From NCBI GenBank assembly GCA_027622005.1, contig JAQBZH010000001.1, positions 124,473 through 188,472 of the forward strand: a DNA stretch of 64,000 bases, given 5' to 3'. Of this stretch, positions 1 through 64,000 are shown in pieces. The notes beneath the pieces are model-generated. The model was given only the letters and a program-made list of their open reading frames with translations, made no database searches and was not told the DNA's origin. The translations under genes and the position numbers were made by a program. This DNA is from Bacteroidota bacterium. GTDB taxonomy: Bacteria; Bacteroidota; Rhodothermia; Rhodothermales; UBA10348. Position 1 is the stretch's first letter, and each line of letters opens with the position of its first letter.

Positions 1-500
1 GCAGCATAAATTCGATTTTCGCCACCCCAGATCCCAATAATGAAATACATCGGAATGAGAGTCAGCTCAAAAAAGATGTAAAACAAAAAGATATCAAACG
101 ACGCAAAAACACCCGTAACTCCCGTCTGAAGAACCAAAAGGAGGGTGTAGTACGGCTTATGGTGCTTGCCGATGTAGGTCCAAGACGATAGCACGACGAT
201 CGGGCCTAAGAGTGTCGTCAGCATGATTAGGAGCAAATTCAAACCATCAATACCGACAAAGTATTTGATGTCGAACTGGCCCGGAAACCAGCTACTGCTC
301 AGGTCTGCCAATTGAGGAGCGGCAGCCGTCGAGATGGCCGGATCAAATCCAAGAAATAGTCCAATCGAGACCATAAAAGTGATCAAAGTGACGCCGAGAG
401 CCGACCATTTGATTGCCTTTTCGTTCGGGGCCAACAACGTCAGTAATGCACCTATAAGGGGCAGAAAGATGACGATGGAAGTAATATTCGGGATGTTCAT
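1..500 (-). CDS. nuoM: NADH-quinone oxidoreductase subunit M (N-terminal part; gene continues beyond the window start)
   Basis: Not in the ORF track because the window edge truncates it. Reverse-strand ATG at 500..498. My translation MNIPNITSIVIFLPLIGALL...FDIFLFYIFFELTLIPMYFIIGIWGG matches the NuoM/Nqo13 N-terminus. It lies directly downstream of nuoL. Confidence 0.9.
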   Translation of the reverse strand, partial: MNIPNITSIVIFLPLIGALLTLLAPNEKAIKWSALGVTLITFMVSIGLFLGFDPAISTAAAPQLADLSSSWFPGQFDIKYFVGIDGLNLLLIMLTTLLGPIVVLSSWTYIGKHHKPYYTLLLVLQTGVTGVFASFDIFLFYIFFELTLIPMYFIIGIWGGENRIYA

Positions 501-535
501 GTAATCCGTAAAGGTTGCTTTCTCGTATGACCTGC

Positions 536-2539
536 TTAAAACAGCATCAGATAAATAATGAGTACCACACCGAATACGATCGCAACGGCGTACGAGTGAA
601 CGAGACCGGTCTGCATGTACCGAAGTACAAAACTAGAGCCTCGAGTGAAAAAGCCGACAGCATTGACCAACCCGTCAACTACATACTTATCGAAAGGATT
701 AAAAGCATGATGCGCACTACCAATAAGTGGCCGAACCACGGCTTTATCATAAGCTTCATCCAAGAAGTATTTTCCCTGCCAAAGCTTGTAAAGACCGCCG
801 AAACGGGCAGAAATTTTATCATCAAATCCAATTCCTTCGGATGAATACCACTTCCATCCAAGGAAAACGCCCAAAATGGCAATCAAGGAGCCAATCGCGA
901 TCAGCGCCCATTCCAATCCATGTGAAACGTGGGTATGAGCGGCAAATTCAGCGACGGGACCACCTTCTCCTGCCAACCAATGATGAATCCAGTTTACATC
1001 GCCCAAAACGGCAGGCAATCCGATATAACCACCAACGGTTGCCAATGCGGCCAAAACCCACAAAGGTAGCGTCATGGTCCAAGGCGATTCGTGCGGGTGA
1101 ATCGAGTCTGAATGGGGCCAGCGCGGGGATCCTTCAAACGTCAGTACATAGGCCCGGGTCATATAAATGGCAGTCAAGAAAGCCGTAATTATGCCGACCC
1201 CGTACACAAACCAACCAACCAAATGTCCATCATAGCCGAATTCGAAAGCCTTGAATAGAATTTCGTCTTTTGAAAAGAACCCAGACAAAAGCGGGATACC
1301 AGCAATGGCCAGCGTAGAAATCAAGAAAGTCATCCGGGTTGCCGGCATGTATTTCTTTAGTCCACCCATGGTACGCATGTCTTGTGGGTCAAGGGCATGT
1401 CCGTGGCCATCGTGAGCTAGTTCATGCTCAACATGGTGCATGGAATGAATAACACTTCCGGAGCCAAGGAACAGACACGCTTTGAAAAATGCGTGCGTCA
1501 TGACGTGGAAAATGGCCACGTAAAACGCGCCGACACCCGTCGCCAAAAACATGTAGCCCAGCTGGGATACGGTCGAGTAAGCGAGCACCTTTTTGATGTC
1601 GTTTTGGGTGATGGCAATCGTTGCCGCCACAATCGCAGTAAGTGCACCCACGACCGTGATGATGGCCATAATGGTCGGCGCACTTAATACCAGCGGAGAC
1701 AATCGGGCCAACAAGTAGAGGCCAGATGTAACCATGGTAGCTGCATGGATCAAGGCTGAAACCGGGGTCGGCCCGGCCATAGCGTCAGGCAGCCAGGTAA
1801 ACAATGGGATCTGAGCGCTTTTACCCGTTGCTCCGATAAACAGCAACAAAACGGTCCAGTTGATCCAAGTTTGATCCATTCCAGGACCGCCGGCTAAAAC
1901 GGCGTCGAAATTCAATGAGCCGACTTCTTTGAACAAAATGAACATCGCAATCAGGAATGCGAAGTCTCCTATCCGGTTCATGATGAACGCTTTGTTGGCT
2001 GCCGCGCTGTTCTTTAAGTCTTTGTACCAGAAACCAATCAGCAGGTAAGAACACAGACCCACGCCTTCCCAGCCCAAGAACAATACTACCAAGTTGTTAC
2101 CCAACACGAGGCTGAGCATCATGAAGATGAACAGGTTTAAATAAGCGAAAAATCGCCAAAAACCGTCATCACCATGCATGTAGCCGGTGGCATACAGGTG
2201 GATCAGACCGCCAACGCCGGTAATAATCAACGTCATTAAGAGAGACAATTGATCAATTCGGAAGGCAAAATCGATGGTCAAATCTCCGGCCTGCATCCAA
2301 GTAAATGCTTGGACGATGATCGGATCTCCATGAAATCCGACAAATAAGTACACAGCAATAAAAAACGGAATGGCTACCATTGAGGTGGCTACCATTCCGA
2401 TCAGTCCTTCGTTTTTCCGGTAAGAAGGCGCGAAAAGACCCACGAGGCCGTTAAACGCAGCTCCAACTAAAGGAAGAAGAATTACAAGTTTTATTAAAAA
2501 GTCAGGCTGCATCGGGCGGCTGAGATTGATAACGCACAC
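536..2539 (-). CDS. nuoL: NADH-quinone oxidoreductase subunit L
   Basis: 667-aa polytopic ORF with NuoL/Nqo12 hallmarks (WEGVGLCSYLLIGFW; GKSAQIPLFTWLPDAMAGPTPVSALIHAATMV). The true start is probably the internal MQPDFL at 2512. Confidence 0.95.
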   Translation of the reverse strand: MCVINLSRPMQPDFLIKLVILLPLVGAAFNGLVGLFAPSYRKNEGLIGMVATSMVAIPFFIAVYLFVGFHGDPIIVQAFTWMQAGDLTIDFAFRIDQLSLLMTLIITGVGGLIHLYATGYMHGDDGFWRFFAYLNLFIFMMLSLVLGNNLVVLFLGWEGVGLCSYLLIGFWYKDLKNSAAANKAFIMNRIGDFAFLIAMFILFKEVGSLNFDAVLAGGPGMDQTWINWTVLLLFIGATGKSAQIPLFTWLPDAMAGPTPVSALIHAATMVTSGLYLLARLSPLVLSAPTIMAIITVVGALTAIVAATIAITQNDIKKVLAYSTVSQLGYMFLATGVGAFYVAIFHVMTHAFFKACLFLGSGSVIHSMHHVEHELAHDGHGHALDPQDMRTMGGLKKYMPATRMTFLISTLAIAGIPLLSGFFSKDEILFKAFEFGYDGHLVGWFVYGVGIITAFLTAIYMTRAYVLTFEGSPRWPHSDSIHPHESPWTMTLPLWVLAALATVGGYIGLPAVLGDVNWIHHWLAGEGGPVAEFAAHTHVSHGLEWALIAIGSLIAILGVFLGWKWYSSEGIGFDDKISARFGGLYKLWQGKYFLDEAYDKAVVRPLIGSAHHAFNPFDKYVVDGLVNAVGFFTRGSSFVLRYMQTGLVHSYAVAIVFGVVLIIYLMLF

Positions 2540-2562
2540 AAAAAGGGTGCATCCGGTTACTA

Positions 2563-2868
2563 CTAATATTTGAACAGGTTAATTTTGGTCACGTCTACCG
2601 TCAGTTTGCCTCGGAAGATGGCAATGATTAAGGCCAAACCGACGGCGGCCTCGGCGGCCGCTACTGACATGACAAAAAACACCAATATTTGCCCGGAAAC
2701 ATCACCCAAATACTGGCTAAATGCCACAAGGGTAATATTTACCGAGTTTAACATCAGTTCGACGCACATCAACATCATGATGGCATTTCGACGAAACAGA
2801 AAGCCAAGAACACCCATTGTAAACAACAGGGCACTAAGCGTCAGGTACCAGTTAAGTGTGATTTCCAT
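2563..2868 (-). CDS. nuoK: NADH-quinone oxidoreductase subunit K
   Basis: 101-aa protein with 3 TM helices, typical NuoK/Nqo11 size and sequence ([19 protein letters not shown]...[12 protein letters not shown]). It sits between nuoJ and nuoL. Confidence 0.95.
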
Positions 2869-2886
2869 TTTTATAGGAATAGAAGC

Positions 2887-3402
2887 CTATACGGGCTTGC
2901 GTTTTGCAATAACGACGGCGCCAATGGTGGCGGCTAAAAGCAATATGCCGATGATCTCAAGAGGCATCGCATAAACGGTAAATAATGCTTTCCCGAGGTT
3001 GGTCACGGAGCCGTTCTCGGCCGCGGCAGCAAGGGAAGGAGGATTTGGAAGCATGTCAAGCGCATTGGCACTGATAAACGTGAGCATCGAGAGTAGTCCC
3101 ATACCCATAGTAAAAGCGATAATCCTGCGCCATTCAACCTTTTTTAAATCAGGTAGCTCGGCCAAATTCAACAACATGATCACGAATACGAACAGCACCA
3201 TAATGGCACCAGCGTATACCAAAACCTGAATAACTGCGATAAATTCGGCATTGAGGGTCAAATACAGACCTGCCACGCAGAACAAGTTGAGGATTAACCA
3301 AAGCGCGCTTGAGACTGGGTTTTTAGAAAGAAGCATTCCAAGCGCGGCCGCTAAAGCTACGATCGCAAACACAAAAAACATGATCGGTGCAGTCATAAGC
3401 AT
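2887..3402 (-). CDS. nuoJ: NADH-quinone oxidoreductase subunit J
   Basis: 171-aa membrane protein, NuoJ/Nqo10-like (VLVYAGAIMVLFVFVIMLL). It is the first gene of the J-K-L-M run. About 370 bp of non-coding sequence lies upstream. Confidence 0.9.
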   Translation of the reverse strand: MLMTAPIMFFVFAIVALAAALGMLLSKNPVSSALWLILNLFCVAGLYLTLNAEFIAVIQVLVYAGAIMVLFVFVIMLLNLAELPDLKKVEWRRIIAFTMGMGLLSMLTFISANALDMLPNPPSLAAAAENGSVTNLGKALFTVYAMPLEIIGILLLAATIGAVVIAKRKPV

Positions 3403-3773
3403 GGGTTATGAATAATCCGGCCTAATAAAATCACATCAGGCCTAAGTAATCTTCGCGGCGCAAATTAGTTAAGGAGCGAGGGATCAGCAAGATAAGATCC
3501 GATAAAGACGGTGCTTCATTTTTAATCCGCATTCGGCCGTTCCTTTTGACCAGCGAAATGGAGAGGACTGGACGATTTGCAGTAGGAAAGATGATTTGGA
3601 TTAATAATCCTACCGTAATACTTGAGCCGATGGAGCTTTTTGGTGTAAACTCGCCGGTTCCGTTTTTTGAAGTCGGGTGAAATTCATCATTGTTCTTCCA
3701 TTCTTGGCGCTGGAGAAACCACCACTCTAACCCGGAAAGGCTTGTTTCAATCTAAAAACAATCTCAAGCTGCT

Positions 3774-5174
3774 TTGACCGCTGAAAAGATAACATTAAGG
3801 GACCTTCGCGAGCCGCTCGCAGCAAAAGCGAACCAAGCACTAGGAAGAACAAGTGCTGTGTCTTGGTCATCTGAGTTAGCCGAACGGTTTCAGACGCTGG
3901 CGCTCGCGCACACGGGCCCTGACGCTCGTGAGGCCATGGTTCTCAACGTTCCGGGACGTATTGAAGTCCTAGGGAAACACACGGACTACGCCGGAGGCCC
4001 CAGCCTCACCTGCGCTTCGAGTCTTTCCATGGCAGCTGTGGTAACCACCCACGATCAGCCATTTTTATTGGTCGTGGACGCGGCTCGAGGCACGCAGGTT
4101 GAATTTCCTTACGATAACCCGCTCCCGACTGAAGGACAGTCCTGGACCTTGTACGTTTGCGCCGTTTTAAAGCGTTTAATTCGGCATTTCGGCACACCTG
4201 AGAGAGGTGTTTCGATCGTTTTGAGTAGTCAACTGCCAAGCGCTTCGGGCATGAGCTCCTCCTCGGGGCTAATTATTACCATCGCACTATCCCTTCTTGG
4301 GATGGGAAAGTTTGCCAACATTCCCCGGCGCTATGCCGTGATGTCGCGAGAACGATTTGCGGGATTCGCCGGAGCACTTGAAAGTGGCGCTGACTTTGAA
4401 GAATTGAAAGGAGACAAAGGGGTAGGCACTAAAGGTGGATCGGAGGATCATACTGCCATTTTATGTTCATCGCTGGGCGCCTTCAATTTGTACACTTATT
4501 TCCCCGTTCAGCAAGTAGGCACCGTGACGCTTCCGGGTACTGTCCGTCTAGTGGTAGCCTCTAGCGGGGTAGTGGCCAGAAAAACTGGCGAAGCGAAGGA
4601 TTCCTACAACCTAGCCAGTAGGAGGGCTCGTCGCGTCGTCCATTTATGGAATGAATCAGCACCGGAGGCGGCTTTGAATATGGGTGAGATGGTCGCGCAC
4701 GAGTCCTTTGACCGCAACCGTTTGCGCGAGGTCTTAAACTCCGATCAAGACGGAGCGCACTTATGGCATCGATTTATGCAATTTGACCAAGAAGTCAACG
4801 TCATTATTCCAGGTGCCATTGACGCCCTTCGCCGGGGCGAATGGTCTTCGTTTGGCCGATTTATCGACGAATCTCAAAAAATGGCGCACGAATGGCTCGG
4901 AAACCAAGTGCCGGAAACCAATGACTTGGTCCGTTTGGCCCGCAATTTAGGAGCTTACGGGGCCAGCGCCTTCGGCGCCGGCTTTGGAGGCGCCGTTTGG
5001 GCCATTGTTGACGGCAAAAGTGCCGAGCATTTTTGCACGCAATGGAAGACGGCCTATGCCGAAGGCTATCCAGCCAGGATGAGTGTCGCCCGGTTTTTTC
5101 TCGACCGCCCATCAGTTGCGGCAATCATCCAAGGAGCCCAAAGCTTTCGTTTTGAGATCGAAGAGGCATATTAG
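3774..5174 (+). CDS. GHMP-family sugar kinase, galactokinase-like
   Basis: 466-aa ORF with a TTG start, the first start codon after an in-frame TAA at 3753. It has a galactokinase-type signature (VPGRIEVLGKHTDYAGG) and a GHMP phosphate-binding motif (LPSASGMSSSSGL). Confidence 0.75.
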   Translation: MTAEKITLRDLREPLAAKANQALGRTSAVSWSSELAERFQTLALAHTGPDAREAMVLNVPGRIEVLGKHTDYAGGPSLTCASSLSMAAVVTTHDQPFLLVVDAARGTQVEFPYDNPLPTEGQSWTLYVCAVLKRLIRHFGTPERGVSIVLSSQLPSASGMSSSSGLIITIALSLLGMGKFANIPRRYAVMSRERFAGFAGALESGADFEELKGDKGVGTKGGSEDHTAILCSSLGAFNLYTYFPVQQVGTVTLPGTVRLVVASSGVVARKTGEAKDSYNLASRRARRVVHLWNESAPEAALNMGEMVAHESFDRNRLREVLNSDQDGAHLWHRFMQFDQEVNVIIPGAIDALRRGEWSSFGRFIDESQKMAHEWLGNQVPETNDLVRLARNLGAYGASAFGAGFGGAVWAIVDGKSAEHFCTQWKTAYAEGYPARMSVARFFLDRPSVAAIIQGAQSFRFEIEEAY

Positions 5175-5209
5175 CCCGATTGAGAAGGCCGCGGGTGCTT
5201 GCTACCCCT

Positions 5210-6979
5210 CTATTCAAACTTCAACCGGGGCCAAACTTTCCATAGTCCAAATCCGGACACAAGCGTGATACCGAATACCAAGGCAGCTGCCGGCAATTGA
5301 CCATACAATAAATATCCCGTCGTAAAAAGAGCTCCATAGATGGCTATCGCGCCGAACACCGATGCCAACAAGGCTTGTGGCAGATCAGAACCATCGCCCC
5401 GCGTATCCGTCTTGATGCTGGCCCGAACCGAGGTCCAACCAGGGCCTCCGGGCCGAATTTTAAGGTAAAAACTCTCCAGTTTGGCATTGTCGGTGGGTTT
5501 GGTGAAAAACGCAACGGCTACCCACGAAATCGTGGTTACCAATACCCCGGCCAAAAGCTGCTCCCAAGATTCCAGGCCCATCCCATCCGTGAAGGTAAAA
5601 ATGACCGCGACCGCAAAGGACACCAACATGGCGGTCAGTTCGGATGCGGCGTTGACTCTCCACCAGAACCACCGGACAATAAAGATTAGTCCCGTACCAG
5701 CGCCAATTTGAAGCACAATGTTGAATACCTGCAAGGCATTTTCAAGAAAAAGGGCTAACGTACAAGCCACTACCATTAACACTACCGTGGCAAGGCGACC
5801 CGCCCAAACTTGCTGATCTTCGGTGGCATTGGGATTGATAAATCGATGGTATAAATCATTAACGATAATGGACGAGCCCCAATTAACCTGAGACGACATA
5901 GTTGACATGTAAGCGGCGGCTAAGGAGGTCACAACGAGCCCTAAGAGCCCCGCTGGCAAATAGGTTAACATAGCAGGATACGCGAGGTCGTTACGCACCA
6001 CATGCTCAGGGACATTTGGAAAACGTTCAGCAATCGATGCTAAATCTGGAAATACAATGAGGGATGCTAATGCGATTAAAATCCAAGGCCAAGGACGTAG
6101 AGCGTAGTGCAACACATTAAACAATAAGGCAGCTCCGGCCGCTTCTTTCTCATTCCGGGCCGAAAACATACGCTGAGCAAGATATCCTCCCCCTCCAGGT
6201 TCGGCTCCAGGATAGTAGGCAGCCCACCACTGTACAGCGATCGGGATGATAAAAATGGGTATCAAATCGTTCATCGACCATTCGGTAAAAGTCGGTAGGA
6301 ATCCCATAAAAGGTTGTACAGACTCGTGCTGAATGAGCGAGGAAAGCCCTCCGATTTCTGGCAAATTAAGAATGTAAATCGTAGCCCAAATACTACCGAT
6401 CATAGCCATGGCGAACTGAATCATGTCTGTCAGAACCACGCCGCGAAGGCCACCCATCACCGAGTAAATCATGGTAATGGTAGCCGCGACCACCACCGTT
6501 TGAAGCGGGCTCCAATCCATCATCACACTTCCAATTTTGATGGCCGCCAGCGTGACGGAGGCCATAATGATGATGTTGAACAAGATCCCTAAATAAACGG
6601 CCCTAAAACCTCTCAAAAACGCGGCTATTGGCCCGGAATACCTAATTTCATAAAACTCGACGTCGGTCAGGACCCCGCTCCGACGCCAAAGTCGGGCATA
6701 TAAAAAGACGGTCAGCATCCCCGTAAGTAAAAATGCCCACCAAGTCCAGTTGCCATCGGCGCCATTCCCTCGGACGATGTCCGTCACTAAATTGGGCGTA
6801 TCCGTCGAAAAAGTGGTCGCTACCATGGAAATCCCTAAGAACCACCACGGCATAGATTGTTCAGCAAGAAAAAACGACCGGAAGCTCGAACCGGATTTTT
6901 TCGAGACCGCAAGTCCAATAACGAGCGATACAATGAAAAAAATGGCCATAATGGCCCAATCAAGCGTAGTTAGTTGCAT
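5210..6979 (-). CDS. sodium:solute symporter (SSS) family transporter
   Basis: 589-aa polytopic protein with SSS-family features (N-terminal MQLTTLDWAIMAIFF...; GGGGYLAQRMFSARNEKEA). It is convergent with the GHMP kinase and divergent from the Gfo/Idh/MocA gene. Confidence 0.85.
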   Translation of the reverse strand: MQLTTLDWAIMAIFFIVSLVIGLAVSKKSGSSFRSFFLAEQSMPWWFLGISMVATTFSTDTPNLVTDIVRGNGADGNWTWWAFLLTGMLTVFLYARLWRRSGVLTDVEFYEIRYSGPIAAFLRGFRAVYLGILFNIIIMASVTLAAIKIGSVMMDWSPLQTVVVAATITMIYSVMGGLRGVVLTDMIQFAMAMIGSIWATIYILNLPEIGGLSSLIQHESVQPFMGFLPTFTEWSMNDLIPIFIIPIAVQWWAAYYPGAEPGGGGYLAQRMFSARNEKEAAGAALLFNVLHYALRPWPWILIALASLIVFPDLASIAERFPNVPEHVVRNDLAYPAMLTYLPAGLLGLVVTSLAAAYMSTMSSQVNWGSSIIVNDLYHRFINPNATEDQQVWAGRLATVVLMVVACTLALFLENALQVFNIVLQIGAGTGLIFIVRWFWWRVNAASELTAMLVSFAVAVIFTFTDGMGLESWEQLLAGVLVTTISWVAVAFFTKPTDNAKLESFYLKIRPGGPGWTSVRASIKTDTRGDGSDLPQALLASVFGAIAIYGALFTTGYLLYGQLPAAALVFGITLVSGFGLWKVWPRLKFE

Positions 6980-7136
6980 AATGGCCTTCGTTGGTTCACG
7001 AATCGAGTATAGGAGCTTCGAATCGGTTTCCGGTCAGTTGATCTGAGTGAGTGGCACAAATGTAGCGTATCGCAGAAAGGAAAGCGACCAAAGGTGTTGA
7101 CATTCGCTCTATCCTAGCCTTACTTCGGAGGACGAT

Positions 7137-8564
7137 TTGCATTATGCACTTTTTGGACTCAAACCAATTCTCATTTCGGTGGACAGACGAAAATTTTTAA
7201 AAGCTGGGGCCCTTGCGGGCGTTGGGGCTACGGTAGTTTCAACCGAATCAATTGCCAGAGAGGTAAAAGCTAGAGCGGCAACCGTTCTTTCCGGAAAAGA
7301 CGATCGAACGGCCAGAATGGCCTTTATCGGGGTCGGACAAAGAGGCCGAAATCATCTCAACATAGTCCTTAGAAGGGACGATACCGAAGTCATTGCCATC
7401 TGTGACCTCGATCCGGAAGCAATTGCAGAATCCCAAAAAATGATTCGCCAGTTCCGAAGTAAAGATGCAGCTGTTTATACGGGAGATGAACGAGCTTTTG
7501 AAAAAATGTTGGAGCGGGACGACATTGACGGTGTCATAATCGCAACTCCCTGGCTTTGGCATTCAAAAATGGCGGTTGCCTGCATGAAAGCCGGCAAGTA
7601 TGCCGGGGTGGAGGTTTCTGCGGCGAACACGATCGACGAGTGTTGGGATCTGGTAAATACCTATGAGGCCACTGGGAAACCCTGCATGATCCTCGAAAAC
7701 GTGTGTTATCGACGAGATGTGATGGCTATTCTGAATATGGTGCGTCAAGACATGTTCGGCGAATTACTCCACCTCGAGTGTGGGTACCAGCACGACCTAA
7801 GGGAAGTCAAATTTAACAACGGCAAACAGGTGTACGGCGGGGGCGTCGAGTTCGGCGAGAACGCGATTTCCGAAGCAAAATGGCGAACGGCGCATTCGGT
7901 ACACCGCAACGGAGACTTATATCCGACCCACGGAATTGGCCCGGTGGCCGTCTATACCAATATCAACCGGGGAAATAAGTTTGTATCCCTGACATCGACG
8001 GCATCTAAGGGTCGCGGTTTGCACAACCACATTCTGAAACAAGCTGGCCGCGATCATCCAAATGCAAAAGTAGAGTTTAAACTTGGGGACGTTGTGACGA
8101 CCGTCATCCGGACCCAAAACGGGGAGTCGATCATTGTTAGCCACGACACCAACTCACCACGACCTTATTCCCTCGGTTTCAGGGTGCAGGGCACCGAAGG
8201 AATTTGGATGGACGTCAACCAATCGCTCTACATTCAAGGAGTAAGTCCGGCGGCTCATCAATGGGAAAAAGCGGCTCCGTACCTCGAAAAATATGACCAT
8301 CCCCTGTGGAAAAAGTATGCGGATCGCGCAACCGGCTCCGGACATGGGGGCATGGACTTTTTCGTAGATCACGCTTTTATCGAATCGGTCAAACGGGGTG
8401 TGGACACACCGCTGGACGCGTATGATGCTGCTGCTTGGAGCGCGATTTCGCCGCTTTCGGAAGATTCCATTGCCGCCGGTAGTGCCCCTCAAACATTCCC
8501 TGACTTCACCAGAGGGTTGTGGATGAACCGGAAACCAGTATTTGCTTTGGGTGATGATTATTGA
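7137..8564 (+). CDS. Tat-exported Gfo/Idh/MocA NAD-binding oxidoreductase, GH109-like
   Basis: It has a twin-arginine signal (DRRKFLKAGALAGVGATV) and a Rossmann motif (FIGVGQRGRNH). Size (475 aa) and architecture match GH109-type NAD-dependent glycosidases. An in-frame GTG at 7179 would give a classic MDRRKFL N-terminus. Confidence 0.8.
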   Translation: MHYALFGLKPILISVDRRKFLKAGALAGVGATVVSTESIAREVKARAATVLSGKDDRTARMAFIGVGQRGRNHLNIVLRRDDTEVIAICDLDPEAIAESQKMIRQFRSKDAAVYTGDERAFEKMLERDDIDGVIIATPWLWHSKMAVACMKAGKYAGVEVSAANTIDECWDLVNTYEATGKPCMILENVCYRRDVMAILNMVRQDMFGELLHLECGYQHDLREVKFNNGKQVYGGGVEFGENAISEAKWRTAHSVHRNGDLYPTHGIGPVAVYTNINRGNKFVSLTSTASKGRGLHNHILKQAGRDHPNAKVEFKLGDVVTTVIRTQNGESIIVSHDTNSPRPYSLGFRVQGTEGIWMDVNQSLYIQGVSPAAHQWEKAAPYLEKYDHPLWKKYADRATGSGHGGMDFFVDHAFIESVKRGVDTPLDAYDAAAWSAISPLSEDSIAAGSAPQTFPDFTRGLWMNRKPVFALGDDY

Positions 8565-10474
8565 TCCTTCCAGATCATAGGCTTTCGGATGAAGAACTGG
8601 CCGGGATTCTATTACAAAAAGGAACCGTCTGGTTAGATGGTGCAGTAGCGAATTGGGGCAACAGCCCGCACTCCGGCGAAAACTCCCTAGGCGAAACGGG
8701 GAATTCGTATTTGTTCGAGGCACCGCTGTTTGAAGTGGTGGCCTTTTCCATCTCAGAGGTCCCTTTTGCATTCAATCAGCTGGACGAGTATCTGTCAGAG
8801 GGATATTATGTGGCTGGGTATGTTGCCTACGAAGCGGGATATGCCTTTGAAAAGGCGTCGTTTAAATCATTAGTCCAACGCGATTTCAGCGCAGAACTGA
8901 ATTATCCCCTGCTCTGGTTTGGAGTTTATAAGGAAGCAAAGGTCTTTTCGGCGACTCCGTTAGAGGGGAAGGGGCCAGAAGCGTTTATTGCAAATTTAGC
9001 CGATGCCGAGCCCCCGAGTGCATTTACTTCCTCGGTGGAGCGCATTCGGGACCTCATCGCCCAGGGCGATGTCTATCAAATTAATTTGACAACCCGATTT
9101 AAAGGTGAAATTGGCGGGGTGTCAGAAGGGCTCTTCGATGTGCTCCGTAAAAAACAACCCGTCGAATTCGGGGCATTCCTGCGAACTGGCTGGGTAGACG
9201 TCCTTTCCTTTTCTCCGGAATTGTTTTTTCGTCATGAGGGCAATCGCATTGAAGCCAGACCAATGAAAGGGACGGCGCCGCGTGGGAGCACGCAAAGAGA
9301 GGACGAGGAATTAAAAAAATGGCTGTCAGAAGACACGAAAAATCGAGCTGAAAATTTGATGATAGTCGATTTGCTCCGAAACGACCTATCGGTGGTGTGC
9401 GAGGCAGGAAGCGTTAAAGTTCCGAAGTTGTTTGAAGTCACATCGCTCCCGACCGTGCATCAGATGAGTTCGACAATCGAAGGCACTTTAAAGCCAAAAA
9501 CGGGTCTGAGCGAGCTATTTAGGGCTCTTTTTCCTTGCGGATCGATAACGGGAGCCCCAAAAATTCGGGCTATGCAACGCATTGCTGAGCTTGAACGTGA
9601 GCCCAGGGGCGTGTACTGTGGGGCGATTGGCTTTGCGGCTCCCTACGGAAGCGCGCCGTCAGAGGGTCTAGGCGCACAAATTAGTACCCGATCCGTGTTT
9701 TCCGTGGGTATTCGTACGGCGACCGTTATAAACAGAAAGCTAACCTATGGAGCTGGAGGTGGCATCGTTTGGGACTCGGATCCCGACCAGGAATATGAAG
9801 AAGCGGAACTAAAAACCCGGTTTCTTCGGTCAGCCGAAGCCCCGCCGCTGCAATTGATTGAAACGATGTTGTGGGGGGGTTGCGCGAACGGCATACAGTG
9901 GGTCGAATTCCATTTGGACCGTTTACAAGACTCAGCCACCCAATTGGGATTCGACTTTAATCGAACCACCATTAAAAATGAAATAGAGGCCTCGACAAAT
10001 CATCTCGGGCCGGGTCATTTATATCGAATCCGATTGCTTCTAGACACGGACGGCCGTATCGATATAAAACAGAAACCTTTTGAAATGCCAACGGCGCCGC
10101 TAAGAGTTGGACTCTCCAAGTCTCGAACATCTTCCAATTTTCCTCTATTTAGGCACAAAACGACCCATCGGAGCATTTATGACCGGGGGCGCCTTGAAGC
10201 AAGCGCCCAAAACGTCTTTGATGTCCTGTTTACGAACGAAAGGGGCGAAATCACGGAAGGTTCTATCACCAACGTATTTGCCTTTATAGACAATGGTTGG
10301 TACACGCCCCCTTTGACTTCGGGCTTACTTCCGGGTGTTGGTCGGCGTATTTTCATGCTCAAGCACAGCGCACGCGAAAGGATTTTAACGCCAAAAGACC
10401 TTCGATCCGCAAAAAAACTATGTCTCACCAATGCGTTGATCGGAGCCATGGAGGCTACGTGGGTGGACTTATAA
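8561..10474 (+). CDS. pabB: aminodeoxychorismate synthase component I fused to an aminodeoxychorismate lyase-like class IV aminotransferase domain
   Basis: The N-terminal ~430 aa carry chorismate-utilising motifs (GDVYQINLT, PMKGTAPRG, ENLMIVDLLRNDL, FPCGSITGAPKIRAMQRIAELE, GVYCGAIGF). The C-terminal ~200 aa carry class IV aminotransferase motifs (FRHKTTHR, EGSITNVF, LLPGVGRR). The TTG start overlaps the upstream stop by 4 nt. Confidence 0.85.
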   Translation: MILPDHRLSDEELAGILLQKGTVWLDGAVANWGNSPHSGENSLGETGNSYLFEAPLFEVVAFSISEVPFAFNQLDEYLSEGYYVAGYVAYEAGYAFEKASFKSLVQRDFSAELNYPLLWFGVYKEAKVFSATPLEGKGPEAFIANLADAEPPSAFTSSVERIRDLIAQGDVYQINLTTRFKGEIGGVSEGLFDVLRKKQPVEFGAFLRTGWVDVLSFSPELFFRHEGNRIEARPMKGTAPRGSTQREDEELKKWLSEDTKNRAENLMIVDLLRNDLSVVCEAGSVKVPKLFEVTSLPTVHQMSSTIEGTLKPKTGLSELFRALFPCGSITGAPKIRAMQRIAELEREPRGVYCGAIGFAAPYGSAPSEGLGAQISTRSVFSVGIRTATVINRKLTYGAGGGIVWDSDPDQEYEEAELKTRFLRSAEAPPLQLIETMLWGGCANGIQWVEFHLDRLQDSATQLGFDFNRTTIKNEIEASTNHLGPGHLYRIRLLLDTDGRIDIKQKPFEMPTAPLRVGLSKSRTSSNFPLFRHKTTHRSIYDRGRLEASAQNVFDVLFTNERGEITEGSITNVFAFIDNGWYTPPLTSGLLPGVGRRIFMLKHSARERILTPKDLRSAKKLCLTNALIGAMEATWVDL

Positions 10475-10490
10475 AGTCAGGAAACGAAGA

Positions 10491-11357
10491 TCACCCTTTA
10501 GGTCTGCCTTTGAAATGATTCATGGAACGGGTTATCCCAAAAAAATCGGAAAGCCAATCAAACAGGCCGACCGGTAAAAGCCTTAAAGGGAAAACTAAAT
10601 AGACAAATCGCGGCATGATGAGGCGTTTTTTTCGCTTTTGAATCGCGTTAAAGATGCGTCTGGAAACGACTTGTTGATCCAAAATGGGCAACAGCCAGGA
10701 AAATCGGGTCCGCACCCCGTCAAACATACCTGTATTGATGTAGTACGGAGCGACGAGCGTTGTGTAGATCTGCTTGCCGGATGCTTTTATTTCGCCTCGG
10801 AGAGCCTCTTCAAACCCGATTGCAGCAAATTTGCTGGCCGAATAAGCGCTCATTCCAGGCGTACCGACCAATCCACCCGCCGAAGCGATTGTCACGATGT
10901 GACCGGAATTCTTTCGCTTCATCTCTCCCAAAACGGCTTGTACCGTATAAAAGTGGGAAACCGTGTTGATCGCAAAAGTGCGTTCAAGTGCATCAGCCGA
11001 ATGGGCCTCCACAGTCCCATTGTAAACGATTCCGGCGTTATTTATAAGGATATCGACGGAATCGCTAACAGACGGATGTTCAGCGTGTACACGAGCAAGA
11101 ATGTCTGCGACTTGTCGAAAAGCTTCTTCAATCGAGCTTTTGACACCCAAATCGCAATTAACCGGGAAATATCTAGCAGATCGAAGGCTGGCCACTTGCC
11201 GGAGGCTACTTTCATCGATATCCAATCCAAAGACGTTTGCCCCCGAATCATCAAACATTTCTGATAAGAGTCGACCAATCCCACTGGCGGCTCCTGTAAT
11301 GACGATATTTTTGCCTGAAAAAAAGATGTGTCGATCCGTTTTATGGGGAATGTCGAT
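10491..11357 (-). CDS. short-chain dehydrogenase/reductase (SDR), probably with a non-canonical start
   Basis: The ORF-track entry (10491..11258) has SDR motifs (NNAG; SAYSASK). The same frame stays open up to a TGA at 11360..11358. That extension encodes the Rossmann motif GKNIVITGAASGIG at 11315..11274, upstream of the first ATG, GTG or TTG. Confidence 0.8.
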   Translation of the reverse strand: MDIPHKTDRHIFFSGKNIVITGAASGIGRLLSEMFDDSGANVFGLDIDESSLRQVASLRSARYFPVNCDLGVKSSIEEAFRQVADILARVHAEHPSVSDSVDILINNAGIVYNGTVEAHSADALERTFAINTVSHFYTVQAVLGEMKRKNSGHIVTIASAGGLVGTPGMSAYSASKFAAIGFEEALRGEIKASGKQIYTTLVAPYYINTGMFDGVRTRFSWLLPILDQQVVSRRIFNAIQKRKKRLIMPRFVYLVFPLRLLPVGLFDWLSDFFGITRSMNHFKGRPKG

Positions 11358-11524
11358 TCAGCATCAAAGTACGGAATCGACCATCAAAAGGAGGCAGAGG
11401 AATTAATTTTCGAACTGGCGATTGCCGCCGCACGATTCGGAATTTTAGTACTTACAATTTGCGGGCATCTGTTAGCACGCTCCTTTATTTTGAGGCCAAT
11501 CATTTTCCAAATTGAGTTGATTAC

Positions 11525-13468
11525 ATGGACTCCCGTTATCCCGTTCCTCAAGCCTATGCCAAGCGGTCCTGGCTGAGTTCAGTTTCAGAATATCATGAAA
11601 TGTATCAACGATCCACCCTGGACCCGGACGGTTTTTGGACAGAAATGGCCTGTTGTATTCATTGGTCAAAGCCGTTTAAGACCGTAAAAACAGTCTCTTT
11701 TGCGAGAAATGACGTTCATATTCGCTGGTTTGAGGGCGGCGTAACGAACGCTTCGTACAATTGTGTAGACCGTCATTTGCCCAAAAGAGCTGGCCAAACA
11801 GCTCTGATTTTTGAGCCGGACGATCCTTTGGCTTCCCCGCGGCACATTTCGTACGCCGAGCTTTACGATCAGGTCAATCGTCTTGCTAACGTTTTAAAAA
11901 AGCATGGCGTCAAAAAAGGTGATATCGTCACCATTTATCTGCCAATGATTCCCGAAGCAGCCTTCGCAATGCTAGCATGTGCCCGCATCGGGGCCGTTCA
12001 TTCCGTCGTTTTCGGAGGGTTTAGCGCAGATTCCTTGTCTGGTCGCATCAACGATGGGCAATCAATCCTCCTCATAACCTCGGATGCGTCAAATCGAGGT
12101 GGACGCTGCCTTCCGATCAAAGAGAATGCCGATCGTGCTCTCGAGAAATCCCCATCGATTGCAAAGGTGCTCGTCGTCAAGCGCACCGGAGCATCGGTAG
12201 ATATGAAAGTAGGCCGTGACTTCTGGCTTGAGGAAGAAATGAAATCGGTGGGCGCGGTCTGCGAACCTGAGCCGATGGACGCTGAAGACCCGCTTTTCAT
12301 TTTGTACACCAGCGGTTCAACCGGCAAACCCAAGGGAGTACTCCACACTACCGCGGGGTACCTCGTCTACACGTCGTTGACCCACAAATACGTGTTTGAT
12401 TATCAAGATGGGGATATTTTTTGGTGTACGGCCGATGTCGGGTGGATAACCGGACACAGTTACATGGTTTACGGGCCTCTACTGAACGGGGCTACTCAAG
12501 TATTTTTTGAGGGTATTCCCACGTATCCGGATGCTTCTCGGTTTTGGGAGGTGGTTGACAAGCACCAGGTTACACAGTTTTACACAGCCCCCACAGCGAT
12601 ACGTGCCTTAATGCAACAAGGCGAATCGTTCGTAAAGCGCACTTCCAGGTCCTCCTTAAAGCTGTTGGGGACCGTCGGAGAACCCATCAACCCTGAAGCC
12701 TGGCGATGGTACCATGAAGTGGTGGGTGATTCTCGTTGCCCCATCGTCGATACATGGTGGCAAACAGAAACGGGTGGGATTATGATTACGCCGTTACCCG
12801 GCGCAATCGAAACCAAACCAGGTTCAGCCACACTGCCTTTTTTTGGCATCCAGCCAGAAATCTTAGATCAGAACGGAGAGGTGCTTCAAGGCGCCTGCGA
12901 GGGGGTTTTGGTGATGAAAGACTCGTGGCCGGGTCAGGCACGGACGCTTTTTGGGGACCACGACCGTTTTGAGAGCACCTATTTCGGGGCGTTTGAAAAT
13001 AAATACTTTACGGGCGATGGGTGCCGCCGTGACGAAGACGGCTACTATTGGATTACCGGGCGAGTTGACGATGTAATCAACGTTTCGGGGCACCGAATGG
13101 GTACGGCGGAAGTGGAGAGCGCGCTAGTGGCGCATCGAACCGTGGCGGAATCGGCCGTTGTGGGGGTTCCTCACGCCATCAAAGGTCAGGGCATTTACGC
13201 CTATGTGACGCTGAATAAAGACGTAGAACCGTCGGAAAGCCTCCGAAAAGAGTTGATTCAACACGTTCGGGAATCGATCGGCCCCATTGCCAGACCTGAT
13301 TTTATCCAATTCACTCCAGCCCTTCCGAAAACCCGAAGTGGAAAAATTATGCGCAGAATACTTCGCAAAATTGCCGCCAACGATTTTGAGAATCTGGGAG
13401 ATATTTCGACGTTGGCAGACTCCGCCGTGGTCGACGAATTGATTGCCAACCGGCAGGCCCGGGGCTAA
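11525..13468 (+). CDS. acs: acetyl-CoA synthetase (AMP-forming)
   Basis: 647 aa with a typical Acs N-terminus ([16 protein letters not shown]), an AMP-binding motif ([12 protein letters not shown]) and a C-terminal [11 protein letters not shown]. Confidence 0.97.
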
Positions 13469-13606
13469 CGTCCGAACATTGAACCCGACAACTCAACCAA
13501 TAATTGTCGAATTGCCATTCTTTTTTGTTGATCTTCACCAAGGGTATGAATTCGGCTTTGTATTTTGAAAAACTTTTGATTCTTCAAGGCAATCCTTTTT
13601 CTACCT

Positions 13607-15193
13607 ATGGAAGCGCTTTTTTCACTCGAATATCTCGGCATTACAAATAAAACGGTTTTCCGTAACCTTTCGAGGGCCAATCTTTACGAAGATGCCGTTC
13701 GTCACGATGAAGGCGCGGCTATTTCAAATGTAGGTGGTCTGATGTTGCGTTCTGGGGCGAAAACAGGTAGAAGCCCGAAAGACAAAAGAGTCGTTGAAAT
13801 ACCAGGAGTAACCGACGAAGTTTGGTGGGGAAATGTCAACATCCCACTCAGCCGCAACAATTTCATGATTAATCGTGAGCGTGCTCTCGATTATTTAAAC
13901 TCGCTCAAGCACCTCTACGTTTTTGACGGCTATGCCGGTTGGGATCCAGAGTACCGTATTAAAGTGCGCGTAATCTGTACCCGACCTTATCACGCGCTGT
14001 TTATGCAAAACATGTTGATTCGTCCAACAGAGGAGCAGCTAAAGGATTTCGGAACACCTGACTTTACTATTCTAAATTCAGGTGCCTTCCCAGCCAATAA
14101 GCTGACGGATCAAATGTCTTCGAAAACCAGTATTGCGCTGAATTTTGAGTCAAACGAACTCATCATTCTCGGGAGTGAATACGCTGGGGAAATGAAAAAA
14201 GGCATTTTCTCGGTAATGCATTACCTCATGCCGAAAAAGGGAGTGCTTTCGATGCACTGTTCCGCCAATGAAGGCGAAAGCGGCGATGTTTCGCTATTCT
14301 TTGGACTCTCTGGTACGGGAAAAACGACCCTTTCTGCCGACCCACGTCGCGCTCTTATTGGAGATGACGAACATTGTTGGACCAACGAAGGGGTGTTCAA
14401 TATCGAAGGCGGCTGTTACGCCAAAGCCATTGGGCTTTCTGCTGAATCAGAGCCGGAAATTTTTGCAGCGATTCGATTCGGAAGTGTTTTGGAAAATGTG
14501 GTATACGATAAGGATACCCACGAAGTCGATTTCAATGATACCTCTATTACGGAAAATACCCGTGTAGCCTATCCGATCGACTTTATTTCCAACGCAAAAA
14601 TTCCATGTGTTGGCTCTCATCCAAAAAATATCATCTTCCTGACTTACGACGCCTTCGGCGTAGTGCCTCCGATTTCTAAACTCAGTCCAAGTCAGGCCAT
14701 GTACCACTTCATTTCGGGATATACGGCCAAAGTTGCTGGTACCGAAATGGGCGTGACTGAACCACAAGCTACGTTTTCAGCTTGTTTCGGAAACGCATTC
14801 CTAGTATATCATCCATCTAGGTACGCCGAAATGTTGGCCGAAAACATGGAAAAACATGGTGCCAAAGCTTGGTTGATTAACACCGGGATGACAGGCGGCG
14901 CATACGGAACAGGAAAGAGGATGAAATTGGGCTTTACCCGCGCCATTATCGATGCCATTCACGATGGCACTTTGGATCAAGTTGAAACAATCACGGATCG
15001 GGTTTTTGGTGTGGAAGTTCCAACGTCAGTACCAAACGTTCCGACTGAAATTCTTATTCCCCGCGAGACCTGGGCTGATAAAGCCGCATTCGATCAAAAT
15101 GCAGCCAAGTTAGCAGGATTGTTCAACAAGAATTTTGAACAGTACAAGGAAGGAAGCTCCAAAGAGATCGCAGCCGCAGGTCCAATACTTTAA
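13607..15193 (+). CDS. pckA: phosphoenolpyruvate carboxykinase (ATP)
   Basis: 528 aa with the kinase-1a motif [21 protein letters not shown], and collinear PckA sequence throughout. Confidence 0.97.
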
Positions 15194-15256
15194 AGCGAGT
15201 AGGGTATTTGGACAGGACCCATTCCTGGGACCGTTTTCGGCCACAGGGCCCCAGAT

Positions 15257-16201
15257 TTACGGCATTTTGTGGGCTAAATCCAGGGCACCAACCACCGGCT
15301 TTTGAGTGACTCTGGAAACGATTGCGTTCGGGATCAACTCGCGGATCGCGTTTTGGAAGGCCCCAAAATACCCCATGTTTTCTGCGAGCCCGCCCGCCAG
15401 TTTTACGACGGGCGCGGTTGATTGAAGCCTGTTTGCAAGTCTCGCGGCCTGCGTTGCCAACGCGCGGCATTCTGTTCGGACTAGTTCTAGCGAATCAGGA
15501 TCCGAAGAAACGTGCTCTAACACGATTGGGGCGAGATTTGATAGCGTGAACTTGGACCCATAAACGCTATCCAAGATCGCCACAATAGTGGACAGATCGT
15601 GTCGGTTGGCGGGAGAGCCAGGTTTGCCCGACAATGCGCTCCATACGGCTAGATCCAACGGCGTAAAGTGGCGTCGTTCAACGGATGCCAAGAGATGGCG
15701 TACGGCAGCGACTCCCAAGGCTGTTCCACTTCCAGGATCGCCGAGGGTAGAACCCCATCCGCCCGAACGAAAGAATTCTTCTTTTGCACCAAACGAATAG
15801 CAGCCCGAACCGGTGCCCGCGATGACCAATATGGACGCCTTTTCCTGTTCGGCATCTACCGACGGAAACGCTGCCTGAAACGCTACACGTGCGTCACTGA
15901 CCACCGAAATATGGGCGACAGGGACGCTGAGCATTTCCGCCAAAGACGCTTGAAGGCCCTTTTGGATGTCTGGAGATGCCGCCCCCGCGAGGCCGGCACA
16001 AATCCTAACTTCCTCCGCGCTTCCAAGCAGGTACAAGACCTGCTGGACTAATTCTGCAAGTCGCTTAGAAGCCAGCTCCAGGCTTTCATGCCGGACATTG
16101 ACGCCCGGAATGACCAGAGATTCTTGGGAATCTCCCAATTTCCCGAGCGCTTCCCATTTGGACCCGCCGCCGTCTATTCCGATATAAGAAATGTGCTTCA
16201 C
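15257..16201 (-). CDS. BadF/BadG/BcrA/BcrD-type ATPase, N-acetylglucosamine kinase-like
   Basis: It has ASKHA-fold motifs IGIDGGGSK and IAGTGSGCY. The track ORF extends to 16375, but a GTG at 16201..16199 gives MKHISYIGIDGGGS. That start overlaps the upstream stop as GTGA. Confidence 0.75.
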   Translation of the reverse strand: MKHISYIGIDGGGSKWEALGKLGDSQESLVIPGVNVRHESLELASKRLAELVQQVLYLLGSAEEVRICAGLAGAASPDIQKGLQASLAEMLSVPVAHISVVSDARVAFQAAFPSVDAEQEKASILVIAGTGSGCYSFGAKEEFFRSGGWGSTLGDPGSGTALGVAAVRHLLASVERRHFTPLDLAVWSALSGKPGSPANRHDLSTIVAILDSVYGSKFTLSNLAPIVLEHVSSDPDSLELVRTECRALATQAARLANRLQSTAPVVKLAGGLAENMGYFGAFQNAIRELIPNAIVSRVTQKPVVGALDLAHKMP

Positions 16202-18108
16202 TTCAAAGAATCCGCTGGAAGAATTCGAGTAGAGTGTTTTAGGAGCTGATCGGACAGGCGATTCAGCTCGATAGGTCGATCCGAAGATAGAAAAGCCCCA
16301 AGAAAAGTCGAGTAATCGATAGATGGTCGACGGAAAAGTAATTCTCTTTGGTCCAATTCGAGTGCTCCTTCCCAAGCCGAACTGTGAGTTAGCGTTTTAT
16401 TTATGTAGGCAGATCCCCAAACAAACGTTTGAGGATGCCCGGGACCGCCCACGTCGATCGGATGATATTTCGCAAGAAAAGACTCTTCTGGCCGACCGTT
16501 GTCTGCGATTCGAGAGGATGTCCCTGGGTAGTAAAGAGTTCGGTCCTGAATATTTTCCCATCGCCAACCGCTCTTATCCAATCCGTACTGGATTTCCATA
16601 TCAGACAGGATTTGGGGAACGCGCAGGAGAAGGGTTGAATCTGCCACTACCTCCGACCTTCTAATCAATTCAAAAATGGAAGCTCCAATTTCCGACGAAT
16701 CGTATTCGAAATTCCAATTCGTGAGATACGCCACTCCTTGCTTAACCGTAGGGTCAATCAAGATAGAATCGGGAAGATGACTTAAAAATTGTGGAATGGC
16801 CCTCGCCGCAGACTCATTATAGGTGTCCGCTAACAGATCGTAAACTCCGATTTGGTTCTGGAGGCTGGAAACGCGGTCCTCCGGTGTGTTATTACTCCCG
16901 GAAGCGGCCATGAACTTCAGACCGTTTTCTGCCGATATTTGAACTTCCGGAGACCCCATGGTTAGCTGCGTGCCATTTTGGTAGGCTACACCATCCTGCC
17001 TGATCAACGAAATGTCAGCCATTTTTCCCTGAAGCAAAGATATCCAAGCGGACTGATCGGACAGGCCGAACAACCCTTGCCAATGAAGGATTTTAACAGG
17101 TCCGGCTGACGCCTCTCTAGGCGAATGAATCAAGGGCATGCTTCGCCGATACCTGGAAATGACGACCAGTTCCTCTCGCTCATCGAGCTCAATTCTGGAG
17201 TGAGCCGTTTCAATTTCATTTGCTGGTAAACGCTCCTCTGTTATAAACGCCTTGCCTCGCAGTAAAAATGCCCAGGAAAGGTCCGACTCGCCGGATGTAG
17301 GAGCTGAAGTATGGCCTAATGGTGCGATAAATGTCCCTGGAACAAATAGCCCAAGAAATAGCCGATCGGGGGTGCTAATCTGCGTTTCGATGAAAAAGGG
17401 GATGGATATACGACCCGTTGTGTACCGCGCGGCAATAAAAGAGGTTGAATCCCCAAATACGCTGGAAATGGTATTGTACTCGAATCCGTCAATTTGCAGT
17501 ATTTCCCGCAAATTTCTGTTGGCTCGGGCCGTCGCGCTGGTGTCGGTTGGAGAAAACGGATTCCATGCAATCCAAGCGAAAAGGCGTTCTATAGCCAGGC
17601 TATGCCACACTTCCCAGGGTTCAACGTCCACTCCCAGCAATAAAAGGGTTGGGTGCCGGGCCACATCTTTCGCCGAAAGCGCCGCATTTAGTCCGGAAGT
17701 CAACAAACCTAAATATTCCGCGGTCTCTTCGGGTAGCAGTTTGACCTCACGTTTTGCAAGGTCGCCCAACTGCAACTGACGCGTCAAGCGATCAATTTCC
17801 GCCGCATCCGAACCAAAAATCGGGCTCAGATTGCCCCTGGCCGCCTCTCGCCACAATAAAAGTTGCCATGCTCGAGATCGCCCCATCCCGTATCCGAGGC
17901 CGATAATGGCGTCGTGTTGCGATGCTGCGTCGATTTCTACGGGCCCGTCTTCAGACCATCCGACGCTTAACGGTTCTTGAACCCCTTCTATCATCAACGT
18001 TTTCGGAGCAGAAGGACCCGCAAAAAACGCTAGGTACCAGATTAAACCAGTCAACAAGAGGACCAATAAAACAGTCCCTAATCCAATAAAAAGGCTTCGT
18101 TTCCACAT
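16198..18108 (-). CDS. penicillin acylase (S45/Ntn-hydrolase) family protein, divergent, N-terminally membrane-anchored
   Basis: 636 aa with an N-terminal TM helix. The alpha-chain-like block HDAIIGLGYGMGRSRAWQLLLWREAARGNLSPIFG resembles the conserved penicillin-amidase N-region. The protein is shorter than usual and several family motifs look degenerate. Confidence 0.6.
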   Translation of the reverse strand: MWKRSLFIGLGTVLLVLLLTGLIWYLAFFAGPSAPKTLMIEGVQEPLSVGWSEDGPVEIDAASQHDAIIGLGYGMGRSRAWQLLLWREAARGNLSPIFGSDAAEIDRLTRQLQLGDLAKREVKLLPEETAEYLGLLTSGLNAALSAKDVARHPTLLLLGVDVEPWEVWHSLAIERLFAWIAWNPFSPTDTSATARANRNLREILQIDGFEYNTISSVFGDSTSFIAARYTTGRISIPFFIETQISTPDRLFLGLFVPGTFIAPLGHTSAPTSGESDLSWAFLLRGKAFITEERLPANEIETAHSRIELDEREELVVISRYRRSMPLIHSPREASAGPVKILHWQGLFGLSDQSAWISLLQGKMADISLIRQDGVAYQNGTQLTMGSPEVQISAENGLKFMAASGSNNTPEDRVSSLQNQIGVYDLLADTYNESAARAIPQFLSHLPDSILIDPTVKQGVAYLTNWNFEYDSSEIGASIFELIRRSEVVADSTLLLRVPQILSDMEIQYGLDKSGWRWENIQDRTLYYPGTSSRIADNGRPEESFLAKYHPIDVGGPGHPQTFVWGSAYINKTLTHSSAWEGALELDQRELLFRRPSIDYSTFLGAFLSSDRPIELNRLSDQLLKHSTRILPADSLK

Positions 18109-18111
18109 GGC

Positions 18112-19812
18112 CTATGCTATTCCCGAAGCTTTGCGTTTGGCTTGCAAAAACGCATCAAACTGCGGAGCGGTCAATGCATTTAAACATTGCGAGGCCGTGA
18201 GCCCTCCTTTTCGGGCCACCAGAGCTCCCCATTTCATCAAATCCAACTGATCGACAGAATGAGCATCCGGGTTTATGGATACCAAGACACCCAGAGCGGT
18301 TGCGGTCTCAATCCAGCGCCAATCCAGATCCAATCGATACGGATTGGCATTTAATTCCACGGCTACTCCGTAGTAGGCACACGCCTCCAGTACGGCCTGA
18401 TGATTAATCGGGTATCCTTCCCGTTTCAAAATTAATCGACCCGTAGGGTGACCCAATACGGTCGTGTACGGATTTGAAATCGCCTTAATAATGCGCTCAG
18501 TAGCTTCCTTTTCACTCATTTTGAAGCCGATGTGGACGCTAGCCACGATAAAGTCAAATGCTGCCAGTACATCATCCGGATAATCGAGACGTCCATCGGT
18601 TAAAATGTCACTTTCAACGCCGAAAAACACCCGGAACGGAGCCCCGCCATCGGAGGCAAACTCGGTATTTAACCGACCTACCTCTGCTTTTTGTTTGTGT
18701 ACGGTCGCGATGCTCATTCCACTGGCAATTTTTAGCGATTGACTGTGGTCGCAGATTCCAAAATATCCGAATCCGCCATTTCGCACAGCCAGCGACATCT
18801 CCCTAAGGCTATGTGCACCATCGGAATACGTAGAATGATTATGAATTATTCCATGCAGTTCAGCGTATTCCAAAAGGGACAGTTTCGATAGCGTTTCGGC
18901 TCGATCAAAAGCCGAAGGAAGATCTCGGAGCTCGGGGGCCAGATAGGGGACTTTTTTCGAATTGAATATTTCGGCTTCTGAACGAAAATGGGGCGCACCG
19001 TCTTCTAGTCCGAACGAATCTACAAACGACTTTGGACCGATAGCCTCAAAAAGCACTCGCCCGGCTTTTGCCTCCTCCACGAAAATGATCTCTACCAATA
19101 AACCATCCGAAAGGCTTGCCGTGGCCCGTATTTTGTCGGGTCCCGATGATATTTCAAAGTTCAGATTCAAATGCTGGCAAATATCGACTGCCCGGCCGAG
19201 ATCGCTGATCACAACAATCGAAATGGTCTCGACAACTTCCATCAACCGGGAAATTTCTCCGGCAAAAATGGCTTGCTTTACCGCGGGATGGGCTTGAAGA
19301 AGGGCTTTCAGCCGCAAGGCATCGACCCACGCGTCAGCGATACGGCGCTTGCCCTGGTACGATCGGATACTGCCAATATTTTCCAGAATCGTCTGTTGAC
19401 TCTTTTCAGCAAATCCATCCAGTTCCGCAATTCTACCGGCCAGTGCAGCGGCCTCCAAATCATCCAACGACTGAATTCCCAAGGACTGCCACAGCGTACG
19501 AGCCTTTTTTGCTCCTAAACCTTTGACTGAGAGCACATCTAGCAGTCCTGGCGGCAGCCCGCCCAGAATATCATCTCTCAATTCAAATGAACCGTAAGCT
19601 AGAATTTCCTCGATTTGAGCGACTAACCCGGCTCCAATCCCTTTGATGTTGGCTAATTCTCCAGTGGAAATAAGCTCGGGAACCGCCGTCTCCAGACGTT
19701 CGATGATCCGAGCGGCATTGTCTAGCGCCCGAGCCCTGAACGGATTCCCCCCGGTTAATTCTATAAGTGCTGCGGTCTCTTTGAGGGGGCGTGCGATTTC
19801 CTTATTCGTCAT
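18112..19812 (-). CDS. polX: family X DNA polymerase-like protein with C-terminal PHP phosphoesterase domain
   Basis: 566 aa with N-terminal HhH motifs (IKGIGAGL, VKGLGAKKA). The Pol-beta-like core aligns by eye to bacterial PolX. The PHP motifs (HNHSTYSDG, ICDHS, VASVH, GHPTGR, NPDAHS) are intact. Confidence 0.85.
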   Translation of the reverse strand: MTNKEIARPLKETAALIELTGGNPFRARALDNAARIIERLETAVPELISTGELANIKGIGAGLVAQIEEILAYGSFELRDDILGGLPPGLLDVLSVKGLGAKKARTLWQSLGIQSLDDLEAAALAGRIAELDGFAEKSQQTILENIGSIRSYQGKRRIADAWVDALRLKALLQAHPAVKQAIFAGEISRLMEVVETISIVVISDLGRAVDICQHLNLNFEISSGPDKIRATASLSDGLLVEIIFVEEAKAGRVLFEAIGPKSFVDSFGLEDGAPHFRSEAEIFNSKKVPYLAPELRDLPSAFDRAETLSKLSLLEYAELHGIIHNHSTYSDGAHSLREMSLAVRNGGFGYFGICDHSQSLKIASGMSIATVHKQKAEVGRLNTEFASDGGAPFRVFFGVESDILTDGRLDYPDDVLAAFDFIVASVHIGFKMSEKEATERIIKAISNPYTTVLGHPTGRLILKREGYPINHQAVLEACAYYGVAVELNANPYRLDLDWRWIETATALGVLVSINPDAHSVDQLDLMKWGALVARKGGLTASQCLNALTAPQFDAFLQAKRKASGIA

Positions 19813-20011
19813 TACCTAAAAACGTTAAATTTCCCCGACAACTTTTAGTCTCTTAATCCGTCGAATCTACGCAAAAGATTACCTTCATCCTTTCGCAGGG
19901 GGATCAATCCATAAATTCTCCCCGTTCTGGTATGAATAGTGCCTTTGCTGCTTGATGCTTCAAAAAGTCGGAATTTTTGGCCGACGATTAATTTTTTATC
20001 AGCACGTATTT

Positions 20012-21697
20012 ATGAAATCATTTTTCAGCGTTCGTCGCCCAATGCTTTTCGGACTCGTAATCGGGGCCGCAATATTAATGGGGGTTCAGCTCGAGAGTCG
20101 CGTATTCAATGCCGACACGTCCGAAGCCATGCGGAAAATTGAGGACGTTTTTACCCTTATTAATGGACGTTACGTAGAAAAAGTAGACCCCAATGTAGTG
20201 GCTCAGAATGCGATCACGGGCATGTTGGAGAAACTAGACCCCCACAGCGTCTATTTCGATATTTCCCAGATGCAGGATGTTAATGAGCAGTTTGACGCTT
20301 CGTTCGAAGGCATTGGGATTTCATTTGAGTTGTTGCCAGGCCCCGAAGGCGCCGACACATTGGCTGTCCTAAACGTACTTCCCGGTGGTCCAAGTGAACA
20401 TGTCGGGCTTCAGTCAGGGGATCGGATCGTAAAAGTAGATGGACGTTCGACCATCGGGTACACGGATGAAGATGTCCGAAAAAACCTGAAAGGGCCGAGA
20501 GGCTCCAAAGTGACTATCACTATCCAAAGGCCAGGTGTAGTCGATCCGATTGAATTTGAAATTGTGCGTGATCAGATTCCGATTTACACGCTTGATGCCT
20601 CTTATATGCTCGAGAATGGGACGGGCTATATTCGGCTTAATCGCTTCGCCAGGACGACCTACCAGGAGTTCTTGTCAAGTCTAAGGACGTTAAAGGCTCA
20701 GGGCATGGAACGCCTTGTGCTCGATTTGAGGGGCAACTTGGGTGGCTACATGGAAATGGCTATCCGCATTTCGGATGAGTTTTTGAAGGACGGTCAGTTA
20801 ATCGTCTCTCAAAAAGGTGAAACGGACGATGCCAACGAGTCCTTTTTTGCCACCGGGTCTGGATTGTGGGAAACAGGTCCTGTAATGGTTCTGATCGACG
20901 GGGGCTCCGCTTCTGCAAGTGAAATCGTCGCTGGGGCTTTACAGGATCACGACCGAGCACTCATTGTCGGGCGTCGCTCTTTCGGAAAGGGCCTGGTTCA
21001 AAAACAATATTTGCTTCGGGACGGCAGCGCTCTCAGGCTCACTGTAGCGAGATATTATACTCCGTCGGGTCGCTTAATTCAGACTAATTATGAAGAAGGA
21101 GATAAACTTGACTACTATGCTGGCAAAGCGCAGCGTAGAAAGGAGGACGGTACCAAGAGCTCAACGGAGCTTTTGGAGGGCATTGCGGACTCGTTAAAAT
21201 ATCGTACAGACTCCGGACGAGTGGTCATTGCGGGTGGGGGAATTATTCCGGACTACGTGGTTTCTCCAGATTCATTATCTCCGTTACTACAGGCGGTGAT
21301 CAACCGTAGTGTTGAAAACTTATTCATTCGATCCTGGGTCGATTTATACGGAGCCAGCCTAAAGACGAAGTGGGGGGATACTCAAGATAAATTCGTCGAT
21401 GAATTCGACGTATCGCCGGCTATGTTGGAAGCCTTTTGGGCATATGCTGCTCAAAAAGGCGTAATTGTAGGAGATCGCGCCACTGAATCAACCTCGCCGT
21501 TACGATTCTCAGTTGGAGAATCTCAGTCGGATGCATTGAATATTAAAGCGCTATTAAAAGGTCGATTGGCCGTCCGTTTATATGATCGAAGCGCCTGGTA
21601 CCCCGTCTGGTCTGATGTCGATCATTTGTTAATCGAGGCTAACATGCTCTGGAATCCCGCAGAAGATTTAGCCATACATTACTCGGAAGCTAGATAG
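20012..21697 (+). CDS. ctp: S41 family carboxyl-terminal processing peptidase
   Basis: It has a PDZ domain (PGGPSEHVGLQSGDRIVKVDG) and S41 catalytic blocks (DLRGNLGG, GGSASASEI, RRSFGKGLVQ). The track ORF starts at 19952. The ATG at 20012 gives a signal-like MKSFFSVRRPMLFGLVIGAAIL. Confidence 0.9.
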   Translation: MKSFFSVRRPMLFGLVIGAAILMGVQLESRVFNADTSEAMRKIEDVFTLINGRYVEKVDPNVVAQNAITGMLEKLDPHSVYFDISQMQDVNEQFDASFEGIGISFELLPGPEGADTLAVLNVLPGGPSEHVGLQSGDRIVKVDGRSTIGYTDEDVRKNLKGPRGSKVTITIQRPGVVDPIEFEIVRDQIPIYTLDASYMLENGTGYIRLNRFARTTYQEFLSSLRTLKAQGMERLVLDLRGNLGGYMEMAIRISDEFLKDGQLIVSQKGETDDANESFFATGSGLWETGPVMVLIDGGSASASEIVAGALQDHDRALIVGRRSFGKGLVQKQYLLRDGSALRLTVARYYTPSGRLIQTNYEEGDKLDYYAGKAQRRKEDGTKSSTELLEGIADSLKYRTDSGRVVIAGGGIIPDYVVSPDSLSPLLQAVINRSVENLFIRSWVDLYGASLKTKWGDTQDKFVDEFDVSPAMLEAFWAYAAQKGVIVGDRATESTSPLRFSVGESQSDALNIKALLKGRLAVRLYDRSAWYPVWSDVDHLLIEANMLWNPAEDLAIHYSEAR

Positions 21698-21829
21698 ATT
21701 GTCAGTTTATTTAGTGTTATTTTAGAGGGTTGGCAAAGCAACTTCTACGAAATTGGTTTGTCTAGCCGATGGAAGCAATCTGAAAGGCTTGGCTTCTGCA
21801 GAAACGTTTTGTAAGGAGCAAAACGTGCA

Positions 21830-21858
21830 TTGACAAACGACTGTATATTGGATATTAT
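21830..21858 (+). promoter_or_regulatory. candidate sigma-70-type promoter upstream of exbB
   Basis: TTGACA (21830-21835), a 17-nt spacer, then TATTAT (21853-21858). It lies about 150 nt upstream of the exbB ATG in a 312-bp intergenic region. It is sequence-only, and the promoter consensus of this lineage is unknown. Confidence 0.3.
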
Positions 21859-22009
21859 TCGACCTGCTTTCACGGCTGCTCCAAATCTTTAGATTTATTA
21901 AAGAACGGCCGTCTGATAATTAGGGGTGAGAGTCGATTCGTCGACCAGTATCTGACAGCATTCAAGTCCAATAACAAACAAATCTGTTCTGAATAGGGGG
22001 AACGCTTCT

Positions 22010-22702
22010 ATGACGTTTATTAACCTACTTCTTATGTTGCCGCAGGAAGTGGCTTCTGATGAAGGTGCGATCAATGCCCTCGTTGTCCGTTTTAACGAGG
22101 GTGGCAGCTATATGTGGCCTGTTTTGATCTCTCTGATCATCGGTCTTGCCATTTCTTTTGAGCGAATTATTACTCTGAATCGAGCTGACATCAATACTCG
22201 CAAGTTTATTGTGAAAGTCAAAGGTGCTCTCGAAGGGGGTGGTATTTCGGCAGCTGAAGAGGTTTGCGCTGGGACACGTGGTCCTGTTGCATCCGTTTTT
22301 CAAGCCGGACTTCTTCGCCATGACGAAGGAATTGAAGCTGTCGAAAAAGCCATAGTCTCTTACGGGTCAATTGAAATGAGCTTTTTGGAAAGGGGCTTGG
22401 TTTGGCTTTCTCTCTTCATTTCCATGGCCCCGATGTTCGGATTCCTTGGAACGGTTGTTGGGATGGTTGAAGCTTTTGACGCCATCGAATCAGCTGGTGA
22501 CATTTCACCTAGTTTGGTTGCCGGTGGTATCAAGGTCGCTCTTTTGACGACGGTTTTCGGTCTAATCACAGCCATCATTTTGCAGTTCTTCTACAATTAC
22601 ATCACGTCTAAAATTGACCGCATCGTAATTGACATGGAAGAAGCGTCCCTAGAGTTAATCGACTCTTTGGTGCTTTTGCACGCTGGCCGCTCCTCGAAAT
22701 AG
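22010..22702 (+). CDS. exbB: MotA/TolQ/ExbB proton-channel family protein
   Basis: 230 aa with 3 TM helices and the conserved C-terminal block (SMAPMFGFLGTVVGMVEAF...ALLTTVFGL). Confidence 0.9.
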   Translation: MTFINLLLMLPQEVASDEGAINALVVRFNEGGSYMWPVLISLIIGLAISFERIITLNRADINTRKFIVKVKGALEGGGISAAEEVCAGTRGPVASVFQAGLLRHDEGIEAVEKAIVSYGSIEMSFLERGLVWLSLFISMAPMFGFLGTVVGMVEAFDAIESAGDISPSLVAGGIKVALLTTVFGLITAIILQFFYNYITSKIDRIVIDMEEASLELIDSLVLLHAGRSSK

Positions 22703-22763
22703 TTAGAGACCCGGTTACCTTCAGTCCAAAAGGACGGGATGTGGCCCATTAACCAGAATTGAA

Positions 22764-23039
22764 ATGGCTGAAATTGTACCCTATGCGATCTGGGCAGTGC
22801 TCATCATAACGGTGTTGTCCATAGGATCCATCGCTGCATTTGGAATTCGATCGGTGGTACAAGGGAAAGTTAATCCCCTAACTGCCGGACTAACCGTGAT
22901 TCCTGGCGCTCTATTCCTCATCTTTGGATTAGTTCTTGGAAATTGGACGGAAGGCGCAATTGTAGCGGTCCTCATTTCTCTTGGATTAAGTTCTCTGGTT
23001 TTACTTCTGTCTGGTCTTAGAGGCCTGTTCGGATTTTAA
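22764..23039 (+). CDS. small hydrophobic membrane protein (hypothetical)
   Basis: 91-aa ORF with about 3 predicted TM segments, sitting between exbB and exbD. I recognise no family. Confidence 0.5.
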   Translation: MAEIVPYAIWAVLIITVLSIGSIAAFGIRSVVQGKVNPLTAGLTVIPGALFLIFGLVLGNWTEGAIVAVLISLGLSSLVLLLSGLRGLFGF

Positions 23040-23070
23040 TTAGCAGAATATCAACCCAAGAGGAACTGAC

Positions 23071-23631
23071 ATGCCCGGAATGATGAAAAAAAGAAAGCGT
23101 GAGGGGGGAGAAATCCCAACCGCGTCGATGGCAGACATTGCTTTTTTGCTGCTCATCTTCTTCTTGGTGACGACAACAATCGACGTTGACACCGGAATCG
23201 GAATGGTTTTACCTCCGAAATTGGAAGATGATGTTCAACCGCCACCGATTAAAGAACGCAATGTGCTTAAGATTCTTGTGAACGAAACAGGAATGGTTCT
23301 GGTTGAAGATTTACCATCTTCAACCCGCCTAGTTCGCGAAGAAGTTAAAAAGCACATTTTGAATGAAGGGGCCGATCCTCGCTATGCGGAGACGGCTTCT
23401 AGAGCATTGGTATCTATCAAAACGGCGCGACAGACTCCTTACGATGCGTATGTAGGAGTCCTGGACGAAGTTTGGATGGCGTATTTCGAAATGTGGGATG
23501 CAGAGGCTCGGAAGCTAGGCTACCCTGACTATGTAACCTACGCAGCTACGGTGGCTTCAGAGGATGGTGAAAACCAAATCAGGGAGAAAATCAAAGCCGC
23601 TATTTCGATTGCCGAGCCAGATAAGCAGTAA
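23071..23631 (+). CDS. exbD: ExbD/TolR biopolymer transport protein
   Basis: 186 aa with the N-terminal signature IPTASMADIAFLLLIFFLVTT, followed by a periplasmic domain. Confidence 0.85.
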   Translation: MPGMMKKRKREGGEIPTASMADIAFLLLIFFLVTTTIDVDTGIGMVLPPKLEDDVQPPPIKERNVLKILVNETGMVLVEDLPSSTRLVREEVKKHILNEGADPRYAETASRALVSIKTARQTPYDAYVGVLDEVWMAYFEMWDAEARKLGYPDYVTYAATVASEDGENQIREKIKAAISIAEPDKQ

Positions 23632-23665
23632 TCGCATTTAAGAACTTAATTATCGAGAACCCGAA

Positions 23666-24121
23666 ATGGCGAGTTCGCACTTTAAAAAGAAAACATCGAC
23701 TAAACAGGAGATACCTACGGCATCGCTGCCGGACATCATCTTTATGTTGCTGATTTTCTTCATGGTTACTACGGTTCTTCGTGAAACGACGGTTCAAGTA
23801 CGGACCTTGCTTCCTCAAGCTGAAGCGCTCACAAAGATCGATCAGAAGAGACTTGTGTCTTACGTTTACGTCGGTCCTAAAAAGTTGGACGGCAACCGAT
23901 TGGGAGATACGGGAGTTCAGATTGATGATGCGGTCGTCGAGGATCTTGGAAGCGTTCGGACCATCATGTATCGCAAGTTAGTCGAGCAGCCCAAACTAAT
24001 CGTCTCATTGAAAGTGGATCAAACTTCTGAAATGGGAATCGTCTTGGATGTTCAACAAGAGTTCCGTGAAGCGGGAACGTTGCGTATCAACTACTCATCT
24101 AGACGCGAAGTTGTGTTGTAG
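23666..24121 (+). CDS. exbD: ExbD/TolR biopolymer transport protein (second copy)
   Basis: 151 aa with IPTASLPDIIFMLLIFFMVTT. It is a paralogue of the preceding gene. Confidence 0.85.
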   Translation: MASSHFKKKTSTKQEIPTASLPDIIFMLLIFFMVTTVLRETTVQVRTLLPQAEALTKIDQKRLVSYVYVGPKKLDGNRLGDTGVQIDDAVVEDLGSVRTIMYRKLVEQPKLIVSLKVDQTSEMGIVLDVQQEFREAGTLRINYSSRREVVL

Positions 24122-24168
24122 TTGTTGATTGGAGAAATTCAGGCGTTCGTGAATCAATCCCGAAATCG

Positions 24169-24202
24169 AAAGGGCCTTGCATTAGCAAGGCCCTTTTCTT
24201 TT
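24169..24202 (+). terminator. rho-independent terminator after the exbBD cluster
   Basis: Perfect 12-bp stem aaagggccttgc / gcaaggcccttt with loop atta, followed by a T-rich tract (tctttt). Confidence 0.7.
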
Positions 24203-24260
24203 GCGCTAACCTTACCTTACGAAATCCCAGAATTTGTACTCATTGTTGTGCGGCCCCTGC

Positions 24261-25277
24261 ATGTCATATAGAATTTCTTTACTTCCCGGCGACGGCATTG
24301 GTCCTGAAGTAACCGAGGCCACTACAACCGTTTTAGAAGCAACCGGTATCAAGTTTGATTGGGTTCGACACGAGCATCTAGGAGCCGCAGCCGTCGATAA
24401 ATACGGGGTCCCCCTCCCAGATCACGTAATTGATTCTATCCGAGAAACCGGCATTGCGCTCAAAGGCCCGGTTACGACTCCCGTCGGGAAGGGCTTTAAG
24501 TCTGTCAATGTATCGCTGAGGCAAAAGCTGGATTTGTATGCCAATGTTCGGCCGTGTAAATCACTTCCAGGTATTAAGACCCCGTTTCAGAATATCGACC
24601 TGCTCATTTTTAGGGAGAATACGGAAGGTCTGTACTCAGGATTGGAGTCTTACGACGAACGGCATGATATTGCTGATTCGATTGCTCGAATTTCAAAGGC
24701 CGGTTCACAGCGAATTATCGACTATTGTTTTGAGTACGCCAAAACGCACGGGCATAAAAAAGTAACCGTCGTCCACAAAGCGAATATCCTCAAATTGACA
24801 TCAGGGATGTTTTTAAAATTGGCACAAGATCATGCGCTGTTGTACCCCGACATCGAGTTTAATGACCGCATTATCGACAACATGTGCATGCAGTTGGTTA
24901 TCCGGCCTTGGGAGTACAATTGTATTGTAACGACAAACCTTTTCGGTGATATTCTGAGCGATTTAGCTGCGGGACTAGTCGGTGGGTTGGGTGTTGTTGC
25001 CGGAGCAAATATTGGCGCTAAATATGCCGTATTTGAAGCTGTTCATGGAAGTGCTCCCGATATCGCCGGGCAAAACAAGGCCAATCCAACCGCACTGATC
25101 CGTTCCTCCGAAATGATGCTTCGTCACCTTGGCGAGACTAAAGCTGCCGATGCCATACACCACGCGTTAGTCGACATATATACCGAAAACGTATATCTAA
25201 CGGCCGACCAGGGCGGGACTACGGGAACGGACGAGTTTGCACGCCAATTGGCCAAACGAGTAACCAATCATATTTAG
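24261..25277 (+). CDS. isocitrate/isopropylmalate dehydrogenase family protein, probably NAD-dependent isocitrate dehydrogenase
   Basis: It has LLPGDGIGPEV, RENTEGLYSG and NLFGDILSDLAAGLVGGLG. About 338 aa from the ATG at 24261 (the track ORF begins at 24234). Confidence 0.85.
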   Translation: MSYRISLLPGDGIGPEVTEATTTVLEATGIKFDWVRHEHLGAAAVDKYGVPLPDHVIDSIRETGIALKGPVTTPVGKGFKSVNVSLRQKLDLYANVRPCKSLPGIKTPFQNIDLLIFRENTEGLYSGLESYDERHDIADSIARISKAGSQRIIDYCFEYAKTHGHKKVTVVHKANILKLTSGMFLKLAQDHALLYPDIEFNDRIIDNMCMQLVIRPWEYNCIVTTNLFGDILSDLAAGLVGGLGVVAGANIGAKYAVFEAVHGSAPDIAGQNKANPTALIRSSEMMLRHLGETKAADAIHHALVDIYTENVYLTADQGGTTGTDEFARQLAKRVTNHI

Positions 25278-25291
25278 TCAATTGTAGAGCT

Positions 25292-25717
25292 ATGATTCAG
25301 CGAGTTCAATCTGTCTATTTACTGCTCGGTGTAGCCCTTTTAGGGCTTGAGTATTCTTTCGACTCTGTCTGGAAAGGCCCCTCGGCGGCAGCTTATTCAT
25401 GGTTTGTACCCGTCACGATGGGCGTTTTCACGATCGCGGCTATCGGCGCCGTGGGTGCCATTTTTATGTATTCCCAGCGCAATAAGCAACGCACCTTGGT
25501 CGTCATTTCGCAAGTCATAGCCCTTTTGGGTTTATTAATCCTTTTTGGTTCGCAGTACATGACGGAATCGCTTCCCACGTTGGATTCTGCTCGGTCGTCC
25601 TTCGAATCTTGGGCGGCCTTAGTTAGCCCAATTCTGGCTTACTTAGTGCTTACCATGGCTCGCAGAGCCATTGACAAGGACATTGCCTTAGTTCGATCGA
25701 TGGATCGGTTGCGGTAA
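25292..25717 (+). CDS. DUF4293-like membrane protein
   Basis: 141 aa with 4 TM helices. The N-terminal MIQRVQSVYLLLG is typical of DUF4293 proteins. Confidence 0.65.
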   Translation: MIQRVQSVYLLLGVALLGLEYSFDSVWKGPSAAAYSWFVPVTMGVFTIAAIGAVGAIFMYSQRNKQRTLVVISQVIALLGLLILFGSQYMTESLPTLDSARSSFESWAALVSPILAYLVLTMARRAIDKDIALVRSMDRLR

Positions 25718-26634
25718 TGTCGGGAGCAGCAGAGCGAACGACGCGCGTCTACCTCTTACTGCTGTTAGGGCTTTTAAGTATTTCTGTGAGCGCCATTCTT
25801 ATCCGATGGGCTGCTGCGGATGCCCCCGGCGAAGTTTTGGCTGTCTGGAGGACTATTTTTGCAGCAATCCTCTTGCTACCCTTCGCACTGATTCGCTCAA
25901 GAGCTGAAATTAAAAGCTTTTCGGCGCGAGAAATGGGACTCATTGTCGTTTCCGGTGTGTTTTTAGGCCTTCATTTTGTCTTCTGGATAGGGTCCCTTTA
26001 CCGCACAACCGTGGCAAGTGCATCCGTTTTGGTGTCGCTAAGCCCGATTTTTCTGGGGGTAATCGGATACCTAGCTTTAAAGGAACGACCGAGCAACCTT
26101 CAGATCGTAGCCATTTTCGTGGCTACACTAGGTACCGTGCTATTAGGATGGTCGGACCTTCAAAACCAAGCCGGAACGGGTACCAATCCGGTTCTCGGCA
26201 ATTCGATGGCTTTGTTTGCCGCTTTGTTGGTCTCCATCTATCTGTTGATTGGAAGGGTGGTTCGCCAAACGAGGTCGTGGTTGGCATACGTGGCTCCCTT
26301 ATACGTCGTAACGGCGCTGACAACGCTTGTGGTAGCTCTGTTGAAAGGGACTCCACTTTTGGGCTATGACTGGAGTTTGTATGGGCTGTGTTTAGCCATG
26401 GCAGTCATACCTCAGATACTAGGTCATGGATCGGTGAACTACGTTGTAAAATATTTTCCTGCGGCTACCATTGGGCTTGCAAGTCTTTTCGAACCGGTTG
26501 GAGCTTCGGCCCTGGCACTCCTGTTTTTTGGCGAAATCCCGACGATTCTCGGCGTCGTGGCCATGGTCATTATTTTGGCAGCGGTATCTCTAGCGATGCG
26601 ACAGCCTTCTGAGACAAAGAAGAGCGAAGAGTAA
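25717..26634 (+). CDS. EamA/DMT-superfamily transporter
   Basis: 305 aa with about 10 TM helices in two EamA-like halves. Confidence 0.85.
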   Translation: MSGAAERTTRVYLLLLLGLLSISVSAILIRWAAADAPGEVLAVWRTIFAAILLLPFALIRSRAEIKSFSAREMGLIVVSGVFLGLHFVFWIGSLYRTTVASASVLVSLSPIFLGVIGYLALKERPSNLQIVAIFVATLGTVLLGWSDLQNQAGTGTNPVLGNSMALFAALLVSIYLLIGRVVRQTRSWLAYVAPLYVVTALTTLVVALLKGTPLLGYDWSLYGLCLAMAVIPQILGHGSVNYVVKYFPAATIGLASLFEPVGASALALLFFGEIPTILGVVAMVIILAAVSLAMRQPSETKKSEE

Positions 26635-26650
26635 CGCCGCTTTCTAGTTC

Positions 26651-27694
26651 TTAGCCTTTTCGAGGCGCTTCGAACAAATGTGCATCGAGATCGGAAAAGT
26701 GTTTTTTCCCTGCCATAAAATAATCCCATACGATCGACCCTCGGTACGGCAGTGGTGCGGTAATCTGGTGTTTTAAGGGTCGGATGGCTTTGTGATCGCT
26801 CTTCAAGCGGAAGGCCGCTACATAACCTCTCAAAATCGCCCATCCGAAGCCCGGTTGGCCCGATAAGACAGCTTTTCCAATGGCGGCGATATCAAGCGCC
26901 ATGCGCCTTAGTAACAATAAGCGCCACTGTTTGGGGGGCAGATTCCTGTAAAGCATCAACAGATTATTCCGGTAATTGAGGAAATGCTTGCGGCTGCTTT
27001 GTTTCGATAGAGAGGCTCCACCCATGTGGTAAATCACGGATTCCGGAACCAGCACAACCCTAAATCCCAAAGACTTGATCCTCCAACAAAGGTCAATTTC
27101 CTCCATATGCATGAAAAACGACTCTTCAAACCCTCCTAATTGGGTAAAGAGCTGTTTACGAACCGCCAGACAGGTACCTGAAGCCCAAAAAATGTCACGT
27201 GCATCGTCGTACTGTCCCGTGTCTTGCTCCAGGCTTTCAAAAATTCGCCCTCGTGTAAATGGGTAGCCATTTTTATCGAGAAAGCCACCAGCGGCTCCCG
27301 CATATTCAAACTCATCCCGATCTACGAACTGATGTAATTTGGGCTGTGCCGCTCCAACGGAGTCGTCTGACAAAAATTGCTTTCCGATGGGAGCGAGCCA
27401 GTTGGAGGGTACTTCGACATCGTTATTTAAAAAGACGAGAAGCTCCCCAGCCGCATGTGGAACGGCCCTATTATTTCCTTTACAAAACGCCCAGTTTTCA
27501 GGGTGTTGGACGATTTTGATCGAAGGGAAATGTTTTTTAACCCAAGCAGCACAGCCATCCTCAGAGGCATTATCGACAAAAATAATCTCGAACGAGTCGT
27601 GCTCGGTACCTACGACGCTTGGAAGGCAGCGCTGAACAGTTTCAAGTGCATTCCACGATACGATGATGACCGATATGTATGGAGGAGTTTGCAG
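26651..27694 (-). CDS. family 2 glycosyltransferase, probably with a non-canonical start
   Basis: The track ORF (26651..27373, TTG) is only the C-terminal part. The same frame is open up to a TAG at 27721..27719. That extension encodes the GT2 N-terminal core (ISVIIVSWN, IIFVDNASEDG, CKGNN, LVFLNNDVEV) with no ATG, GTG or TTG. The 5' end given here is the CTG at 27694. Confidence 0.8.
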   Translation of the reverse strand: MQTPPYISVIIVSWNALETVQRCLPSVVGTEHDSFEIIFVDNASEDGCAAWVKKHFPSIKIVQHPENWAFCKGNNRAVPHAAGELLVFLNNDVEVPSNWLAPIGKQFLSDDSVGAAQPKLHQFVDRDEFEYAGAAGGFLDKNGYPFTRGRIFESLEQDTGQYDDARDIFWASGTCLAVRKQLFTQLGGFEESFFMHMEEIDLCWRIKSLGFRVVLVPESVIYHMGGASLSKQSSRKHFLNYRNNLLMLYRNLPPKQWRLLLLRRMALDIAAIGKAVLSGQPGFGWAILRGYVAAFRLKSDHKAIRPLKHQITAPLPYRGSIVWDYFMAGKKHFSDLDAHLFEAPRKG

Positions 27695-27702
27695 CTGAGT
27701 AA

Positions 27703-28332
27703 CTAGTTCAATCGAAAGCTAAGCCGGTGATGCGATGTGATACCATGTCTTTTGATGGCTTCATAATGTTGTTTGGTTGGGTACCCCACGTTCGTACACC
27801 AACTATATTCCGGGTGAATGTCATGCAAATCCAACATCACTTGATCACGGTGCGTTTTCGCCAAAATAGAGGCGGCCGCAATGCTATGACTTAGGCTGTC
27901 CCCTTTAATGATTGAACGGGAGCGCAAAGCCAGGTTGGGAATCGAAGTAGGGCCGTCCACCAGTACAAGATCCGGGACTATTGATAGTTCCAACAAAGCC
28001 CGCTTCATGGCCTCCATCGAAGCCCACAAAATATTCAGTTGATCGATTTCCTTTGGAGAGCACGTGCCAATCGCGTACGCCAGCGCTTTTTCTTTGATGA
28101 TTTTGACCAACTCTAGTCTCTTTTTGGCTGGTACCTTTTTGCTATCCGTAACACCAACTATTTGACAATTGGAGGGGAGGATGACAGCGGCGGCTACCAC
28201 CGGACCAGCCAAACATCCCCGCCCGGCCTCGTCCGTTCCAGCAACTAATCCATCCTGAGCCCAGATCGGCCGCTCAAAGGAGAAAGGGTCGAAGGACTCT
28301 GCAAACCATTCGATCGTGTTTTTTGTGGTCAT
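27703..28332 (-). CDS. rnhB: ribonuclease HII
   Basis: 209 aa with GTDEAGRGCLAGPVVAAAV, DSKK and the collinear RNase HII C-terminus. Its ATG overlaps the upstream stop (ATGA). Confidence 0.95.
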   Translation of the reverse strand: MTTKNTIEWFAESFDPFSFERPIWAQDGLVAGTDEAGRGCLAGPVVAAAVILPSNCQIVGVTDSKKVPAKKRLELVKIIKEKALAYAIGTCSPKEIDQLNILWASMEAMKRALLELSIVPDLVLVDGPTSIPNLALRSRSIIKGDSLSHSIAAASILAKTHRDQVMLDLHDIHPEYSWCTNVGYPTKQHYEAIKRHGITSHHRLSFRLN

Positions 28333-29927
28333 ACTTCGTTGAATTGATCGGGTAGATCGTTTTCATACAATACGACATCGCCAGGTTTGGCATTTGCTGC
28401 CAACCAATCCTGCGCTTCAAACAATGAATTGACCACGTGAATCTGTAAATCAGGGTAGTTGGCATCCTTTAACCCCTCCGCGATAGGAAGCGTTCTTTTT
28501 TGACCCACCAGAAGGACCTCATCGGCATTTTGGGCTATTTGAGTGCCAAATAAACGATTGAGTGCCGCTTCCTGATGTCCTAATTCAATCATACCGGGGG
28601 TAATTACGATTCGTCGGCCGGTTTTGAATTGGCCCAAAACTTCGACCGCGTTGGCAGCGCCAATCGGATTTGAGTTGAAGGCGTCGTCCAAAACATGCAG
28701 GCCATTTCGCATTGATAGCTTCAGCCGATGCTCTACCGGCTCCAGCCGGGCTATGGCATGGCTCATTTGACGAAGAGTAAGTCCCTCGCGCAATCCGACC
28801 GCAACCGCCATCACCACATTCAAAACATTGTGTTTTCCGAGCAGCTTCGTCGAAAACGACTCACTTTGGGCGCCTGAGTGAACGTTAAATTGGGCTCCTT
28901 CCGGACCGTACGTGATCTTATCAGCCCAAACAGTTGCCGTATTAGAGGTGACGGAAACGGTTATTATCTCGCATCTAAGTCCCTCCCGCATCGCTAATAC
29001 ACGCTCATCATCGGCGTTGAGGACCGCGACTCCCTCTGGCGAAAGAAAGGAAAGGAGGGAGGCCTTTTCTTTGGCAATCGCTTCAATGCTCCCCATGTAT
29101 TCCAGGTGTGCGCTCCCAACAGACGTGATCACGGCGACATCTGGTTTGGCGATATCGCAGAGTTCGGCGATATCGCCGGGATGTCGCATGCCCATTTCGA
29201 GTACCGCGTACCGATGTTCGTCCGTCAAATCAGAATTGATCACCTTGCAGATGCCCATGGGCGTGTTATAAGACCCGGGCGTAGTAAGTGTGGGAAAGCG
29301 TTGAGAAAGGATTTCGTGGATGGCAAATTTGACAGAAGTTTTGCCGTAGGAACCCGTAATCGCGACAATTTTCAGGTCGGGGCGCCTGCCCAGCCGCGCC
29401 CGTGCTTGATTCTTAAATCCATTTTGGATGGATTTTTCAACTGGTACGAGCAGAAAAGAAGCGACCAGGAGGATAAAAGGCGAACCAAAATCTGCAATCC
29501 AAAAGGCGGCCAGAACCTTTAGATACGGGGAATTAAACGGGGTGATGAATGCTACTCCGATCGATGCGATTAAAAGTAGCAGGCCCGTCCCAACGGCCAA
29601 TCGATAGACCCTCGGTGTCCATGCCAAAGACTTTTTGGGTTTGTCTCTCCGGTATCTTTTGGATGAGGCAAAGGCGAACGCCCATAAACCAAATGCGAGC
29701 CAGATTGGTAGCTCCCACAGCCATCCCATCACCAGAATTAGGATCCCTATAGCGTGCGATGTCCGCAGTACGGCGTCCCTGAAATGGGAAACCAACCAAG
29801 CCGAGAATGGACCAGATGTATATCCAAATAACTGGAATGTGTGGATAAAAAACCGAGAACGACGGCCCAAGCGCCAAATCGCAAAACTCACTCCAAGGGC
29901 GCCAAAAAAAAGGTCGATGAAGCTCAT
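28329..29927 (-). CDS. MurF-like Mur ligase with an N-terminal multi-pass membrane domain
   Basis: Residues ~185-532 are collinear with the MurF central and C-terminal domains (IVAITGSYGKTSVK, AVLEMGMRHPGDI, SVGSAHLEYMGS, LDDAFNSNP). The first ~170 aa are hydrophobic (about 5 TM helices) in place of the usual UDP-MurNAc-binding N-domain. Confidence 0.8.
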   Translation of the reverse strand: MSFIDLFFGALGVSFAIWRLGRRSRFFIHTFQLFGYTSGPFSAWLVSHFRDAVLRTSHAIGILILVMGWLWELPIWLAFGLWAFAFASSKRYRRDKPKKSLAWTPRVYRLAVGTGLLLLIASIGVAFITPFNSPYLKVLAAFWIADFGSPFILLVASFLLVPVEKSIQNGFKNQARARLGRRPDLKIVAITGSYGKTSVKFAIHEILSQRFPTLTTPGSYNTPMGICKVINSDLTDEHRYAVLEMGMRHPGDIAELCDIAKPDVAVITSVGSAHLEYMGSIEAIAKEKASLLSFLSPEGVAVLNADDERVLAMREGLRCEIITVSVTSNTATVWADKITYGPEGAQFNVHSGAQSESFSTKLLGKHNVLNVVMAVAVGLREGLTLRQMSHAIARLEPVEHRLKLSMRNGLHVLDDAFNSNPIGAANAVEVLGQFKTGRRIVITPGMIELGHQEAALNRLFGTQIAQNADEVLLVGQKRTLPIAEGLKDANYPDLQIHVVNSLFEAQDWLAANAKPGDVVLYENDLPDQFNEV

Positions 29928-30763
29928 GGCTGGCCCTCAAGTACTAACTCATGGACGGAAGTAACGATTACGTCCGGCTCGTCCAGATAGCTAAAATGGC
30001 CAGCGTTTTTAAGAACGAACAATCCGGCGTTTGGAAGGCCCTCCACTAGGATCTCCATTTGTTGACGAGAAATGTCCGTATCATTTTCGCCCCAAAAAAC
30101 GACGACTGGACACGGAATCAGTTTCAACAGATCGGTTACGTAATGGTTAACCGTCAGGACAAAGGTGTCTTTCATCACTCCGGACAAAGACCGATAGTCG
30201 GATGAGCCGAGCATTTTCCATACTAAGGAATGTCTCAGCCAATCCAGGCCGAACTCCCGAATAGGGCCAGGAAGCGCTAAAAAAGGCCATTTTAATATTT
30301 TGGCCGTCCAAAAACGAAGATAATAGGTTGAGGAACGCCGGCGGGGTATGCCCGATGGAGAAATCAGTACGAGAAAGGAAGGCGCCACGCCCAACGTTTT
30401 CCGAGATGCCAGATCAAGAGATATGCGGCCTCCGTTTGAATGTCCAATCAGCCCATACTGCTCGACTTGCAGTTGTCTCAAAACGTCGAGCACAATTTGC
30501 ACCTGATGAGAAACGCCCCAAGCAGACGGAGGTGCGGGAGAAACGCCGTGCCCGGGCATATCTATGGCGATCGTGCGCCACTTGGCGGCCAGACGCTGAG
30601 ATAACGGCGCCATGAGAGTGGAAGAAGAACCCCAACCGTGCAGCACAATTACAGAAAAGCCGGTCGTCGGACCGCTTTCGTACACGCGAACCACGCTCGA
30701 CTCCATCCCGATTTCAATAACGAGATCCTGTGTTGAATCTGAATCCGAATTTCTCAGTCCCAA
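29924..30763 (-). CDS. alpha/beta-fold hydrolase
   Basis: 279 aa with VLHGWGSSS, the nucleophile elbow GHSNGG and a C-terminal GHFSYLD. Its stop overlaps the Mur-ligase ATG (ATGA). Confidence 0.8.
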   Translation of the reverse strand: MGLRNSDSDSTQDLVIEIGMESSVVRVYESGPTTGFSVIVLHGWGSSSTLMAPLSQRLAAKWRTIAIDMPGHGVSPAPPSAWGVSHQVQIVLDVLRQLQVEQYGLIGHSNGGRISLDLASRKTLGVAPSFLVLISPSGIPRRRSSTYYLRFWTAKILKWPFLALPGPIREFGLDWLRHSLVWKMLGSSDYRSLSGVMKDTFVLTVNHYVTDLLKLIPCPVVVFWGENDTDISRQQMEILVEGLPNAGLFVLKNAGHFSYLDEPDVIVTSVHELVLEGQP

Positions 30764-30876
30764 AGCCAGTTTACGTTGTTATAGGGCATTTTGCCCTCTA
30801 TATTGTGTATAGGAAATGCCTTAGCTGGCATATGACGGCTTCGTTAGTCAAAAGACCTGTTTTTCAGGCACCATTT

Positions 30877-30908
30877 CGAAAGATACAGAACGCCGAAAGA
30901 TACAGAAC
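30877..30908 (+). repeat. perfect 15-bp tandem direct repeat in the rho upstream region
   Basis: cgaaagatacagaac occurs at 30877-30891 and again at 30894-30908, separated by gc. It lies about 95 nt upstream of the rho ATG. Confidence 0.9.
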
Positions 30909-31003
30909 AGAATGTCGTAGGTCTCGCTGTCAACTACTTCGTTTTTTGGTTTTGATCTATTTTCAGCCCCTCGCAGTCAGATTTTCTTCTATTAGTACTA
31001 TTT

Positions 31004-32122
31004 ATGGCCACTATTCCATTCCGCGGGATCCTTGAGATGATCGGCGACAAGAAATTCGGTTTTATTCGAGAATTTCGCCACGACATCCCAAAAGGGGAGA
31101 AAGATGCTTATGTATCCCCTTCTATGTACACGAAGTACCATTTGCGGGACGGCGTCATTTTGGAAGGCACGCTTCGACCTGGCAGGAAGGGTGATATGCA
31201 GGTCAATCACATCGACACGATTATGGGCGTATCTCCGGCCGAATGGATCCGCACCCCCGATTTTGAGGATGGTCGGACCATTTATCCAGATGAAAAACTA
31301 AATCTGGTCACGTCGCCGACTAATTTTACGACTCGAATTGTTGATCTGACCGCTCCCATTGGAAAAGGCCAAAGAGCTTTGATTGTGGCTCCTCCTAGGA
31401 CCGGAAAGACTTACTTGCTGAAGGAAATTGCGGCTGCGATCACTATCAATCATCCAGATGTGGCTCTTGTAGCGTTGTTAGTGGATGAACGCCCCGAAGA
31501 GGTTACCGATTTTAGTCGGTCGACATCGGCTACGCTGTTTGCTTCGTCCAACGATCGCGACGAAGACAACCACGTGAGAGTATCACAACTATCCATTGAA
31601 TATGCGAAACGACTTGTAGAGCAGGGCAAAGACGTGGTGATGCTATTGGATTCGCTGACTCGATTGGGGAGAAATTTTAATATTTATTCTGCTGGGTCCG
31701 GTCGCACGATGTCTGGCGGTTTGGACTCCAGGGCCATGCAGATTCCGCGTAAAATTTTCGGAGCTGCGCGAAATATTGAGGGGGGAGGTTCATTGACCTT
31801 GATCGCTACTGCCCTGATAGACACAGGAAGTCGTATGGACGAGGTTATTTTTGAAGAGTTTAAAGGCACGGGAAACTCTGAAATTGTTCTTGACCGCGAG
31901 TTGGCAGACAAACGTATTTATCCCGCGATCAACCTTCGGAAGTCGGGTACGCGAAACGAAGAGCTGTTGATTGGTCCAGATTATATCGACCAACACAACC
32001 GTTTATTCCGGGCACTCAACAGCCGGAGCTCGGTGGACGCTATGTTGGCCCTTCTTAGGCACATGCAGCAGGCTCCGACCAACGAAGCGTTGCTCAATGA
32101 CTTGATTCCGTCCCGTAACTAG
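31004..32122 (+). CDS. rho: transcription termination factor Rho (short form, 372 aa)
   Basis: The OB/CSD-like region begins at residue ~7 ([15 protein letters not shown]). It has Walker A (APPRTGKT), ERPEEV, and the Q and R loop regions ([31 protein letters not shown]). An in-frame TGA at 30953 is only 16 codons upstream. Confidence 0.95.
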
Positions 32123-32221
32123 AAATCGCTGTTGGCAGGGGCTTGTTGGGAGTGAACAGCAGCAAGGAGGAACGAGGACTAGCAAATAATTTGGCTGGTA
32201 GGTTACTCTTGTCCTGTTAGT

Positions 32222-32941
32222 GTGTCCAATTCTCAACTTATCGAGGAGGACGTTTTGGGCACGGAGAAAAAGGGCGAAATGCCCCGGGAGAAACTATATC
32301 AACATGGCTCGTCTGTCTTAACGGACGCTGAATTATTAGCGTTGATCATTTCAACTGGAACACGAACTGATTCCCTTTCCAAGTCGGCCATGATGTTGGC
32401 CAGGGAGTTGCTGCAGACTTTTGGTTCGCTTCGAGAATTGGCTTCTCGGGACATTTGGGACTATACCGGTCAGGATGGAATCGGTCCGGCCAAGAGCGCC
32501 CGCCTGGCTGCTTCGTTTGAATTGGGTCGGCGCCTCGCGCGGATGCCGCGCGAGGCGCCGACCACCTTTCGATGCCCCCAAGATGTTTTTGACGAATACG
32601 GACCCATTATGAGCGATTTGAAGCGCGAAGTATTCAAAGTGATCTTGCTCAACACCGCCCATTCTCGAATTACCGACTTTACCGCCAGCGAAGGGGGGCT
32701 AGCGTCCAGCATTGTAGAGCCGCGTTTAATCTTTCGCCGGGCCATTTTGGAGCATGCCGCTGCGGTTATTTGTCTACACAATCATCCATCCGGAAATCCA
32801 GAACCCAGCCGGGAAGACCTCATTATCACCAAACAATTGGTGGGGGCCGGCAAATTGTTGGGCATTCCGCTCCGGGATCACGTCATTATTGCGGCAGATT
32901 CGTTCACTTCGCTTGCCGAAAGGGGATTGACTTCAGCCTAG
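32222..32941 (+). CDS. radC: RadC-family JAB/MPN domain protein
   Basis: It has an HhH-like N-region (LTDAELLALIISTGT; GIGPAKSARLAASFELGRR) and a JAMM motif (HNHPSGNPEPSREDLIITKQL). The GTG start at 32222 is uncertain. Confidence 0.9.
   Translation: MSNSQLIEEDVLGTEKKGEMPREKLYQHGSSVLTDAELLALIISTGTRTDSLSKSAMMLARELLQTFGSLRELASRDIWDYTGQDGIGPAKSARLAASFELGRRLARMPREAPTTFRCPQDVFDEYGPIMSDLKREVFKVILLNTAHSRITDFTASEGGLASSIVEPRLIFRRAILEHAAAVICLHNHPSGNPEPSREDLIITKQLVGAGKLLGIPLRDHVIIAADSFTSLAERGLTSA
32525..32563. repeat. perfect 18-bp GC-rich inverted repeat (hairpin) inside radC
   Basis: ggtcggcgcctcgcgcgg (32525-32542), loop atg, then ccgcgcgaggcgccgacc (32546-32563). The arms are exact reverse complements. 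Confidence 0.95.
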
Positions 32942-33045
32942 CCAATTCACCAAGAACTTGAAACCGGGTCGATCCACCCCAATCAGTTGTTGCTTAACTT
33001 ATCGGATTGTTCGCGCGTCTTAGCATCACCAAACGCCCCTCTTGC

Positions 33046-34479
33046 ATGTCAGATCTGTTCGAAAAAATCGTTTCGCTTTCCAAACGTCGTGGATTCATTT
33101 TTCAGAGTTCGGAAATTTATGGGGGGCTTTCAGCCACGTACGACTATGGGCCTCTAGGCGTTGAACTTAAGCGAAACGTCTCGCAGCGGTGGTGGAATTC
33201 GATGGTGTACAAGCACCAGAATATTTCCGGTTTGGACGCTGCTATCCTGATGCATCCGGACGTCTGGAAAGCCTCGGGACACGTAGACGCATTCAATGAC
33301 CCGCTCATTGACGACAAAGTATCAAACATGCGTTACCGCGCAGACCAGCTGATCGAAGGACATATCGATAAGCTGCGCCGCAAAGGCAAAGACGCGGAAG
33401 CCGACCGGGTATATCAAGCGCTCGTCGACGCCCTAAACGCCGAGGATGCTGCCAAGGGCTTATACGACGTCATTATGGCCGAGGAAATTCGGTCTCCGGA
33501 TTCGGGCATGTTCGATTGGACGGAAGTGCGTCAATTCAATTTGATGTTTGACACGCATGCGGGCCCCGTTAAGAGTGTTGACAACAAGATTTATCTCCGT
33601 CCGGAAACGGCCCAGGGCATTTTTGTCAACTTCCACAATGTGCGGGAAACAGGGCGTCACCAAGTTCCATTTGGTATCGCCCAAATAGGGAAAGCCTTCC
33701 GAAATGAAATTGTGGCGCGTCAATTTATTTTCCGAATGCGGGAATTTGAACAGATGGAGATGCAATATTTCGTCAAGCCGGGCACCCAGATGGAGGCATT
33801 TGAGGCTTGGCGGGAAGAACGCATGCAGTGGCACATTAGTAACGGTATTCGGCCTTCAAAGCTGAGATGGCACGAACACGAAAAACTAGCGCACTACGCC
33901 GACGCGGCCTTCGACATTCAGTATGAATTCCCAATTGGATGGCAAGAAGTGGAAGGAATTCATAGTAGAACCGACTTCGATTTATCCGCCCATCAATCGC
34001 TTTCCGGTAAGAAAATGGAGTACTTCGATCCGGTAACGAACGAAAAATATCTACCCTATGTAGTTGAAACGTCCGCGGGTCTTGATCGAACCATCTTGAC
34101 ACTTTTGTGTGAAGCGTATCGGGAAGAAGAAGTGGACGGAGAAATTCGCTCCGTAATGAAATTTCACCCGAAACTGGCCCCTATCACGGTGGCTCTCTTT
34201 CCTTTGGTGAAAAAAGATGGCATGCCGGAAATGGCCGAAAAGCTGCAGAATGACTTACAGGAGCATTTCTTGGCTTTTTACGACGAAAAAGGAGCGATTG
34301 GAAGGCGATATCGCCGGATGGACGAGATTGGCACACCTTTTTGCGTGACGGTCGATGGAGAATCTACAAGCGACGGAACGGTAACTGTTCGTCATCGCGA
34401 CACCATGGAACAGGATCGAATTCCGGCTGAAAAAGTGGCATCGTACATGATCGATTCCATTGCAAAGTGGAAGCCATAA
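33046..34479 (+). CDS. glyQS: glycine--tRNA ligase (homodimeric type)
   Basis: N-terminal MSDLFEKIVSLSKRRGFIFQSSEIYGG and class II motifs (FRNEIVARQFIFRMREFEQMEMQYF). The track ORF starts at 33007. The ATG at 33046 fits the family N-terminus. Confidence 0.95.
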   Translation: MSDLFEKIVSLSKRRGFIFQSSEIYGGLSATYDYGPLGVELKRNVSQRWWNSMVYKHQNISGLDAAILMHPDVWKASGHVDAFNDPLIDDKVSNMRYRADQLIEGHIDKLRRKGKDAEADRVYQALVDALNAEDAAKGLYDVIMAEEIRSPDSGMFDWTEVRQFNLMFDTHAGPVKSVDNKIYLRPETAQGIFVNFHNVRETGRHQVPFGIAQIGKAFRNEIVARQFIFRMREFEQMEMQYFVKPGTQMEAFEAWREERMQWHISNGIRPSKLRWHEHEKLAHYADAAFDIQYEFPIGWQEVEGIHSRTDFDLSAHQSLSGKKMEYFDPVTNEKYLPYVVETSAGLDRTILTLLCEAYREEEVDGEIRSVMKFHPKLAPITVALFPLVKKDGMPEMAEKLQNDLQEHFLAFYDEKGAIGRRYRRMDEIGTPFCVTVDGESTSDGTVTVRHRDTMEQDRIPAEKVASYMIDSIAKWKP

Positions 34480-34489
34480 AGCAAAACTA

Positions 34490-34906
34490 TTACCCGAAAA
34501 AAGTGAAGATCCAAGACTGAATGGAGTCCCGAATTTTCCGGAACGCGTCGAGGTTTTCTTCTCGGTTACTCCCAACGGAAGACGGATCGGGAAAACTTTG
34601 ATGAATCGTTCGGACCCTACCTGGGTAGTACGGGCAATTATCTTTGGCATCGTCGCAAACCGTCACGACGGTGTCAAAATGGCGGTCTCCTAAATCCTCG
34701 ATTGTTTTCGAAAAAAGTCCCTCGGTCTCAATGCCTAGCTCAGTCAACACGACCCCGGCCTGTTCTTTGACGAAGGTCGCCTCGGTTCCAGCGCTAGAAA
34801 CATCGAATTGGCTGCCAAAATGATGCCGCAGGAGCGCTTCGGCCATCTGAGATCGGGCACTATTATGGGTGCAAATGAACAATACGGAGTGTTTTTGTTC
34901 GCTCAT
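34490..34906 (-). CDS. arsC: arsenate reductase, LMW-PTP (thioredoxin-coupled) type
   Basis: 138 aa with the CX5R P-loop FICTHNSARSQMAEAL and the downstream Cys pair region (VTVCDDAKDNCPY). Confidence 0.85.
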   Translation of the reverse strand: MSEQKHSVLFICTHNSARSQMAEALLRHHFGSQFDVSSAGTEATFVKEQAGVVLTELGIETEGLFSKTIEDLGDRHFDTVVTVCDDAKDNCPYYPGRVRTIHQSFPDPSSVGSNREENLDAFRKIRDSIQSWIFTFFG

Positions 34907-35118
34907 GCCATTGCTTGAAGTAGTTTTGAAGCTTTTCCCGGGGAGGGAGGCTTCTGCACATTAGATTTAGGTCGCTACAAAGTACCACAATCGAGGAACG
35001 TTCATCCATACTACGAATTGGAAACCGTCCACAGAACCAATGTGTGGAAGGCAACTCGGAAGGCTTGGATAACGAACGAGCTTACCAAGGATATTTCAGA
35101 TAGGCAGTTTGAACGATA

Positions 35119-36120
35119 ATGATGGTCATGGAAACGGCTCCTGTTTTAGATATCAAAGTCGGATACATCAACCAACGTATAAATCCGAACGTCGACCTGG
35201 TACAAGAGATCAATCGGTTGAAACAGCAAAAACGTGCTGTACTGTTAGCTCATTATTACCAAGAGCCCGAGATTCAAGATTTGGCCGATTATATAGGCGA
35301 TTCCCTGGGGTTAGCTAGACAAGCGGCCGAAACCGATGCCGAAATCATCGTTTTTGCTGGCGTTCACTTTATGGCAGAGACAGCTAAGATTCTCAGCCCC
35401 CAGAAAAAAGTTTTGTTACCCGACTTAAATGCGGGGTGTTCTCTCGCGGATGCATGCCCTGCTGATCAATTTGCCGACTTCAAAGCGCAGCATCCAGGCC
35501 ATATCGTCATATCCTACATCAATTGCTCCGCAGCCACGAAAGCGCAGAGCGATATCATCTGTACATCTTCGAATGCTGAGCACATTGTCAGCCAAATTCC
35601 TGAAAATCAGCCCATCATTTTTGCACCAGATAGAAATCTAGGAGGCTACATCAATCGAAAAATGGGTCGGAATATGGTTCTGTGGGACGGGGTGTGCATT
35701 GTTCATCAAGTTTTTAGTGAGCAAAAGCTGGTCAGATTGAAGGCCAGACATCAGGGCGTACCCGTTTTAGCTCATCCGGAATGCGATGCACCGGTGCTGA
35801 GGCACGCAGATTTTATCGGGTCAACCAGCCAGATTCGAAAATATGCACGGGAAAACGCGAGCCGCACTTTTATCGTTGCGACCGAAGAAGGCATTTTGCA
35901 CCAGATGCAGAAAGATTCGCCGGGAAAAACGTTTATTCCGGCCCCTCCTGAAAGCGGATGCAGTTGCAGTCAATGCCCTCACATGAGGCTCAACACCATT
36001 GAAAAGCTCTATTTGTGCCTGAAATACGAGGCACCGGAAATCTTGATGGATGAAGAGATTCGCATCCGTGCGCTGGCCCCCATACAAAAAATGCTGATGA
36101 TGAGCGCAGAAATCGCCTAA
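35119..36120 (+). CDS. nadA: quinolinate synthase
   Basis: 333 aa, collinear with NadA ([50 protein letters not shown], three-fold repeat organisation). Confidence 0.95.
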
Positions 36121-36131
36121 CAGGCCTTGCC

Positions 36132-37553
36132 TTACCTCGATCTTTGGGATGGGTATCTGAGGACCACAATCGGGCTAAATCGACGCTGGACGATGTATTT
36201 GGGAAGAGAATCGACCGTTTTACCGACCTCAACGTAGGTGTAATCCGCCAAAACACGGGTCCAAAGTGGTCCCACGAGGCGGTATTCAAACTCAAAGCGG
36301 AGCCTGTTTTCATCACCCAAAGACTCGAAAAGGGATTTGAATCCGACCAAGCCGGCACGGTCCTGTCCAATCGAAACATTGAACCGATCGGCCAGAAATC
36401 GAAATCGAAGGTGATATTCGCTTAACGGTTGAATGCCATGATACCGGTGGAACGAGTACCAAAATTCAAACCGATTGAAAACGTACATTCGAAGCTCTGT
36501 TTCGACCGAATTTCCGCGTTCAATGGACCTCAGATCAAATCCCTCTCGCTGGGATTCATCTTCGGAAACGACCTGAGCCCGATGACTATTTACGGTGTAA
36601 AAGGCTCCAAAGTAACCCGATTTAAAGTCTGCGCTGTTATAATGGAGAGCCAATCGAAAGTGCAAACGGGCAAAATCAACGAAATTGTCGTGAGCTACGT
36701 CGGCGCCAAACATGATTCCTTGTCCGAAACCGGGTAATCGAGCCACACTGACAAATGGATTAAAAGAGAAACCCCCCGTGGAATAAGCCTGCATGCGAAT
36801 ACCCACTTCCTGGCCATCTATAGGGTTATTAGTCGAAAGGCGCTTTTTTTGATCTGAGACGACCGTCGTGGAGACCGACAGGGAAGAAAACGGTGAAGAG
36901 GTTCCCGAAAAGGGTTGAAATGACAATCTCGCACCGATCAGACCGATCGAAGTTATGTTTTCAGAAAACCCTTCTAATGCCACTGATTTTGAAGCGAGTC
37001 GGACTTCAAATCCCACGGTTTTGGCATCCAGGGCGGCTTCAGAATTGAGAAAGTTGACCAGGTGACCTGCGCCGAGCCTCGTTCGATCCAGCGGGCCGAT
37101 TCTGACATACTTTCCTCCGGTAGGAGAACCATAACGGGCGGATTGAACCAGTCGAACCAAGTCGTAAAATTCATCGGTGTCAGGCAAGTAGGCTCCGTAA
37201 ACCCCCGCCCGAACCAGCCCGGCTAGGTGGAGATAGTAGGGAGATGTCCGCCTTGAATATTCGATCGAACCGCCCGTGTACCACTGCGGCCCAACCAGCG
37301 AGAAGCCGACACCTCCCTCAAAAATCGAGGAGGATCGTCCTTTAGACCTTGCCATGTCGTCAGAGGGATCGTCCAACGACCCAAACAAAGCCGCCTGACC
37401 ATAAGAATTTGACCAACAGGCAAGGCTTATTACCCATAAAAAAGTGAAGCGGAAGCAAAACGTCAGTGAAGTGCTAACAAAACACCTTGGAAAGGGCAGC
37501 GGATGGGTTATGACGGGTATTGAGAGCATGATTGGAGCCAAAATAACGTTCAT
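36132..37553 (-). CDS. hypothetical secreted or outer-membrane protein (beta-rich)
   Basis: Long ORF (track 36132..37631). An internal ATG at 37553 gives a hydrophobic signal-like N-terminus. The alternating hydrophobic pattern and aromatic-rich C-terminal half suggest a beta-barrel. I recognise no family. Confidence 0.45.
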   Translation of the reverse strand: MNVILAPIMLSIPVITHPLPFPRCFVSTSLTFCFRFTFLWVISLACWSNSYGQAALFGSLDDPSDDMARSKGRSSSIFEGGVGFSLVGPQWYTGGSIEYSRRTSPYYLHLAGLVRAGVYGAYLPDTDEFYDLVRLVQSARYGSPTGGKYVRIGPLDRTRLGAGHLVNFLNSEAALDAKTVGFEVRLASKSVALEGFSENITSIGLIGARLSFQPFSGTSSPFSSLSVSTTVVSDQKKRLSTNNPIDGQEVGIRMQAYSTGGFSFNPFVSVARLPGFGQGIMFGADVAHDNFVDFARLHFRLALHYNSADFKSGYFGAFYTVNSHRAQVVSEDESQREGFDLRSIERGNSVETELRMYVFNRFEFWYSFHRYHGIQPLSEYHLRFRFLADRFNVSIGQDRAGLVGFKSLFESLGDENRLRFEFEYRLVGPLWTRVLADYTYVEVGKTVDSLPKYIVQRRFSPIVVLRYPSQRSR

Positions 37554-37678
37554 TTGGCTTATTCGAGCAGGAAATTGACCGGGTGTTATTGATTTACCTC
37601 GACAGCAGCCAAAACACCAAGTAGATGGCACGAAAATTGGGGTAGGCTACATATCCATTCATCTAAAACCACAGCACC

Positions 37679-39301
37679 GTGAATCGATCCTCTGCCGCCC
37701 GCCTCGGCATACCGGTCCGCCAATTGACCGGCCGCATCCTGATCCCCTTCGGACTGCTCCTAGTTGCCGTCTCCATTCTGCTCTCGATTTTTGCGACAAA
37801 CAGAGTGTACGATCGCCATTCGCAAGAACAGCAAGTTACCATTAAAACACTTTTTGAGACGCAAGCCTCCGTTCATTCATCTCGGAACGGTTTGGCCGTT
37901 TTGAGCCAAAACAGAGGCTATGAGCGGGTTTGGATCTTAAGCTCAACCGGTGATATTCTCGATTCAAACAACCTGTCGGAGATTGGGACGCATCTGGAGT
38001 CGCGGTGGTGGGACCGGCTGAAAGACGTAAACGCGGGCTTTGTTCAAGAGGATGTTGACTTCGGAAATCAAGTGCTTTCGATGACGGCGTTACTTCACCC
38101 AGAAATGGGTCGATGGGTGGTAATCGTTTCACGACCCGTATCGGTTTGGCAGTTAGTCGTGCTGTATTCGGGTCTCATTTTGATTGCGGGTCTCATTTTG
38201 TGGCTATTGACGGCTGGCTTGATCTGGGCAACTCTGGCGCAAAAAATTGCATCGCCAATAAAGAAATTGGACGAACGCACGAAAGAAATGGTCAATGGAT
38301 CGATGTTGACGGAAGCCGCGCTTGAGCGCCTGCTTGCCGAAACCACAATGAGTTTAGGCGGACATGCCACTTACGTAGTTGAACTTGCGCGAAAAGTCAG
38401 AACTGCCAACGAGCAAAGCGCCGAATCCAAAGCTCAATTCAAACAGCTTTTTGACGGACTTCCAGCTTTCTCGTTTATTCGGTCTTCAGGCGGCAAAATT
38501 GTTCTGTGTAACAAGAGACTAGCTGAAAAGCTATCGGTCGACCCAGCATGGATTGAAGGGCAACCCATGAATACGCTTAAGGGCCACATTCCCCTTAGTC
38601 ACCTTGAGACATGGTTTTCTAAAGAAAGTGCGTCTAAAGTTGGCATAAATCGGGTGGAGATGTTTCCAGCCCACGATAACGAGCTTTCCGTTCCCATCGC
38701 TCTGACCATTCAACCAATTAAATTCGAAGGGCTACCCTGTCATTTGGTGATGGTCGAAGAGATTGAACATGAAAGCGAGCATTCCGCATCCGGTTTGGGT
38801 AAAAATACGGACGGATTCGTTTCCCAAATGAACGGCTCGGGTGATGGTTCGAGTTTCTCGTGTGAACCGTCGGTGGCGTTTTCGTCGTCATCATCAGCTC
38901 TGAAGAATGGCGAACAGAGTAAGTTGTTAGACGGGCTAATGGAAGCCACCGGGCAGTTTGTCGTTGTCTTCAACGACGATGCCAAGACCATATTTTGGTC
39001 CCCAGCCGCTCAAAACATAACGGGATTAGGCCTGGAAGACATTCCAGATATGAAGTCGTTTTCGGAAAAAGTCTTTACGACTAAGCAGGAGCGTAAACTG
39101 TTTAAAACTTGGATAGACGGAGCGCCCGATGAGCGGAGTCAGGAATTAAAAGTTCAGATCCTGGACGGAACGGTTACGAGTCGATGGTATGCATCAGAAA
39201 TCGATCTGGGAATGGAAGAATCGGTAGGAGCTTTGTGGGCGTTATTGGACACGCACATTAATCGAAAGACCAATTCAAAAAGGGAACCGGTTGCACGGTG
39301 A
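37679..39301 (+). CDS. membrane sensor protein (TM-periplasmic-TM-HAMP-like-PAS-PAS) with no output domain
   Basis: 540 aa with two TM segments. It has a HAMP-like linker (IASPIKKLDERTKEMVNG) and two PAS-like blocks (FKQLFDGLPAFSFIRSSGGKIVLCNKRLAEKL; LLDGLMEATGQFVVVFNDDAKTIFWSPAAQNITG). It ends at a TGA at 39299-39301. Confidence 0.65.
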   Translation: MNRSSAARLGIPVRQLTGRILIPFGLLLVAVSILLSIFATNRVYDRHSQEQQVTIKTLFETQASVHSSRNGLAVLSQNRGYERVWILSSTGDILDSNNLSEIGTHLESRWWDRLKDVNAGFVQEDVDFGNQVLSMTALLHPEMGRWVVIVSRPVSVWQLVVLYSGLILIAGLILWLLTAGLIWATLAQKIASPIKKLDERTKEMVNGSMLTEAALERLLAETTMSLGGHATYVVELARKVRTANEQSAESKAQFKQLFDGLPAFSFIRSSGGKIVLCNKRLAEKLSVDPAWIEGQPMNTLKGHIPLSHLETWFSKESASKVGINRVEMFPAHDNELSVPIALTIQPIKFEGLPCHLVMVEEIEHESEHSASGLGKNTDGFVSQMNGSGDGSSFSCEPSVAFSSSSSALKNGEQSKLLDGLMEATGQFVVVFNDDAKTIFWSPAAQNITGLGLEDIPDMKSFSEKVFTTKQERKLFKTWIDGAPDERSQELKVQILDGTVTSRWYASEIDLGMEESVGALWALLDTHINRKTNSKREPVAR

Positions 39302-39319
39302 CGGTTAGTAACTAATAGT

Positions 39320-39610
39320 ATGAAAACTACACCAACGGCGATAGAATCTCTGGATGTGTCTTCAATCAAGGAGGCACTCGGCCAGCTCAAGGCTCAATTA
39401 TCCAAAATTCACCACGATGTTAACAATCCAGTGACCGTGGTTAGTGGCAACATTGAACTTATACGGGAGTTGGCTAAAGCTCTAGGCGTGGAGTCGGAAT
39501 TTGACGGACCACTGAATGATATGCAAGTCGCACTCGACGATCTTACCGAGCGCATAGACAAATTGATGATTGTTCGAAAAATTGTTACAAATCTGTCCGA
39601 CAAGCTCTAA
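39320..39610 (+). CDS. stand-alone histidine-kinase DHp (HisKA-like) domain protein, 96 aa
   Basis: It looks like a two-helix hairpin with an H-box (LSKIHHDVNNPVTVVSGNIELI). It is in the same reading frame as the upstream sensor ORF, separated by the TGA plus 6 sense codons. No HATPase_c follows, and porU starts 15 nt later. Confidence 0.6.
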   Translation: MKTTPTAIESLDVSSIKEALGQLKAQLSKIHHDVNNPVTVVSGNIELIRELAKALGVESEFDGPLNDMQVALDDLTERIDKLMIVRKIVTNLSDKL

Positions 39611-39625
39611 TTAACGCCCTAGACC

Positions 39626-42600
39626 ATGCGAGCTCGTATTCATCTATTAGCTCTTTCCATTCTTTTTTTGTTTCCCTTGGTGACGAAGGGACAGAGCGTC
39701 CGAACCGAAACTTCCGACTTTCTTGATGGACGCATCCAAGTCGATTATTATTTCGATTGGACCATCTCGTTGGCTGAATTTGTGGACTCATCAAGCGTTG
39801 TCCTATGGAATGAATCGGTGGTTGATCAGGCAACAGGTGGGTTTTTAAATGCCTCGACTACCATTACACTACCCGCTCTAACCCATCCAATGGTTCGCGT
39901 TGTGGAGCGACAATACGATGAGCGCGAGGTCCAGATAGCGGAGTCAGGTAGCCCAGCAGAAATCCGTGAGGTTTGGCATGCCGGACTTGGGATGTTCCAG
40001 AAAAAGCCTGTTACAGATATTGTCGTACCCGTTTTTCAAATTGATCGCTCCCAGGGTGTTTTGCGTCGCTTTAGGCACATTCGCGTCGAAGTTACCCCTG
40101 GCATCCTCAACTCGGATGCGTCAGAGCCGGCCGCCACTGCTTTGAATAGCGGACGTGCCCTTAAAAGTGGGTCAGTCATTAATAGCGCCTTATCGACCGG
40201 GCAAATATTTAGAATATCGATAGCTTCGGCAGGCATTTACCGCGTAAATCGCGCTTTTTTAATAGCTCTCGGGCTCAATCCAGATGCGATCGATCCCAAC
40301 TCGATTGAAATATTAGGAAATGGAGGAAGGCCACTTTTAGCGCTTAACGCCATCAACCGAATTTCAGATTTGAGTTCAATTCCCGTGGGGCGTACCGGTG
40401 GAGGAGATGGTAATTTTGGATCTGCGGACGAAATTATCTTTTACGCGAGTGGGCCATCGGGATGGACGTATAAGGGAGGTAAGTTTGAACACTTCATCCA
40501 CCCCTATTCCAACGACAACGCCGTATTTCTGAAAATCGGAGCTGGTTCTGGCCCCTCTCAGGCCATCCGGACTTATTCGCCGGGCGCCTCAATGCCGATA
40601 TTTTCGTCTACAACAGGACGCTATTTTCTAGATGTTGAAGAACGGGTTTGGAGTAGGGAGCACGGAAGCGGAATCGACTGGATGAGCAATACGATTCGTT
40701 CCGGAGGTAGTAGAGATTTTTTATCAGGTCTCGTTTTGCCAGGTTTGATGGCCGGGACCATCGACTATGAAACACGGGTAGCGATTGCTTCCAACCCGAG
40801 GGCTACGGTCGCCATGTTGTCGGGCAGCGCGACATTGGCACAACGAACGGCGCCGCTTGCAACGACTCAAAACGCGGAAGATGCCTCGGCATCTGAAACG
40901 ACCTTTTCCTTTCAACAGTCAGTAACAAGTGGGCAGCCTATAAATTTAACCATGCGGCTATTGAATCAATCCAATGAACCTGAAGCGTCGCTGGATTGGA
41001 TTCGAATTACATTCTCTCAAGCGCTTATCAGGGCGGGCGGGCCTCTTTATTTTACCTCTCGACCGGGTTTGAGTGGAGCACAATCCTATGAATTGAGTGG
41101 CTTTGCAGAACTACCCAAAGTGTGGGATATTACCGACGGCCAATATTCCGCTTCTTATGATGTTGGCAGCGTTTCGGGGAACCACATCATTCAACTTTCT
41201 TCGGATGATGTATTAATCCGCCCAAGAGATCTGGTGGCCTTTGTAACGGCCGACATCCAAAATTTAGTCGCGTCCCAGTCGACCCCTGCCCCAAATCAAG
41301 ATCTGCACGGTATAGCGGGATTTCCGGACATGGTTATTGTCGCTCCCGAGGCTTTCATGCCTGCCGCGGAGCGGTTGGCTGACCATCGTCGGAAGGAGAA
41401 TTTAGATGTCATTATCGTGTCTCCGACACAAATTTACAACGAGTTTTCGGGAGGTGTGCCCGATATGCGGGCCGTTCGCGACTACATGCGGTTTTTATAC
41501 TTCCGGGCGCCACAAAACGAACTCCCTCGATATTTATTGTTGATGGGTGATGGACACTACGACTTTCGCGGCAAATCAACGGTAACAAAACCGTTACTCA
41601 ATCACATTTTTCCATACGAAACGGAGGAGTCCCTGTATACCGACGGGACTTTTACTTCGGATGATTATTTTGGCCTTTTGGACACCAACGAGGGTGTTTG
41701 GACCTACACCTCGTTTACGCATCAATCTTCGGAACGGGTGGATATCGGTATTGGTCGGTTCCCGGTGCAGACTTTGGCCGAAGCCGAGGTCATGGTCAGT
41801 AAAATCATGTCTTACGAAGACCCCTCCACGTTTGGATCCTGGCGAACGCAGTACACCGCTGTCGCTGACGACGGCCCAACGGGACTTTCGGGCACTCAAA
41901 ACGACAACGATTTGCATCTGGCCAACGTGGATCAAGTGGTCGAATTAGTTGCGCGGGATTTGTATCCCCAAATCAACCTGAAAAAAATATATGCCGAGAC
42001 CTTCGAACGAGTGTTTTTGAACGGTTTTCGGATTCCGGATGCCAAGCGCGAATTCAGTGCTGCGTTAAACCGGGGGACGCTAATTTTGAATTATAGCGGA
42101 CATGGCGGCCCCGATGGTCTGGCTCAGGAAGAGATTTTTACCAAAGAAGACGCGCTTGCGTTAACCAATAAGGACAAATTGGCGGTTTTCATCACGGCGA
42201 CCTGTTCGTTTGGGTGGTGGGATTTACAGGAATCCCAAAGCGGGGCGGAACTGCTTTTACTCAATCCAAACGGTGGCGCTGTGGCCATGCTAACTACGGT
42301 TAGATTAGTGTACACATCGGGTTCAGTTGAATCGTTAAATGCCGGGCTGAATCGATCGTTGAACATTGCGATGTTCAAGACTGACGCTGACGGCTTGCCG
42401 CGGCGCCTTGGAGATGCGCTGCTCGAAACCAAAAACACGGCCGTAGGGCTTCAGGGCAACAGCCGAAAATTCAATTTATTGGGCGATCCATCGATGCGCA
42501 TCGGTCTGCCTTCAGGAAACGCTGTGGTTTCGCAGCTAAATCAAACGCCTTTGGCCACGCAAACCGGTCAAATGAAAGCGCTCGACCTCGTAACCATTAC

Positions 42601-43618
42601 CGGCGAGATCCAGAACACGAATGGTTCGACGAACGCCGCCTTTAACGGAAAGGTAGACGTTACCGTATTTGATGCTGAGCGAAACGTGCCGCTAATCGTT
42701 CGTTTTTACAATCCGACTACTTATTTCCGGCAGCGAGAAGATCTATTGTGGCGGGGCACAGTCCAGGCGGTTAGCGGCAAGTTTAACGCAGAATTTGTCG
42801 TGCCGAAGGATATCAGCTATTCCAACCAACGCGGACGCATTGCCGTTTATGCCCAGGCTCTTGATTTTCAGGCTCTCGGCTATTCGGAAAATTTTATCGT
42901 GGGTGGGACCTCCTTAAATCCACCCAATGATAATGATGGACCTCAAATTAGATTGTTTCTCAATGATTCGACCTTTGTGGCAGGTAAAACGGTCGATTCA
43001 AATCCGGAATTAATCGTCAAATTGTTTGATTCTTCGGGAATAAACACCGTCGGTACTGGTGTTGGCCATGAGATGCTGTTGTCCCTCGATGGAAACGATA
43101 GTGCGGCGGAGGATATTGGAAGCGCATTCGTTGCTGAAGCCAATTCGTTTCAGCGTGGAGAGGTTCGATGGCCGCTTAATGATCTGGAGCCGGGTTCCCA
43201 CTCCCTCAGTGTCCGAGCGTGGGACGTATTAAATAACTCAAATACGACCGAGATTTCATTTAATGTCGCAAATGATGAGGTATTGAACGTACTTAATGTG
43301 TACAACTATCCGAACCCTATGAATCGGGAAACCCGATTCGTGTTCGAACATAATCAGCCCCAAGGGACTTCTGCGGAGGTCCAAATTCGCATTTATACGC
43401 TTAGCGGACGACCGATACGAACGATACATTCGGATGAAGCGCTTCCTGAAGGAATTCTGGGAAGTGGACCCATTCAGGTCTACTGGGATGGAAAAGATGA
43501 TGATCTTGACCGTCCTGCAACCGGAATCTATCTGTATCGTTTGAGGGTCGTGACCCACGGCTCGAACGGAGACCGACAGGTTAGCGAGCACATCGAAAAA
43601 ATAGCTATCATTCGATAG
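39626..43618 (+). CDS. porU: type IX secretion system sortase PorU (C25 gingipain-like peptidase)
   Basis: 1330 aa with a signal peptide. The C25 region includes FPDMVIVAPEAFMPAAERLADHRR, YLLLMGDGHYDFRG, the clan-CD His (NYSGHGGPDG) and Cys (FITATCSFGWW). The C-terminal T9SS CTD reads YNYPNPMNRETRFVFE...GIYLYRLRV. Confidence 0.9.
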   Translation: MRARIHLLALSILFLFPLVTKGQSVRTETSDFLDGRIQVDYYFDWTISLAEFVDSSSVVLWNESVVDQATGGFLNASTTITLPALTHPMVRVVERQYDEREVQIAESGSPAEIREVWHAGLGMFQKKPVTDIVVPVFQIDRSQGVLRRFRHIRVEVTPGILNSDASEPAATALNSGRALKSGSVINSALSTGQIFRISIASAGIYRVNRAFLIALGLNPDAIDPNSIEILGNGGRPLLALNAINRISDLSSIPVGRTGGGDGNFGSADEIIFYASGPSGWTYKGGKFEHFIHPYSNDNAVFLKIGAGSGPSQAIRTYSPGASMPIFSSTTGRYFLDVEERVWSREHGSGIDWMSNTIRSGGSRDFLSGLVLPGLMAGTIDYETRVAIASNPRATVAMLSGSATLAQRTAPLATTQNAEDASASETTFSFQQSVTSGQPINLTMRLLNQSNEPEASLDWIRITFSQALIRAGGPLYFTSRPGLSGAQSYELSGFAELPKVWDITDGQYSASYDVGSVSGNHIIQLSSDDVLIRPRDLVAFVTADIQNLVASQSTPAPNQDLHGIAGFPDMVIVAPEAFMPAAERLADHRRKENLDVIIVSPTQIYNEFSGGVPDMRAVRDYMRFLYFRAPQNELPRYLLLMGDGHYDFRGKSTVTKPLLNHIFPYETEESLYTDGTFTSDDYFGLLDTNEGVWTYTSFTHQSSERVDIGIGRFPVQTLAEAEVMVSKIMSYEDPSTFGSWRTQYTAVADDGPTGLSGTQNDNDLHLANVDQVVELVARDLYPQINLKKIYAETFERVFLNGFRIPDAKREFSAALNRGTLILNYSGHGGPDGLAQEEIFTKEDALALTNKDKLAVFITATCSFGWWDLQESQSGAELLLLNPNGGAVAMLTTVRLVYTSGSVESLNAGLNRSLNIAMFKTDADGLPRRLGDALLETKNTAVGLQGNSRKFNLLGDPSMRIGLPSGNAVVSQLNQTPLATQTGQMKALDLVTITGEIQNTNGSTNAAFNGKVDVTVFDAERNVPLIVRFYNPTTYFRQREDLLWRGTVQAVSGKFNAEFVVPKDISYSNQRGRIAVYAQALDFQALGYSENFIVGGTSLNPPNDNDGPQIRLFLNDSTFVAGKTVDSNPELIVKLFDSSGINTVGTGVGHEMLLSLDGNDSAAEDIGSAFVAEANSFQRGEVRWPLNDLEPGSHSLSVRAWDVLNNSNTTEISFNVANDEVLNVLNVYNYPNPMNRETRFVFEHNQPQGTSAEVQIRIYTLSGRPIRTIHSDEALPEGILGSGPIQVYWDGKDDDLDRPATGIYLYRLRVVTHGSNGDRQVSEHIEKIAIIR

Positions 43619-43864
43619 TTTTTGACCGATACTACTGTAACATCAAGACGTAACAAAGATTTTATTGACAGAACGGATACTAGAACACGTTTTTTTCAAT
43701 CATTGTAACGGCGGAAAAGCCAGACCTGACGATTTACCTGTTAAGGTAGTTGGCTTTCCATTAAATTGAGTGCTTACAGAATGTACGTAGTGAACAGACA
43801 CGACGAATTGACGCTTGTCAACCATAACCTGAAGTCAGGTAGAATCCAGATTTTTAAGCAAACC

Positions 43865-44998
43865 ATGCATCCTATTTCGCGAATCGCGTTCTTTTTGTTC
43901 GTAGCGGCAATGCTGCTACCAACTGTAGCTTCTGCCCAGGTCGGGGGCTCTGCGGTAGTGTTCCTGAAAATTGAACCAGATAGCCGGGCTTCCGGAATGG
44001 GAAATGCAGGCGTTGCATTGGCAGATAATGCAAGTGCCATCTTCTGGAATCCGGCCGGTTTAGCTTTTCAAACAGGAACGGAAGCTGCCATTACACACTC
44101 AACGTGGCTCCCAGAGTTTAAAGCAGACTTGTTTTACGAGTATTTGATTGCTAAGCATCACGTTCCAGGTTGGGGTACGTTCGGTGCACATTTGACTTAT
44201 TTGTTTCTAGGTCAGCACGAGGGACGCGACGCACAAAACAACCCAACCGGTACATTTCGTTCTTACGATTTGGCTACAGGAATTTCCTACGGCGTAAAAT
44301 TGAATGAACGCTTTGGTGTAGGTACGAGCCTTCGCTTCATTTATTCCAATCTGGCTCCAGGCCAAACCGTTGGCGCACAGGAAACGAAAGCTGGTGTGTC
44401 CACCGCTTTCGATATCGCCGCATTATACCGTACGCGAAAGTTCGCGATGGGAGAGACCATGAAAGGGGAGTTTTCAGCTGGCTTTAACCTGGCCAACATG
44501 GGCAACAAGATTCAATACTCCGACAATGCTCAAGCAGACCCGATTCCAACCAATGTGCGCTTCGGTTATGCGTTCAAGATGGAATTCGACGAATTTAACA
44601 GCCTAACGTTAGTTACAGACTTTAATAAAGACCTAATCCACTATTCAGACTCCTCTTCGGCGGCTGACCCGTTCTATAAAGCGATTTTCACCTCGTGGGC
44701 GCCCGTGAAAGTTCGAACCAATGCACTTGCTGATGACGAAGCTCAGTACAAATCTCTCGGCGTTCTAAGCCAATTGACCATCGGAACGGGGTTTGAGTAT
44801 TGGTACAACAATTTGTTTGCCCTTCGTGGCGGGTATTTTTACGAAAACCCCAACAACGGTAATAGAAAGTACATGACACTCGGTGCTGGTGTTCGAATGA
44901 GCATTATCGGGATTGATTTTTCGTACATCTATGCCGAACAAAACTCCCCGCTTGCCAACACCATGCGCTTTTCGATGATCGTAAATTTCGAGAAGTAA
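43865..44998 (+). CDS. porV: type IX secretion system outer-membrane shuttle protein PorV (LptO)
   Basis: It has a signal peptide (MHPISRIAFFLFVAAMLLPTVASAQ) and the PorV/PorQ-family block FLKIEPDSRASGMGNAGVALADNASAIFWNPAGLAF. It is beta-barrel-like and ends in an aromatic-rich strand. The track ORF starts at 43766. Confidence 0.9.
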   Translation: MHPISRIAFFLFVAAMLLPTVASAQVGGSAVVFLKIEPDSRASGMGNAGVALADNASAIFWNPAGLAFQTGTEAAITHSTWLPEFKADLFYEYLIAKHHVPGWGTFGAHLTYLFLGQHEGRDAQNNPTGTFRSYDLATGISYGVKLNERFGVGTSLRFIYSNLAPGQTVGAQETKAGVSTAFDIAALYRTRKFAMGETMKGEFSAGFNLANMGNKIQYSDNAQADPIPTNVRFGYAFKMEFDEFNSLTLVTDFNKDLIHYSDSSSAADPFYKAIFTSWAPVKVRTNALADDEAQYKSLGVLSQLTIGTGFEYWYNNLFALRGGYFYENPNNGNRKYMTLGAGVRMSIIGIDFSYIYAEQNSPLANTMRFSMIVNFEK

Positions 44999-45084
44999 TT
45001 TCGTAAGGCGATGATGTTGGTGGTACCTTTATGATTCCGCCACGCAGCTAGGTGTAAAGGAAACCACGGATTGACGGGTATTAC

Positions 45085-48000
45085 ATGGCTCTCTTTTCCC
45101 CGCCTTCAGGTGGGCCAAAACCGTTTTGGATTGAATTATCACGGCTTTTGAAAGGCGTGACTTTAATAACGAGACGATTGATTATTCCGGATACCCTGTC
45201 TAAAAAATTCGGATATATTTTAGCCATTCTGCCCTTCATAGGCCTTACGCCAATGGCATGGAGCCAGCAGCGAATTGCACCCGAAGTGGTCAATGTGGTG
45301 GCTTTGATGGTGGAGTTTCAGCCCGATTCATCGCGATTTACAACAGGAAATGGGACGTTTGATGGGCCCCTGTTTAAAGGAGTCGAAGCTCCCCGGTTAG
45401 ATCCGCTTCCGCACGATGATTCGTATTTCAGCGCTCATCTGCGGTTTTTGGAGCATTACATCGCCAAAGTATCGGACGGTCGAACTGAAGTAAAAAGCTT
45501 TGTACTGCCCCATATCATCCGAGTCTCTCATGAAATGGGTTATTACAGTCCTACGGGCAAGGAGGCCGGTGGTGATCCAGAGTTATCGAAATTGGCTCGA
45601 ATGGTAAAAGAGGCTTGGACGGCTGCGGAATCCCAAAACGTTCAACTTCCGCCTGGAATTACTTCCTCAAACACGGCCTTTGTCCTGTTTCACGCTGGAG
45701 TTGGACGAGATATCGAGCTTTTAGGGACAACACTCGATAAAACCCCGGAAGATTTACCATCGCTGTACTTAGGCTCTGAGACCTTATCCCGTTTGGGAGC
45801 TGGTTCATTGATCGTTGATGGGGTTTCTGTCACTAACACGATGGTTATTCCTCGAACGGAATCCCGTTTAGGATTCGATTTCATTGCAGAGAAGCCATTT
45901 CTCATTGAGTTGTCGATCAATGGATTATTAGCGGCGAGCTTTTTGAATTATCTCGGGGTGCCTGATTTATTCAATTCACAAACAGGTGAAAGCGCCATTG
46001 GTCCATTCGACGTTATGGACGCTCTCGGTATTTTTGCATTTGGTGGTCTATTTCCACCTGAGCCCAGCGCTTGGACCAAACAGTTCGTCGGTTGGGCCGA
46101 AGTCAACACTTTTCAGGATGCAACCCTTAAATCGATCTCCCTTCGACACAGCGGTGATGCTAGTCGGAATGAGGTTGCCAAGGTCCCAATTTCTGACTCC
46201 GAATACTTTCTACTTGAAAACAGGCATCGTGACCCGGAAAATGACGGAATTCGGATGCAAGTGTGGAAGGATGGTGTGACTTCAGAAGTCGTGTTTCCCA
46301 ACGCGGATCCGAAATTTAACGATGTTACTATATCCGGATTCGAAGGGGGCGTTGTAGTTGCGGTGGATCAATACGATTTCGCTTTACCAGGAGGCGAGGA
46401 TGAGTTCGGAAACCCTCTTGTCGGAGGAATACTGATTTGGCATATTGACGAAAACCGAATTCGTGAGGGGATTTTGACCAACCGGGTCAACGCGGATCCA
46501 GCCAGCAGAGGCATTGATCTTGAAGAGGCGGATAGTGGGCAGGACATCGGATTTAGTTCTAATGGCGGTCTCTTTGGCCCACGATTCGATCTAGGATCTC
46601 CGTTTGATTTCTGGTTTCAGTCAAATCCGGTAAAGATTCGAACCACATCAGGCCGTGAAATCGCGCTCTATGAAAACAGGTTTGCGACCGACACCTTTCC
46701 GTCAAGTCATGGAAATAACGGTACGTCCAGTTCAATTTCGATTTCAAATATTTCTGATCCGGGGCCAGAAATGACCTTCATATTGGATCAAAACGATTCG
46801 TCCATTTGGAAGTCTGAAAGTCAGCAAATGGTGTCTTTTCCGTCGGGCCCAATTTCTGGGGAGTCCACGTTGGGATTGTTGCCATCGACTTCCAGCGAAC
46901 CTAATCCATTCGTGTTCGGAGGTGTCCAAGGGCGAGATAGCGGCCTTTGGACTGCTCAGACGCCGTATCGTGGTGTCGAAGCTATTCGGCCGATTACAGG
47001 TCCCTTCGGACTGATTGCAGTACAAAATGATGCGTTGGTGTGGATAGACGCTTCCGGCCTACTTCGGAGCGCCTCTTTCGGGGCGACGGGGGGATCCGGT
47101 CGCCCCACGTCCAACTTGGCCTGGTATGCGGAAGGATCACAATACCATGTACGGCTTGGGGTTATGTTACCCAGTGGCCCGGTAATGGCCCACGGAATAA
47201 TCGGACCCAACCAGTCCTTTACCGTTTCCTTAGAGACCGTTTCCGCACCCGTAAAACGCATCGTTCAGCGTTCTCGGAGCACGGCTACTGCCTTCATATT
47301 GATTGGGAACGAGTTGTTGGATGAAGCCACCGGAAGAAAGATTGATTTAGAATTGCCCGTAATTGCGGGTAACGACCTTTCCACGGCATTTTCGTTTGAT
47401 GTTGGACTTGATCGGGATGGTTGGATGGTGGCGTATACGAACCCAGTGACTTCAACCCTTCAAATCGTGCATGAATCAGGAGAAAGATTCACGACTTCGT
47501 TTTCAGCCTGTGTTCCTGGCCATCCCGTTTTTGCCGACTTGAGTTTAGATGCCAGAGGAGATGTTTTGGTTAGTTGCGGGGATGAGCTTTTTGGATTTCA
47601 TGCCAACGGCGTCTTGATGGGCGGTTTTCCATTTAAATTGAAAGGCGCGGCCACCTCGGAGCCAATTTTTGTTGAGCAGTCTGGCTCAAGTCTAAAATAT
47701 GCCATGGTTCAAACGGATCTTGGAAACTTGGATGGATTCGCTCTAGGGCAAAGTTTACAGCGCATAGAAGGATTTCCGCTTTCGATTGGAAGTCCCTCAG
47801 AAACGGCGCCGTTCGTTTGGGATAATCACATTCTGACGCTTTCCGGAAATGGGACCTTAAAAACGTGGTCGACCATCGCCGGGGCAAGCCTTTCATCCAG
47901 AAATATTGTGGGACGGGACTTGGCGTATGTAATGATCAACACTCCTCCGGACAAAACCGTCTCCGGAACGCTCCTGACGCAATCAGAAACGTACAATTGG

Positions 48001-48258
48001 CCGAATCCGATTTCCGAAGGTCGAACTCACATTCGATTTATGACCACCGAAGCGTCAGAAGTAGTTGTAACGATTGTGGATACGACCGGGCAATTGGTAG
48101 AAAAATTCGAATCGGTTTCCACCATTGGGGGCCTTCCTGCGGAGATCATGTGGACCACCGGGGCGCAAAGTGGGGTGTATATCGCCCGGGTTCAGGCTCG
48201 TGCAGTCGGTGGGAGTAAGAGCGATACCCGTCTAATTAAAATGGCCATTGTTCGATGA
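45085..48258 (+). CDS. secreted M6 (immune inhibitor A)-like domain protein lacking HExxH, with beta-propeller-like repeats and a T9SS C-terminal domain
   Basis: 1057-aa ORF. A TTG at 45178 gives a signal-like start. It has M6-like blocks (VVALMVEFQPD, FVLFHAGVGRD, LNYLGVPDLF...GPFDVMD). Repeated G-FP motifs occur in the C-terminal half. The CTD reads YNWPNPISEGRTHIRF...GVYIARVQA. Confidence 0.7.
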   Translation: MALFSPPSGGPKPFWIELSRLLKGVTLITRRLIIPDTLSKKFGYILAILPFIGLTPMAWSQQRIAPEVVNVVALMVEFQPDSSRFTTGNGTFDGPLFKGVEAPRLDPLPHDDSYFSAHLRFLEHYIAKVSDGRTEVKSFVLPHIIRVSHEMGYYSPTGKEAGGDPELSKLARMVKEAWTAAESQNVQLPPGITSSNTAFVLFHAGVGRDIELLGTTLDKTPEDLPSLYLGSETLSRLGAGSLIVDGVSVTNTMVIPRTESRLGFDFIAEKPFLIELSINGLLAASFLNYLGVPDLFNSQTGESAIGPFDVMDALGIFAFGGLFPPEPSAWTKQFVGWAEVNTFQDATLKSISLRHSGDASRNEVAKVPISDSEYFLLENRHRDPENDGIRMQVWKDGVTSEVVFPNADPKFNDVTISGFEGGVVVAVDQYDFALPGGEDEFGNPLVGGILIWHIDENRIREGILTNRVNADPASRGIDLEEADSGQDIGFSSNGGLFGPRFDLGSPFDFWFQSNPVKIRTTSGREIALYENRFATDTFPSSHGNNGTSSSISISNISDPGPEMTFILDQNDSSIWKSESQQMVSFPSGPISGESTLGLLPSTSSEPNPFVFGGVQGRDSGLWTAQTPYRGVEAIRPITGPFGLIAVQNDALVWIDASGLLRSASFGATGGSGRPTSNLAWYAEGSQYHVRLGVMLPSGPVMAHGIIGPNQSFTVSLETVSAPVKRIVQRSRSTATAFILIGNELLDEATGRKIDLELPVIAGNDLSTAFSFDVGLDRDGWMVAYTNPVTSTLQIVHESGERFTTSFSACVPGHPVFADLSLDARGDVLVSCGDELFGFHANGVLMGGFPFKLKGAATSEPIFVEQSGSSLKYAMVQTDLGNLDGFALGQSLQRIEGFPLSIGSPSETAPFVWDNHILTLSGNGTLKTWSTIAGASLSSRNIVGRDLAYVMINTPPDKTVSGTLLTQSETYNWPNPISEGRTHIRFMTTEASEVVVTIVDTTGQLVEKFESVSTIGGLPAEIMWTTGAQSGVYIARVQARAVGGSKSDTRLIKMAIVR

Positions 48259-51200
48259 GAAATCAGTTCCGAAATATGCTGGTTTTTCTCGTGATGGGTA
48301 GCGCTTGGTTTTCCGAAGCCACCGCTCAGGAATCCCTCGCGTGGTACGATTACGTTCGTAGCGACCTCAAGTGGTATACGATCGAAACGGAGCACTTTTT
48401 AGTCCATTTCCATTCGGATGAGACGGGCGAAGGAAGTCGAACAGCGCGTGTGGTTTCCGAAATCGCAGAAGACATGTACGGCCCCATCACGGATCTATAT
48501 GATTTTGAGATGGACCAAAAAGTCTCTTTTGTTTTAAAGGACTATGAGGACTACTCCAACGGGGCAGCCTACTTTTTCGATAATATCATTGAAATTTGGG
48601 CGCCTGCCCTCAATACTCCTTTTCGCGGCGACCATAATTGGCTCAGGAACGTGATTTCTCATGAGTTCACGCATATGGTTCAGGTGCAAAAGACCATGAA
48701 AACCACGCGTAAGCTGCCTTTCATGTACCTGCAGTTTTTGAATTATGAAAAGGTTACTCGGCCCGATGTGTTGTACGGTTTTCCAAACGTATTGGCATCG
48801 TACCCCATTCCGATTCTAAACAATCCGGCTTGGCTAGCGGAAGGAAGTGCTCAATATCAACGAGCATCCTCTGACTATGACCGGTGGGATTCGCATCGAG
48901 ATATGATGCTTCGAACCCAGATTTTGGCAGGTGAAGAACTCACCCTCGCTGAGATGGGTGGTTTTTACTCCCACACGAGTCTGATGAGGGAATCCGTGTA
49001 TAATCATGGATTCGCCTTCAGTCTATACCTCGCCAATCGATTTGGCGAAGATGGGCTTAGAACGTTAAGCGCCGAACTTGGGAAGTGGTCTAACTGGAAT
49101 TTTGAGCAAGCCGCTTTTGACGCTTTTGGTATTCGCGGCGAAGATATTTACACCGAATGGATTACCAGTCTAAGGGCCTTTTACTCCGAAAATGCGCCCC
49201 CAGGAACGGATTCCGAGGTTAAATACATTGAGCGTGATGGGTTTAACAATTTTTACGCCCGCGTATCTCGCGACGGATCAAAAGTAGCTTACATCTCCAA
49301 TAAGGGAGAAGATTTTAGTTCAACCGGGATCTGGATCCACTCCCTGACAGAGGAAAATGGTTCTCCGAAAATGACAGATGTGCATGGATCGGCCGGAATC
49401 AGTCCTTCGAACGCGCGTTTGATCTTATCGGGCGAAGAGCTAGGGTTCGGATCCGATTATACTTGTTCGCTCGGGCACAAATTGCTATCGGCCGTTTCGG
49501 GGCCAATCGATTGGATTTCCAATACAAAACTGGTGTATTCAAAGTCAAAAGACACGCCCGAAGGGTATTTGTATTTGGATTTGTGGTCCTATGACATTGA
49601 AACAGAGGAAAAAGTACAACTTACTCGCAACGCCCGGGCTTCGTCCCCATCCGTCTCAAAGGACGGTTCGTTTATCGCATTCGTGACCCAATATGACGGT
49701 ACTACCAATCTGCAATTGCTAGATGTCGCGTCTGGTGAAACGAAGGCGTTAACCAATTTCGTCGATGGCTCGCAGGTTACGGAGCCCGTTTTCGACCATT
49801 CCGATGAGTGGATTTATTTTGGACTCAGCATCGGCCATGGCAGGGATATTTATCGGGTGAATCGGAATACGAAGTCCATTGAACCAGTCATGGCAGAGGT
49901 TTGGGATGATCGGTCGCCGGCGTTCGATCAAGCCGGAAATATGGTTTTTTCATCCGATAGAAGCGGAATTTTCAATTTGTATCGACGGGAGTCTTCTGGT
50001 GAGATCGTGCAACTTACCGTCGAGCAGGGTGGCGCATTTATGCCGTCGTTTGGCCCGGATGGTAATATCGTATACAGCCGATATGAAGCCTCGGGATATA
50101 AAATAGCGGCAATCAAACCCGAGGTGCGCGAAACATCGCCGAGTTATCAAACGCCGCCGTTTCTAGCTAAAACTGCGTCGAAAGGGGATATATCTGCTTT
50201 TGAGCAAGCATTAAATAGCGCCGATGACGCCGCCATCAGAACGTTTTCGGCAGCGGAGATGGAGTCTGTTAAAGCTTACCGTCCGGTATTTACATCGGTA
50301 AGCTTTTTGCCGGTGCTGCGCCTCGACCAGTATGTTTCTAGGAAGCGCAGCCGAACTGATGTTCGGTTAAAAGATCGAACTCGAGCGGAAACCTTGTGGC
50401 GGAATACCAAGGTTGGAATGTATGCAAGCACGCGTGAAGTACTCGGCGGATTCACCTTTTTTGGCGGCCTGTTGCTTGGACCTGGATCAGGAAACGCAAA
50501 ATCACTTCTCGATGGATTGTCGCCTTCAAACCTGCTCGATTTGGAGCGCGATGCCATTCTGCAGGTAGATTACGCCAAGGGACTTCCTTTCATCCATAAA
50601 AGATGGTCACCTCAGTTTTCGGCTCAACTTTTTAACATCCGTCGAAACGTCGAAAACGGACTCGCAATCGAGGAATTTCCATGTACGGCCTGTTACCCAG
50701 ATTCGACCCTTGCTGATCTAGCTTACGATCTGTGGGAAGTGGACTTTACCGCAAAAAGCAAGATCAACCGGGTCTTGCTGGCGCAAGTTGGCTATCGCTA
50801 CAGCCCTTATCGAGTAACTACCAAGCGATTCTTTTCGGAGGAATTGAAGCAAGCCATTCCGGCCAGTTCGTCTAAATACTATATCGGACGGGCGTTCCAC
50901 GCTAGTCTCATTTTTGAATCCTTTCACCCTTATCGGGACATGAACGTAGTTCCCACGGGTATTCGCGCTGAACTCAGTTACGAACGAGAGTCAGGGCGGT
51001 TATTAGAAGCATTTAGCATCCGTGATGGCCTATTAACGCCTCTGTACGCCAACGCCACCGTCAACCGCATATCATTTGATGTCAAGGGAGGTCTCCGATT
51101 GCCCGGCTGGCCAGGGGAAGGAGCTCACGGACTTGGCCTACGCCTGAGGACGACCGCCATCATCGGCAGAGAAGTCGATGACTTCTATAACGACTATGTC

Positions 51201-51614
51201 GGAGGATTGGTCGGAGCCCGGGGATATGCTTTTTATGCCCTCGGAGGTAATGAAACCGTTTGGGCCCAGATCAGCTATTCGTTTCCCGTGTTTCCTCGTG
51301 TCTCAAAGCAATTCTTATTTACTTACGTTGATAAAATCTACTTGAAAGTATACGCGGATGCCGCTACGGCTTGGTCAGGTGATTTTCCTGGACTCGGCAG
51401 CTTGAAGAAGGACGTCGGGGTTGAAGCGCGATTCGGACTTGGTTCTTTTTATTTGTTGCCCGCCGCTTTTTTCATTAGTAGCACGTACGGATTGGATTCG
51501 TTTAATTTTCAGCTAGACGAGGGATTTGTTACCCCGGATGGAAGTTCAACCATTCGATATGGCGGCACATGGCAGTGGCACGTAGGGCTACTTTTTGGTT
51601 TTGATCAATTATAG
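48255..51614 (+). CDS. large secreted multidomain protein: MA-clan HExxH peptidase-like N-domain, PD40/TolB-type beta-propeller repeats and a C-terminal barrel-like domain
   Basis: 1119 aa with a signal peptide. It has HEFTH (48660-48674) plus a downstream NPAWLAEGSAQY (Peptidase_MA_2-like). PD40-like repeats include SRDGSKVAYISN, SKDGSFIAFVTQYDGTTNLQLLD, FSSDRSGIFNLY and FGPDGNIVYSRY. The C-terminal third is beta-rich. Its ATG overlaps the upstream stop (ATGA). Confidence 0.7.
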   Translation: MRNQFRNMLVFLVMGSAWFSEATAQESLAWYDYVRSDLKWYTIETEHFLVHFHSDETGEGSRTARVVSEIAEDMYGPITDLYDFEMDQKVSFVLKDYEDYSNGAAYFFDNIIEIWAPALNTPFRGDHNWLRNVISHEFTHMVQVQKTMKTTRKLPFMYLQFLNYEKVTRPDVLYGFPNVLASYPIPILNNPAWLAEGSAQYQRASSDYDRWDSHRDMMLRTQILAGEELTLAEMGGFYSHTSLMRESVYNHGFAFSLYLANRFGEDGLRTLSAELGKWSNWNFEQAAFDAFGIRGEDIYTEWITSLRAFYSENAPPGTDSEVKYIERDGFNNFYARVSRDGSKVAYISNKGEDFSSTGIWIHSLTEENGSPKMTDVHGSAGISPSNARLILSGEELGFGSDYTCSLGHKLLSAVSGPIDWISNTKLVYSKSKDTPEGYLYLDLWSYDIETEEKVQLTRNARASSPSVSKDGSFIAFVTQYDGTTNLQLLDVASGETKALTNFVDGSQVTEPVFDHSDEWIYFGLSIGHGRDIYRVNRNTKSIEPVMAEVWDDRSPAFDQAGNMVFSSDRSGIFNLYRRESSGEIVQLTVEQGGAFMPSFGPDGNIVYSRYEASGYKIAAIKPEVRETSPSYQTPPFLAKTASKGDISAFEQALNSADDAAIRTFSAAEMESVKAYRPVFTSVSFLPVLRLDQYVSRKRSRTDVRLKDRTRAETLWRNTKVGMYASTREVLGGFTFFGGLLLGPGSGNAKSLLDGLSPSNLLDLERDAILQVDYAKGLPFIHKRWSPQFSAQLFNIRRNVENGLAIEEFPCTACYPDSTLADLAYDLWEVDFTAKSKINRVLLAQVGYRYSPYRVTTKRFFSEELKQAIPASSSKYYIGRAFHASLIFESFHPYRDMNVVPTGIRAELSYERESGRLLEAFSIRDGLLTPLYANATVNRISFDVKGGLRLPGWPGEGAHGLGLRLRTTAIIGREVDDFYNDYVGGLVGARGYAFYALGGNETVWAQISYSFPVFPRVSKQFLFTYVDKIYLKVYADAATAWSGDFPGLGSLKKDVGVEARFGLGSFYLLPAAFFISSTYGLDSFNFQLDEGFVTPDGSSTIRYGGTWQWHVGLLFGFDQL

Positions 51615-51619
51615 ATCGG

Positions 51620-52297
51620 GTGAATATGGACGCATCGATGATTTTTGGTTTGGGAGCGGTCATGATTGCCGTTGGACTGATTTTTCTTTGGATGCTTTTC
51701 AAAGACAACGACACCAAACGGCCTAGAGACATCGTTGAGTGGGTCGGAACGGTATTATCAACCCTTTTGATCATTTCAGCAGTGGCTTTGATGGCCCTCG
51801 CGAAATCATCCGAAAAAGTGGTAGTAAACGGTGGGCAAGTGGCAACGGAAGACGCTTTCCAGGATGCCATCATTGAAGTGCCTGCTTCCAATTTTTCTTT
51901 TAAAACTGTAAATCAGGATATCACGCAAAATCTGGATGATTTTAAAGGAAAGGTGGTCATTCTCAACTTCTGGGCGACATGGTGCGGGCCTTGTCTGAAA
52001 GAGATTCCTGATCTGAATCAGCTACAAAAGGAGTTTGGCGATCAAGGCCTCGTGGTTTTATCGGTTTCTGACGAAGAAAGAAGCTTACTTTTGTCGTTTG
52101 AAAATCAGCTCGAGTTGAATACAGAAAGCGTTTACGTGCCGCTTAATATTGATTTGCCGATGCCATTTACGGGTGCATTTTCTATTCGGCCAGCTTCTTT
52201 CATCATCGACAGAATGGGTATCGTTAGGCGGTATTTGCTGGGCGCTCGGAATTACGATTTCTTTAAAAAGGCAATCGAACCCTTAATGGAAGGATAA
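51620..52297 (+). CDS. TlpA-family thiol:disulfide oxidoreductase (membrane-anchored thioredoxin)
   Basis: 225 aa with N-terminal TM segments and a thioredoxin motif (NFWATWCGPCLKEIP). Confidence 0.85.
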   Translation: MNMDASMIFGLGAVMIAVGLIFLWMLFKDNDTKRPRDIVEWVGTVLSTLLIISAVALMALAKSSEKVVVNGGQVATEDAFQDAIIEVPASNFSFKTVNQDITQNLDDFKGKVVILNFWATWCGPCLKEIPDLNQLQKEFGDQGLVVLSVSDEERSLLLSFENQLELNTESVYVPLNIDLPMPFTGAFSIRPASFIIDRMGIVRRYLLGARNYDFFKKAIEPLMEG

Positions 52298-53319
52298 TGA
52301 TACGATTAACGACGCTTTTAGCAGGCCTATGCGTCTGTGCTGCGACTTCCGTAGCTCAACCGGTTGAAGGCCTGGTCGCTGTCGAGAGAGCGAAAGCCTT
52401 GGGGCTTGTCGGGTTTGACGCGTTTGTTGATCTCCGCTCTGAAATATTACATCCGTCGAGATACCAAACGATTTCCTACAGAGCTGATTTTCAGGATTTA
52501 GCGGCCGGAAGTCGAAGTGTCCCATTGGCTTTTGGACTTTCCGCGATCCTTCCGGGCGCCGGACAATTTTACAACAGACAATACGTCAAGGCGGGAGTAG
52601 CAGTCGCCCTTGAGGCAGCCGTGATTACCGGGTATTCCATACTGCGAACGCGAGGAACGGGCGCGGAGGATGCTTTTCAAGCCACCGCACATCAATCCTG
52701 GAGTCCCGTTAAGTATGCCAGTTGGTTAAATGACTACGCAACCTACCTGAACGAAGAAAGGGGTGGAAATATCACCGCCCCCTTGGTTCAATTGCCATCA
52801 TCAATCGATTTTACCCAGCCTGGAAGTTGGTCTTCTTCCGAAAGAGCAGCCGTAAACGCCATGTTTACGCAGATACGGGCTGTAGAACGACAAGTATTCC
52901 ATCCTGAAACAGGAGCGGCGTTCTCGCACCAAATTCCCGATTTTGCCGCGCAACAATACTATGAGCTGATTGGCAAATATTTTCAATTTGCACCGGGTTG
53001 GGAGGACTATTCCGATTGGAAAAATGCCCAGGGGGAATTTACGGTTGCCATAGACCCTGAACACACAGGCAGCGGCGGCTCAAAGCCCAACGTTTCGGTT
53101 TCCTTCTACCGGTATGCGGGGGATCATGCGGATGCACAGGACACCTTGCGTGAAGCAAGTAGAATATCCCTTTTGTTTGTATTTAACCACCTTTTGGCTG
53201 CTATTGATGCCGCAGTCAGCTCAAAATTGCACAATGACCGACTGGATACAAGTCTCGGCTTATCCTATGACGGTCCCGGACGCCCTACGCCGGTTGCGCG
53301 TCTTCAATTCTCTTTTTAA
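52297..53319 (+). CDS. DUF5683-domain protein
   Basis: 340 aa with a signal peptide. The DUF5683-type block is LSAILPGAGQFYNRQYVKAGVAVALE. Its ATG overlaps the upstream TAA by 1 nt. Confidence 0.65.
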   Translation: MIRLTTLLAGLCVCAATSVAQPVEGLVAVERAKALGLVGFDAFVDLRSEILHPSRYQTISYRADFQDLAAGSRSVPLAFGLSAILPGAGQFYNRQYVKAGVAVALEAAVITGYSILRTRGTGAEDAFQATAHQSWSPVKYASWLNDYATYLNEERGGNITAPLVQLPSSIDFTQPGSWSSSERAAVNAMFTQIRAVERQVFHPETGAAFSHQIPDFAAQQYYELIGKYFQFAPGWEDYSDWKNAQGEFTVAIDPEHTGSGGSKPNVSVSFYRYAGDHADAQDTLREASRISLLFVFNHLLAAIDAAVSSKLHNDRLDTSLGLSYDGPGRPTPVARLQFSF

Positions 53320-53470
53320 ATCGAGAAATGATTCGGGTTGAAATCGTCCAAGCCTGATGCAAGAAAAGGACATTCCTGATTTAACTTGATTTACCGGTTG
53401 CCGATGGCGATCATGTTGCGGTCAGAATTGGTCGAACACCCGTTTTATTCAATAATTTCTACTGATACCT

Positions 53471-54781
53471 ATGTCTTGGTACAAAAAATTACACTGGCAA
53501 ATCATCATTGGTCTCGTTCTAGGCCTCCTTTTCGGAGTACTCGCAGCAGCGCAAGGATGGAGCAAATTTACCTCAGATTGGATCGCTCCATGGGGAGAAA
53601 TCTTTTTGAGATTGTTGCTGTTAATCGCCGTGCCGCTGGTTTTAGCCTCACTTGTAACGGGGGTCGCGTCTTTATCTGATCTGAAGAAACTATCGAGGAT
53701 CGGAGGTAAAACAATAGCGATTTACATGTGCACAACGGTTATCGCATTGGTCATTGGTCTAATTCTGGTCAATTTATTAGAGCCAGGAGCAGGTGTGCCG
53801 GATGAAATGAGGCAAAAATTACAGGATACCTATGCCGATCAGGCTGCATCGGGCTTAGAGACGGCCGCCGCGGCTTCAGAAAGAGGGCCGCTGTATCCCC
53901 TCGTAAACATGGTTCCTGGTAATTTCTTTGAGGCAGCCTCCTCAAACCGAAACATGCTGCAGGTGGTATTCTTTGCCATTTTTGCAGGAATTGCTCTTCT
54001 GATGATTCCGAGAGATAAGGCAAAGCCCTTATTGGACGTGTTTGAAAGCCTAAATGACATGATCATTCGGATGGTCGAAATTATCATGTTGTTTGCACCA
54101 ATCGGGGTATTTGCCCTGATGGCTGGCACGATTACCAGTATTGCCGGTGATGATCTGGGACAAATTCTTGAGCTCCTAGGTGCGCTCGGTTTTTATTGTA
54201 TTGTGGTTTTATTGGGTCTTATTGCACATATGACGATTGTCTACGGAAGTATGGTGCGATTTTTTACTCCGCGAAGTATTGGGGACTTCATGAGAGCCAT
54301 GGCTCCAGCCCAACTCGTCGCTTTTTCTACTTCTTCTAGCGGGGCAACTTTACCCGTAACCATGGAGCGATGTGAAAAAGAGCTTGGAGTGTCAGAAGAA
54401 GTCTCATCGTTTGTATTGCCGCTCGGAGCTACCATTAACATGGATGGGACGGGATTATATCAAGCGGTTGCAACGGTGTTTATCGCTCAAACGATGGGGA
54501 TGGATCTCGATATGGGCGCCCAATTGACTATTGTGTTTACCGCTGTGCTGGCCTCGATCGGGACGGCTGCTGTTCCCGGCGCGGGCATTATCATGCTAGT
54601 CATCATCCTTGAATCAGTCGGCGTTCCTTCGGCTGGCATTGCATTGATTCTTGGCGTTGATCGAATTCTGGACATGTGCCGGACCGTAACCAACGTCTCG
54701 GGGGATGCGACGGTGGCCGTTGTGGTTGCAGCAAGTGAGGGACAGTTACTTGATCCGTTACAAGTCTCTGTCTCGAATTGA
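53471..54781 (+). CDS. dicarboxylate/amino acid:cation symporter (DAACS family)
   Basis: 436 aa. N-terminal LHWQIIIGLVLGLLFG and the conserved blocks SSSGATLPVTM, PLGATINMDGT and GVPSAGIALILGVDRILDMCRTVTNVSGD. Confidence 0.9.
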   Translation: MSWYKKLHWQIIIGLVLGLLFGVLAAAQGWSKFTSDWIAPWGEIFLRLLLLIAVPLVLASLVTGVASLSDLKKLSRIGGKTIAIYMCTTVIALVIGLILVNLLEPGAGVPDEMRQKLQDTYADQAASGLETAAAASERGPLYPLVNMVPGNFFEAASSNRNMLQVVFFAIFAGIALLMIPRDKAKPLLDVFESLNDMIIRMVEIIMLFAPIGVFALMAGTITSIAGDDLGQILELLGALGFYCIVVLLGLIAHMTIVYGSMVRFFTPRSIGDFMRAMAPAQLVAFSTSSSGATLPVTMERCEKELGVSEEVSSFVLPLGATINMDGTGLYQAVATVFIAQTMGMDLDMGAQLTIVFTAVLASIGTAAVPGAGIIMLVIILESVGVPSAGIALILGVDRILDMCRTVTNVSGDATVAVVVAASEGQLLDPLQVSVSN

Positions 54782-54964
54782 TTCTAACGCGGCTAAGATC
54801 GTCTTACTTTGAGACTTATAACCAGCTAAAAAAAATAAATTAGACGATTTTGGGTCGCTAAGGGCGGACCCCAAGAGTTTGGCATCATCTTCGTAAGAAG
54901 CTCGGCAGTTCCTTGATATGTGACTGCCCTCACTCCTTCGAGATGTGTGAACCTCCTCTGAAAG

Positions 54965-55003
54965 GATAAGGAGGGTGCATACAGCACCCTCCTTATCTTT
55001 TTT
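54965..55003 (+). terminator. rho-independent terminator-like hairpin
   Basis: Perfect 14-bp stem gataaggagggtgc / gcaccctccttatc with loop ataca, followed by tttttt. It lies about 185 nt downstream of the symporter stop. Confidence 0.6.
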
Positions 55004-55061
55004 GTCCCTTTCTCGATTGACCCTCATCGTATCCCTCACGATAGAACCTTGCCTCTGGTGC

Positions 55062-55094
55062 ACAAAAAAACCCGCCTGCCGAAAGGCAGGCGGG
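55062..55094 (-). terminator. rho-independent terminator downstream of tRNA-Arg
   Basis: On the minus strand the stem is cccgcctgcc / ggcaggcggg with a tttc loop, followed by ttttttt. It begins 5 nt after the tRNA 3' end. Confidence 0.75.
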
Positions 55095-55098
55095 TTTG

Positions 55099-55172
55099 TG
55101 CGCTCGAGAGGATTCGAACCTCCGACCTTTGGAACCGGAATCCAACACTCTATCCAACTGAGCTACGAGCGC
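55099..55172 (-). tRNA. tRNA-Arg (anticodon CCG)
   Basis: I folded the 74-nt cloverleaf by hand. Acceptor stem GCGCTCG/CGAGCGC, D arm GCTC-AGTTGGATA-GAGT. Anticodon arm TTGGA-TTCCGGT-TCCAA, T arm GGAGG-TTCGAAT-CCTCT, discriminator A. No CCA is encoded. Confidence 0.9.
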
Positions 55173-55327
55173 GTGGGGGCACAAATATAGCAACGAATGC
55201 ACGTCGGGTTCCAATGGAGAACGACGAAGCTCGCAAAGTTTGTGCTAATGTTGGTCGCTTAGGCGACTTTAAAAATAGAATTCGGCCGGGATCTCATCCT
55301 GTTTGAGTTCGACGCCCACAAAATGGT

Positions 55328-56122
55328 ATGACCGATACCGCGCTTATTAAACAGTTTATGGTAGATCCTACCTCGGGATACTCATCACTGTTAGACAAAT
55401 ACACACCAATCATCCTTCGAATGATCAGACGCTTTCTGTCTGACTCTGACGAAGTAATGGAAACGTACACTTCCATTTGTGAACGATTGCAGCACAACGA
55501 CTACCAGGCGCTTCGCCGATTTAGAATCAATAGCGAGCTGACCCCGTGGTTATCGGTAGTCGTAGCCAATGCGTGCCGAGATCGATTCAGAAAGAATCGG
55601 ATGTCGTCGGTGCCAAATTCCGTTATTTCCAAGCTTGGCAACTGCGAAAAACTGGTATTTAAGTACTACTACCAGGACCATATTCCTCAATCGGAAATCC
55701 CCGAAATCATAGCGGGAAAAAATGGGAAGCAATGTTCTAGTGAGGACGTAGCTCACGCTATTGAGCGCATCGATGAATTACTCTCGGTGAACAAGCGGTG
55801 GCACCTTTTGGCGGCACTTCGAGCCAATCGACCGATGTTATCGCTCGATGATCTTACCGAGATGGGTATTACGCCCGAAGGGTCTTTGCCCGCTCCGGAT
55901 CAAATGGGCATTGCCGATGGAGACCGAGTTGGTCAGCTCAATAGGGCAATCGGTGACCTTGATCCTGAAGATCAATTATTAGTACTTCTTCGGTTTGAAC
56001 ATGGCATGCGGGCCCAACAAATTGCCAAAGTGATGCAATTTGAGAACCCCAAATACGTGTATACCCGCCTTCGAACCATTATCAACCGATTGCGGCGGGA
56101 TATGGTTGAGGTTTCCGCTTAA
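55328..56122 (+). CDS. sigma-70 family (ECF-like) RNA polymerase sigma factor with an extra sigma-4-like segment
   Basis: 264 aa. The region-2-like block is YTPIILRMIRRFL...TPWLSVVVANACRDRFRK. The C-terminal region 4 is DQLLVLLRFEHGMRAQQIAKVM...RLRTIINRLRRDM. An internal HTH-like segment (CEKLVFKYYYQDHIPQSEIPEII...VAHAIERIDELL) lies between them. Confidence 0.75.
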   Translation: MTDTALIKQFMVDPTSGYSSLLDKYTPIILRMIRRFLSDSDEVMETYTSICERLQHNDYQALRRFRINSELTPWLSVVVANACRDRFRKNRMSSVPNSVISKLGNCEKLVFKYYYQDHIPQSEIPEIIAGKNGKQCSSEDVAHAIERIDELLSVNKRWHLLAALRANRPMLSLDDLTEMGITPEGSLPAPDQMGIADGDRVGQLNRAIGDLDPEDQLLVLLRFEHGMRAQQIAKVMQFENPKYVYTRLRTIINRLRRDMVEVSA

Positions 56123-56198
56123 CTTTTCGGAGAACGGGACCAGACGACGTCTCGGGCGTTTGACTGCTTTCAAAAAGTAAACAAAGCCTGTATTCTCC

Positions 56199-57140
56199 GT
56201 GCCCGAATCTCAACAGCTGCCTGAATTCGAATTGGATGGTCGCTTCGAACGAACCTCTGCCCGTCCACTAGCATATGGATTTTTAGGCCTTCTGGCGGCT
56301 TTTATCCTGTTTCAAGGGATCAGCACCGTCGTTACACTTGTATTTCTTCTCAGCGCCAACGTCTCGTTGACCGATCTGCTCGGTAATATGGAGCAGGTTT
56401 TGACCGACCATGCTGCTTCCATTTTGATTGCCAATACTATTGGTCAATTTTTTGGTCTACTGATACCTGCGCTCCTGATAACGCGATTCCATTCGTCTAA
56501 TTGGAAGTCTTATTTGCGTTTACGCAGTGTCGATGGAAAAATTCTAGCCTTGTCCATTGTCGCGCTTTTTGCTCTTATTCCTGTGGTTCAGTGGTTTGGA
56601 GTGATTAGCGACGGCCTGCCCTGGCCCGATTCGATTCGCAGTTTTGAAAAGTCCCAGATGGATTTGATTGAGCGGATTCTGACGCAGGATTTTTCTCTGC
56701 TGTTTACCATCTCCATGTTGGCGCTTACACCCGCTATTTGCGAAGAAATCCTTTTTCGGGGATACTTCCAGCGCCAAGCCGAACGGAGTCAGGGCATATT
56801 ATGGGGTATTCTCCTATCTGGGATCGTTTTTGGTTTGTACCACATGCGTTTAACGCAAGCCATCCCCCTTTCCATGTTGGGCGTTTTTATGGCCTATTTG
56901 ACCTGGCGAACCAATAGTATTCTGCCAGCCATGTTGGTTCATCTCGCCAATAACTCGTTTGCGGCCATTTTAGGTAAGTTTGCTTCAAAGGACGGGTCCA
57001 CGATTGACCTTGAGACCTTTGAAATACCCCTAACTATTGTCATTCCAGCCGCTCTTTTATTGGCCGGCGTTTTGATACTTCTGCATAGACTATCTGCAGC
57101 CGAGGCTGGCTCCGAAATAATAGAGCCGACAGACACTTAG
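56199..57140 (+). CDS. CPBP-family intramembrane glutamic endopeptidase (CAAX protease-like)
   Basis: 313 aa, polytopic, with CPBP motifs (ICEEILFRGY, FGLYH, VHLANN). Confidence 0.85.
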   Translation: MPESQQLPEFELDGRFERTSARPLAYGFLGLLAAFILFQGISTVVTLVFLLSANVSLTDLLGNMEQVLTDHAASILIANTIGQFFGLLIPALLITRFHSSNWKSYLRLRSVDGKILALSIVALFALIPVVQWFGVISDGLPWPDSIRSFEKSQMDLIERILTQDFSLLFTISMLALTPAICEEILFRGYFQRQAERSQGILWGILLSGIVFGLYHMRLTQAIPLSMLGVFMAYLTWRTNSILPAMLVHLANNSFAAILGKFASKDGSTIDLETFEIPLTIVIPAALLLAGVLILLHRLSAAEAGSEIIEPTDT

Positions 57141-57209
57141 TCATCTATCTTTGGTGATGAAGGTGCTAACTGTCACTCCAAGCTGGAATTCATAAAAGCA
57201 TGAGGGAAA

Positions 57210-57533
57210 ATGAAGCAAGCTCAATATGATGGATGGGTCTCCGTTTTTGCCAGCGGCATTGACTATGAAGCCGATATGGTAAAGGATCGATTGATGAATT
57301 CCGGTATTCATGCGGTTGTGATGACCAAAAAAGACCGTTCCTTTAGCCTGACACACGGCTCTTTAGCTCGAATTTATGTCCTCGTATCTGAGGCGGACGA
57401 AAGTGTGGCTCAAAATCTTTTGGCCAGCGAGATGTTCACGGCAGAGGAATTAACCGCCGCTGCGCTATCGAGTGATCCTGAACATGTGCCGGCCCCCAAT
57501 AGCGACCAGGACATTTCCGACGAGGCAAAATGA
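57210..57533 (+). CDS. DUF2007-like small protein
   Basis: 107 aa. WVSVFASGIDYEADMVKDRLMNSGIHAVV resembles the DUF2007 fold. Its stop overlaps the cdsA ATG (ATGA). Confidence 0.55.
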   Translation: MKQAQYDGWVSVFASGIDYEADMVKDRLMNSGIHAVVMTKKDRSFSLTHGSLARIYVLVSEADESVAQNLLASEMFTAEELTAAALSSDPEHVPAPNSDQDISDEAK

Positions 57534-58351
57534 AGCAGGGAGTAGCCAGAATATTGACGGCCGCAGTCGGGATTCCTTTTGTGCTTGCGCTTGTTTGGCT
57601 CGGAGGTTGGTATTTCTTTGGATTTATCGCATTTGTGGCACTAGTGGCGCAGTATGAATTAATTGGAATGCTAAAAGGGGGGGACTGGAAAGTTGCCACT
57701 ATTTGGACGCTCTTGTTGGGTAGCACGCTCCTGCTACGCCCGGTTGTTCCGTTTTGGGAATTTTGGATCTTAGGCGTATTGCTCCTGTTTTGCGTTTTTC
57801 AACTTCGTCACGGTCCCGACGAGCTTCCTCAGCGATTGGCCATCCCACTACTGTGCGCCCTTTATCCTGTGTTTTTTCTCAGTTTCCTTGTAGACATTCA
57901 ATGGGAAGCCAGGCAGATTTTCGATCAAACAGAGACATTTTGGCTTATGCTCATGTTGTTTGGTTTGATTTGGGCAACGGATACGGGAGCTTACTATACC
58001 GGGAAATCGATTGGTAAGCATAAATTTGCACCTTCGATTTCGCCCAACAAAACGTGGGAAGGGACCATCGGAGGGCTGGTGCTTTCACTCATTGTAGCGA
58101 CTCTCTTCAAAGAGACGCTGGTTCCGAAAATGGAATGGATGGATGTGCTGGTCCTGGCTGTATTGGGCGGAGCTTGGGGGCAGATGGGCGACTTATTGGA
58201 GAGTGCTTTCAAAAGAAGTCTAGGGGTCAAGGATTCGGGAAATATTTTACCTGGGCACGGAGGCATGTTGGATCGGTTTGATTCGATGATATTTACCGCA
58301 CCGGCCTACTATATGTATCTCTTTTACGTGTCAAACCTGCTGGGCAGGTAA
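57530..58351 (+). CDS. cdsA: phosphatidate cytidylyltransferase
   Basis: 273 aa, polytopic, with the CdsA signature SAFKRSLGVKDSGNILPGHGGMLDRFDS. Confidence 0.9.
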   Translation: MKQGVARILTAAVGIPFVLALVWLGGWYFFGFIAFVALVAQYELIGMLKGGDWKVATIWTLLLGSTLLLRPVVPFWEFWILGVLLLFCVFQLRHGPDELPQRLAIPLLCALYPVFFLSFLVDIQWEARQIFDQTETFWLMLMLFGLIWATDTGAYYTGKSIGKHKFAPSISPNKTWEGTIGGLVLSLIVATLFKETLVPKMEWMDVLVLAVLGGAWGQMGDLLESAFKRSLGVKDSGNILPGHGGMLDRFDSMIFTAPAYYMYLFYVSNLLGR

Positions 58352-58417
58352 TAGTCGGAACGTCCTTCATCCCGAACAGGTATACGGGTTGTCTTTTCAT
58401 CCAATACAATCGCCACA

Positions 58418-58627
58418 ATGGGATTATTTACGCCAAATCGCGGTATCCGACGCAAAAAATTCGAGTATGAACCCCGATACTATGATCCCAAAAAGGAAGA
58501 GAAGTTAAAACAACGAATGCGGGTTCAGCGACTGACCAGCAAGCGAAGAAAGTCGTCTGGAATTATCTATTTTGTGCTGTTGTTTGCCATGGCGCTGTAT
58601 GTTTATATGACGTTGGGTAAAAACTAG
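58418..58627 (+). CDS. small basic protein with a C-terminal TM helix (hypothetical)
   Basis: 69-aa ORF with a Lys/Arg-rich N-half and a single C-terminal hydrophobic helix. I recognise no family. Confidence 0.4.
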   Translation: MGLFTPNRGIRRKKFEYEPRYYDPKKEEKLKQRMRVQRLTSKRRKSSGIIYFVLLFAMALYVYMTLGKN

Positions 58628-58693
58628 GGCTGTGCGGGAGCATCACGTCGTGACGAAAGAGGTTAAAAGCTGGACGATCTGAAAGAAAACATC

Positions 58694-60511
58694 GTGATGG
58701 AAGAAGAGGTGGGCAATATTATCGAAGTGATGCCTATCTCCCTAGCCAATAAAATTGCTGCCGGGGAGGTGGTCCAGCGCCCTGCTTCGGTCGTTAAAGA
58801 GTTGGTAGAGAATGCGTTAGACGCAGGTGCTAACGACATTGTAGTCCACCTTAAGGAAGCCGGAAGCGTATTGATTCAGGTGGTCGACAATGGTTGTGGA
58901 ATGACCCCACAAGACGCGCGAATGTGTTTTACCAGACACGCAACGAGCAAGATTAAAACGGTCGATGACCTTGAAAATATCCACACGCTAGGGTTTCGGG
59001 GAGAGGCATTGGCTTCGATTGCATCCGTTGCCCAAGTTGAACTTGTGACTGGCCAAAATGCGACGCTTCCCGGGTTTAAAATTCGAATTGATGGAGGGGA
59101 GTTCGTCGAAGAAGGCCCTGCAGCGCCCGTTAGGGGATCGTCGATTTCCGTTCGAAATCTGTTTTACAACATCCCCGCCCGCCGAAACTTCCTCAAGCGT
59201 CCTCCTACCGAACTGAAGCACATTTTGGATATGATTGAGGTGTTAGCACTTTCGCACCCTGAAGTCGGATTCAAGGTCGAACAGGATAGAAACTCGCTGA
59301 TTGACGTGAGTCCGGGGAATTTGGACGATCGGTGGGCGTCGCTTCAAACTCGGGCGATGGAGCTAACTTCCATCCCGTTAAACACGGATTTGATTCGGGT
59401 TGAAGAGTCCACCAGTTATCTGGCCGTTCGAGGATTATTGGGGCCTCCAAATAGCGCCAAAAGAACCCGTGGCCATCAGTTTTTATTTGTGAACGGACGT
59501 TCGGTAAAGCACCGATACATCGAGCATGCGGTACTTTCAGCCTTCGAATATGTCCTTCCGGAGGGATCGTATCCATTTTTCGTCCTGTTTTTAGACATTG
59601 ACCCGCGGCACGTAGACGTAAACGTACACCCGACAAAGGCGGAAGTAAAGTTTGATGATGAGCGCGGTGTTTATGGGATGTTACGTGCCGTAGTGCGTCG
59701 AGCCTTGGGGATGACACTTAAAACGCCGGATATGTCGGCATCCAAACCCCTATTGGGAATGGATTTGGGTCTTGCACCGTTTTTTGACGCCGATCGGTCC
59801 AGTTATCGGAGTAAAACATCTTATACGTCAGAGCCCACGGCATCTTGGGGGTTAGAAGCCACGCACGCGCTCCTCAAAGGCGCGATCACAGTCCCTGCAC
59901 CCCACGCCGAGAATAAAATAGGACGGCAAGGCGGAGTGGGAGAGGAAGGTCTGCTGTGGCAACTCCATGACACGTATATTTTGACCCAGATTCGGTCGGG
60001 ATTGGTCATAATTGATCAACAAGCGGCACACGAGAGGATTTTGTTCGAGCAGGCTTCGTCGTGCCTTGAAGAGGGTTTTGGGCTTAGCCAGCAGCTTTTA
60101 TTCCCTCGAAAACTGTCGCTCTCCGCGGCTGATTTTGCTCTACTCCAGGATTTAGTTCCAGATATGAAACGATTGGGGTTTGATGTTGAAATGCAATCCT
60201 CCAATTCAGTCATCATCAAAGGAGTGCCGGCTGATATTGCGACGGGCGATGAACGAGGAGTGCTCGACGAACTAATAGACCAGTATCGCCTTTTCGAACG
60301 CGTTGAAAAACTTTCGGGACGAGAGAATCTGGCCCGATCAATGGCTCGAAGGGGAGCGGTAAGAGCTGGTAATAAGCTCAGTCCCAAAGAGATGAGGAGC
60401 CTCATTGACCAGTTGTTTGAATGTCAATACCCGTACGTTAGCCCGGACGGCCGCCCAACCATGATCACCTTATCTGGTGAAGAGCTTCGTGAGCGTTTTG
60501 ACAAGCGATAG
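58694..60511 (+). CDS. mutL: DNA mismatch repair protein MutL
   Basis: GHKL ATPase motifs (ANKIAAGEVVQRPASVVKELVENALDAG, DNGCGM, GFRGEALASIA) and a C-terminal dimerisation domain. Confidence 0.95.
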   Translation: MMEEEVGNIIEVMPISLANKIAAGEVVQRPASVVKELVENALDAGANDIVVHLKEAGSVLIQVVDNGCGMTPQDARMCFTRHATSKIKTVDDLENIHTLGFRGEALASIASVAQVELVTGQNATLPGFKIRIDGGEFVEEGPAAPVRGSSISVRNLFYNIPARRNFLKRPPTELKHILDMIEVLALSHPEVGFKVEQDRNSLIDVSPGNLDDRWASLQTRAMELTSIPLNTDLIRVEESTSYLAVRGLLGPPNSAKRTRGHQFLFVNGRSVKHRYIEHAVLSAFEYVLPEGSYPFFVLFLDIDPRHVDVNVHPTKAEVKFDDERGVYGMLRAVVRRALGMTLKTPDMSASKPLLGMDLGLAPFFDADRSSYRSKTSYTSEPTASWGLEATHALLKGAITVPAPHAENKIGRQGGVGEEGLLWQLHDTYILTQIRSGLVIIDQQAAHERILFEQASSCLEEGFGLSQQLLFPRKLSLSAADFALLQDLVPDMKRLGFDVEMQSSNSVIIKGVPADIATGDERGVLDELIDQYRLFERVEKLSGRENLARSMARRGAVRAGNKLSPKEMRSLIDQLFECQYPYVSPDGRPTMITLSGEELRERFDKR

Positions 60512-61853
60512 CTTGATTTTACCCGTATTGGGAGATCGGGAAACGCTTTTGGTAGGAATAAGCGGAGGATTGGACTCTGTCGTTTTAGCCCACCTTTTAA
60601 GTCAAAACGGCTATCAAGTTGAACTGGCCCACGTCAACTATCGGCTTCGGGGTAGGGAATCCGACGAGGACGAACAGTTTGTTCGCGAATTCGCCAAACG
60701 GATGGACGTACCGCTGCATGTTTTACACCCCGAAGACCCGAAATCTGTTCAAACGTGGGCCAGAGGGGTTCGATATGACTGGTTTCAAGAACTCTCAAAA
60801 GCGGCTGGCATCCGGTACGTCGCCGTAGCTCATCATCAGGATGATCAACTCGAAACGATGTTGCTCAATCTTTTGCGTGGAACGGGGCTTTCCGGACTTT
60901 GCGGGATGAGACCGTTACGTCCGCTGAATGCAGCGTGTAGTTTGCTCAGGCCGCTGCTCGGGGCGCGTAGAGCTCAAATTCAAGCCTATGCGAATGCCAA
61001 TGACCTCAATTGGCGCGAAGATAAGTCCAACAAAGAGGGTCCGTATGCCCGAACTCAGATCAGAAATGAGCTGCTGCAGATTCCCACGGCGGACTACGAA
61101 GCGTTTTTGCAAGCCGGAATCGAGCTTCAAAGGAGTGTTTCTATCATCCGAGGAAGGATTGCCCAAAAGTGTTTCGGGGAAGAGATGGGCGGCCACGCGC
61201 CGTTTTACTCTTTAGGTCTTCAGGATTGGAAAGGAGCTCCGCACTGGGCTCAGGGCTGGATCGTTTTGGAGATTTTGCAACGATTAGATGCTTCGGCCCC
61301 TCGTCGGGAATCGGTTGTTAAGGTAATTGAAGCCTTAGCCGAAGCAAAAACAGGAAAGAAAGCGACATTCGGTCGGGTTGAAATCTGGAAGGAGAGAGAT
61401 CGGGTGATGTTCGTCCATGCGAATAATGGCGCATCAAAAACGAATATTGAGCTTTCCGGGCACGAAGTAATCCTTCAAGAGGGGACATTTGCCCTAAATG
61501 TGTCTTCGGGACTATTAGTCGGCGACGTTGTTCAGCAGGTTTCACCAGAAACGATCACTCATCATCCAAATGAGGCCTTTCTGGATGCTGACAAGCTGAG
61601 CCATCCGCTTATTCTTAGAAAATGGCAGCCCGGGGATCGATTTTATCCCCTCGGATTAGGTGGATCCCAAAAAGTAAAATCGTTTCTAACCAATCAGAAA
61701 GTCCCAAGTAGCCAGCGAAAGGACGTCCAAATTCTACTTTCTGAGGGGAAAGTGGTATGGGTCGTGGGAATTCGGATCGACGATGCATTCAAAGTATCGA
61801 ACCAAACAAAACGGATTCTTAACATAAAGTGGCTTCCGTCAGCGCCTCAATAA
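60477..61853 (+). CDS. tilS: tRNA(Ile)-lysidine synthase
   Basis: PP-loop (LLVGISGGLDSVVLAHLL), HHQDDQLET and a C-terminal TilS domain (GGSQKVKSFL). The track start (GTG at 60477) overlaps mutL by 35 nt. The TTG codons at 60498 or 60513 are alternative starts. Confidence 0.9.
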   Translation: MKSFVSVLTSDSLILPVLGDRETLLVGISGGLDSVVLAHLLSQNGYQVELAHVNYRLRGRESDEDEQFVREFAKRMDVPLHVLHPEDPKSVQTWARGVRYDWFQELSKAAGIRYVAVAHHQDDQLETMLLNLLRGTGLSGLCGMRPLRPLNAACSLLRPLLGARRAQIQAYANANDLNWREDKSNKEGPYARTQIRNELLQIPTADYEAFLQAGIELQRSVSIIRGRIAQKCFGEEMGGHAPFYSLGLQDWKGAPHWAQGWIVLEILQRLDASAPRRESVVKVIEALAEAKTGKKATFGRVEIWKERDRVMFVHANNGASKTNIELSGHEVILQEGTFALNVSSGLLVGDVVQQVSPETITHHPNEAFLDADKLSHPLILRKWQPGDRFYPLGLGGSQKVKSFLTNQKVPSSQRKDVQILLSEGKVVWVVGIRIDDAFKVSNQTKRILNIKWLPSAPQ

Positions 61854-61915
61854 AAAGAAGGGGAAATCTAAAACGATCCCCTATTTTAGAGGGATCAATC
61901 GGCATACCCCAGCAT

Positions 61916-61949
61916 CGACCCCAATACGACGGCAACGACCCCAATACGA
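61916..61949 (+). repeat. 14-bp tandem direct repeat abutting the hpt start codon
   Basis: cgaccccaatacga occurs at 61916-61929 and again at 61936-61949 (20-bp period). The second copy ends 1 nt before the hpt ATG at 61950. Confidence 0.9.
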
Positions 61950-62561
61950 ATGGAAGCGACCTTTCTTGTTCACGATGATCAATCCGTCACGATTAGAGGC
62001 GAACGGTTTCGGAAATATTTGACCGCCGAGACGCTGAGAAGTCGAACGGCTGAGCTCGGAAAGCAAATATCGAGTGAGTATGATGGCAAAAAACCCATTC
62101 TGATCGGGGTTTTAAACGGCGCTTTCATCTTTTTGGCCGATTTGATGCGGACCATTCAAATTGATTGCGAAGTCGATTTTTTGAAGCTTTCATCCTATGG
62201 AGCTCACAAAATATCTTCCGGCGAAGTCAAGGAATTAAAACACATCGACGCCAACATTAGGGATCGGCACGTCATTGTTGTGGAGGATATCGTGGATACC
62301 GGCCTTTCGATGGAGTTTATTTTGGCTCGGTTGGCTATCGATAAACCGGCCTCAATAAAGGTGGCTACGTTGTTACATAAATTTGAAGCCACTAAGGTGG
62401 ATGTCCCTTTGGATTTTGTCGGCTTTCGGATTAAAAATCACTTCGTAGTAGGGTACGGGCTCGACTACGGCCAGGTTGGACGAAATTTAGCGGACATTTA
62501 CATCCTGGAAGGTCAGCACATTTTGGAAGGTCAGGAAAAGGTGGAATTCGAAGGCAAATGA
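61950..62561 (+). CDS. hpt: hypoxanthine phosphoribosyltransferase
   Basis: 203 aa with a PRPP-binding motif (VIVVEDIVDTGLSM), LNGAFIFLADL and GYGLDY. It has an unusual ~18-aa C-terminal tail. Confidence 0.9.
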   Translation: MEATFLVHDDQSVTIRGERFRKYLTAETLRSRTAELGKQISSEYDGKKPILIGVLNGAFIFLADLMRTIQIDCEVDFLKLSSYGAHKISSGEVKELKHIDANIRDRHVIVVEDIVDTGLSMEFILARLAIDKPASIKVATLLHKFEATKVDVPLDFVGFRIKNHFVVGYGLDYGQVGRNLADIYILEGQHILEGQEKVEFEGK

Positions 62562-63655
62562 TCAAATCTCACGAGGCACTCTATTACGGCGATTACCTTC
62601 AACTGTCTAAATTGCTCGATGCTCAGTTGTTGAAATCCGGTGTGGATGGCCCACCGGCTCACGACGAGATGTTGTTTATCATCGTCCACCAAACGTATGA
62701 GCTGTGGTTTAAGCAAATATTGTGGGAAATGGACGGGGTTTTTAGAATCCTCAATAACAAAGTCGTAGAAGAAAAGGCACTTGGTCGGGCAGTAGCTCAC
62801 CTGGAGCGTATCGTGTCCATACAGCGTGTGTTGACCCAGCAGATTGATGTCCTCGAGACCATGACCCCGCTAGATTTTTTGGATTTTAGGGATTATTTGG
62901 TACCGGCATCCGGTTTTCAAAGCGCCCAGTGGCGGTTGATGGAGAATAGATTAGGTATGCGGATCCGGGATCGTCACGCTTACACCACAAGTTCTTACAC
63001 CTCTCGATTCTCGGAATCGGACAAGGACCTCGTGGAGGCCACGGAAAAAGAGCCCAATCTCTTTGATTTGGTGCAGTCCTGGTTGGAACGAACACCGTTT
63101 ATTCAGTTTGGTCTTTTTGATTTTTGGGAAGCGTATCGCGTGGCGGTCGATAAGATGCTAAAGTCGGATGAGATTCTAATTCGACGGAATCCGACTCTCA
63201 CGGCAGAAGAAACGGACGCCCAAATTGGCAATTTGAAAAAGACGTCCGCCCACTTTGCGGCGTTATTTGATAAACAGCGCTATGCCGAATTGCTCGAAAA
63301 TGGTCAGATGAGGATTTCACATCGAGCTCTTCAAGCTGCACTTTTGATTCATTTGTACCGCGACGAACCCATATTGCACTTGCCATTTCGTCTATTGCAG
63401 GTGCTGGGAGACATTGATGAGAATTTTACTACCTGGCGGAGTCGGCACGCCCAGATGGTCAAGCGAATGATTGGGACTAAAATTGGGACGGGGGGTAGCT
63501 CAGGCCACGAGTACCTGCAAAAAGTAGCCGAAAACAACAAGGTGTTTGGCGATTTGATCAATATGTCCACCTTTTTTATCCCGCGCTCTGAGCTTCCTGC
63601 TCTTCCGGAAGAAGTGGCCACGCAACTCGGATTTTACTGGAGACCAGACAAATAG
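62558..63655 (+). CDS. kynA: tryptophan 2,3-dioxygenase
   Basis: 365 aa. It has YGDYLQLSKLLDAQ, HDEMLFIIVHQTYELWFKQIL and GTGGSSGHEYL. Its ATG overlaps the hpt stop (ATGA). Confidence 0.9.
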   Translation: MIKSHEALYYGDYLQLSKLLDAQLLKSGVDGPPAHDEMLFIIVHQTYELWFKQILWEMDGVFRILNNKVVEEKALGRAVAHLERIVSIQRVLTQQIDVLETMTPLDFLDFRDYLVPASGFQSAQWRLMENRLGMRIRDRHAYTTSSYTSRFSESDKDLVEATEKEPNLFDLVQSWLERTPFIQFGLFDFWEAYRVAVDKMLKSDEILIRRNPTLTAEETDAQIGNLKKTSAHFAALFDKQRYAELLENGQMRISHRALQAALLIHLYRDEPILHLPFRLLQVLGDIDENFTTWRSRHAQMVKRMIGTKIGTGGSSGHEYLQKVAENNKVFGDLINMSTFFIPRSELPALPEEVATQLGFYWRPDK

Positions 63656-63664
63656 GGCACTTGA

Positions 63665-64000
63665 TTAGTCCCGCGATTCAGGATGGATTTCGGGCAAATC
63701 ACTAACAAGTTGCTCAGCCCTGCTCCAGTCAATCTTTTCAAACTGTCCGGCTTCTTGGCAAAGGGCAAACAAGATTTCCGATTGCCGCCCACCGATGTCC
63801 TGCACCGTCTTGTAGGGAACGCGGCTGAATGAAACCAAGGAGTATCTTGGCGTGAATCGGTTGGGATATCGAACTTCGAGCTCCAAGGCCACACGGCGTC
63901 GTAGTTTGAACGCGTCGTCGGCCACCAAATCCCGCATTTCGATATAATTTTCCAAGGCCATATCTGCGATGGCATTGGTGTTCGGGATTCGACTCGATTC
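63665..64000 (-). CDS. kmo: kynurenine 3-monooxygenase (C-terminal part; gene continues beyond the window end)
   Basis: The open frame runs to the window edge. My translation is ...PNTNAIADMALENYIEMRDLV...RFTPRYSLVSFSRVPY, which matches the conserved C-terminal region of KMO flavoproteins. Confidence 0.8.
   Translation of the reverse strand, partial: ESSRIPNTNAIADMALENYIEMRDLVADDAFKLRRRVALELEVRYPNRFTPRYSLVSFSRVPYKTVQDIGGRQSEILFALCQEAGQFEKIDWSRAEQLVSDLPEIHPESRD

Follow-up and report, generated by a model that had tools for sequence, protein, structure and literature searches.

[quoted passage not shown] The initial annotation had described a sensor ORF of 540 aa closed by a TGA (39299-39301) and a second ORF starting at 39320 in the same frame after 6 sense codons, and the ORF translations agreed on each point: both starts fall at 2 mod 3, and the codons between the genes are cgg tta gta act aat agt. 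The remaining two frames of the spacer were likewise found closed, one by TAG (ggt TAG) and the other by TAA (gtt agt aac TAA). ORF A starts with GTG, and ORF B starts with ATG and stops with TAA. The ATG of porU, at 39626, lies 15 nt past the B stop with porV further downstream, and a conceptual readthrough of A into B would be 643 aa long (540+1+6+96), both as annotated. A promoter and terminator scan of 37300-45200, made with a tool that omits Bacteroidota-type promoters, gave counts at or below the shuffled expectation and is therefore uninformative on operon structure.

Table 1. Features of the A-B-porU-porV locus in window coordinates
Feature	Position	Strand	Evidence
Gene A, 540-aa membrane sensor without transmitter domain	37679..39301	+	ORF, Pfam, AF2, Foldseek
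A TM1, residues ~20-39, ILIPFGLLLVAVSILLSIFA	37736..37795	+	hydrophobic stretch in translation; inside AF2 helix 13-64
A predicted periplasmic alpha/beta sensor domain, residues ~41-155	37799..38143	+	AF2 model
A TM2, residues ~156-186	38144..38236	+	AF2 helix 156-207
A HAMP-like two-helix segment, residues ~187-226, unconfirmed	38237..38356	+	AF2, alignment
A PAS1, residues ~253-361	38435..38761	+	PAS_8 and PAS_9 sub-threshold; AF2 PAS fold 264-361
A disordered Ser/Gly-rich linker, residues 364-413	38768..38917	+	AF2 pLDDT <50; alignment variable
A PAS2, residues ~414-523	38918..39247	+	Pfam PAS, TIGR00229, AF2
A invariant Glu536-Pro537 in C-terminal tail	39284..39289	+	columns invariant in 20 homologues
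TGA, genuine stop of gene A	39299..39301	+	second assembly and orthologue stops
18-nt A-B intergenic spacer	39302..39319	+	frame open here, closed in relatives
Gene B, 96-aa stand-alone HisKA-type DHp helical hairpin without CA	39320..39610	+	Pfam, AF2, Foldseek
B H-box HHDVNNP	39410..39430	+	His32 phospho-acceptor position, Asp33 = H+1, Asn36 = H+4
porU, T9SS sortase	39626..43618	+	NF033707 971.5 bits; Peptidase_C25 328 bits
porV, T9SS outer-membrane protein, start codon uncertain	43766..44998	+	NF033710 288.4 bits; PF19572 127 bits
T9SS-dependent M6-like inactivated metalloprotease, type A sorting domain	45085..48258	+	NF052323 743 bits (cut-off 600)

Gene A Encodes a Membrane Sensor Without a Transmitter

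The translation of A is identical to the NCBI/ENA protein P0010, and its architecture runs from TM, periplasmic alpha/beta domain and TM through HAMP-like helices, PAS, disordered linker and PAS to a short tail. In the AF2 model, the predicted periplasmic domain (helix 71-79, strands 81-151) lies between two hydrophobic helices; it gave no Pfam match and is rich in residues that are invariant in the homologue alignment (W110, W111, G129, E142 and R145). Invariant positions were also found in TM2 (I167, L168, L172, W175 and L186). Of the TM-HAMP-PAS-PAS order originally assigned to A, the second PAS domain was recovered by HMM (PF00989, 30.1 bits against a cut-off of 22.6, residues 417-498; TIGR00229, 25.9 against 22.9), the first was sub-threshold by HMM and clear in the model, and HAMP was left without HMM support. 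For PAS1, a profile search matched the PDB entries FixL 1d06 and 3bwl. Pfam HAMP had no match in A at E<=1; where HAMP would be expected, the AF2 model has two helices (~187-207 and 212-226) in which P193, L197 and D198 are invariant.

Foldseek of A retrieved tandem-PAS proteins at E 1e-13 and aligned A with the WalK model 9a5d_A (TMq 0.40 over 395 columns), and the NCBIfam WalK profile NF033092 aligned weakly to residues 166-300 (19 bits against a family cut-off of 725). A resembles the N-terminal two thirds of WalK-type kinases in the succession of its parts: TM, extracytoplasmic alpha/beta domain, TM, HAMP-like segment, PAS. It differs in stopping after the second PAS, with neither DHp nor catalytic domain (CA), and no Pfam match to HisKA or HATPase_c was found in A. 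A is the front end of a WalK-like membrane sensor and finishes immediately beyond PAS2. Its C-terminal tail is variable and disordered (pLDDT <50 over 528-540 in AF2) apart from the Glu-Pro pair, which could possibly serve as a docking motif.

Gene B Encodes a Stand-Alone DHp Hairpin

Against Pfam HisKA (PF00512), B scored 25.8 bits (E 1.1e-5) and narrowly missed the gathering score (26.9). Values of 29.5, 31.9, 34.2 and 35.3 bits were obtained for orthologues in this position, and precomputed PF00512 matches are on record for most members of the B family. The AF2 model (pLDDT 86) is the two-helix hairpin of a DHp domain (H13-55/H58-95), with His32 about five turns into helix 1. It is preceded by 12 N-terminal residues that are variable and predicted to be disordered, and the C-terminus lies 1 residue beyond helix 2, so that a pseudo-catalytic C-terminal domain is absent. 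The earlier description of B as a complete DHp hairpin drew support from the model and from the orthologues above the gathering score, and was weakened by the score of the window copy itself. Among the top Foldseek matches of the model were the CpxA DHp (probability 0.95-0.97) and a Burkholderia histidine-kinase DHp (>0.9), with E of only ~0.4-1 and with viral fusion cores and other hairpins scoring alike; this comparison of a predicted structure is compatible with a DHp, not diagnostic of one. A PDB sequence search with the B profile gave nothing significant, the best match being a coiled-coil adaptor (E 0.038), and sequence similarity to Spo0B, ChpT or PhyT was not detectable in it. Of a histidine kinase, B has just the minimal DHp domain, one hairpin lacking the ATP-binding catalytic domain, and its dimer is expected to form a four-helix bundle.

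The H-box IHHDVNNPV, read in the initial annotation as keeping the acceptor His and the H-D-x-x-N arrangement, was confirmed at residues 30-38 of B (nt 39407-39433), and the pattern H-[E/D]-x-x-[T/N]-P is present. H-boxes were extracted from 79 loci with a search pattern in which His and Pro were preset. In columns that the pattern left free or fixed in part, H+3 Asn and H+4 Asn were invariant (79/79). The H+1 residue was D in 64 loci, E in 7, A in 4 and N in 4. His32, Pro37, Gly and Asn44 were invariant in a separate, free alignment. HisKA kinases depend on the H+1 acid for kinase activity only, and on the H+4 Thr/Asn for phosphatase activity only (Willett & Kirby, PMC3510030). The H-box HE/DxNNPL..GN was also found in full-length kinases of other phyla (L083-L087), all from Myxococcota and Bdellovibrionota.

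Profile searches placed B in a family of short proteins. Among 1.84 billion representatives, 227 matches were obtained, of which the best 150 were all of 61-265 aa, bar one unrelated 403-aa repeat protein, and included no full-length kinase; a further search gave 436 matches, the best 120 of which were all of 83-197 aa. The absence of a HATPase_c-like sequence, as first annotated, held in Pfam searches of A, B and the conceptual fusion. No kinase-type HATPase_c was found in the operon or anywhere in the window, where the sole GHKL match is MutL (58667-60508), nor within +/-10 kb in about 95 loci by gene table or homology. No Response_reg match was found in the window. A literature search of incomplete coverage (CA-less DHp; T9SS with histidine kinase) returned no published description of a DHp-only B family.

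Conservation of A and B Across Rhodothermales

The comparison set comprised about 90 related loci overall, with 26 non-redundant loci carrying A + B and 78 loci fetched through B. Each Rhodothermales locus found has a single copy of B, and the genes always run LonN-like, MBL and/or sensor A, B, [porU], porV. In the sensor-A lineages, A mostly replaces MBL, and the window and its closest relatives are without LonN too. B occurs without A in most lineages and is therefore not a fragment of A, and its input changes with the lineage: some have sensor A in trans, some have a receiver domain, mostly degenerate, joined in cis to the N-terminus of B, and some have no input domain. The receiver fused to B is recognizable in L059 (Response_reg, 46.8 bits); by approximate alignment, the phospho-acceptor Asp was lost in about half of the fused receivers and the acidic pair also in many. 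A cis phosphorelay through the fused receiver was considered and rejected on these losses: the fused domains are mostly pseudo-receivers and therefore give it no support. A is a lineage-specific input placed beside B, and the B family illustrates one signalling core that exchanges its input modules.

The split arrangement of A and B recurs across the 26 non-redundant loci, with A identity as low as ~35%. Saturation was seen at synonymous sites (pS 0.69-0.96 vs pN 0.08-0.45), and because this held in all but two comparisons, a single dN/dS ratio was usable for B (~0.05, from the closest B pair). Judged by these comparisons, A and B are distinct proteins, each translated on its own and each conserved under strong purifying selection. 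B is a conserved signalling part, neither a broken kinase nor a read-through product. The initial reading of the locus as a sensor plus a free DHp module was supported, with B belonging to an order-wide family of CA-less DHp proteins.

The A/B Junction

Programmed readthrough or recoding of the TGA, one of the possibilities first raised, would produce the 643-aa TM-HAMP-PAS-PAS-DHp fusion, alone or beside the separate products. It is favored by the window spacer, which is open in frame, and by a frame shared in 15 of the 26 non-redundant loci against 8.7 expected. As a conserved mechanism it is contradicted by variation in the stop, the frame and the spacer: A orthologues terminate at the same place, 11 of them with TGA, 8 with TAG and 7 with TAA; A and B are out of frame in 11/26; of the 15 in-frame loci, 9 contain further in-frame stops; and spacers are 6-177 nt long (0 in L012, for which the start of B is an uncertain call) and differ in sequence as well. 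The 12 N-terminal residues of B and the tail of A are variable and predicted to be disordered, and neither stop identity nor in-frame continuation nor a junction peptide is conserved. Fused A-B or B-CA forms were absent from 25 A homologues, from the best 150 of 227 and from the best 120 of 436 B matches. The 15/26 in-frame excess was rejected as evidence of readthrough; the loci are not independent in their phylogeny, and extra stops are present in most. The excess may be the trace of an ancestral fusion or just the absence of indels, and close relatives share the frame because indels are absent. The original caveat that a shared frame at one locus has a 1-in-3 expectation by chance was upheld, and an in-frame TGA by itself is evidence neither of readthrough nor of decay. 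Readthrough is regarded as very improbable. Even harder to credit is that the locus is a decayed or pseudogenised histidine kinase, as had also been proposed, or that a mistake in sequencing or assembly interrupts what is an ordinary full-length kinase. A series of TM, HAMP-like, PAS and PAS followed by DHp does resemble the front of a normal kinase, and full-length kinases sharing the H-box exist in other phyla, but both genes are kept across the order under purifying selection and their split form is retained in the 26 loci. A sequencing error at the TGA was excluded because an independent assembly (L010) showed 0 differences over all 1932 nt, TGA included. No CA remnant follows B because porU begins 15 nt later.

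Proposed Function of A and B

We infer that B serves an unlinked response regulator as a CA-independent hub of phosphatase or phosphotransfer activity, with A as its modulator. A separate A sensor with a B DHp acting on such a regulator was the best overall explanation, held with about as much confidence as doubt. According to this model, the B dimer would not autophosphorylate; its target would be the receiver domain of a response regulator from another locus, served either by dedicated HisKA-type phosphatase activity or by His phosphotransfer in the manner of Spo0B, ChpT and PhyT. A would control the activity or availability of B by protein-protein contact, possibly via its Glu-Pro tail; from adjacency and similar evolutionary rates only, we infer the A-B interaction. 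The isolated DHp domain of EnvZ reportedly still dephosphorylates OmpR~P. Among DHp-type proteins that have no kinase activity, PhyT (PMC5898713) and ChpT (PMC3433190) are examples that can carry phosphate from one receiver to another; proteins of this type also sequester or dephosphorylate a regulator.

Two other accounts of B chemistry were weighed against this model. B could be the acceptor half of a split kinase, with a CA supplied in trans by a protein encoded elsewhere, an orphan CA domain or another kinase, B~P passing its phosphate to a regulator and A acting as a gate. The invariant His and the H+1 Asp/Glu in 71/79 loci fit a working autophosphorylation site, and complete kinases carry the B-type H-box, therefore the conservation of this H-box could reflect phosphorylation in trans by a catalytic domain. 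Rv0600c/Rv0601c of M. tuberculosis and the reconstitution of EnvZ from domain A and domain B are said to be precedents. Kinase functions are spread over separate polypeptides from neighbouring or related genes in these M. tuberculosis proteins and in the split CheA Hik36/Hik43 of Synechocystis (PMC7656254); the review PMC3544749 lists Rv0600c/Rv0601c simply as two sensor kinases and mentions Rv0600c-Rv0601c-tcrA. Known split kinases, however, have adjacent halves and possess a catalytic half (in M. tuberculosis adjacent, together with the regulator), whereas no kinase-type HATPase_c is linked to the A/B loci, either in the window or within the flanks of the about 95 loci, and a linked regulator is likewise absent from every locus. 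Moreover, the H+1 acid was lost in 8/79 loci and the phosphatase determinant, H+4 Asn, in none. A split kinase is considered unlikely. We think still less of a decoy or adaptor without phosphochemistry, in which B would heterodimerise with the DHp of a canonical kinase (RetS/GacS-like) or sequester a regulator, and so tune another two-component system, with A or the pseudo-receiver setting its availability. That B is a dimerisation hairpin only would fit such a role; the degenerate state of most receiver-like domains fused to B is a hint that regulation works through binding and not phosphorylation, and PhyT likewise sequesters its regulator (PMC5898713). Against it, His, Asn-Asn-Pro and Gly-Asn are without exception in the Rhodothermales loci, which exceeds the constraint usual for a binding surface.

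Possible Link to Type IX Secretion

The conserved adjacency, taken by itself, suggests, in line with the initial annotation, that the output of A and B concerns the T9SS attachment machinery. In every Rhodothermales locus extending that far, among the 78 fetched through B and those reached through sensor A, porU or porV lies downstream of B, usually as the next gene; two genes intervene in L093, and L037 has a large gap. The M6-like protein downstream of porV (TIGR04183, 25.9 bits) is a conserved neighbour as well. A target outside the T9SS, with the LonN-like and MBL-fold (lactonase-like) genes as the partners of B and the porU/porV position as inherited order, falls short of being probable while deserving real weight. 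These upstream genes are equally conserved neighbours of B and precede it in most loci having upstream sequence, and in Salinibacteraceae the MBL-B gap is ~55 nt versus a B-porV gap of at least 200 nt. Synteny across Rhodothermales extends over the entire region, including rho, radC, glyS and nadA; gene order is strongly conserved region-wide, and the porU/porV adjacency is therefore weak functional evidence. On the other side, the clade of the window is without MBL and has the B stop 15 nt from the porU start, B remains beside porV even where porU has relocated, and the downstream neighbours are all T9SS-related. This rival bears on the target of B, not on its chemistry. The broadest proposal, that B founds a class of minimal (~85-100 aa) free DHp proteins acting throughout Rhodothermales as a CA-independent cytoplasmic hub for His phosphotransfer or phosphatase activity that controls the T9SS attachment-complex genes, with its input swapped in evolution, is offered as a tentative and rather doubtful one.

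Comparison With Known Systems

B was likened to Spo0B (Bacillus), ChpT (Caulobacter) and PhyT (Sphingomonas), which are dimeric DHp hairpins with a conserved His and no autophosphorylation. Spo0B keeps a C-terminal alpha/beta pseudo-catalytic domain. ChpT keeps one too (PMC3433190) and PhyT is membrane-bound (PMC5898713), whereas B is the hairpin only (83-130 aa in the family). Domain A of EnvZ has the same HisKA H-box pattern as B (His, H+1 Asp, H+4 Asn), but it is a piece of a complete kinase made for experiments, and B is a natural, conserved, free-standing product. PorX/PorY-SigP of Porphyromonas gingivalis is a two-component-derived, T9SS-associated system with orphan components that are encoded apart from one another (PMC4800418). 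PorX is a receiver-PglZ regulator. PorY, described as a full histidine kinase, is set apart by its domain content from A, which is without a transmitter, and from B, which is without CA. Unlike A and B, PorXY are not encoded beside porU/porV.

B would be a natural histidine-kinase DHp living alone as a conserved protein, a step beyond the Spo0B/ChpT-like proteins that keep a pseudo-catalytic domain, and it is a testable candidate T9SS regulator outside Bacteroidia. Cultured hosts are Rhodocaloribacter litoris (GQ464_001920), Salinibacter altiplanensis, Salinivenus and Rubrivirga litoralis.

A and B are separate genes

The gene for the membrane sensor (A) and the gene for a stand-alone HisKA-type dimerisation/phospho-acceptor (DHp) hairpin (B) lie in one frame, six sense codons apart, and the 18-nt spacer has TAG and TAA in its other two frames. 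The coordinates and sequence details of the A/B junction in the initial annotation, including the start of porU 15 nt beyond the B stop, were found to be correct, and its remark that a shared frame is weak evidence, being a 1-in-3 event, holds. Proteins exactly matching A and B are on record at NCBI and ENA, annotated as a ‘PAS domain-containing protein’ and a ‘hypothetical protein’, respectively, from a Bacteroidetes MAG. A second, independently generated ENA assembly (L010) shows no difference across the full 1932 nt, TGA included, which excludes a sequencing error at this codon.

Features of the A/B locus and its surroundings, with the predicted (AF2) elements of A
Feature	Position	Strand	Remarks
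499-aa protein	36132-37631	-	divergent from A; relative position kept in most Rhodothermales loci
ORF A	37679-39301	+	540 aa; GTG start; TGA stop 39299-39301
A, TM1			first element in AF2 order
A, small periplasmic alpha/beta domain	residues 71-151		predicted
A, TM2 then HAMP-like helices	helices ending 207 and spanning 212-226		HAMP unconfirmed
A, long helix	between HAMP-like helices and PAS1
A, PAS1	residues 264-361
A, Ser/Gly-rich disordered linker	residues 364-413
A, PAS2	up to residue 523
A, disordered tail	17 residues after PAS2
A, Glu536-Pro537	39284-39289	+	invariant in 20 homologues (36-88% identity); tails ...KREPVA, ...GEPSVPSEDS
ORF B	39320-39610	+	96 aa; ATG start; TAA stop
porU	starts 15 nt after B stop	+	NF033707, 971.5 bits; identity secure
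porV	downstream of porU	+	NF033710, 288.4 bits; identity secure
M6-like inactivated metalloprotease	45085-48258	+	T9SS-dependent; type A sorting domain; NF052323, 743 bits
1124-aa protein	48240-51614	+	downstream of porV; TolB/PD40 beta-propeller and Tricorn-like repeats

Related loci were gathered via B homologues, A homologues and a scan in which each species was represented by one genome. In these loci A and B were again distinct genes, even where A identity fell to about 35%. Among 26 non-redundant loci with both genes, A ended in TGA (11), TAG (8) or TAA (7), and the spacer measured 6-177 nt (0 in L012, where the start call of B is uncertain). The frames of A and B differed in 11 of the 26, and further in-frame stops were found in 9 of the 15 in-frame loci. 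These 15, against 8.7 expected by chance, form a surplus that could reflect phylogenetic non-independence or the trace of an ancestral fused gene; readthrough was rejected as its cause because of the extra stops. The spacers of the window and its nearest relatives align base for base, and these relatives share the frame of the window because no indel separates them. No B motif was found in the A homologues, and the conceptual 643-aa fusion, when run against Pfam, gave no gain over the separate ORFs. Given the stops and frames of the orthologues, the lack of a B motif in A and the lack of long B matches (see below), TGA readthrough, a sequencing error and recent decay of a histidine kinase, all of which had been considered initially, are excluded. 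Synonymous sites were saturated (pS 0.69-0.96; pN 0.08-0.45), the divergence rates of A and B were similar, and the closest B pair gave a dN/dS of about 0.05.

A is a PAS sensor without an output domain

The architecture TM-HAMP-PAS-PAS proposed for A was borne out for PAS and remained unconfirmed for HAMP. Pfam gave one PAS domain over its threshold (30.1 bits, residues 417-498) and another under it (about 253-350), and no Pfam match was obtained for HAMP (E ≤ 1), HisKA or HATPase_c. The AF2 model had a mean pLDDT of 72.5, and with it Foldseek retrieved tandem-PAS proteins (PpsR, 1e-13; DosP; FixL; LOV-PAS-HK) and, over 395 columns, a WalK model. An output domain is missing from A; the sole feature beyond PAS2 is the invariant Glu-Pro in an otherwise variable tail, which could serve as a short motif for docking or recognition. 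In two MAG loci (L016 5053-6763; L025 4937-6603), A was broken into two overlapping ORFs with B intact, and this break may come from a frameshift, faulty assembly or a genuine loss of A.

B belongs to a family of DHp proteins lacking a catalytic domain

AlphaFold2 predicted B as one helical hairpin (helices 13-55 and 58-95, mean pLDDT 86), preceded by about 12 disordered and variable residues. HisKA was matched at 25.8 bits (E 1.1e-5; gathering score 26.9), and the B orthologues scored above the gathering score (29.5-35.3 bits). When the model was used in Foldseek, the CpxA (4biw) DHp domain and that of a Burkholderia kinase (7ltq) were near the top with probabilities >0.9; the E-values were non-significant, as expected for a hairpin query. 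The PDB sequence search with B gave no significant match. Taken at the level of the family, the sequence evidence identifies B as a HisKA-type domain. Some B proteins bear the JGI name ‘nitrogen-specific signal transduction histidine kinase’.

When 1.84 billion representative proteins were searched with a profile built from nine B sequences, 227 matches were obtained (E ≤ 1e-3). The best 150 of these were all short, save an unrelated 403-aa repeat protein (P0045): they were stand-alone proteins of 61-160 aa, or proteins of 174-265 aa with a C-terminal B module, and no full-length kinase was among them. A further search, seeded with more divergent members of the family, gave 436 proteins, the best 120 of which were all of 83-197 aa. 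In the fused forms, B follows a receiver-like domain at the N-terminus (Response_reg, 46.8 bits in L059; faint or undetectable elsewhere), in which the phospho-acceptor Asp is gone in about half and the acidic pair in most.

The H-box of B is HHDVNNP, numbered here from the phospho-acceptor His32. Three residues, His, Pro and a subsequent Gly, were set by the extraction pattern; the columns of Asn H+3 and H+4 were free or partly fixed by it, and both residues were invariant in all 79 non-redundant loci, and the H+1 acid was swapped for Ala or Asn in eight of them. In a free alignment, His, Pro, Gly and the Asn after Gly were invariant and the two H-box Asn residues were at least 90% conserved. 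As judged from these alignments, the B family is shown to retain the residues found in functional HisKA H-boxes.

Gene order in Rhodothermales

The host lineage of the B family is Rhodothermales (Bacteroidota), including Rhodocaloribacter litoris (GQ464_001920). Among 78 loci reached via B (74 came from the one-genome-per-species scan, four via remote members of the family), porU or porV lay downstream in every locus reaching past B, usually as the adjoining gene; two genes intervene in L093 and a large gap in L037. The loci fetched via A agreed. The general order is LonN-like, MBL-fold and/or sensor A, B, porU (in part of the loci) and porV, followed in many loci by the M6-like T9SS-dependent protein; this gene and the 1124-aa gene are widely conserved 3′ of porV. 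The 499-aa protein of the window had no Pfam or NCBIfam match. The LonN gene, a stand-alone Lon N-terminal domain (LON_substr_bdg), precedes B together with the MBL gene in most Rhodothermales, and the MBL-fold gene has YtnP-lactonase-like similarity (198 bits, under the cut-off); in L045 the two genes occupy 8274-9925.

Three input states were observed. The window clade has A in trans and a stand-alone B and lacks the MBL gene; LonN too is absent from the window and the members nearest to it. In Rubricoccaceae and Rubrivirga, B is fused to a pseudo-receiver and accompanied by the MBL gene and an A-like sensor, and in other lineages the MBL gene is followed by receiver-B or bare B. In Salinibacter, Salinivenus and Longibacter, a bare B of 83-85 aa lies immediately 5′ of porV. 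Since the input differs across lineages while B persists, B is the conserved core and A a lineage-specific addition.

Beyond Rhodothermales, Myxococcota and Bdellovibrionota have the B-type H-box in complete kinases, which combine HisKA and HATPase_c and in some cases a receiver. In Latescibacterota, it is found in a 242-aa GAF-HisKA protein (L090 9539-10267) that has no catalytic domain, so CA-less DHp proteins with different input domains exist outside Rhodothermales.

Possible action of B and its link to T9SS

Neither a HATPase_c of kinase type nor a receiver domain was found in the 64-kb window, where ORFs of at least 120 aa were covered by Pfam or the precomputed gene table, apart from a few short or overlapping candidates; the 1124-aa gene was covered by the gene table and NCBIfam. 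The sole GHKL/HATPase_c match was MutL (58667-60508, +), which is not to be taken for a kinase catalytic domain. The initial claim that no such domain accompanies B thus stood for both ORFs, their conceptual fusion and the surroundings, and neither HATPase_c nor a receiver was seen adjoining B in the gene tables of related loci.

The H+1 acid of HisKA kinases is required for autokinase activity only, and Thr/Asn at H+4 for phosphatase activity only (PMC3510030). The kinase-inactive DHp proteins PhyT (PMC5898713) and ChpT (PMC3433190) serve as phosphotransferases or sequestering factors. We infer that B may be a phosphatase or a His phosphotransfer station for an unlinked regulator: B would dimerise, the dimer would face the receiver domain of that regulator, and A would presumably modulate B through contact. 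This reading is favoured because the H+1 kinase determinant is relaxed, the H+4 phosphatase determinant is fixed and there is no linked CA domain; the same points make a split kinase, with its CA supplied in trans, less likely. In its proposed action, B would most resemble DHp-type phosphotransferases or the isolated EnvZ DHp; it fits neither the Spo0B/ChpT architecture, as it has no pseudo-catalytic domain, nor a canonical histidine kinase, as it has no CA domain. No description of the B family was found in the literature on DHp-only or CA-less proteins and on T9SS with histidine kinases.

Adjacency suggests a connection of B to T9SS, since 15 nt separate the end of B from porU in the window and the gene neighbourhood is kept across the order. 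The LonN/MBL genes upstream are, however, equally conserved and synteny of the whole region is generally high, so that B may be tied to these genes, or its position may reflect general synteny only, which weakens the T9SS link.

An NtrC/NtrX-like sigma-54 response regulator is encoded on the same strand, several genes and 2-4 kb 5′ of B (farther in a few), in many Salinibacteraceae loci (L033, L038, L045, L048, L056-L058, L063, L065, L067, L069, L072, L073, L075, L076, L078-L080, L082 and L088). The L045 protein matched NF051870 at 463 bits, under the cut-off, and in the ORF map of L045, the one locus inspected, no kinase adjoined it. This regulator is a possible partner of B, to be regarded as a lead and not a finding. 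In two Rhodothermales loci (L091 1-2395; L092 1-1630), the LonN-MBL-B block is preceded at a distance of a few kb by a phage-tail-like cluster (T4 baseplate, gp19 tube, sheath), which is probably a contractile injection system with no relation to A and B.

Follow-up and report, generated by a model that had tools for sequence, protein, structure and literature searches.

To our knowledge, work on the T9SS has centred almost wholly on Porphyromonas and Flavobacterium, and far less has been learned of how other FCB phyla process and anchor their cargo. PorZ (P. gingivalis PG1604, PDB 5M11, profile NF052228) is a surface T9SS protein that is functionally tied to PorU and PorV and that combines beta-propeller structure with a C-terminal sorting domain (CTD): it reportedly consists of two seven-bladed propellers followed by the CTD. 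PorZ pairs with PorQ as PorV does with PorU, and its function is to bind PorQ and deliver A-LPS to PorU (PMC12365241). The M6 peptidases (immune inhibitor A, or InhA, and the thuringilysins; PF05547, TIGR03296) are characterized by the zinc motif HExxHxxG/NxxH/D, the last ligand being Asp in thuringilysins (PMC12237041). A family of T9SS proteins with a dead M6 domain is already curated by NCBI as NF052323.1, "T9SS-dependent M6-like inactivated metalloprotease" (T9SSA_dep_M6i); its name is carried in RefSeq by the Rhodohalobacter halophilus orthologue WP_069130331.1. We found no published function for this family, nor any paper on it, in the literature searched; apparent mentions of 'PorU2' and 'PorV2' there proved to be PorU and PorV followed by a superscript reference number.

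The target gene lies in a window of 64,000 nucleotides, which is the whole stretch of DNA that was analysed (Table 1). In a profile search its product scored 743 bits against NF052323.1 (E 5.8e-223), above the curated equivalog cut-off of 600 bits, which makes its identity as a member of the family near certain, although its own GenBank record bears a generic CTD name only. The protein is full-length relative to the family and resembles it in architecture, dead site and CTD, with no structural difference: a probable signal peptide precedes an M6 metzincin domain, which is followed by an eight-bladed propeller, and the protein closes with a type A CTD. The original prediction of a catalytically dead M6 scaffold with such a CTD agrees with both the family name and the active-site columns described below; given the score of the curated match, this headline was already curated. 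The true start is probably located 21–31 codons 3' of position 45085, at a TTG or GTG codon between 45148 and 45178: these codons would directly precede the signal peptide, near which (~aa 40–59) the alignments of homologues to the target begin.

Table 1. Features of the target gene and of the surrounding cassette (window coordinates)
Feature	Position	Strand	Remarks
porU (C25-type T9SS sortase)	39626..43618	+	NF033707, 971 bits (cut-off 420); PF01364; first cassette gene
porV	43766..44998	+	NF033710, 288 bits (cut-off 250); PF19572; directly upstream of target
Target ORF	45085..48258	+	1057 aa; GenBank MDA1027588.1; NF052323 member
Probable Sec signal peptide, KKFGYILAILPFIGLTPMAWS	45202..45261	+	~aa 40–59; assigned from sequence alone
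M6 (thuringilysin/InhA-type metzincin)-like domain	45271..46824	+	aa 63–580; best stretch of NF052323
Degenerate zinc site, active-site helix, NGLLAASFLNYLGVPDLF	45919..45972	+	aa 279–296; from alignment to active M6
GPFDVMD	46000..46020	+	aa 306–312; M311 invariant
Eight-bladed beta-propeller	46807..47904	+	~aa 575–940; 32 AF2 strands; GFP / FG-GAP-like repeats
T9SS type A C-terminal sorting domain	47998..48255	+	aa 972–1057; TIGR04183, PF18962; beta-sandwich in model
Downstream HEFTH gene	48255..51614	+	1119 aa; intact HEFTH, MA-clan peptidase-like; TolB/PD40 propeller
ResA/TlpA-like thiol-disulfide oxidoreductase gene	51620..52297	+	variable cassette member (14/54 loci)
DUF5683 protein gene	52297..53319	+	PF18935, 37.4 bits (cut-off 26.7); conserved cassette member

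The segment AASFLNYLGVPDLF (aa 283–296), which had first been placed at nt 45925 and in fact occupies nt 45931–45972, 6 nt further on, bears the degenerate zinc site, and the claim that this site is dead holds. In ungapped HMMER alignments with M6 proteins positive for TIGR03296/PF05547, A284-S285-F286-L287-N288 falls on H-E-F-G-H, so that A284 stands for the first His, S285 for the Glu and N288 for the second His; this residue-by-residue replacement is not unique, since hhalign against a HEFGH-bearing sister family (see below) favours a 4-residue gap at the zinc site. D294 aligns under the ligand Asp of genuine M6 proteins, and out of the complete motif HExxHxxGxxD, with its two His and its catalytic Glu, only G291 and this third ligand remain. 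HExxH is absent from the protein as a whole. As the original prediction had proposed to check, orthologues lack it too: HExxH was found in none of 260 family proteins and at none of 80 species loci, and the inverted motif in none of the 260. Across the 120 closest homologues, the residues that have taken over at these positions show more than 95% conservation. Further along, the invariant M311 falls on the LM(D/A) that active M6 domains conserve and is thus the probable Met-turn methionine. The target is an M6 scaffold without the catalytic Glu and without either of the His that bind zinc.

The assignment to the M6 fold draws on several comparisons. All the M6-like blocks initially quoted for the N-terminal part were located, including VVALMVEFQPD (aa 71–81), FVLFHAGVGRD (aa 199–209) and FVGW (aa 334–337), and genuine M6 proteins do align with this part, the domain holding the shared M6 motifs FHAGVGRD, GGILIWHIDE and DLEEADSGQDIGF. 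Our active comparators came from a metagenome motif scan (motif scans of viral contigs for HE[FY]GHxLGLPD found none); all of them pass PF05547 and all but one (L098) pass TIGR03296. A profile of the target N-domain retrieves genuine HE[FY]GH M6 proteins at 40–110 bits with HMMER, and the hAG motif, the active-site helix, the Gly turn, the ligand Asp, LM(D) and WHxD / EADG all align, as expected for a homologous catalytic-domain scaffold. Of the M6 profiles themselves, TIGR03296 matched aa 290–382 at 43.2 bits (E 4e-11), under its cut-off of 110.8, and PF05547 gave no match at E<=1, so that the target scores above neither cut-off. Among the best 150 matches listed from a search of 1.84 billion representative proteins, all belonged to the dead family and none was an active comparator. 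By sequence, whether queried with the single protein, the full-length profile or a profile of aa 190–470, the PDB yielded neither InhA nor any other protease, the only notable match being the CTD of PorZ (E 0.74). The M6 domain of the target probably keeps its overall fold, and the alignments show that it retains the Gly turn, the Asp that serves as third ligand and the probable Met-turn methionine; the MAM and VEG domains of InhA are missing, and a propeller and a T9SS CTD are present instead.

The propeller that had been suspected from the repeats of the C-terminal half was recovered in the AF2 model of the full-length protein (pLDDT 80, pTM 0.77), for which the best Foldseek matches were BamB structures (E ~1e-9); PF13517 (FG-GAP_3) is also recorded in two homologues (P0056 and P0096) and in the sister family. 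The structural comparison with InhA and PorZ that had been suggested did not bear out either likeness. Indeed, the full-length results are dominated by the propeller, with 5m11 absent from the 50 best matches, and the isolated N-domain, modelled at pLDDT 81.5 and pTM 0.87, gave as top match the catalytic domain of the metzincin ADAMTS-1 at a non-significant E of 0.06, InhA not being retrieved; the structural comparison therefore supports neither. The type A CTD stood up, with TIGR04183 matching aa 972–1052 at 25.9 bits (cut-off 23) and PF18962 scoring 23.6 bits (E 6e-5), under its cut-off of 27. A CTD of this type is what ordinary cargo carries, and the 'T9SS-dependent' of the NCBI name treats the protein as a substrate. 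The features expected of a type A cargo or component are found together, namely the matched CTD, the putative signal peptide and the adjacent porU and porV.

These properties also allowed us to evaluate the suggested relationship to PorZ, which does not hold as homology. The PorZ model NF052228 does not match the target at E<=1, and the contact between the target-family profile and PorZ (5m11) is confined to the CTD, with the E-value given above. The domain count differs as well: the target combines a pseudo-M6 domain, one eight-bladed propeller and a CTD, whereas PorZ has two seven-bladed propellers, a CTD and no protease-like domain. Moreover, PorZ pairs with PorQ, and no PorQ-like gene is present in the target cassette. 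As judged from profiles and models, then, the target and PorZ are not homologues, although an accessory role like that of PorZ is a reasonable hypothesis.

We also examined the genomic setting of the family at loci sampled from Rhodothermales, Balneolales and Ignavibacteria. The adjacency to porV noted at the present locus proved to be general, porV lying directly upstream of the target-family gene at 73/73 testable loci. It is preceded by porU at 60 of 65 testable loci, the exceptions being five Balneolales loci where porU is not adjacent. On the other side, the downstream HExxH gene is present at 59/63 testable loci and the DUF5683 gene at 51/54. In the window, the stop codon of the target and the start of the HEFTH gene overlap as ATGA, and the C-terminal domain of the HEFTH protein is a possible Omp85-like barrel. 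Across positions 39000–54000, promoter and terminator scans returned chance-level hits only and are therefore uninformative on operon limits. The conservation of the N-domain is about equal to that of PorV and above that of PorU; many homologues show 55–59% identity across just ~48% of the target. The fixed place beside porU and porV suggests a role in the T9SS machinery, although synteny alone does not separate a machinery component from co-expressed, abundant cargo.

A second family occupies the same place in Krumholzibacteriota. These proteins of ~1200 aa (P0261–P0380), named 'immune inhibitor A / M6 family metalloprotease-like', are homologous to the target family over their full length (hhalign probability 100%, E 7.7e-55, 918 columns) and likewise combine an M6 domain (PF05547), an FG-GAP propeller and a CTD. 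By contrast with the target family, which lacks HExxH, 119/120 of them keep HEFGH, with four extra residues ahead of it. Their gene follows porU–porV at the 4/4 loci examined, and a DUF5683 gene is also part of the cassette. The HExxH–TolB–barrel gene is absent within 10 kb from the Krumholzibacteriota cassettes, and searching the four Krumholzibacteriota-type loci with a profile of this downstream protein turned up no counterpart. The target probably descends from an active M6 protease that occupied this place in the genome, a state still seen in Krumholzibacteriota. What is new here is the fixed linkage to porV and porU, the HEFGH-bearing counterpart in Krumholzibacteriota and the overlapping HEFTH gene.

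The best explanation as a whole, to which we give a probability of about 0.55, is that the target is a T9SS-exported pseudo-protease of the NF052323 family acting as a dedicated partner of PorV and PorU, a function that we infer. The protein would be exported via Sec and the T9SS to the cell surface, where it would serve as a non-catalytic, ligand-binding partner of the PorV/PorU carrier–sortase module and not as random cargo. Its preserved substrate cleft and its propeller would hold a surface ligand without cutting it, most plausibly a segment of cargo (the CTD-adjacent linker or the cleaved CTD) or an anchor molecule. Cleavage, if any, would fall to PorU, to the downstream HExxH–TolB–barrel protein of the overlapping gene, or to both.

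The alternative that survives best, though we consider it somewhat unlikely, is that the protein is ordinary T9SS cargo: a surface-displayed adhesin, or a protein that binds external ligands, with no role in secretion and next to porV only through co-transcription of highly expressed surface proteins with the carrier. The presence of the type A CTD, the 'T9SS-dependent' of the curated name and the fast evolution of the propeller half, as for a surface facing the environment, are all in keeping with such a protein; however, cargo does not usually stay adjacent to porV at every testable locus across phylum-level distances, the sister family fills this slot in Krumholzibacteriota, and conservation of the N-domain roughly matches that of PorV. 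Quite improbable, in our estimation, is a strict functional analogue of PorZ that, in Rhodothermota and Ignavibacteriota, would stand in for PorZ (and perhaps PorQ) by binding the anionic glycolipid or another anchor and handing it to PorU for transpeptidation. The combination of propeller and CTD and the linkage to genes of the attachment module are indeed as for PorZ, whose role and whose pairing with PorQ, next to that of PorV with PorU, provide the precedent (PMC12365241), but this account has to contend with the absence of homology beyond the CTD, a single eight-bladed propeller against two seven-bladed ones, a cassette without a PorQ-like second barrel, and a Krumholzibacteriota orthologue that looks like an active protease, a poor fit to pure lipid delivery. 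Finally, it is highly improbable that the protein is still an enzyme in which other conserved residues (e.g. H203, H381, H453, E275, E480/E481, D294) bind metal or catalyse a different reaction: many acidic and His residues around the domain are invariant and D294 and M311 are kept, but HExxH-bearing active M6 proteins conserve H203 (hAG) and H453 (WHxD) too, residues that are thus structural there, H381 is replaced by Y or N in some family members, and neither HExxH nor its inverted form exists in any of the 260 members.

Returning to the dedicated partner of PorV and PorU, one may extend the proposal to the cassette, in a form that is rather doubtful as it stands. The dead M6–propeller–CTD protein, the HExxH–TolB–(Omp85-like) outer-membrane protein and the DUF5683 protein would form an unrecognised, lineage-specific T9SS module on PorV/PorU in Rhodothermota, Balneolales and Ignavibacteriota, in the place that PorZ/PorQ have in Porphyromonas; proteolysis would have passed from the M6 subunit, whose site stays intact in Krumholzibacteriota, to its HExxH neighbour, leaving the M6 domain as a substrate-holding pseudoenzyme.

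If the target is only conserved cargo, the outcome is an ordinary one: a protein placed correctly in a family that NCBI already names. The pair formed by the putatively active Krumholzibacteriota protein and its dead relatives is also a natural system for asking what a pseudo-metzincin does. With a pseudo-protease fixed to porV at all testable loci in three lineages, and a counterpart with an intact active site in a fourth, the family is a candidate for a missing, lineage-specific component of the T9SS.

The protein encoded directly after porV scores 743 bits against the NCBIfam model NF052323.1, "T9SS-dependent M6-like inactivated metalloprotease" (equivalog cut-off, 600 bits). The original prediction of a dead protease with a T9SS CTD is therefore supported, and this identity is already known, being curated by NCBI: the RefSeq orthologue WP_069130331.1 (isolate Rhodohalobacter halophilus) bears the family name, and the GenBank entry for the protein itself (MDA1027588.1, Bacteroidota MAG) has the label "T9SS type A sorting domain-containing protein" and nothing more specific. 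A literature search found no publication describing the family; matches to 'PorU2' and 'PorV2' were superscript artefacts. The family comprises 463 clusters at 50% identity (E<=1e-30), with at least 480 species hits, and is spread over Rhodothermales, Balneolales, Ignavibacteria and Melioribacteraceae.

Genes around the inactivated M6 gene and motifs of its product
Feature	Nucleotides	Strand	Residues	Remark
S41 C-terminal processing peptidase	19952-21697	+		no evident tie to cassette
porU	39626-43618			upstream; NF033707, 971 bits
porV	43766-44998			upstream; NF033710, 288 bits
Inactivated M6 ORF	45085-48258	+	1057 aa	
Signal peptide KKFGYILAILPFIGLTPMAWS			~aa 40-59	typical
VVALMVEFQPD			aa 71-81	
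FVLFHAGVGRD			aa 199-209	
AASFLNYLGVPDLF	45931-45972		aa 283-296	
GPFDVMD			aa 306-312	
FVGW			aa 334-337	
HExxH-TolB gene	48255-51614	+	1119 aa	
ResA/TlpA-like thiol-disulfide oxidoreductase	51620-52297	+		between HExxH-TolB and DUF5683 genes; in only 14/54 related loci
DUF5683 gene	52297-53319	+		PF18935 above cut-off
CPBP-family intramembrane glutamic protease homologue	56199-57140	+		no evident tie to cassette

Every peptide block on which the prediction relied was found in the translation, with one correction: AASFLNYLGVPDLF had been placed from nt 45925, 6 nt too early. With its annotated ATG the gene is probably too long at the 5' end; the signal peptide occupies about aa 40-59, and alternative TTG/GTG starts occur at codons 22-32.

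Generic M6 models match the protein weakly. TIGR03296 reached 43 bits, below its cut-off of 110.8, over aa 290-382, starting just past the zinc site, and Pfam Peptidase_M6 gave no match. Sequence searches of the PDB did not reach InhA either. We therefore fetched M6 comparators from metagenomes (118 ORFs with HE[FY]GHxLGLPD, eight of them confirmed as M6 proteins); all eight passed the PF05547 cut-off and seven that of TIGR03296, the exception being L098 (80.3 bits versus 110.8). Built on 120 homologues, an N-domain profile (aa 60-580) matched the HE[FY]GH comparators at up to 110 bits and aligned, without gaps, G-l-l-a-A-S-F-L-N-y-L-G-v-P-D-l-f under G-V-F-C-H-E-F-G-H-N-L-G-L-P-D-L-Y, which bears out the predicted loss of HExxH at the M6 site. 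Active M6 enzymes keep the HEFGH-type motif, whereas here A284, S285 and N288 occupy the positions of the first His, the Glu and the second His, and only G291, the Gly of the turn, and D294, at the third ligand position, are kept. In the metzincin motif, HExxHxxG/NxxH/D, the third ligand is Asp in thuringilysins, the InhA family (PMC12237041). M311, invariant in GPFxxMD, aligns with LM(D/A) of active M6 proteins and would be the probable methionine of the Met-turn. Aligned profile to profile with the closest active family, which carries four additional residues after the conserved Gly and ahead of HEFGH, the site shows not a plain substitution but a gap of four columns at 'YHEF'; read from either alignment, gapped or ungapped, both His and the Glu are lost.

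Scanning the whole 1057-residue translation revealed no HExxH, and relatives lack it too: it is absent anywhere in 260 family proteins, a set including representatives at 50% identity, and across 80 species-representative loci. Among the sequences compared, loss of the zinc motif is thus universal, and the replacement residues are themselves conserved: A283, A284, S285, F286 and N288 are each kept in 116-118 of the 120 closest homologues and D294 in all 120, and the five site positions read [AS][SNTQ][FIV][FLGA][NS] across the 260 proteins. In its rate of divergence, the N-domain roughly equals PorV and lies below PorU.

The remainder of the architecture also came out as foreseen. In the full-length AF2 model (pLDDT 80.3, pTM 0.77), 32 strands in about aa 575-940 form a propeller of eight four-stranded blades, BamB structures being the top PDB fold matches (E about 1e-9), and NGLLAASFLNY (aa 279-289) is helical, in line with the active-site helix. 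FG-GAP repeats (PF13517) are on record for some homologues. The C-terminus matches the type A CTD model TIGR04183 (25.9 bits; cut-off, 23), with PF18962 slightly under its own cut-off. The isolated N-domain model (pLDDT 81.5, pTM 0.87) found as best fold match the metzincin ADAMTS-1, not significantly (E 0.06), and InhA, the comparison suggested at the outset, was not retrieved. The protein joins an M6 scaffold that is catalytically disabled to a propeller and a CTD.

Its linkage to porV and porU is very old and tight. In 80 related loci, one genome per species and counting testable loci, porV lies directly 5' of the gene in 73/73, porU lies 5' of porV in 60/65, the HExxH-TolB gene comes right after the M6 gene in 59/63, and a DUF5683 gene follows farther 3' in 51 of 54. 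The five loci without detectable porU upstream of porV are all from Balneolales (Rhodohalobacter halophilus, L030 1-10000; L022, L029, L031, L033) and still have the inactivated M6 gene grouped with porV, the HExxH-TolB gene and DUF5683, which makes porV, and not porU, its most tightly linked neighbour. In the window, the stop codon overlaps the downstream start (ATGA), and of the two junctions that follow, the first is a gap of 5 nt and the second an overlap of 1 nt. The downstream protein, named by no curated family, has an intact, highly conserved NWLRNVI[ST]HEFTHM (HExxH in 56/58 orthologues), suggesting an MA-clan peptidase-like protein, a TolB/PD40 propeller, and weak Omp85-superfamily matches in its C-terminal ~480 aa (3/14 orthologues).

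By sequence comparison, an active orthologous family exists in another phylum. This sister family (P0261-P0380; ~1200 aa each, mostly Candidatus Krumholzibacteriota, with source names 'immune inhibitor A' or 'M6 family metalloprotease-like') combines PF05547, FG-GAP and a T9SS CTD, keeps HEFGH in 119/120 members, against 0/260 in the dead family, and is homologous to the latter across 918 columns (hhalign 100%, E 7.7e-55). The gene of L098, the best active relative (10562-14011), lies directly downstream of a porU (469 bits with NF033707) and a gene of the PorV family, and three further members (L201, L202, L203, from 10001 onward) likewise follow porU-porV. All four loci contain a DUF5683 gene (L201, 14632-15483) and, within 10 kb, no homologue of the HExxH-TolB-barrel gene. 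A live M6 protein without a neighbouring HExxH protein versus a dead one with such a neighbour is a suggestive pattern from a small sample, 4 loci versus 59. Given its presence in 51/54 loci and in the Krumholzibacteriota cassette, the DUF5683 protein may be another unrecognised T9SS-linked component. Also 3' of the sister M6 genes are genes for a 326-aa protein, an NHL-repeat protein, an unannotated ~1160-aa protein and an Omp85 protein. Two active metagenome M6-domain proteins (L129, 99-2177; L186, 206-2464, minus strand) carry a CFI-box-CTERM sorting domain (NF041770) at the C-terminus, so M6 domains come with several different surface-sorting signals.

We infer that the protein works at the surface as a dedicated partner of PorV/PorU and binds without cleaving; its ligand could be a linker of the cargo, the CTD after cleavage, or the anchor. 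That the remodelled cleft is so strongly conserved speaks for a retained ligand-binding function. The main rival is that the protein is simply a conserved, co-expressed cargo. The suggested PorZ analogy is unsupported as homology: by model, profile and fold searches, the protein is not a PorZ homologue, though it may have a PorZ-like accessory role. The interest of this dedicated-partner candidate comes from the cassette and from the active and dead sister families, less from its being a dead protease with a T9SS CTD.
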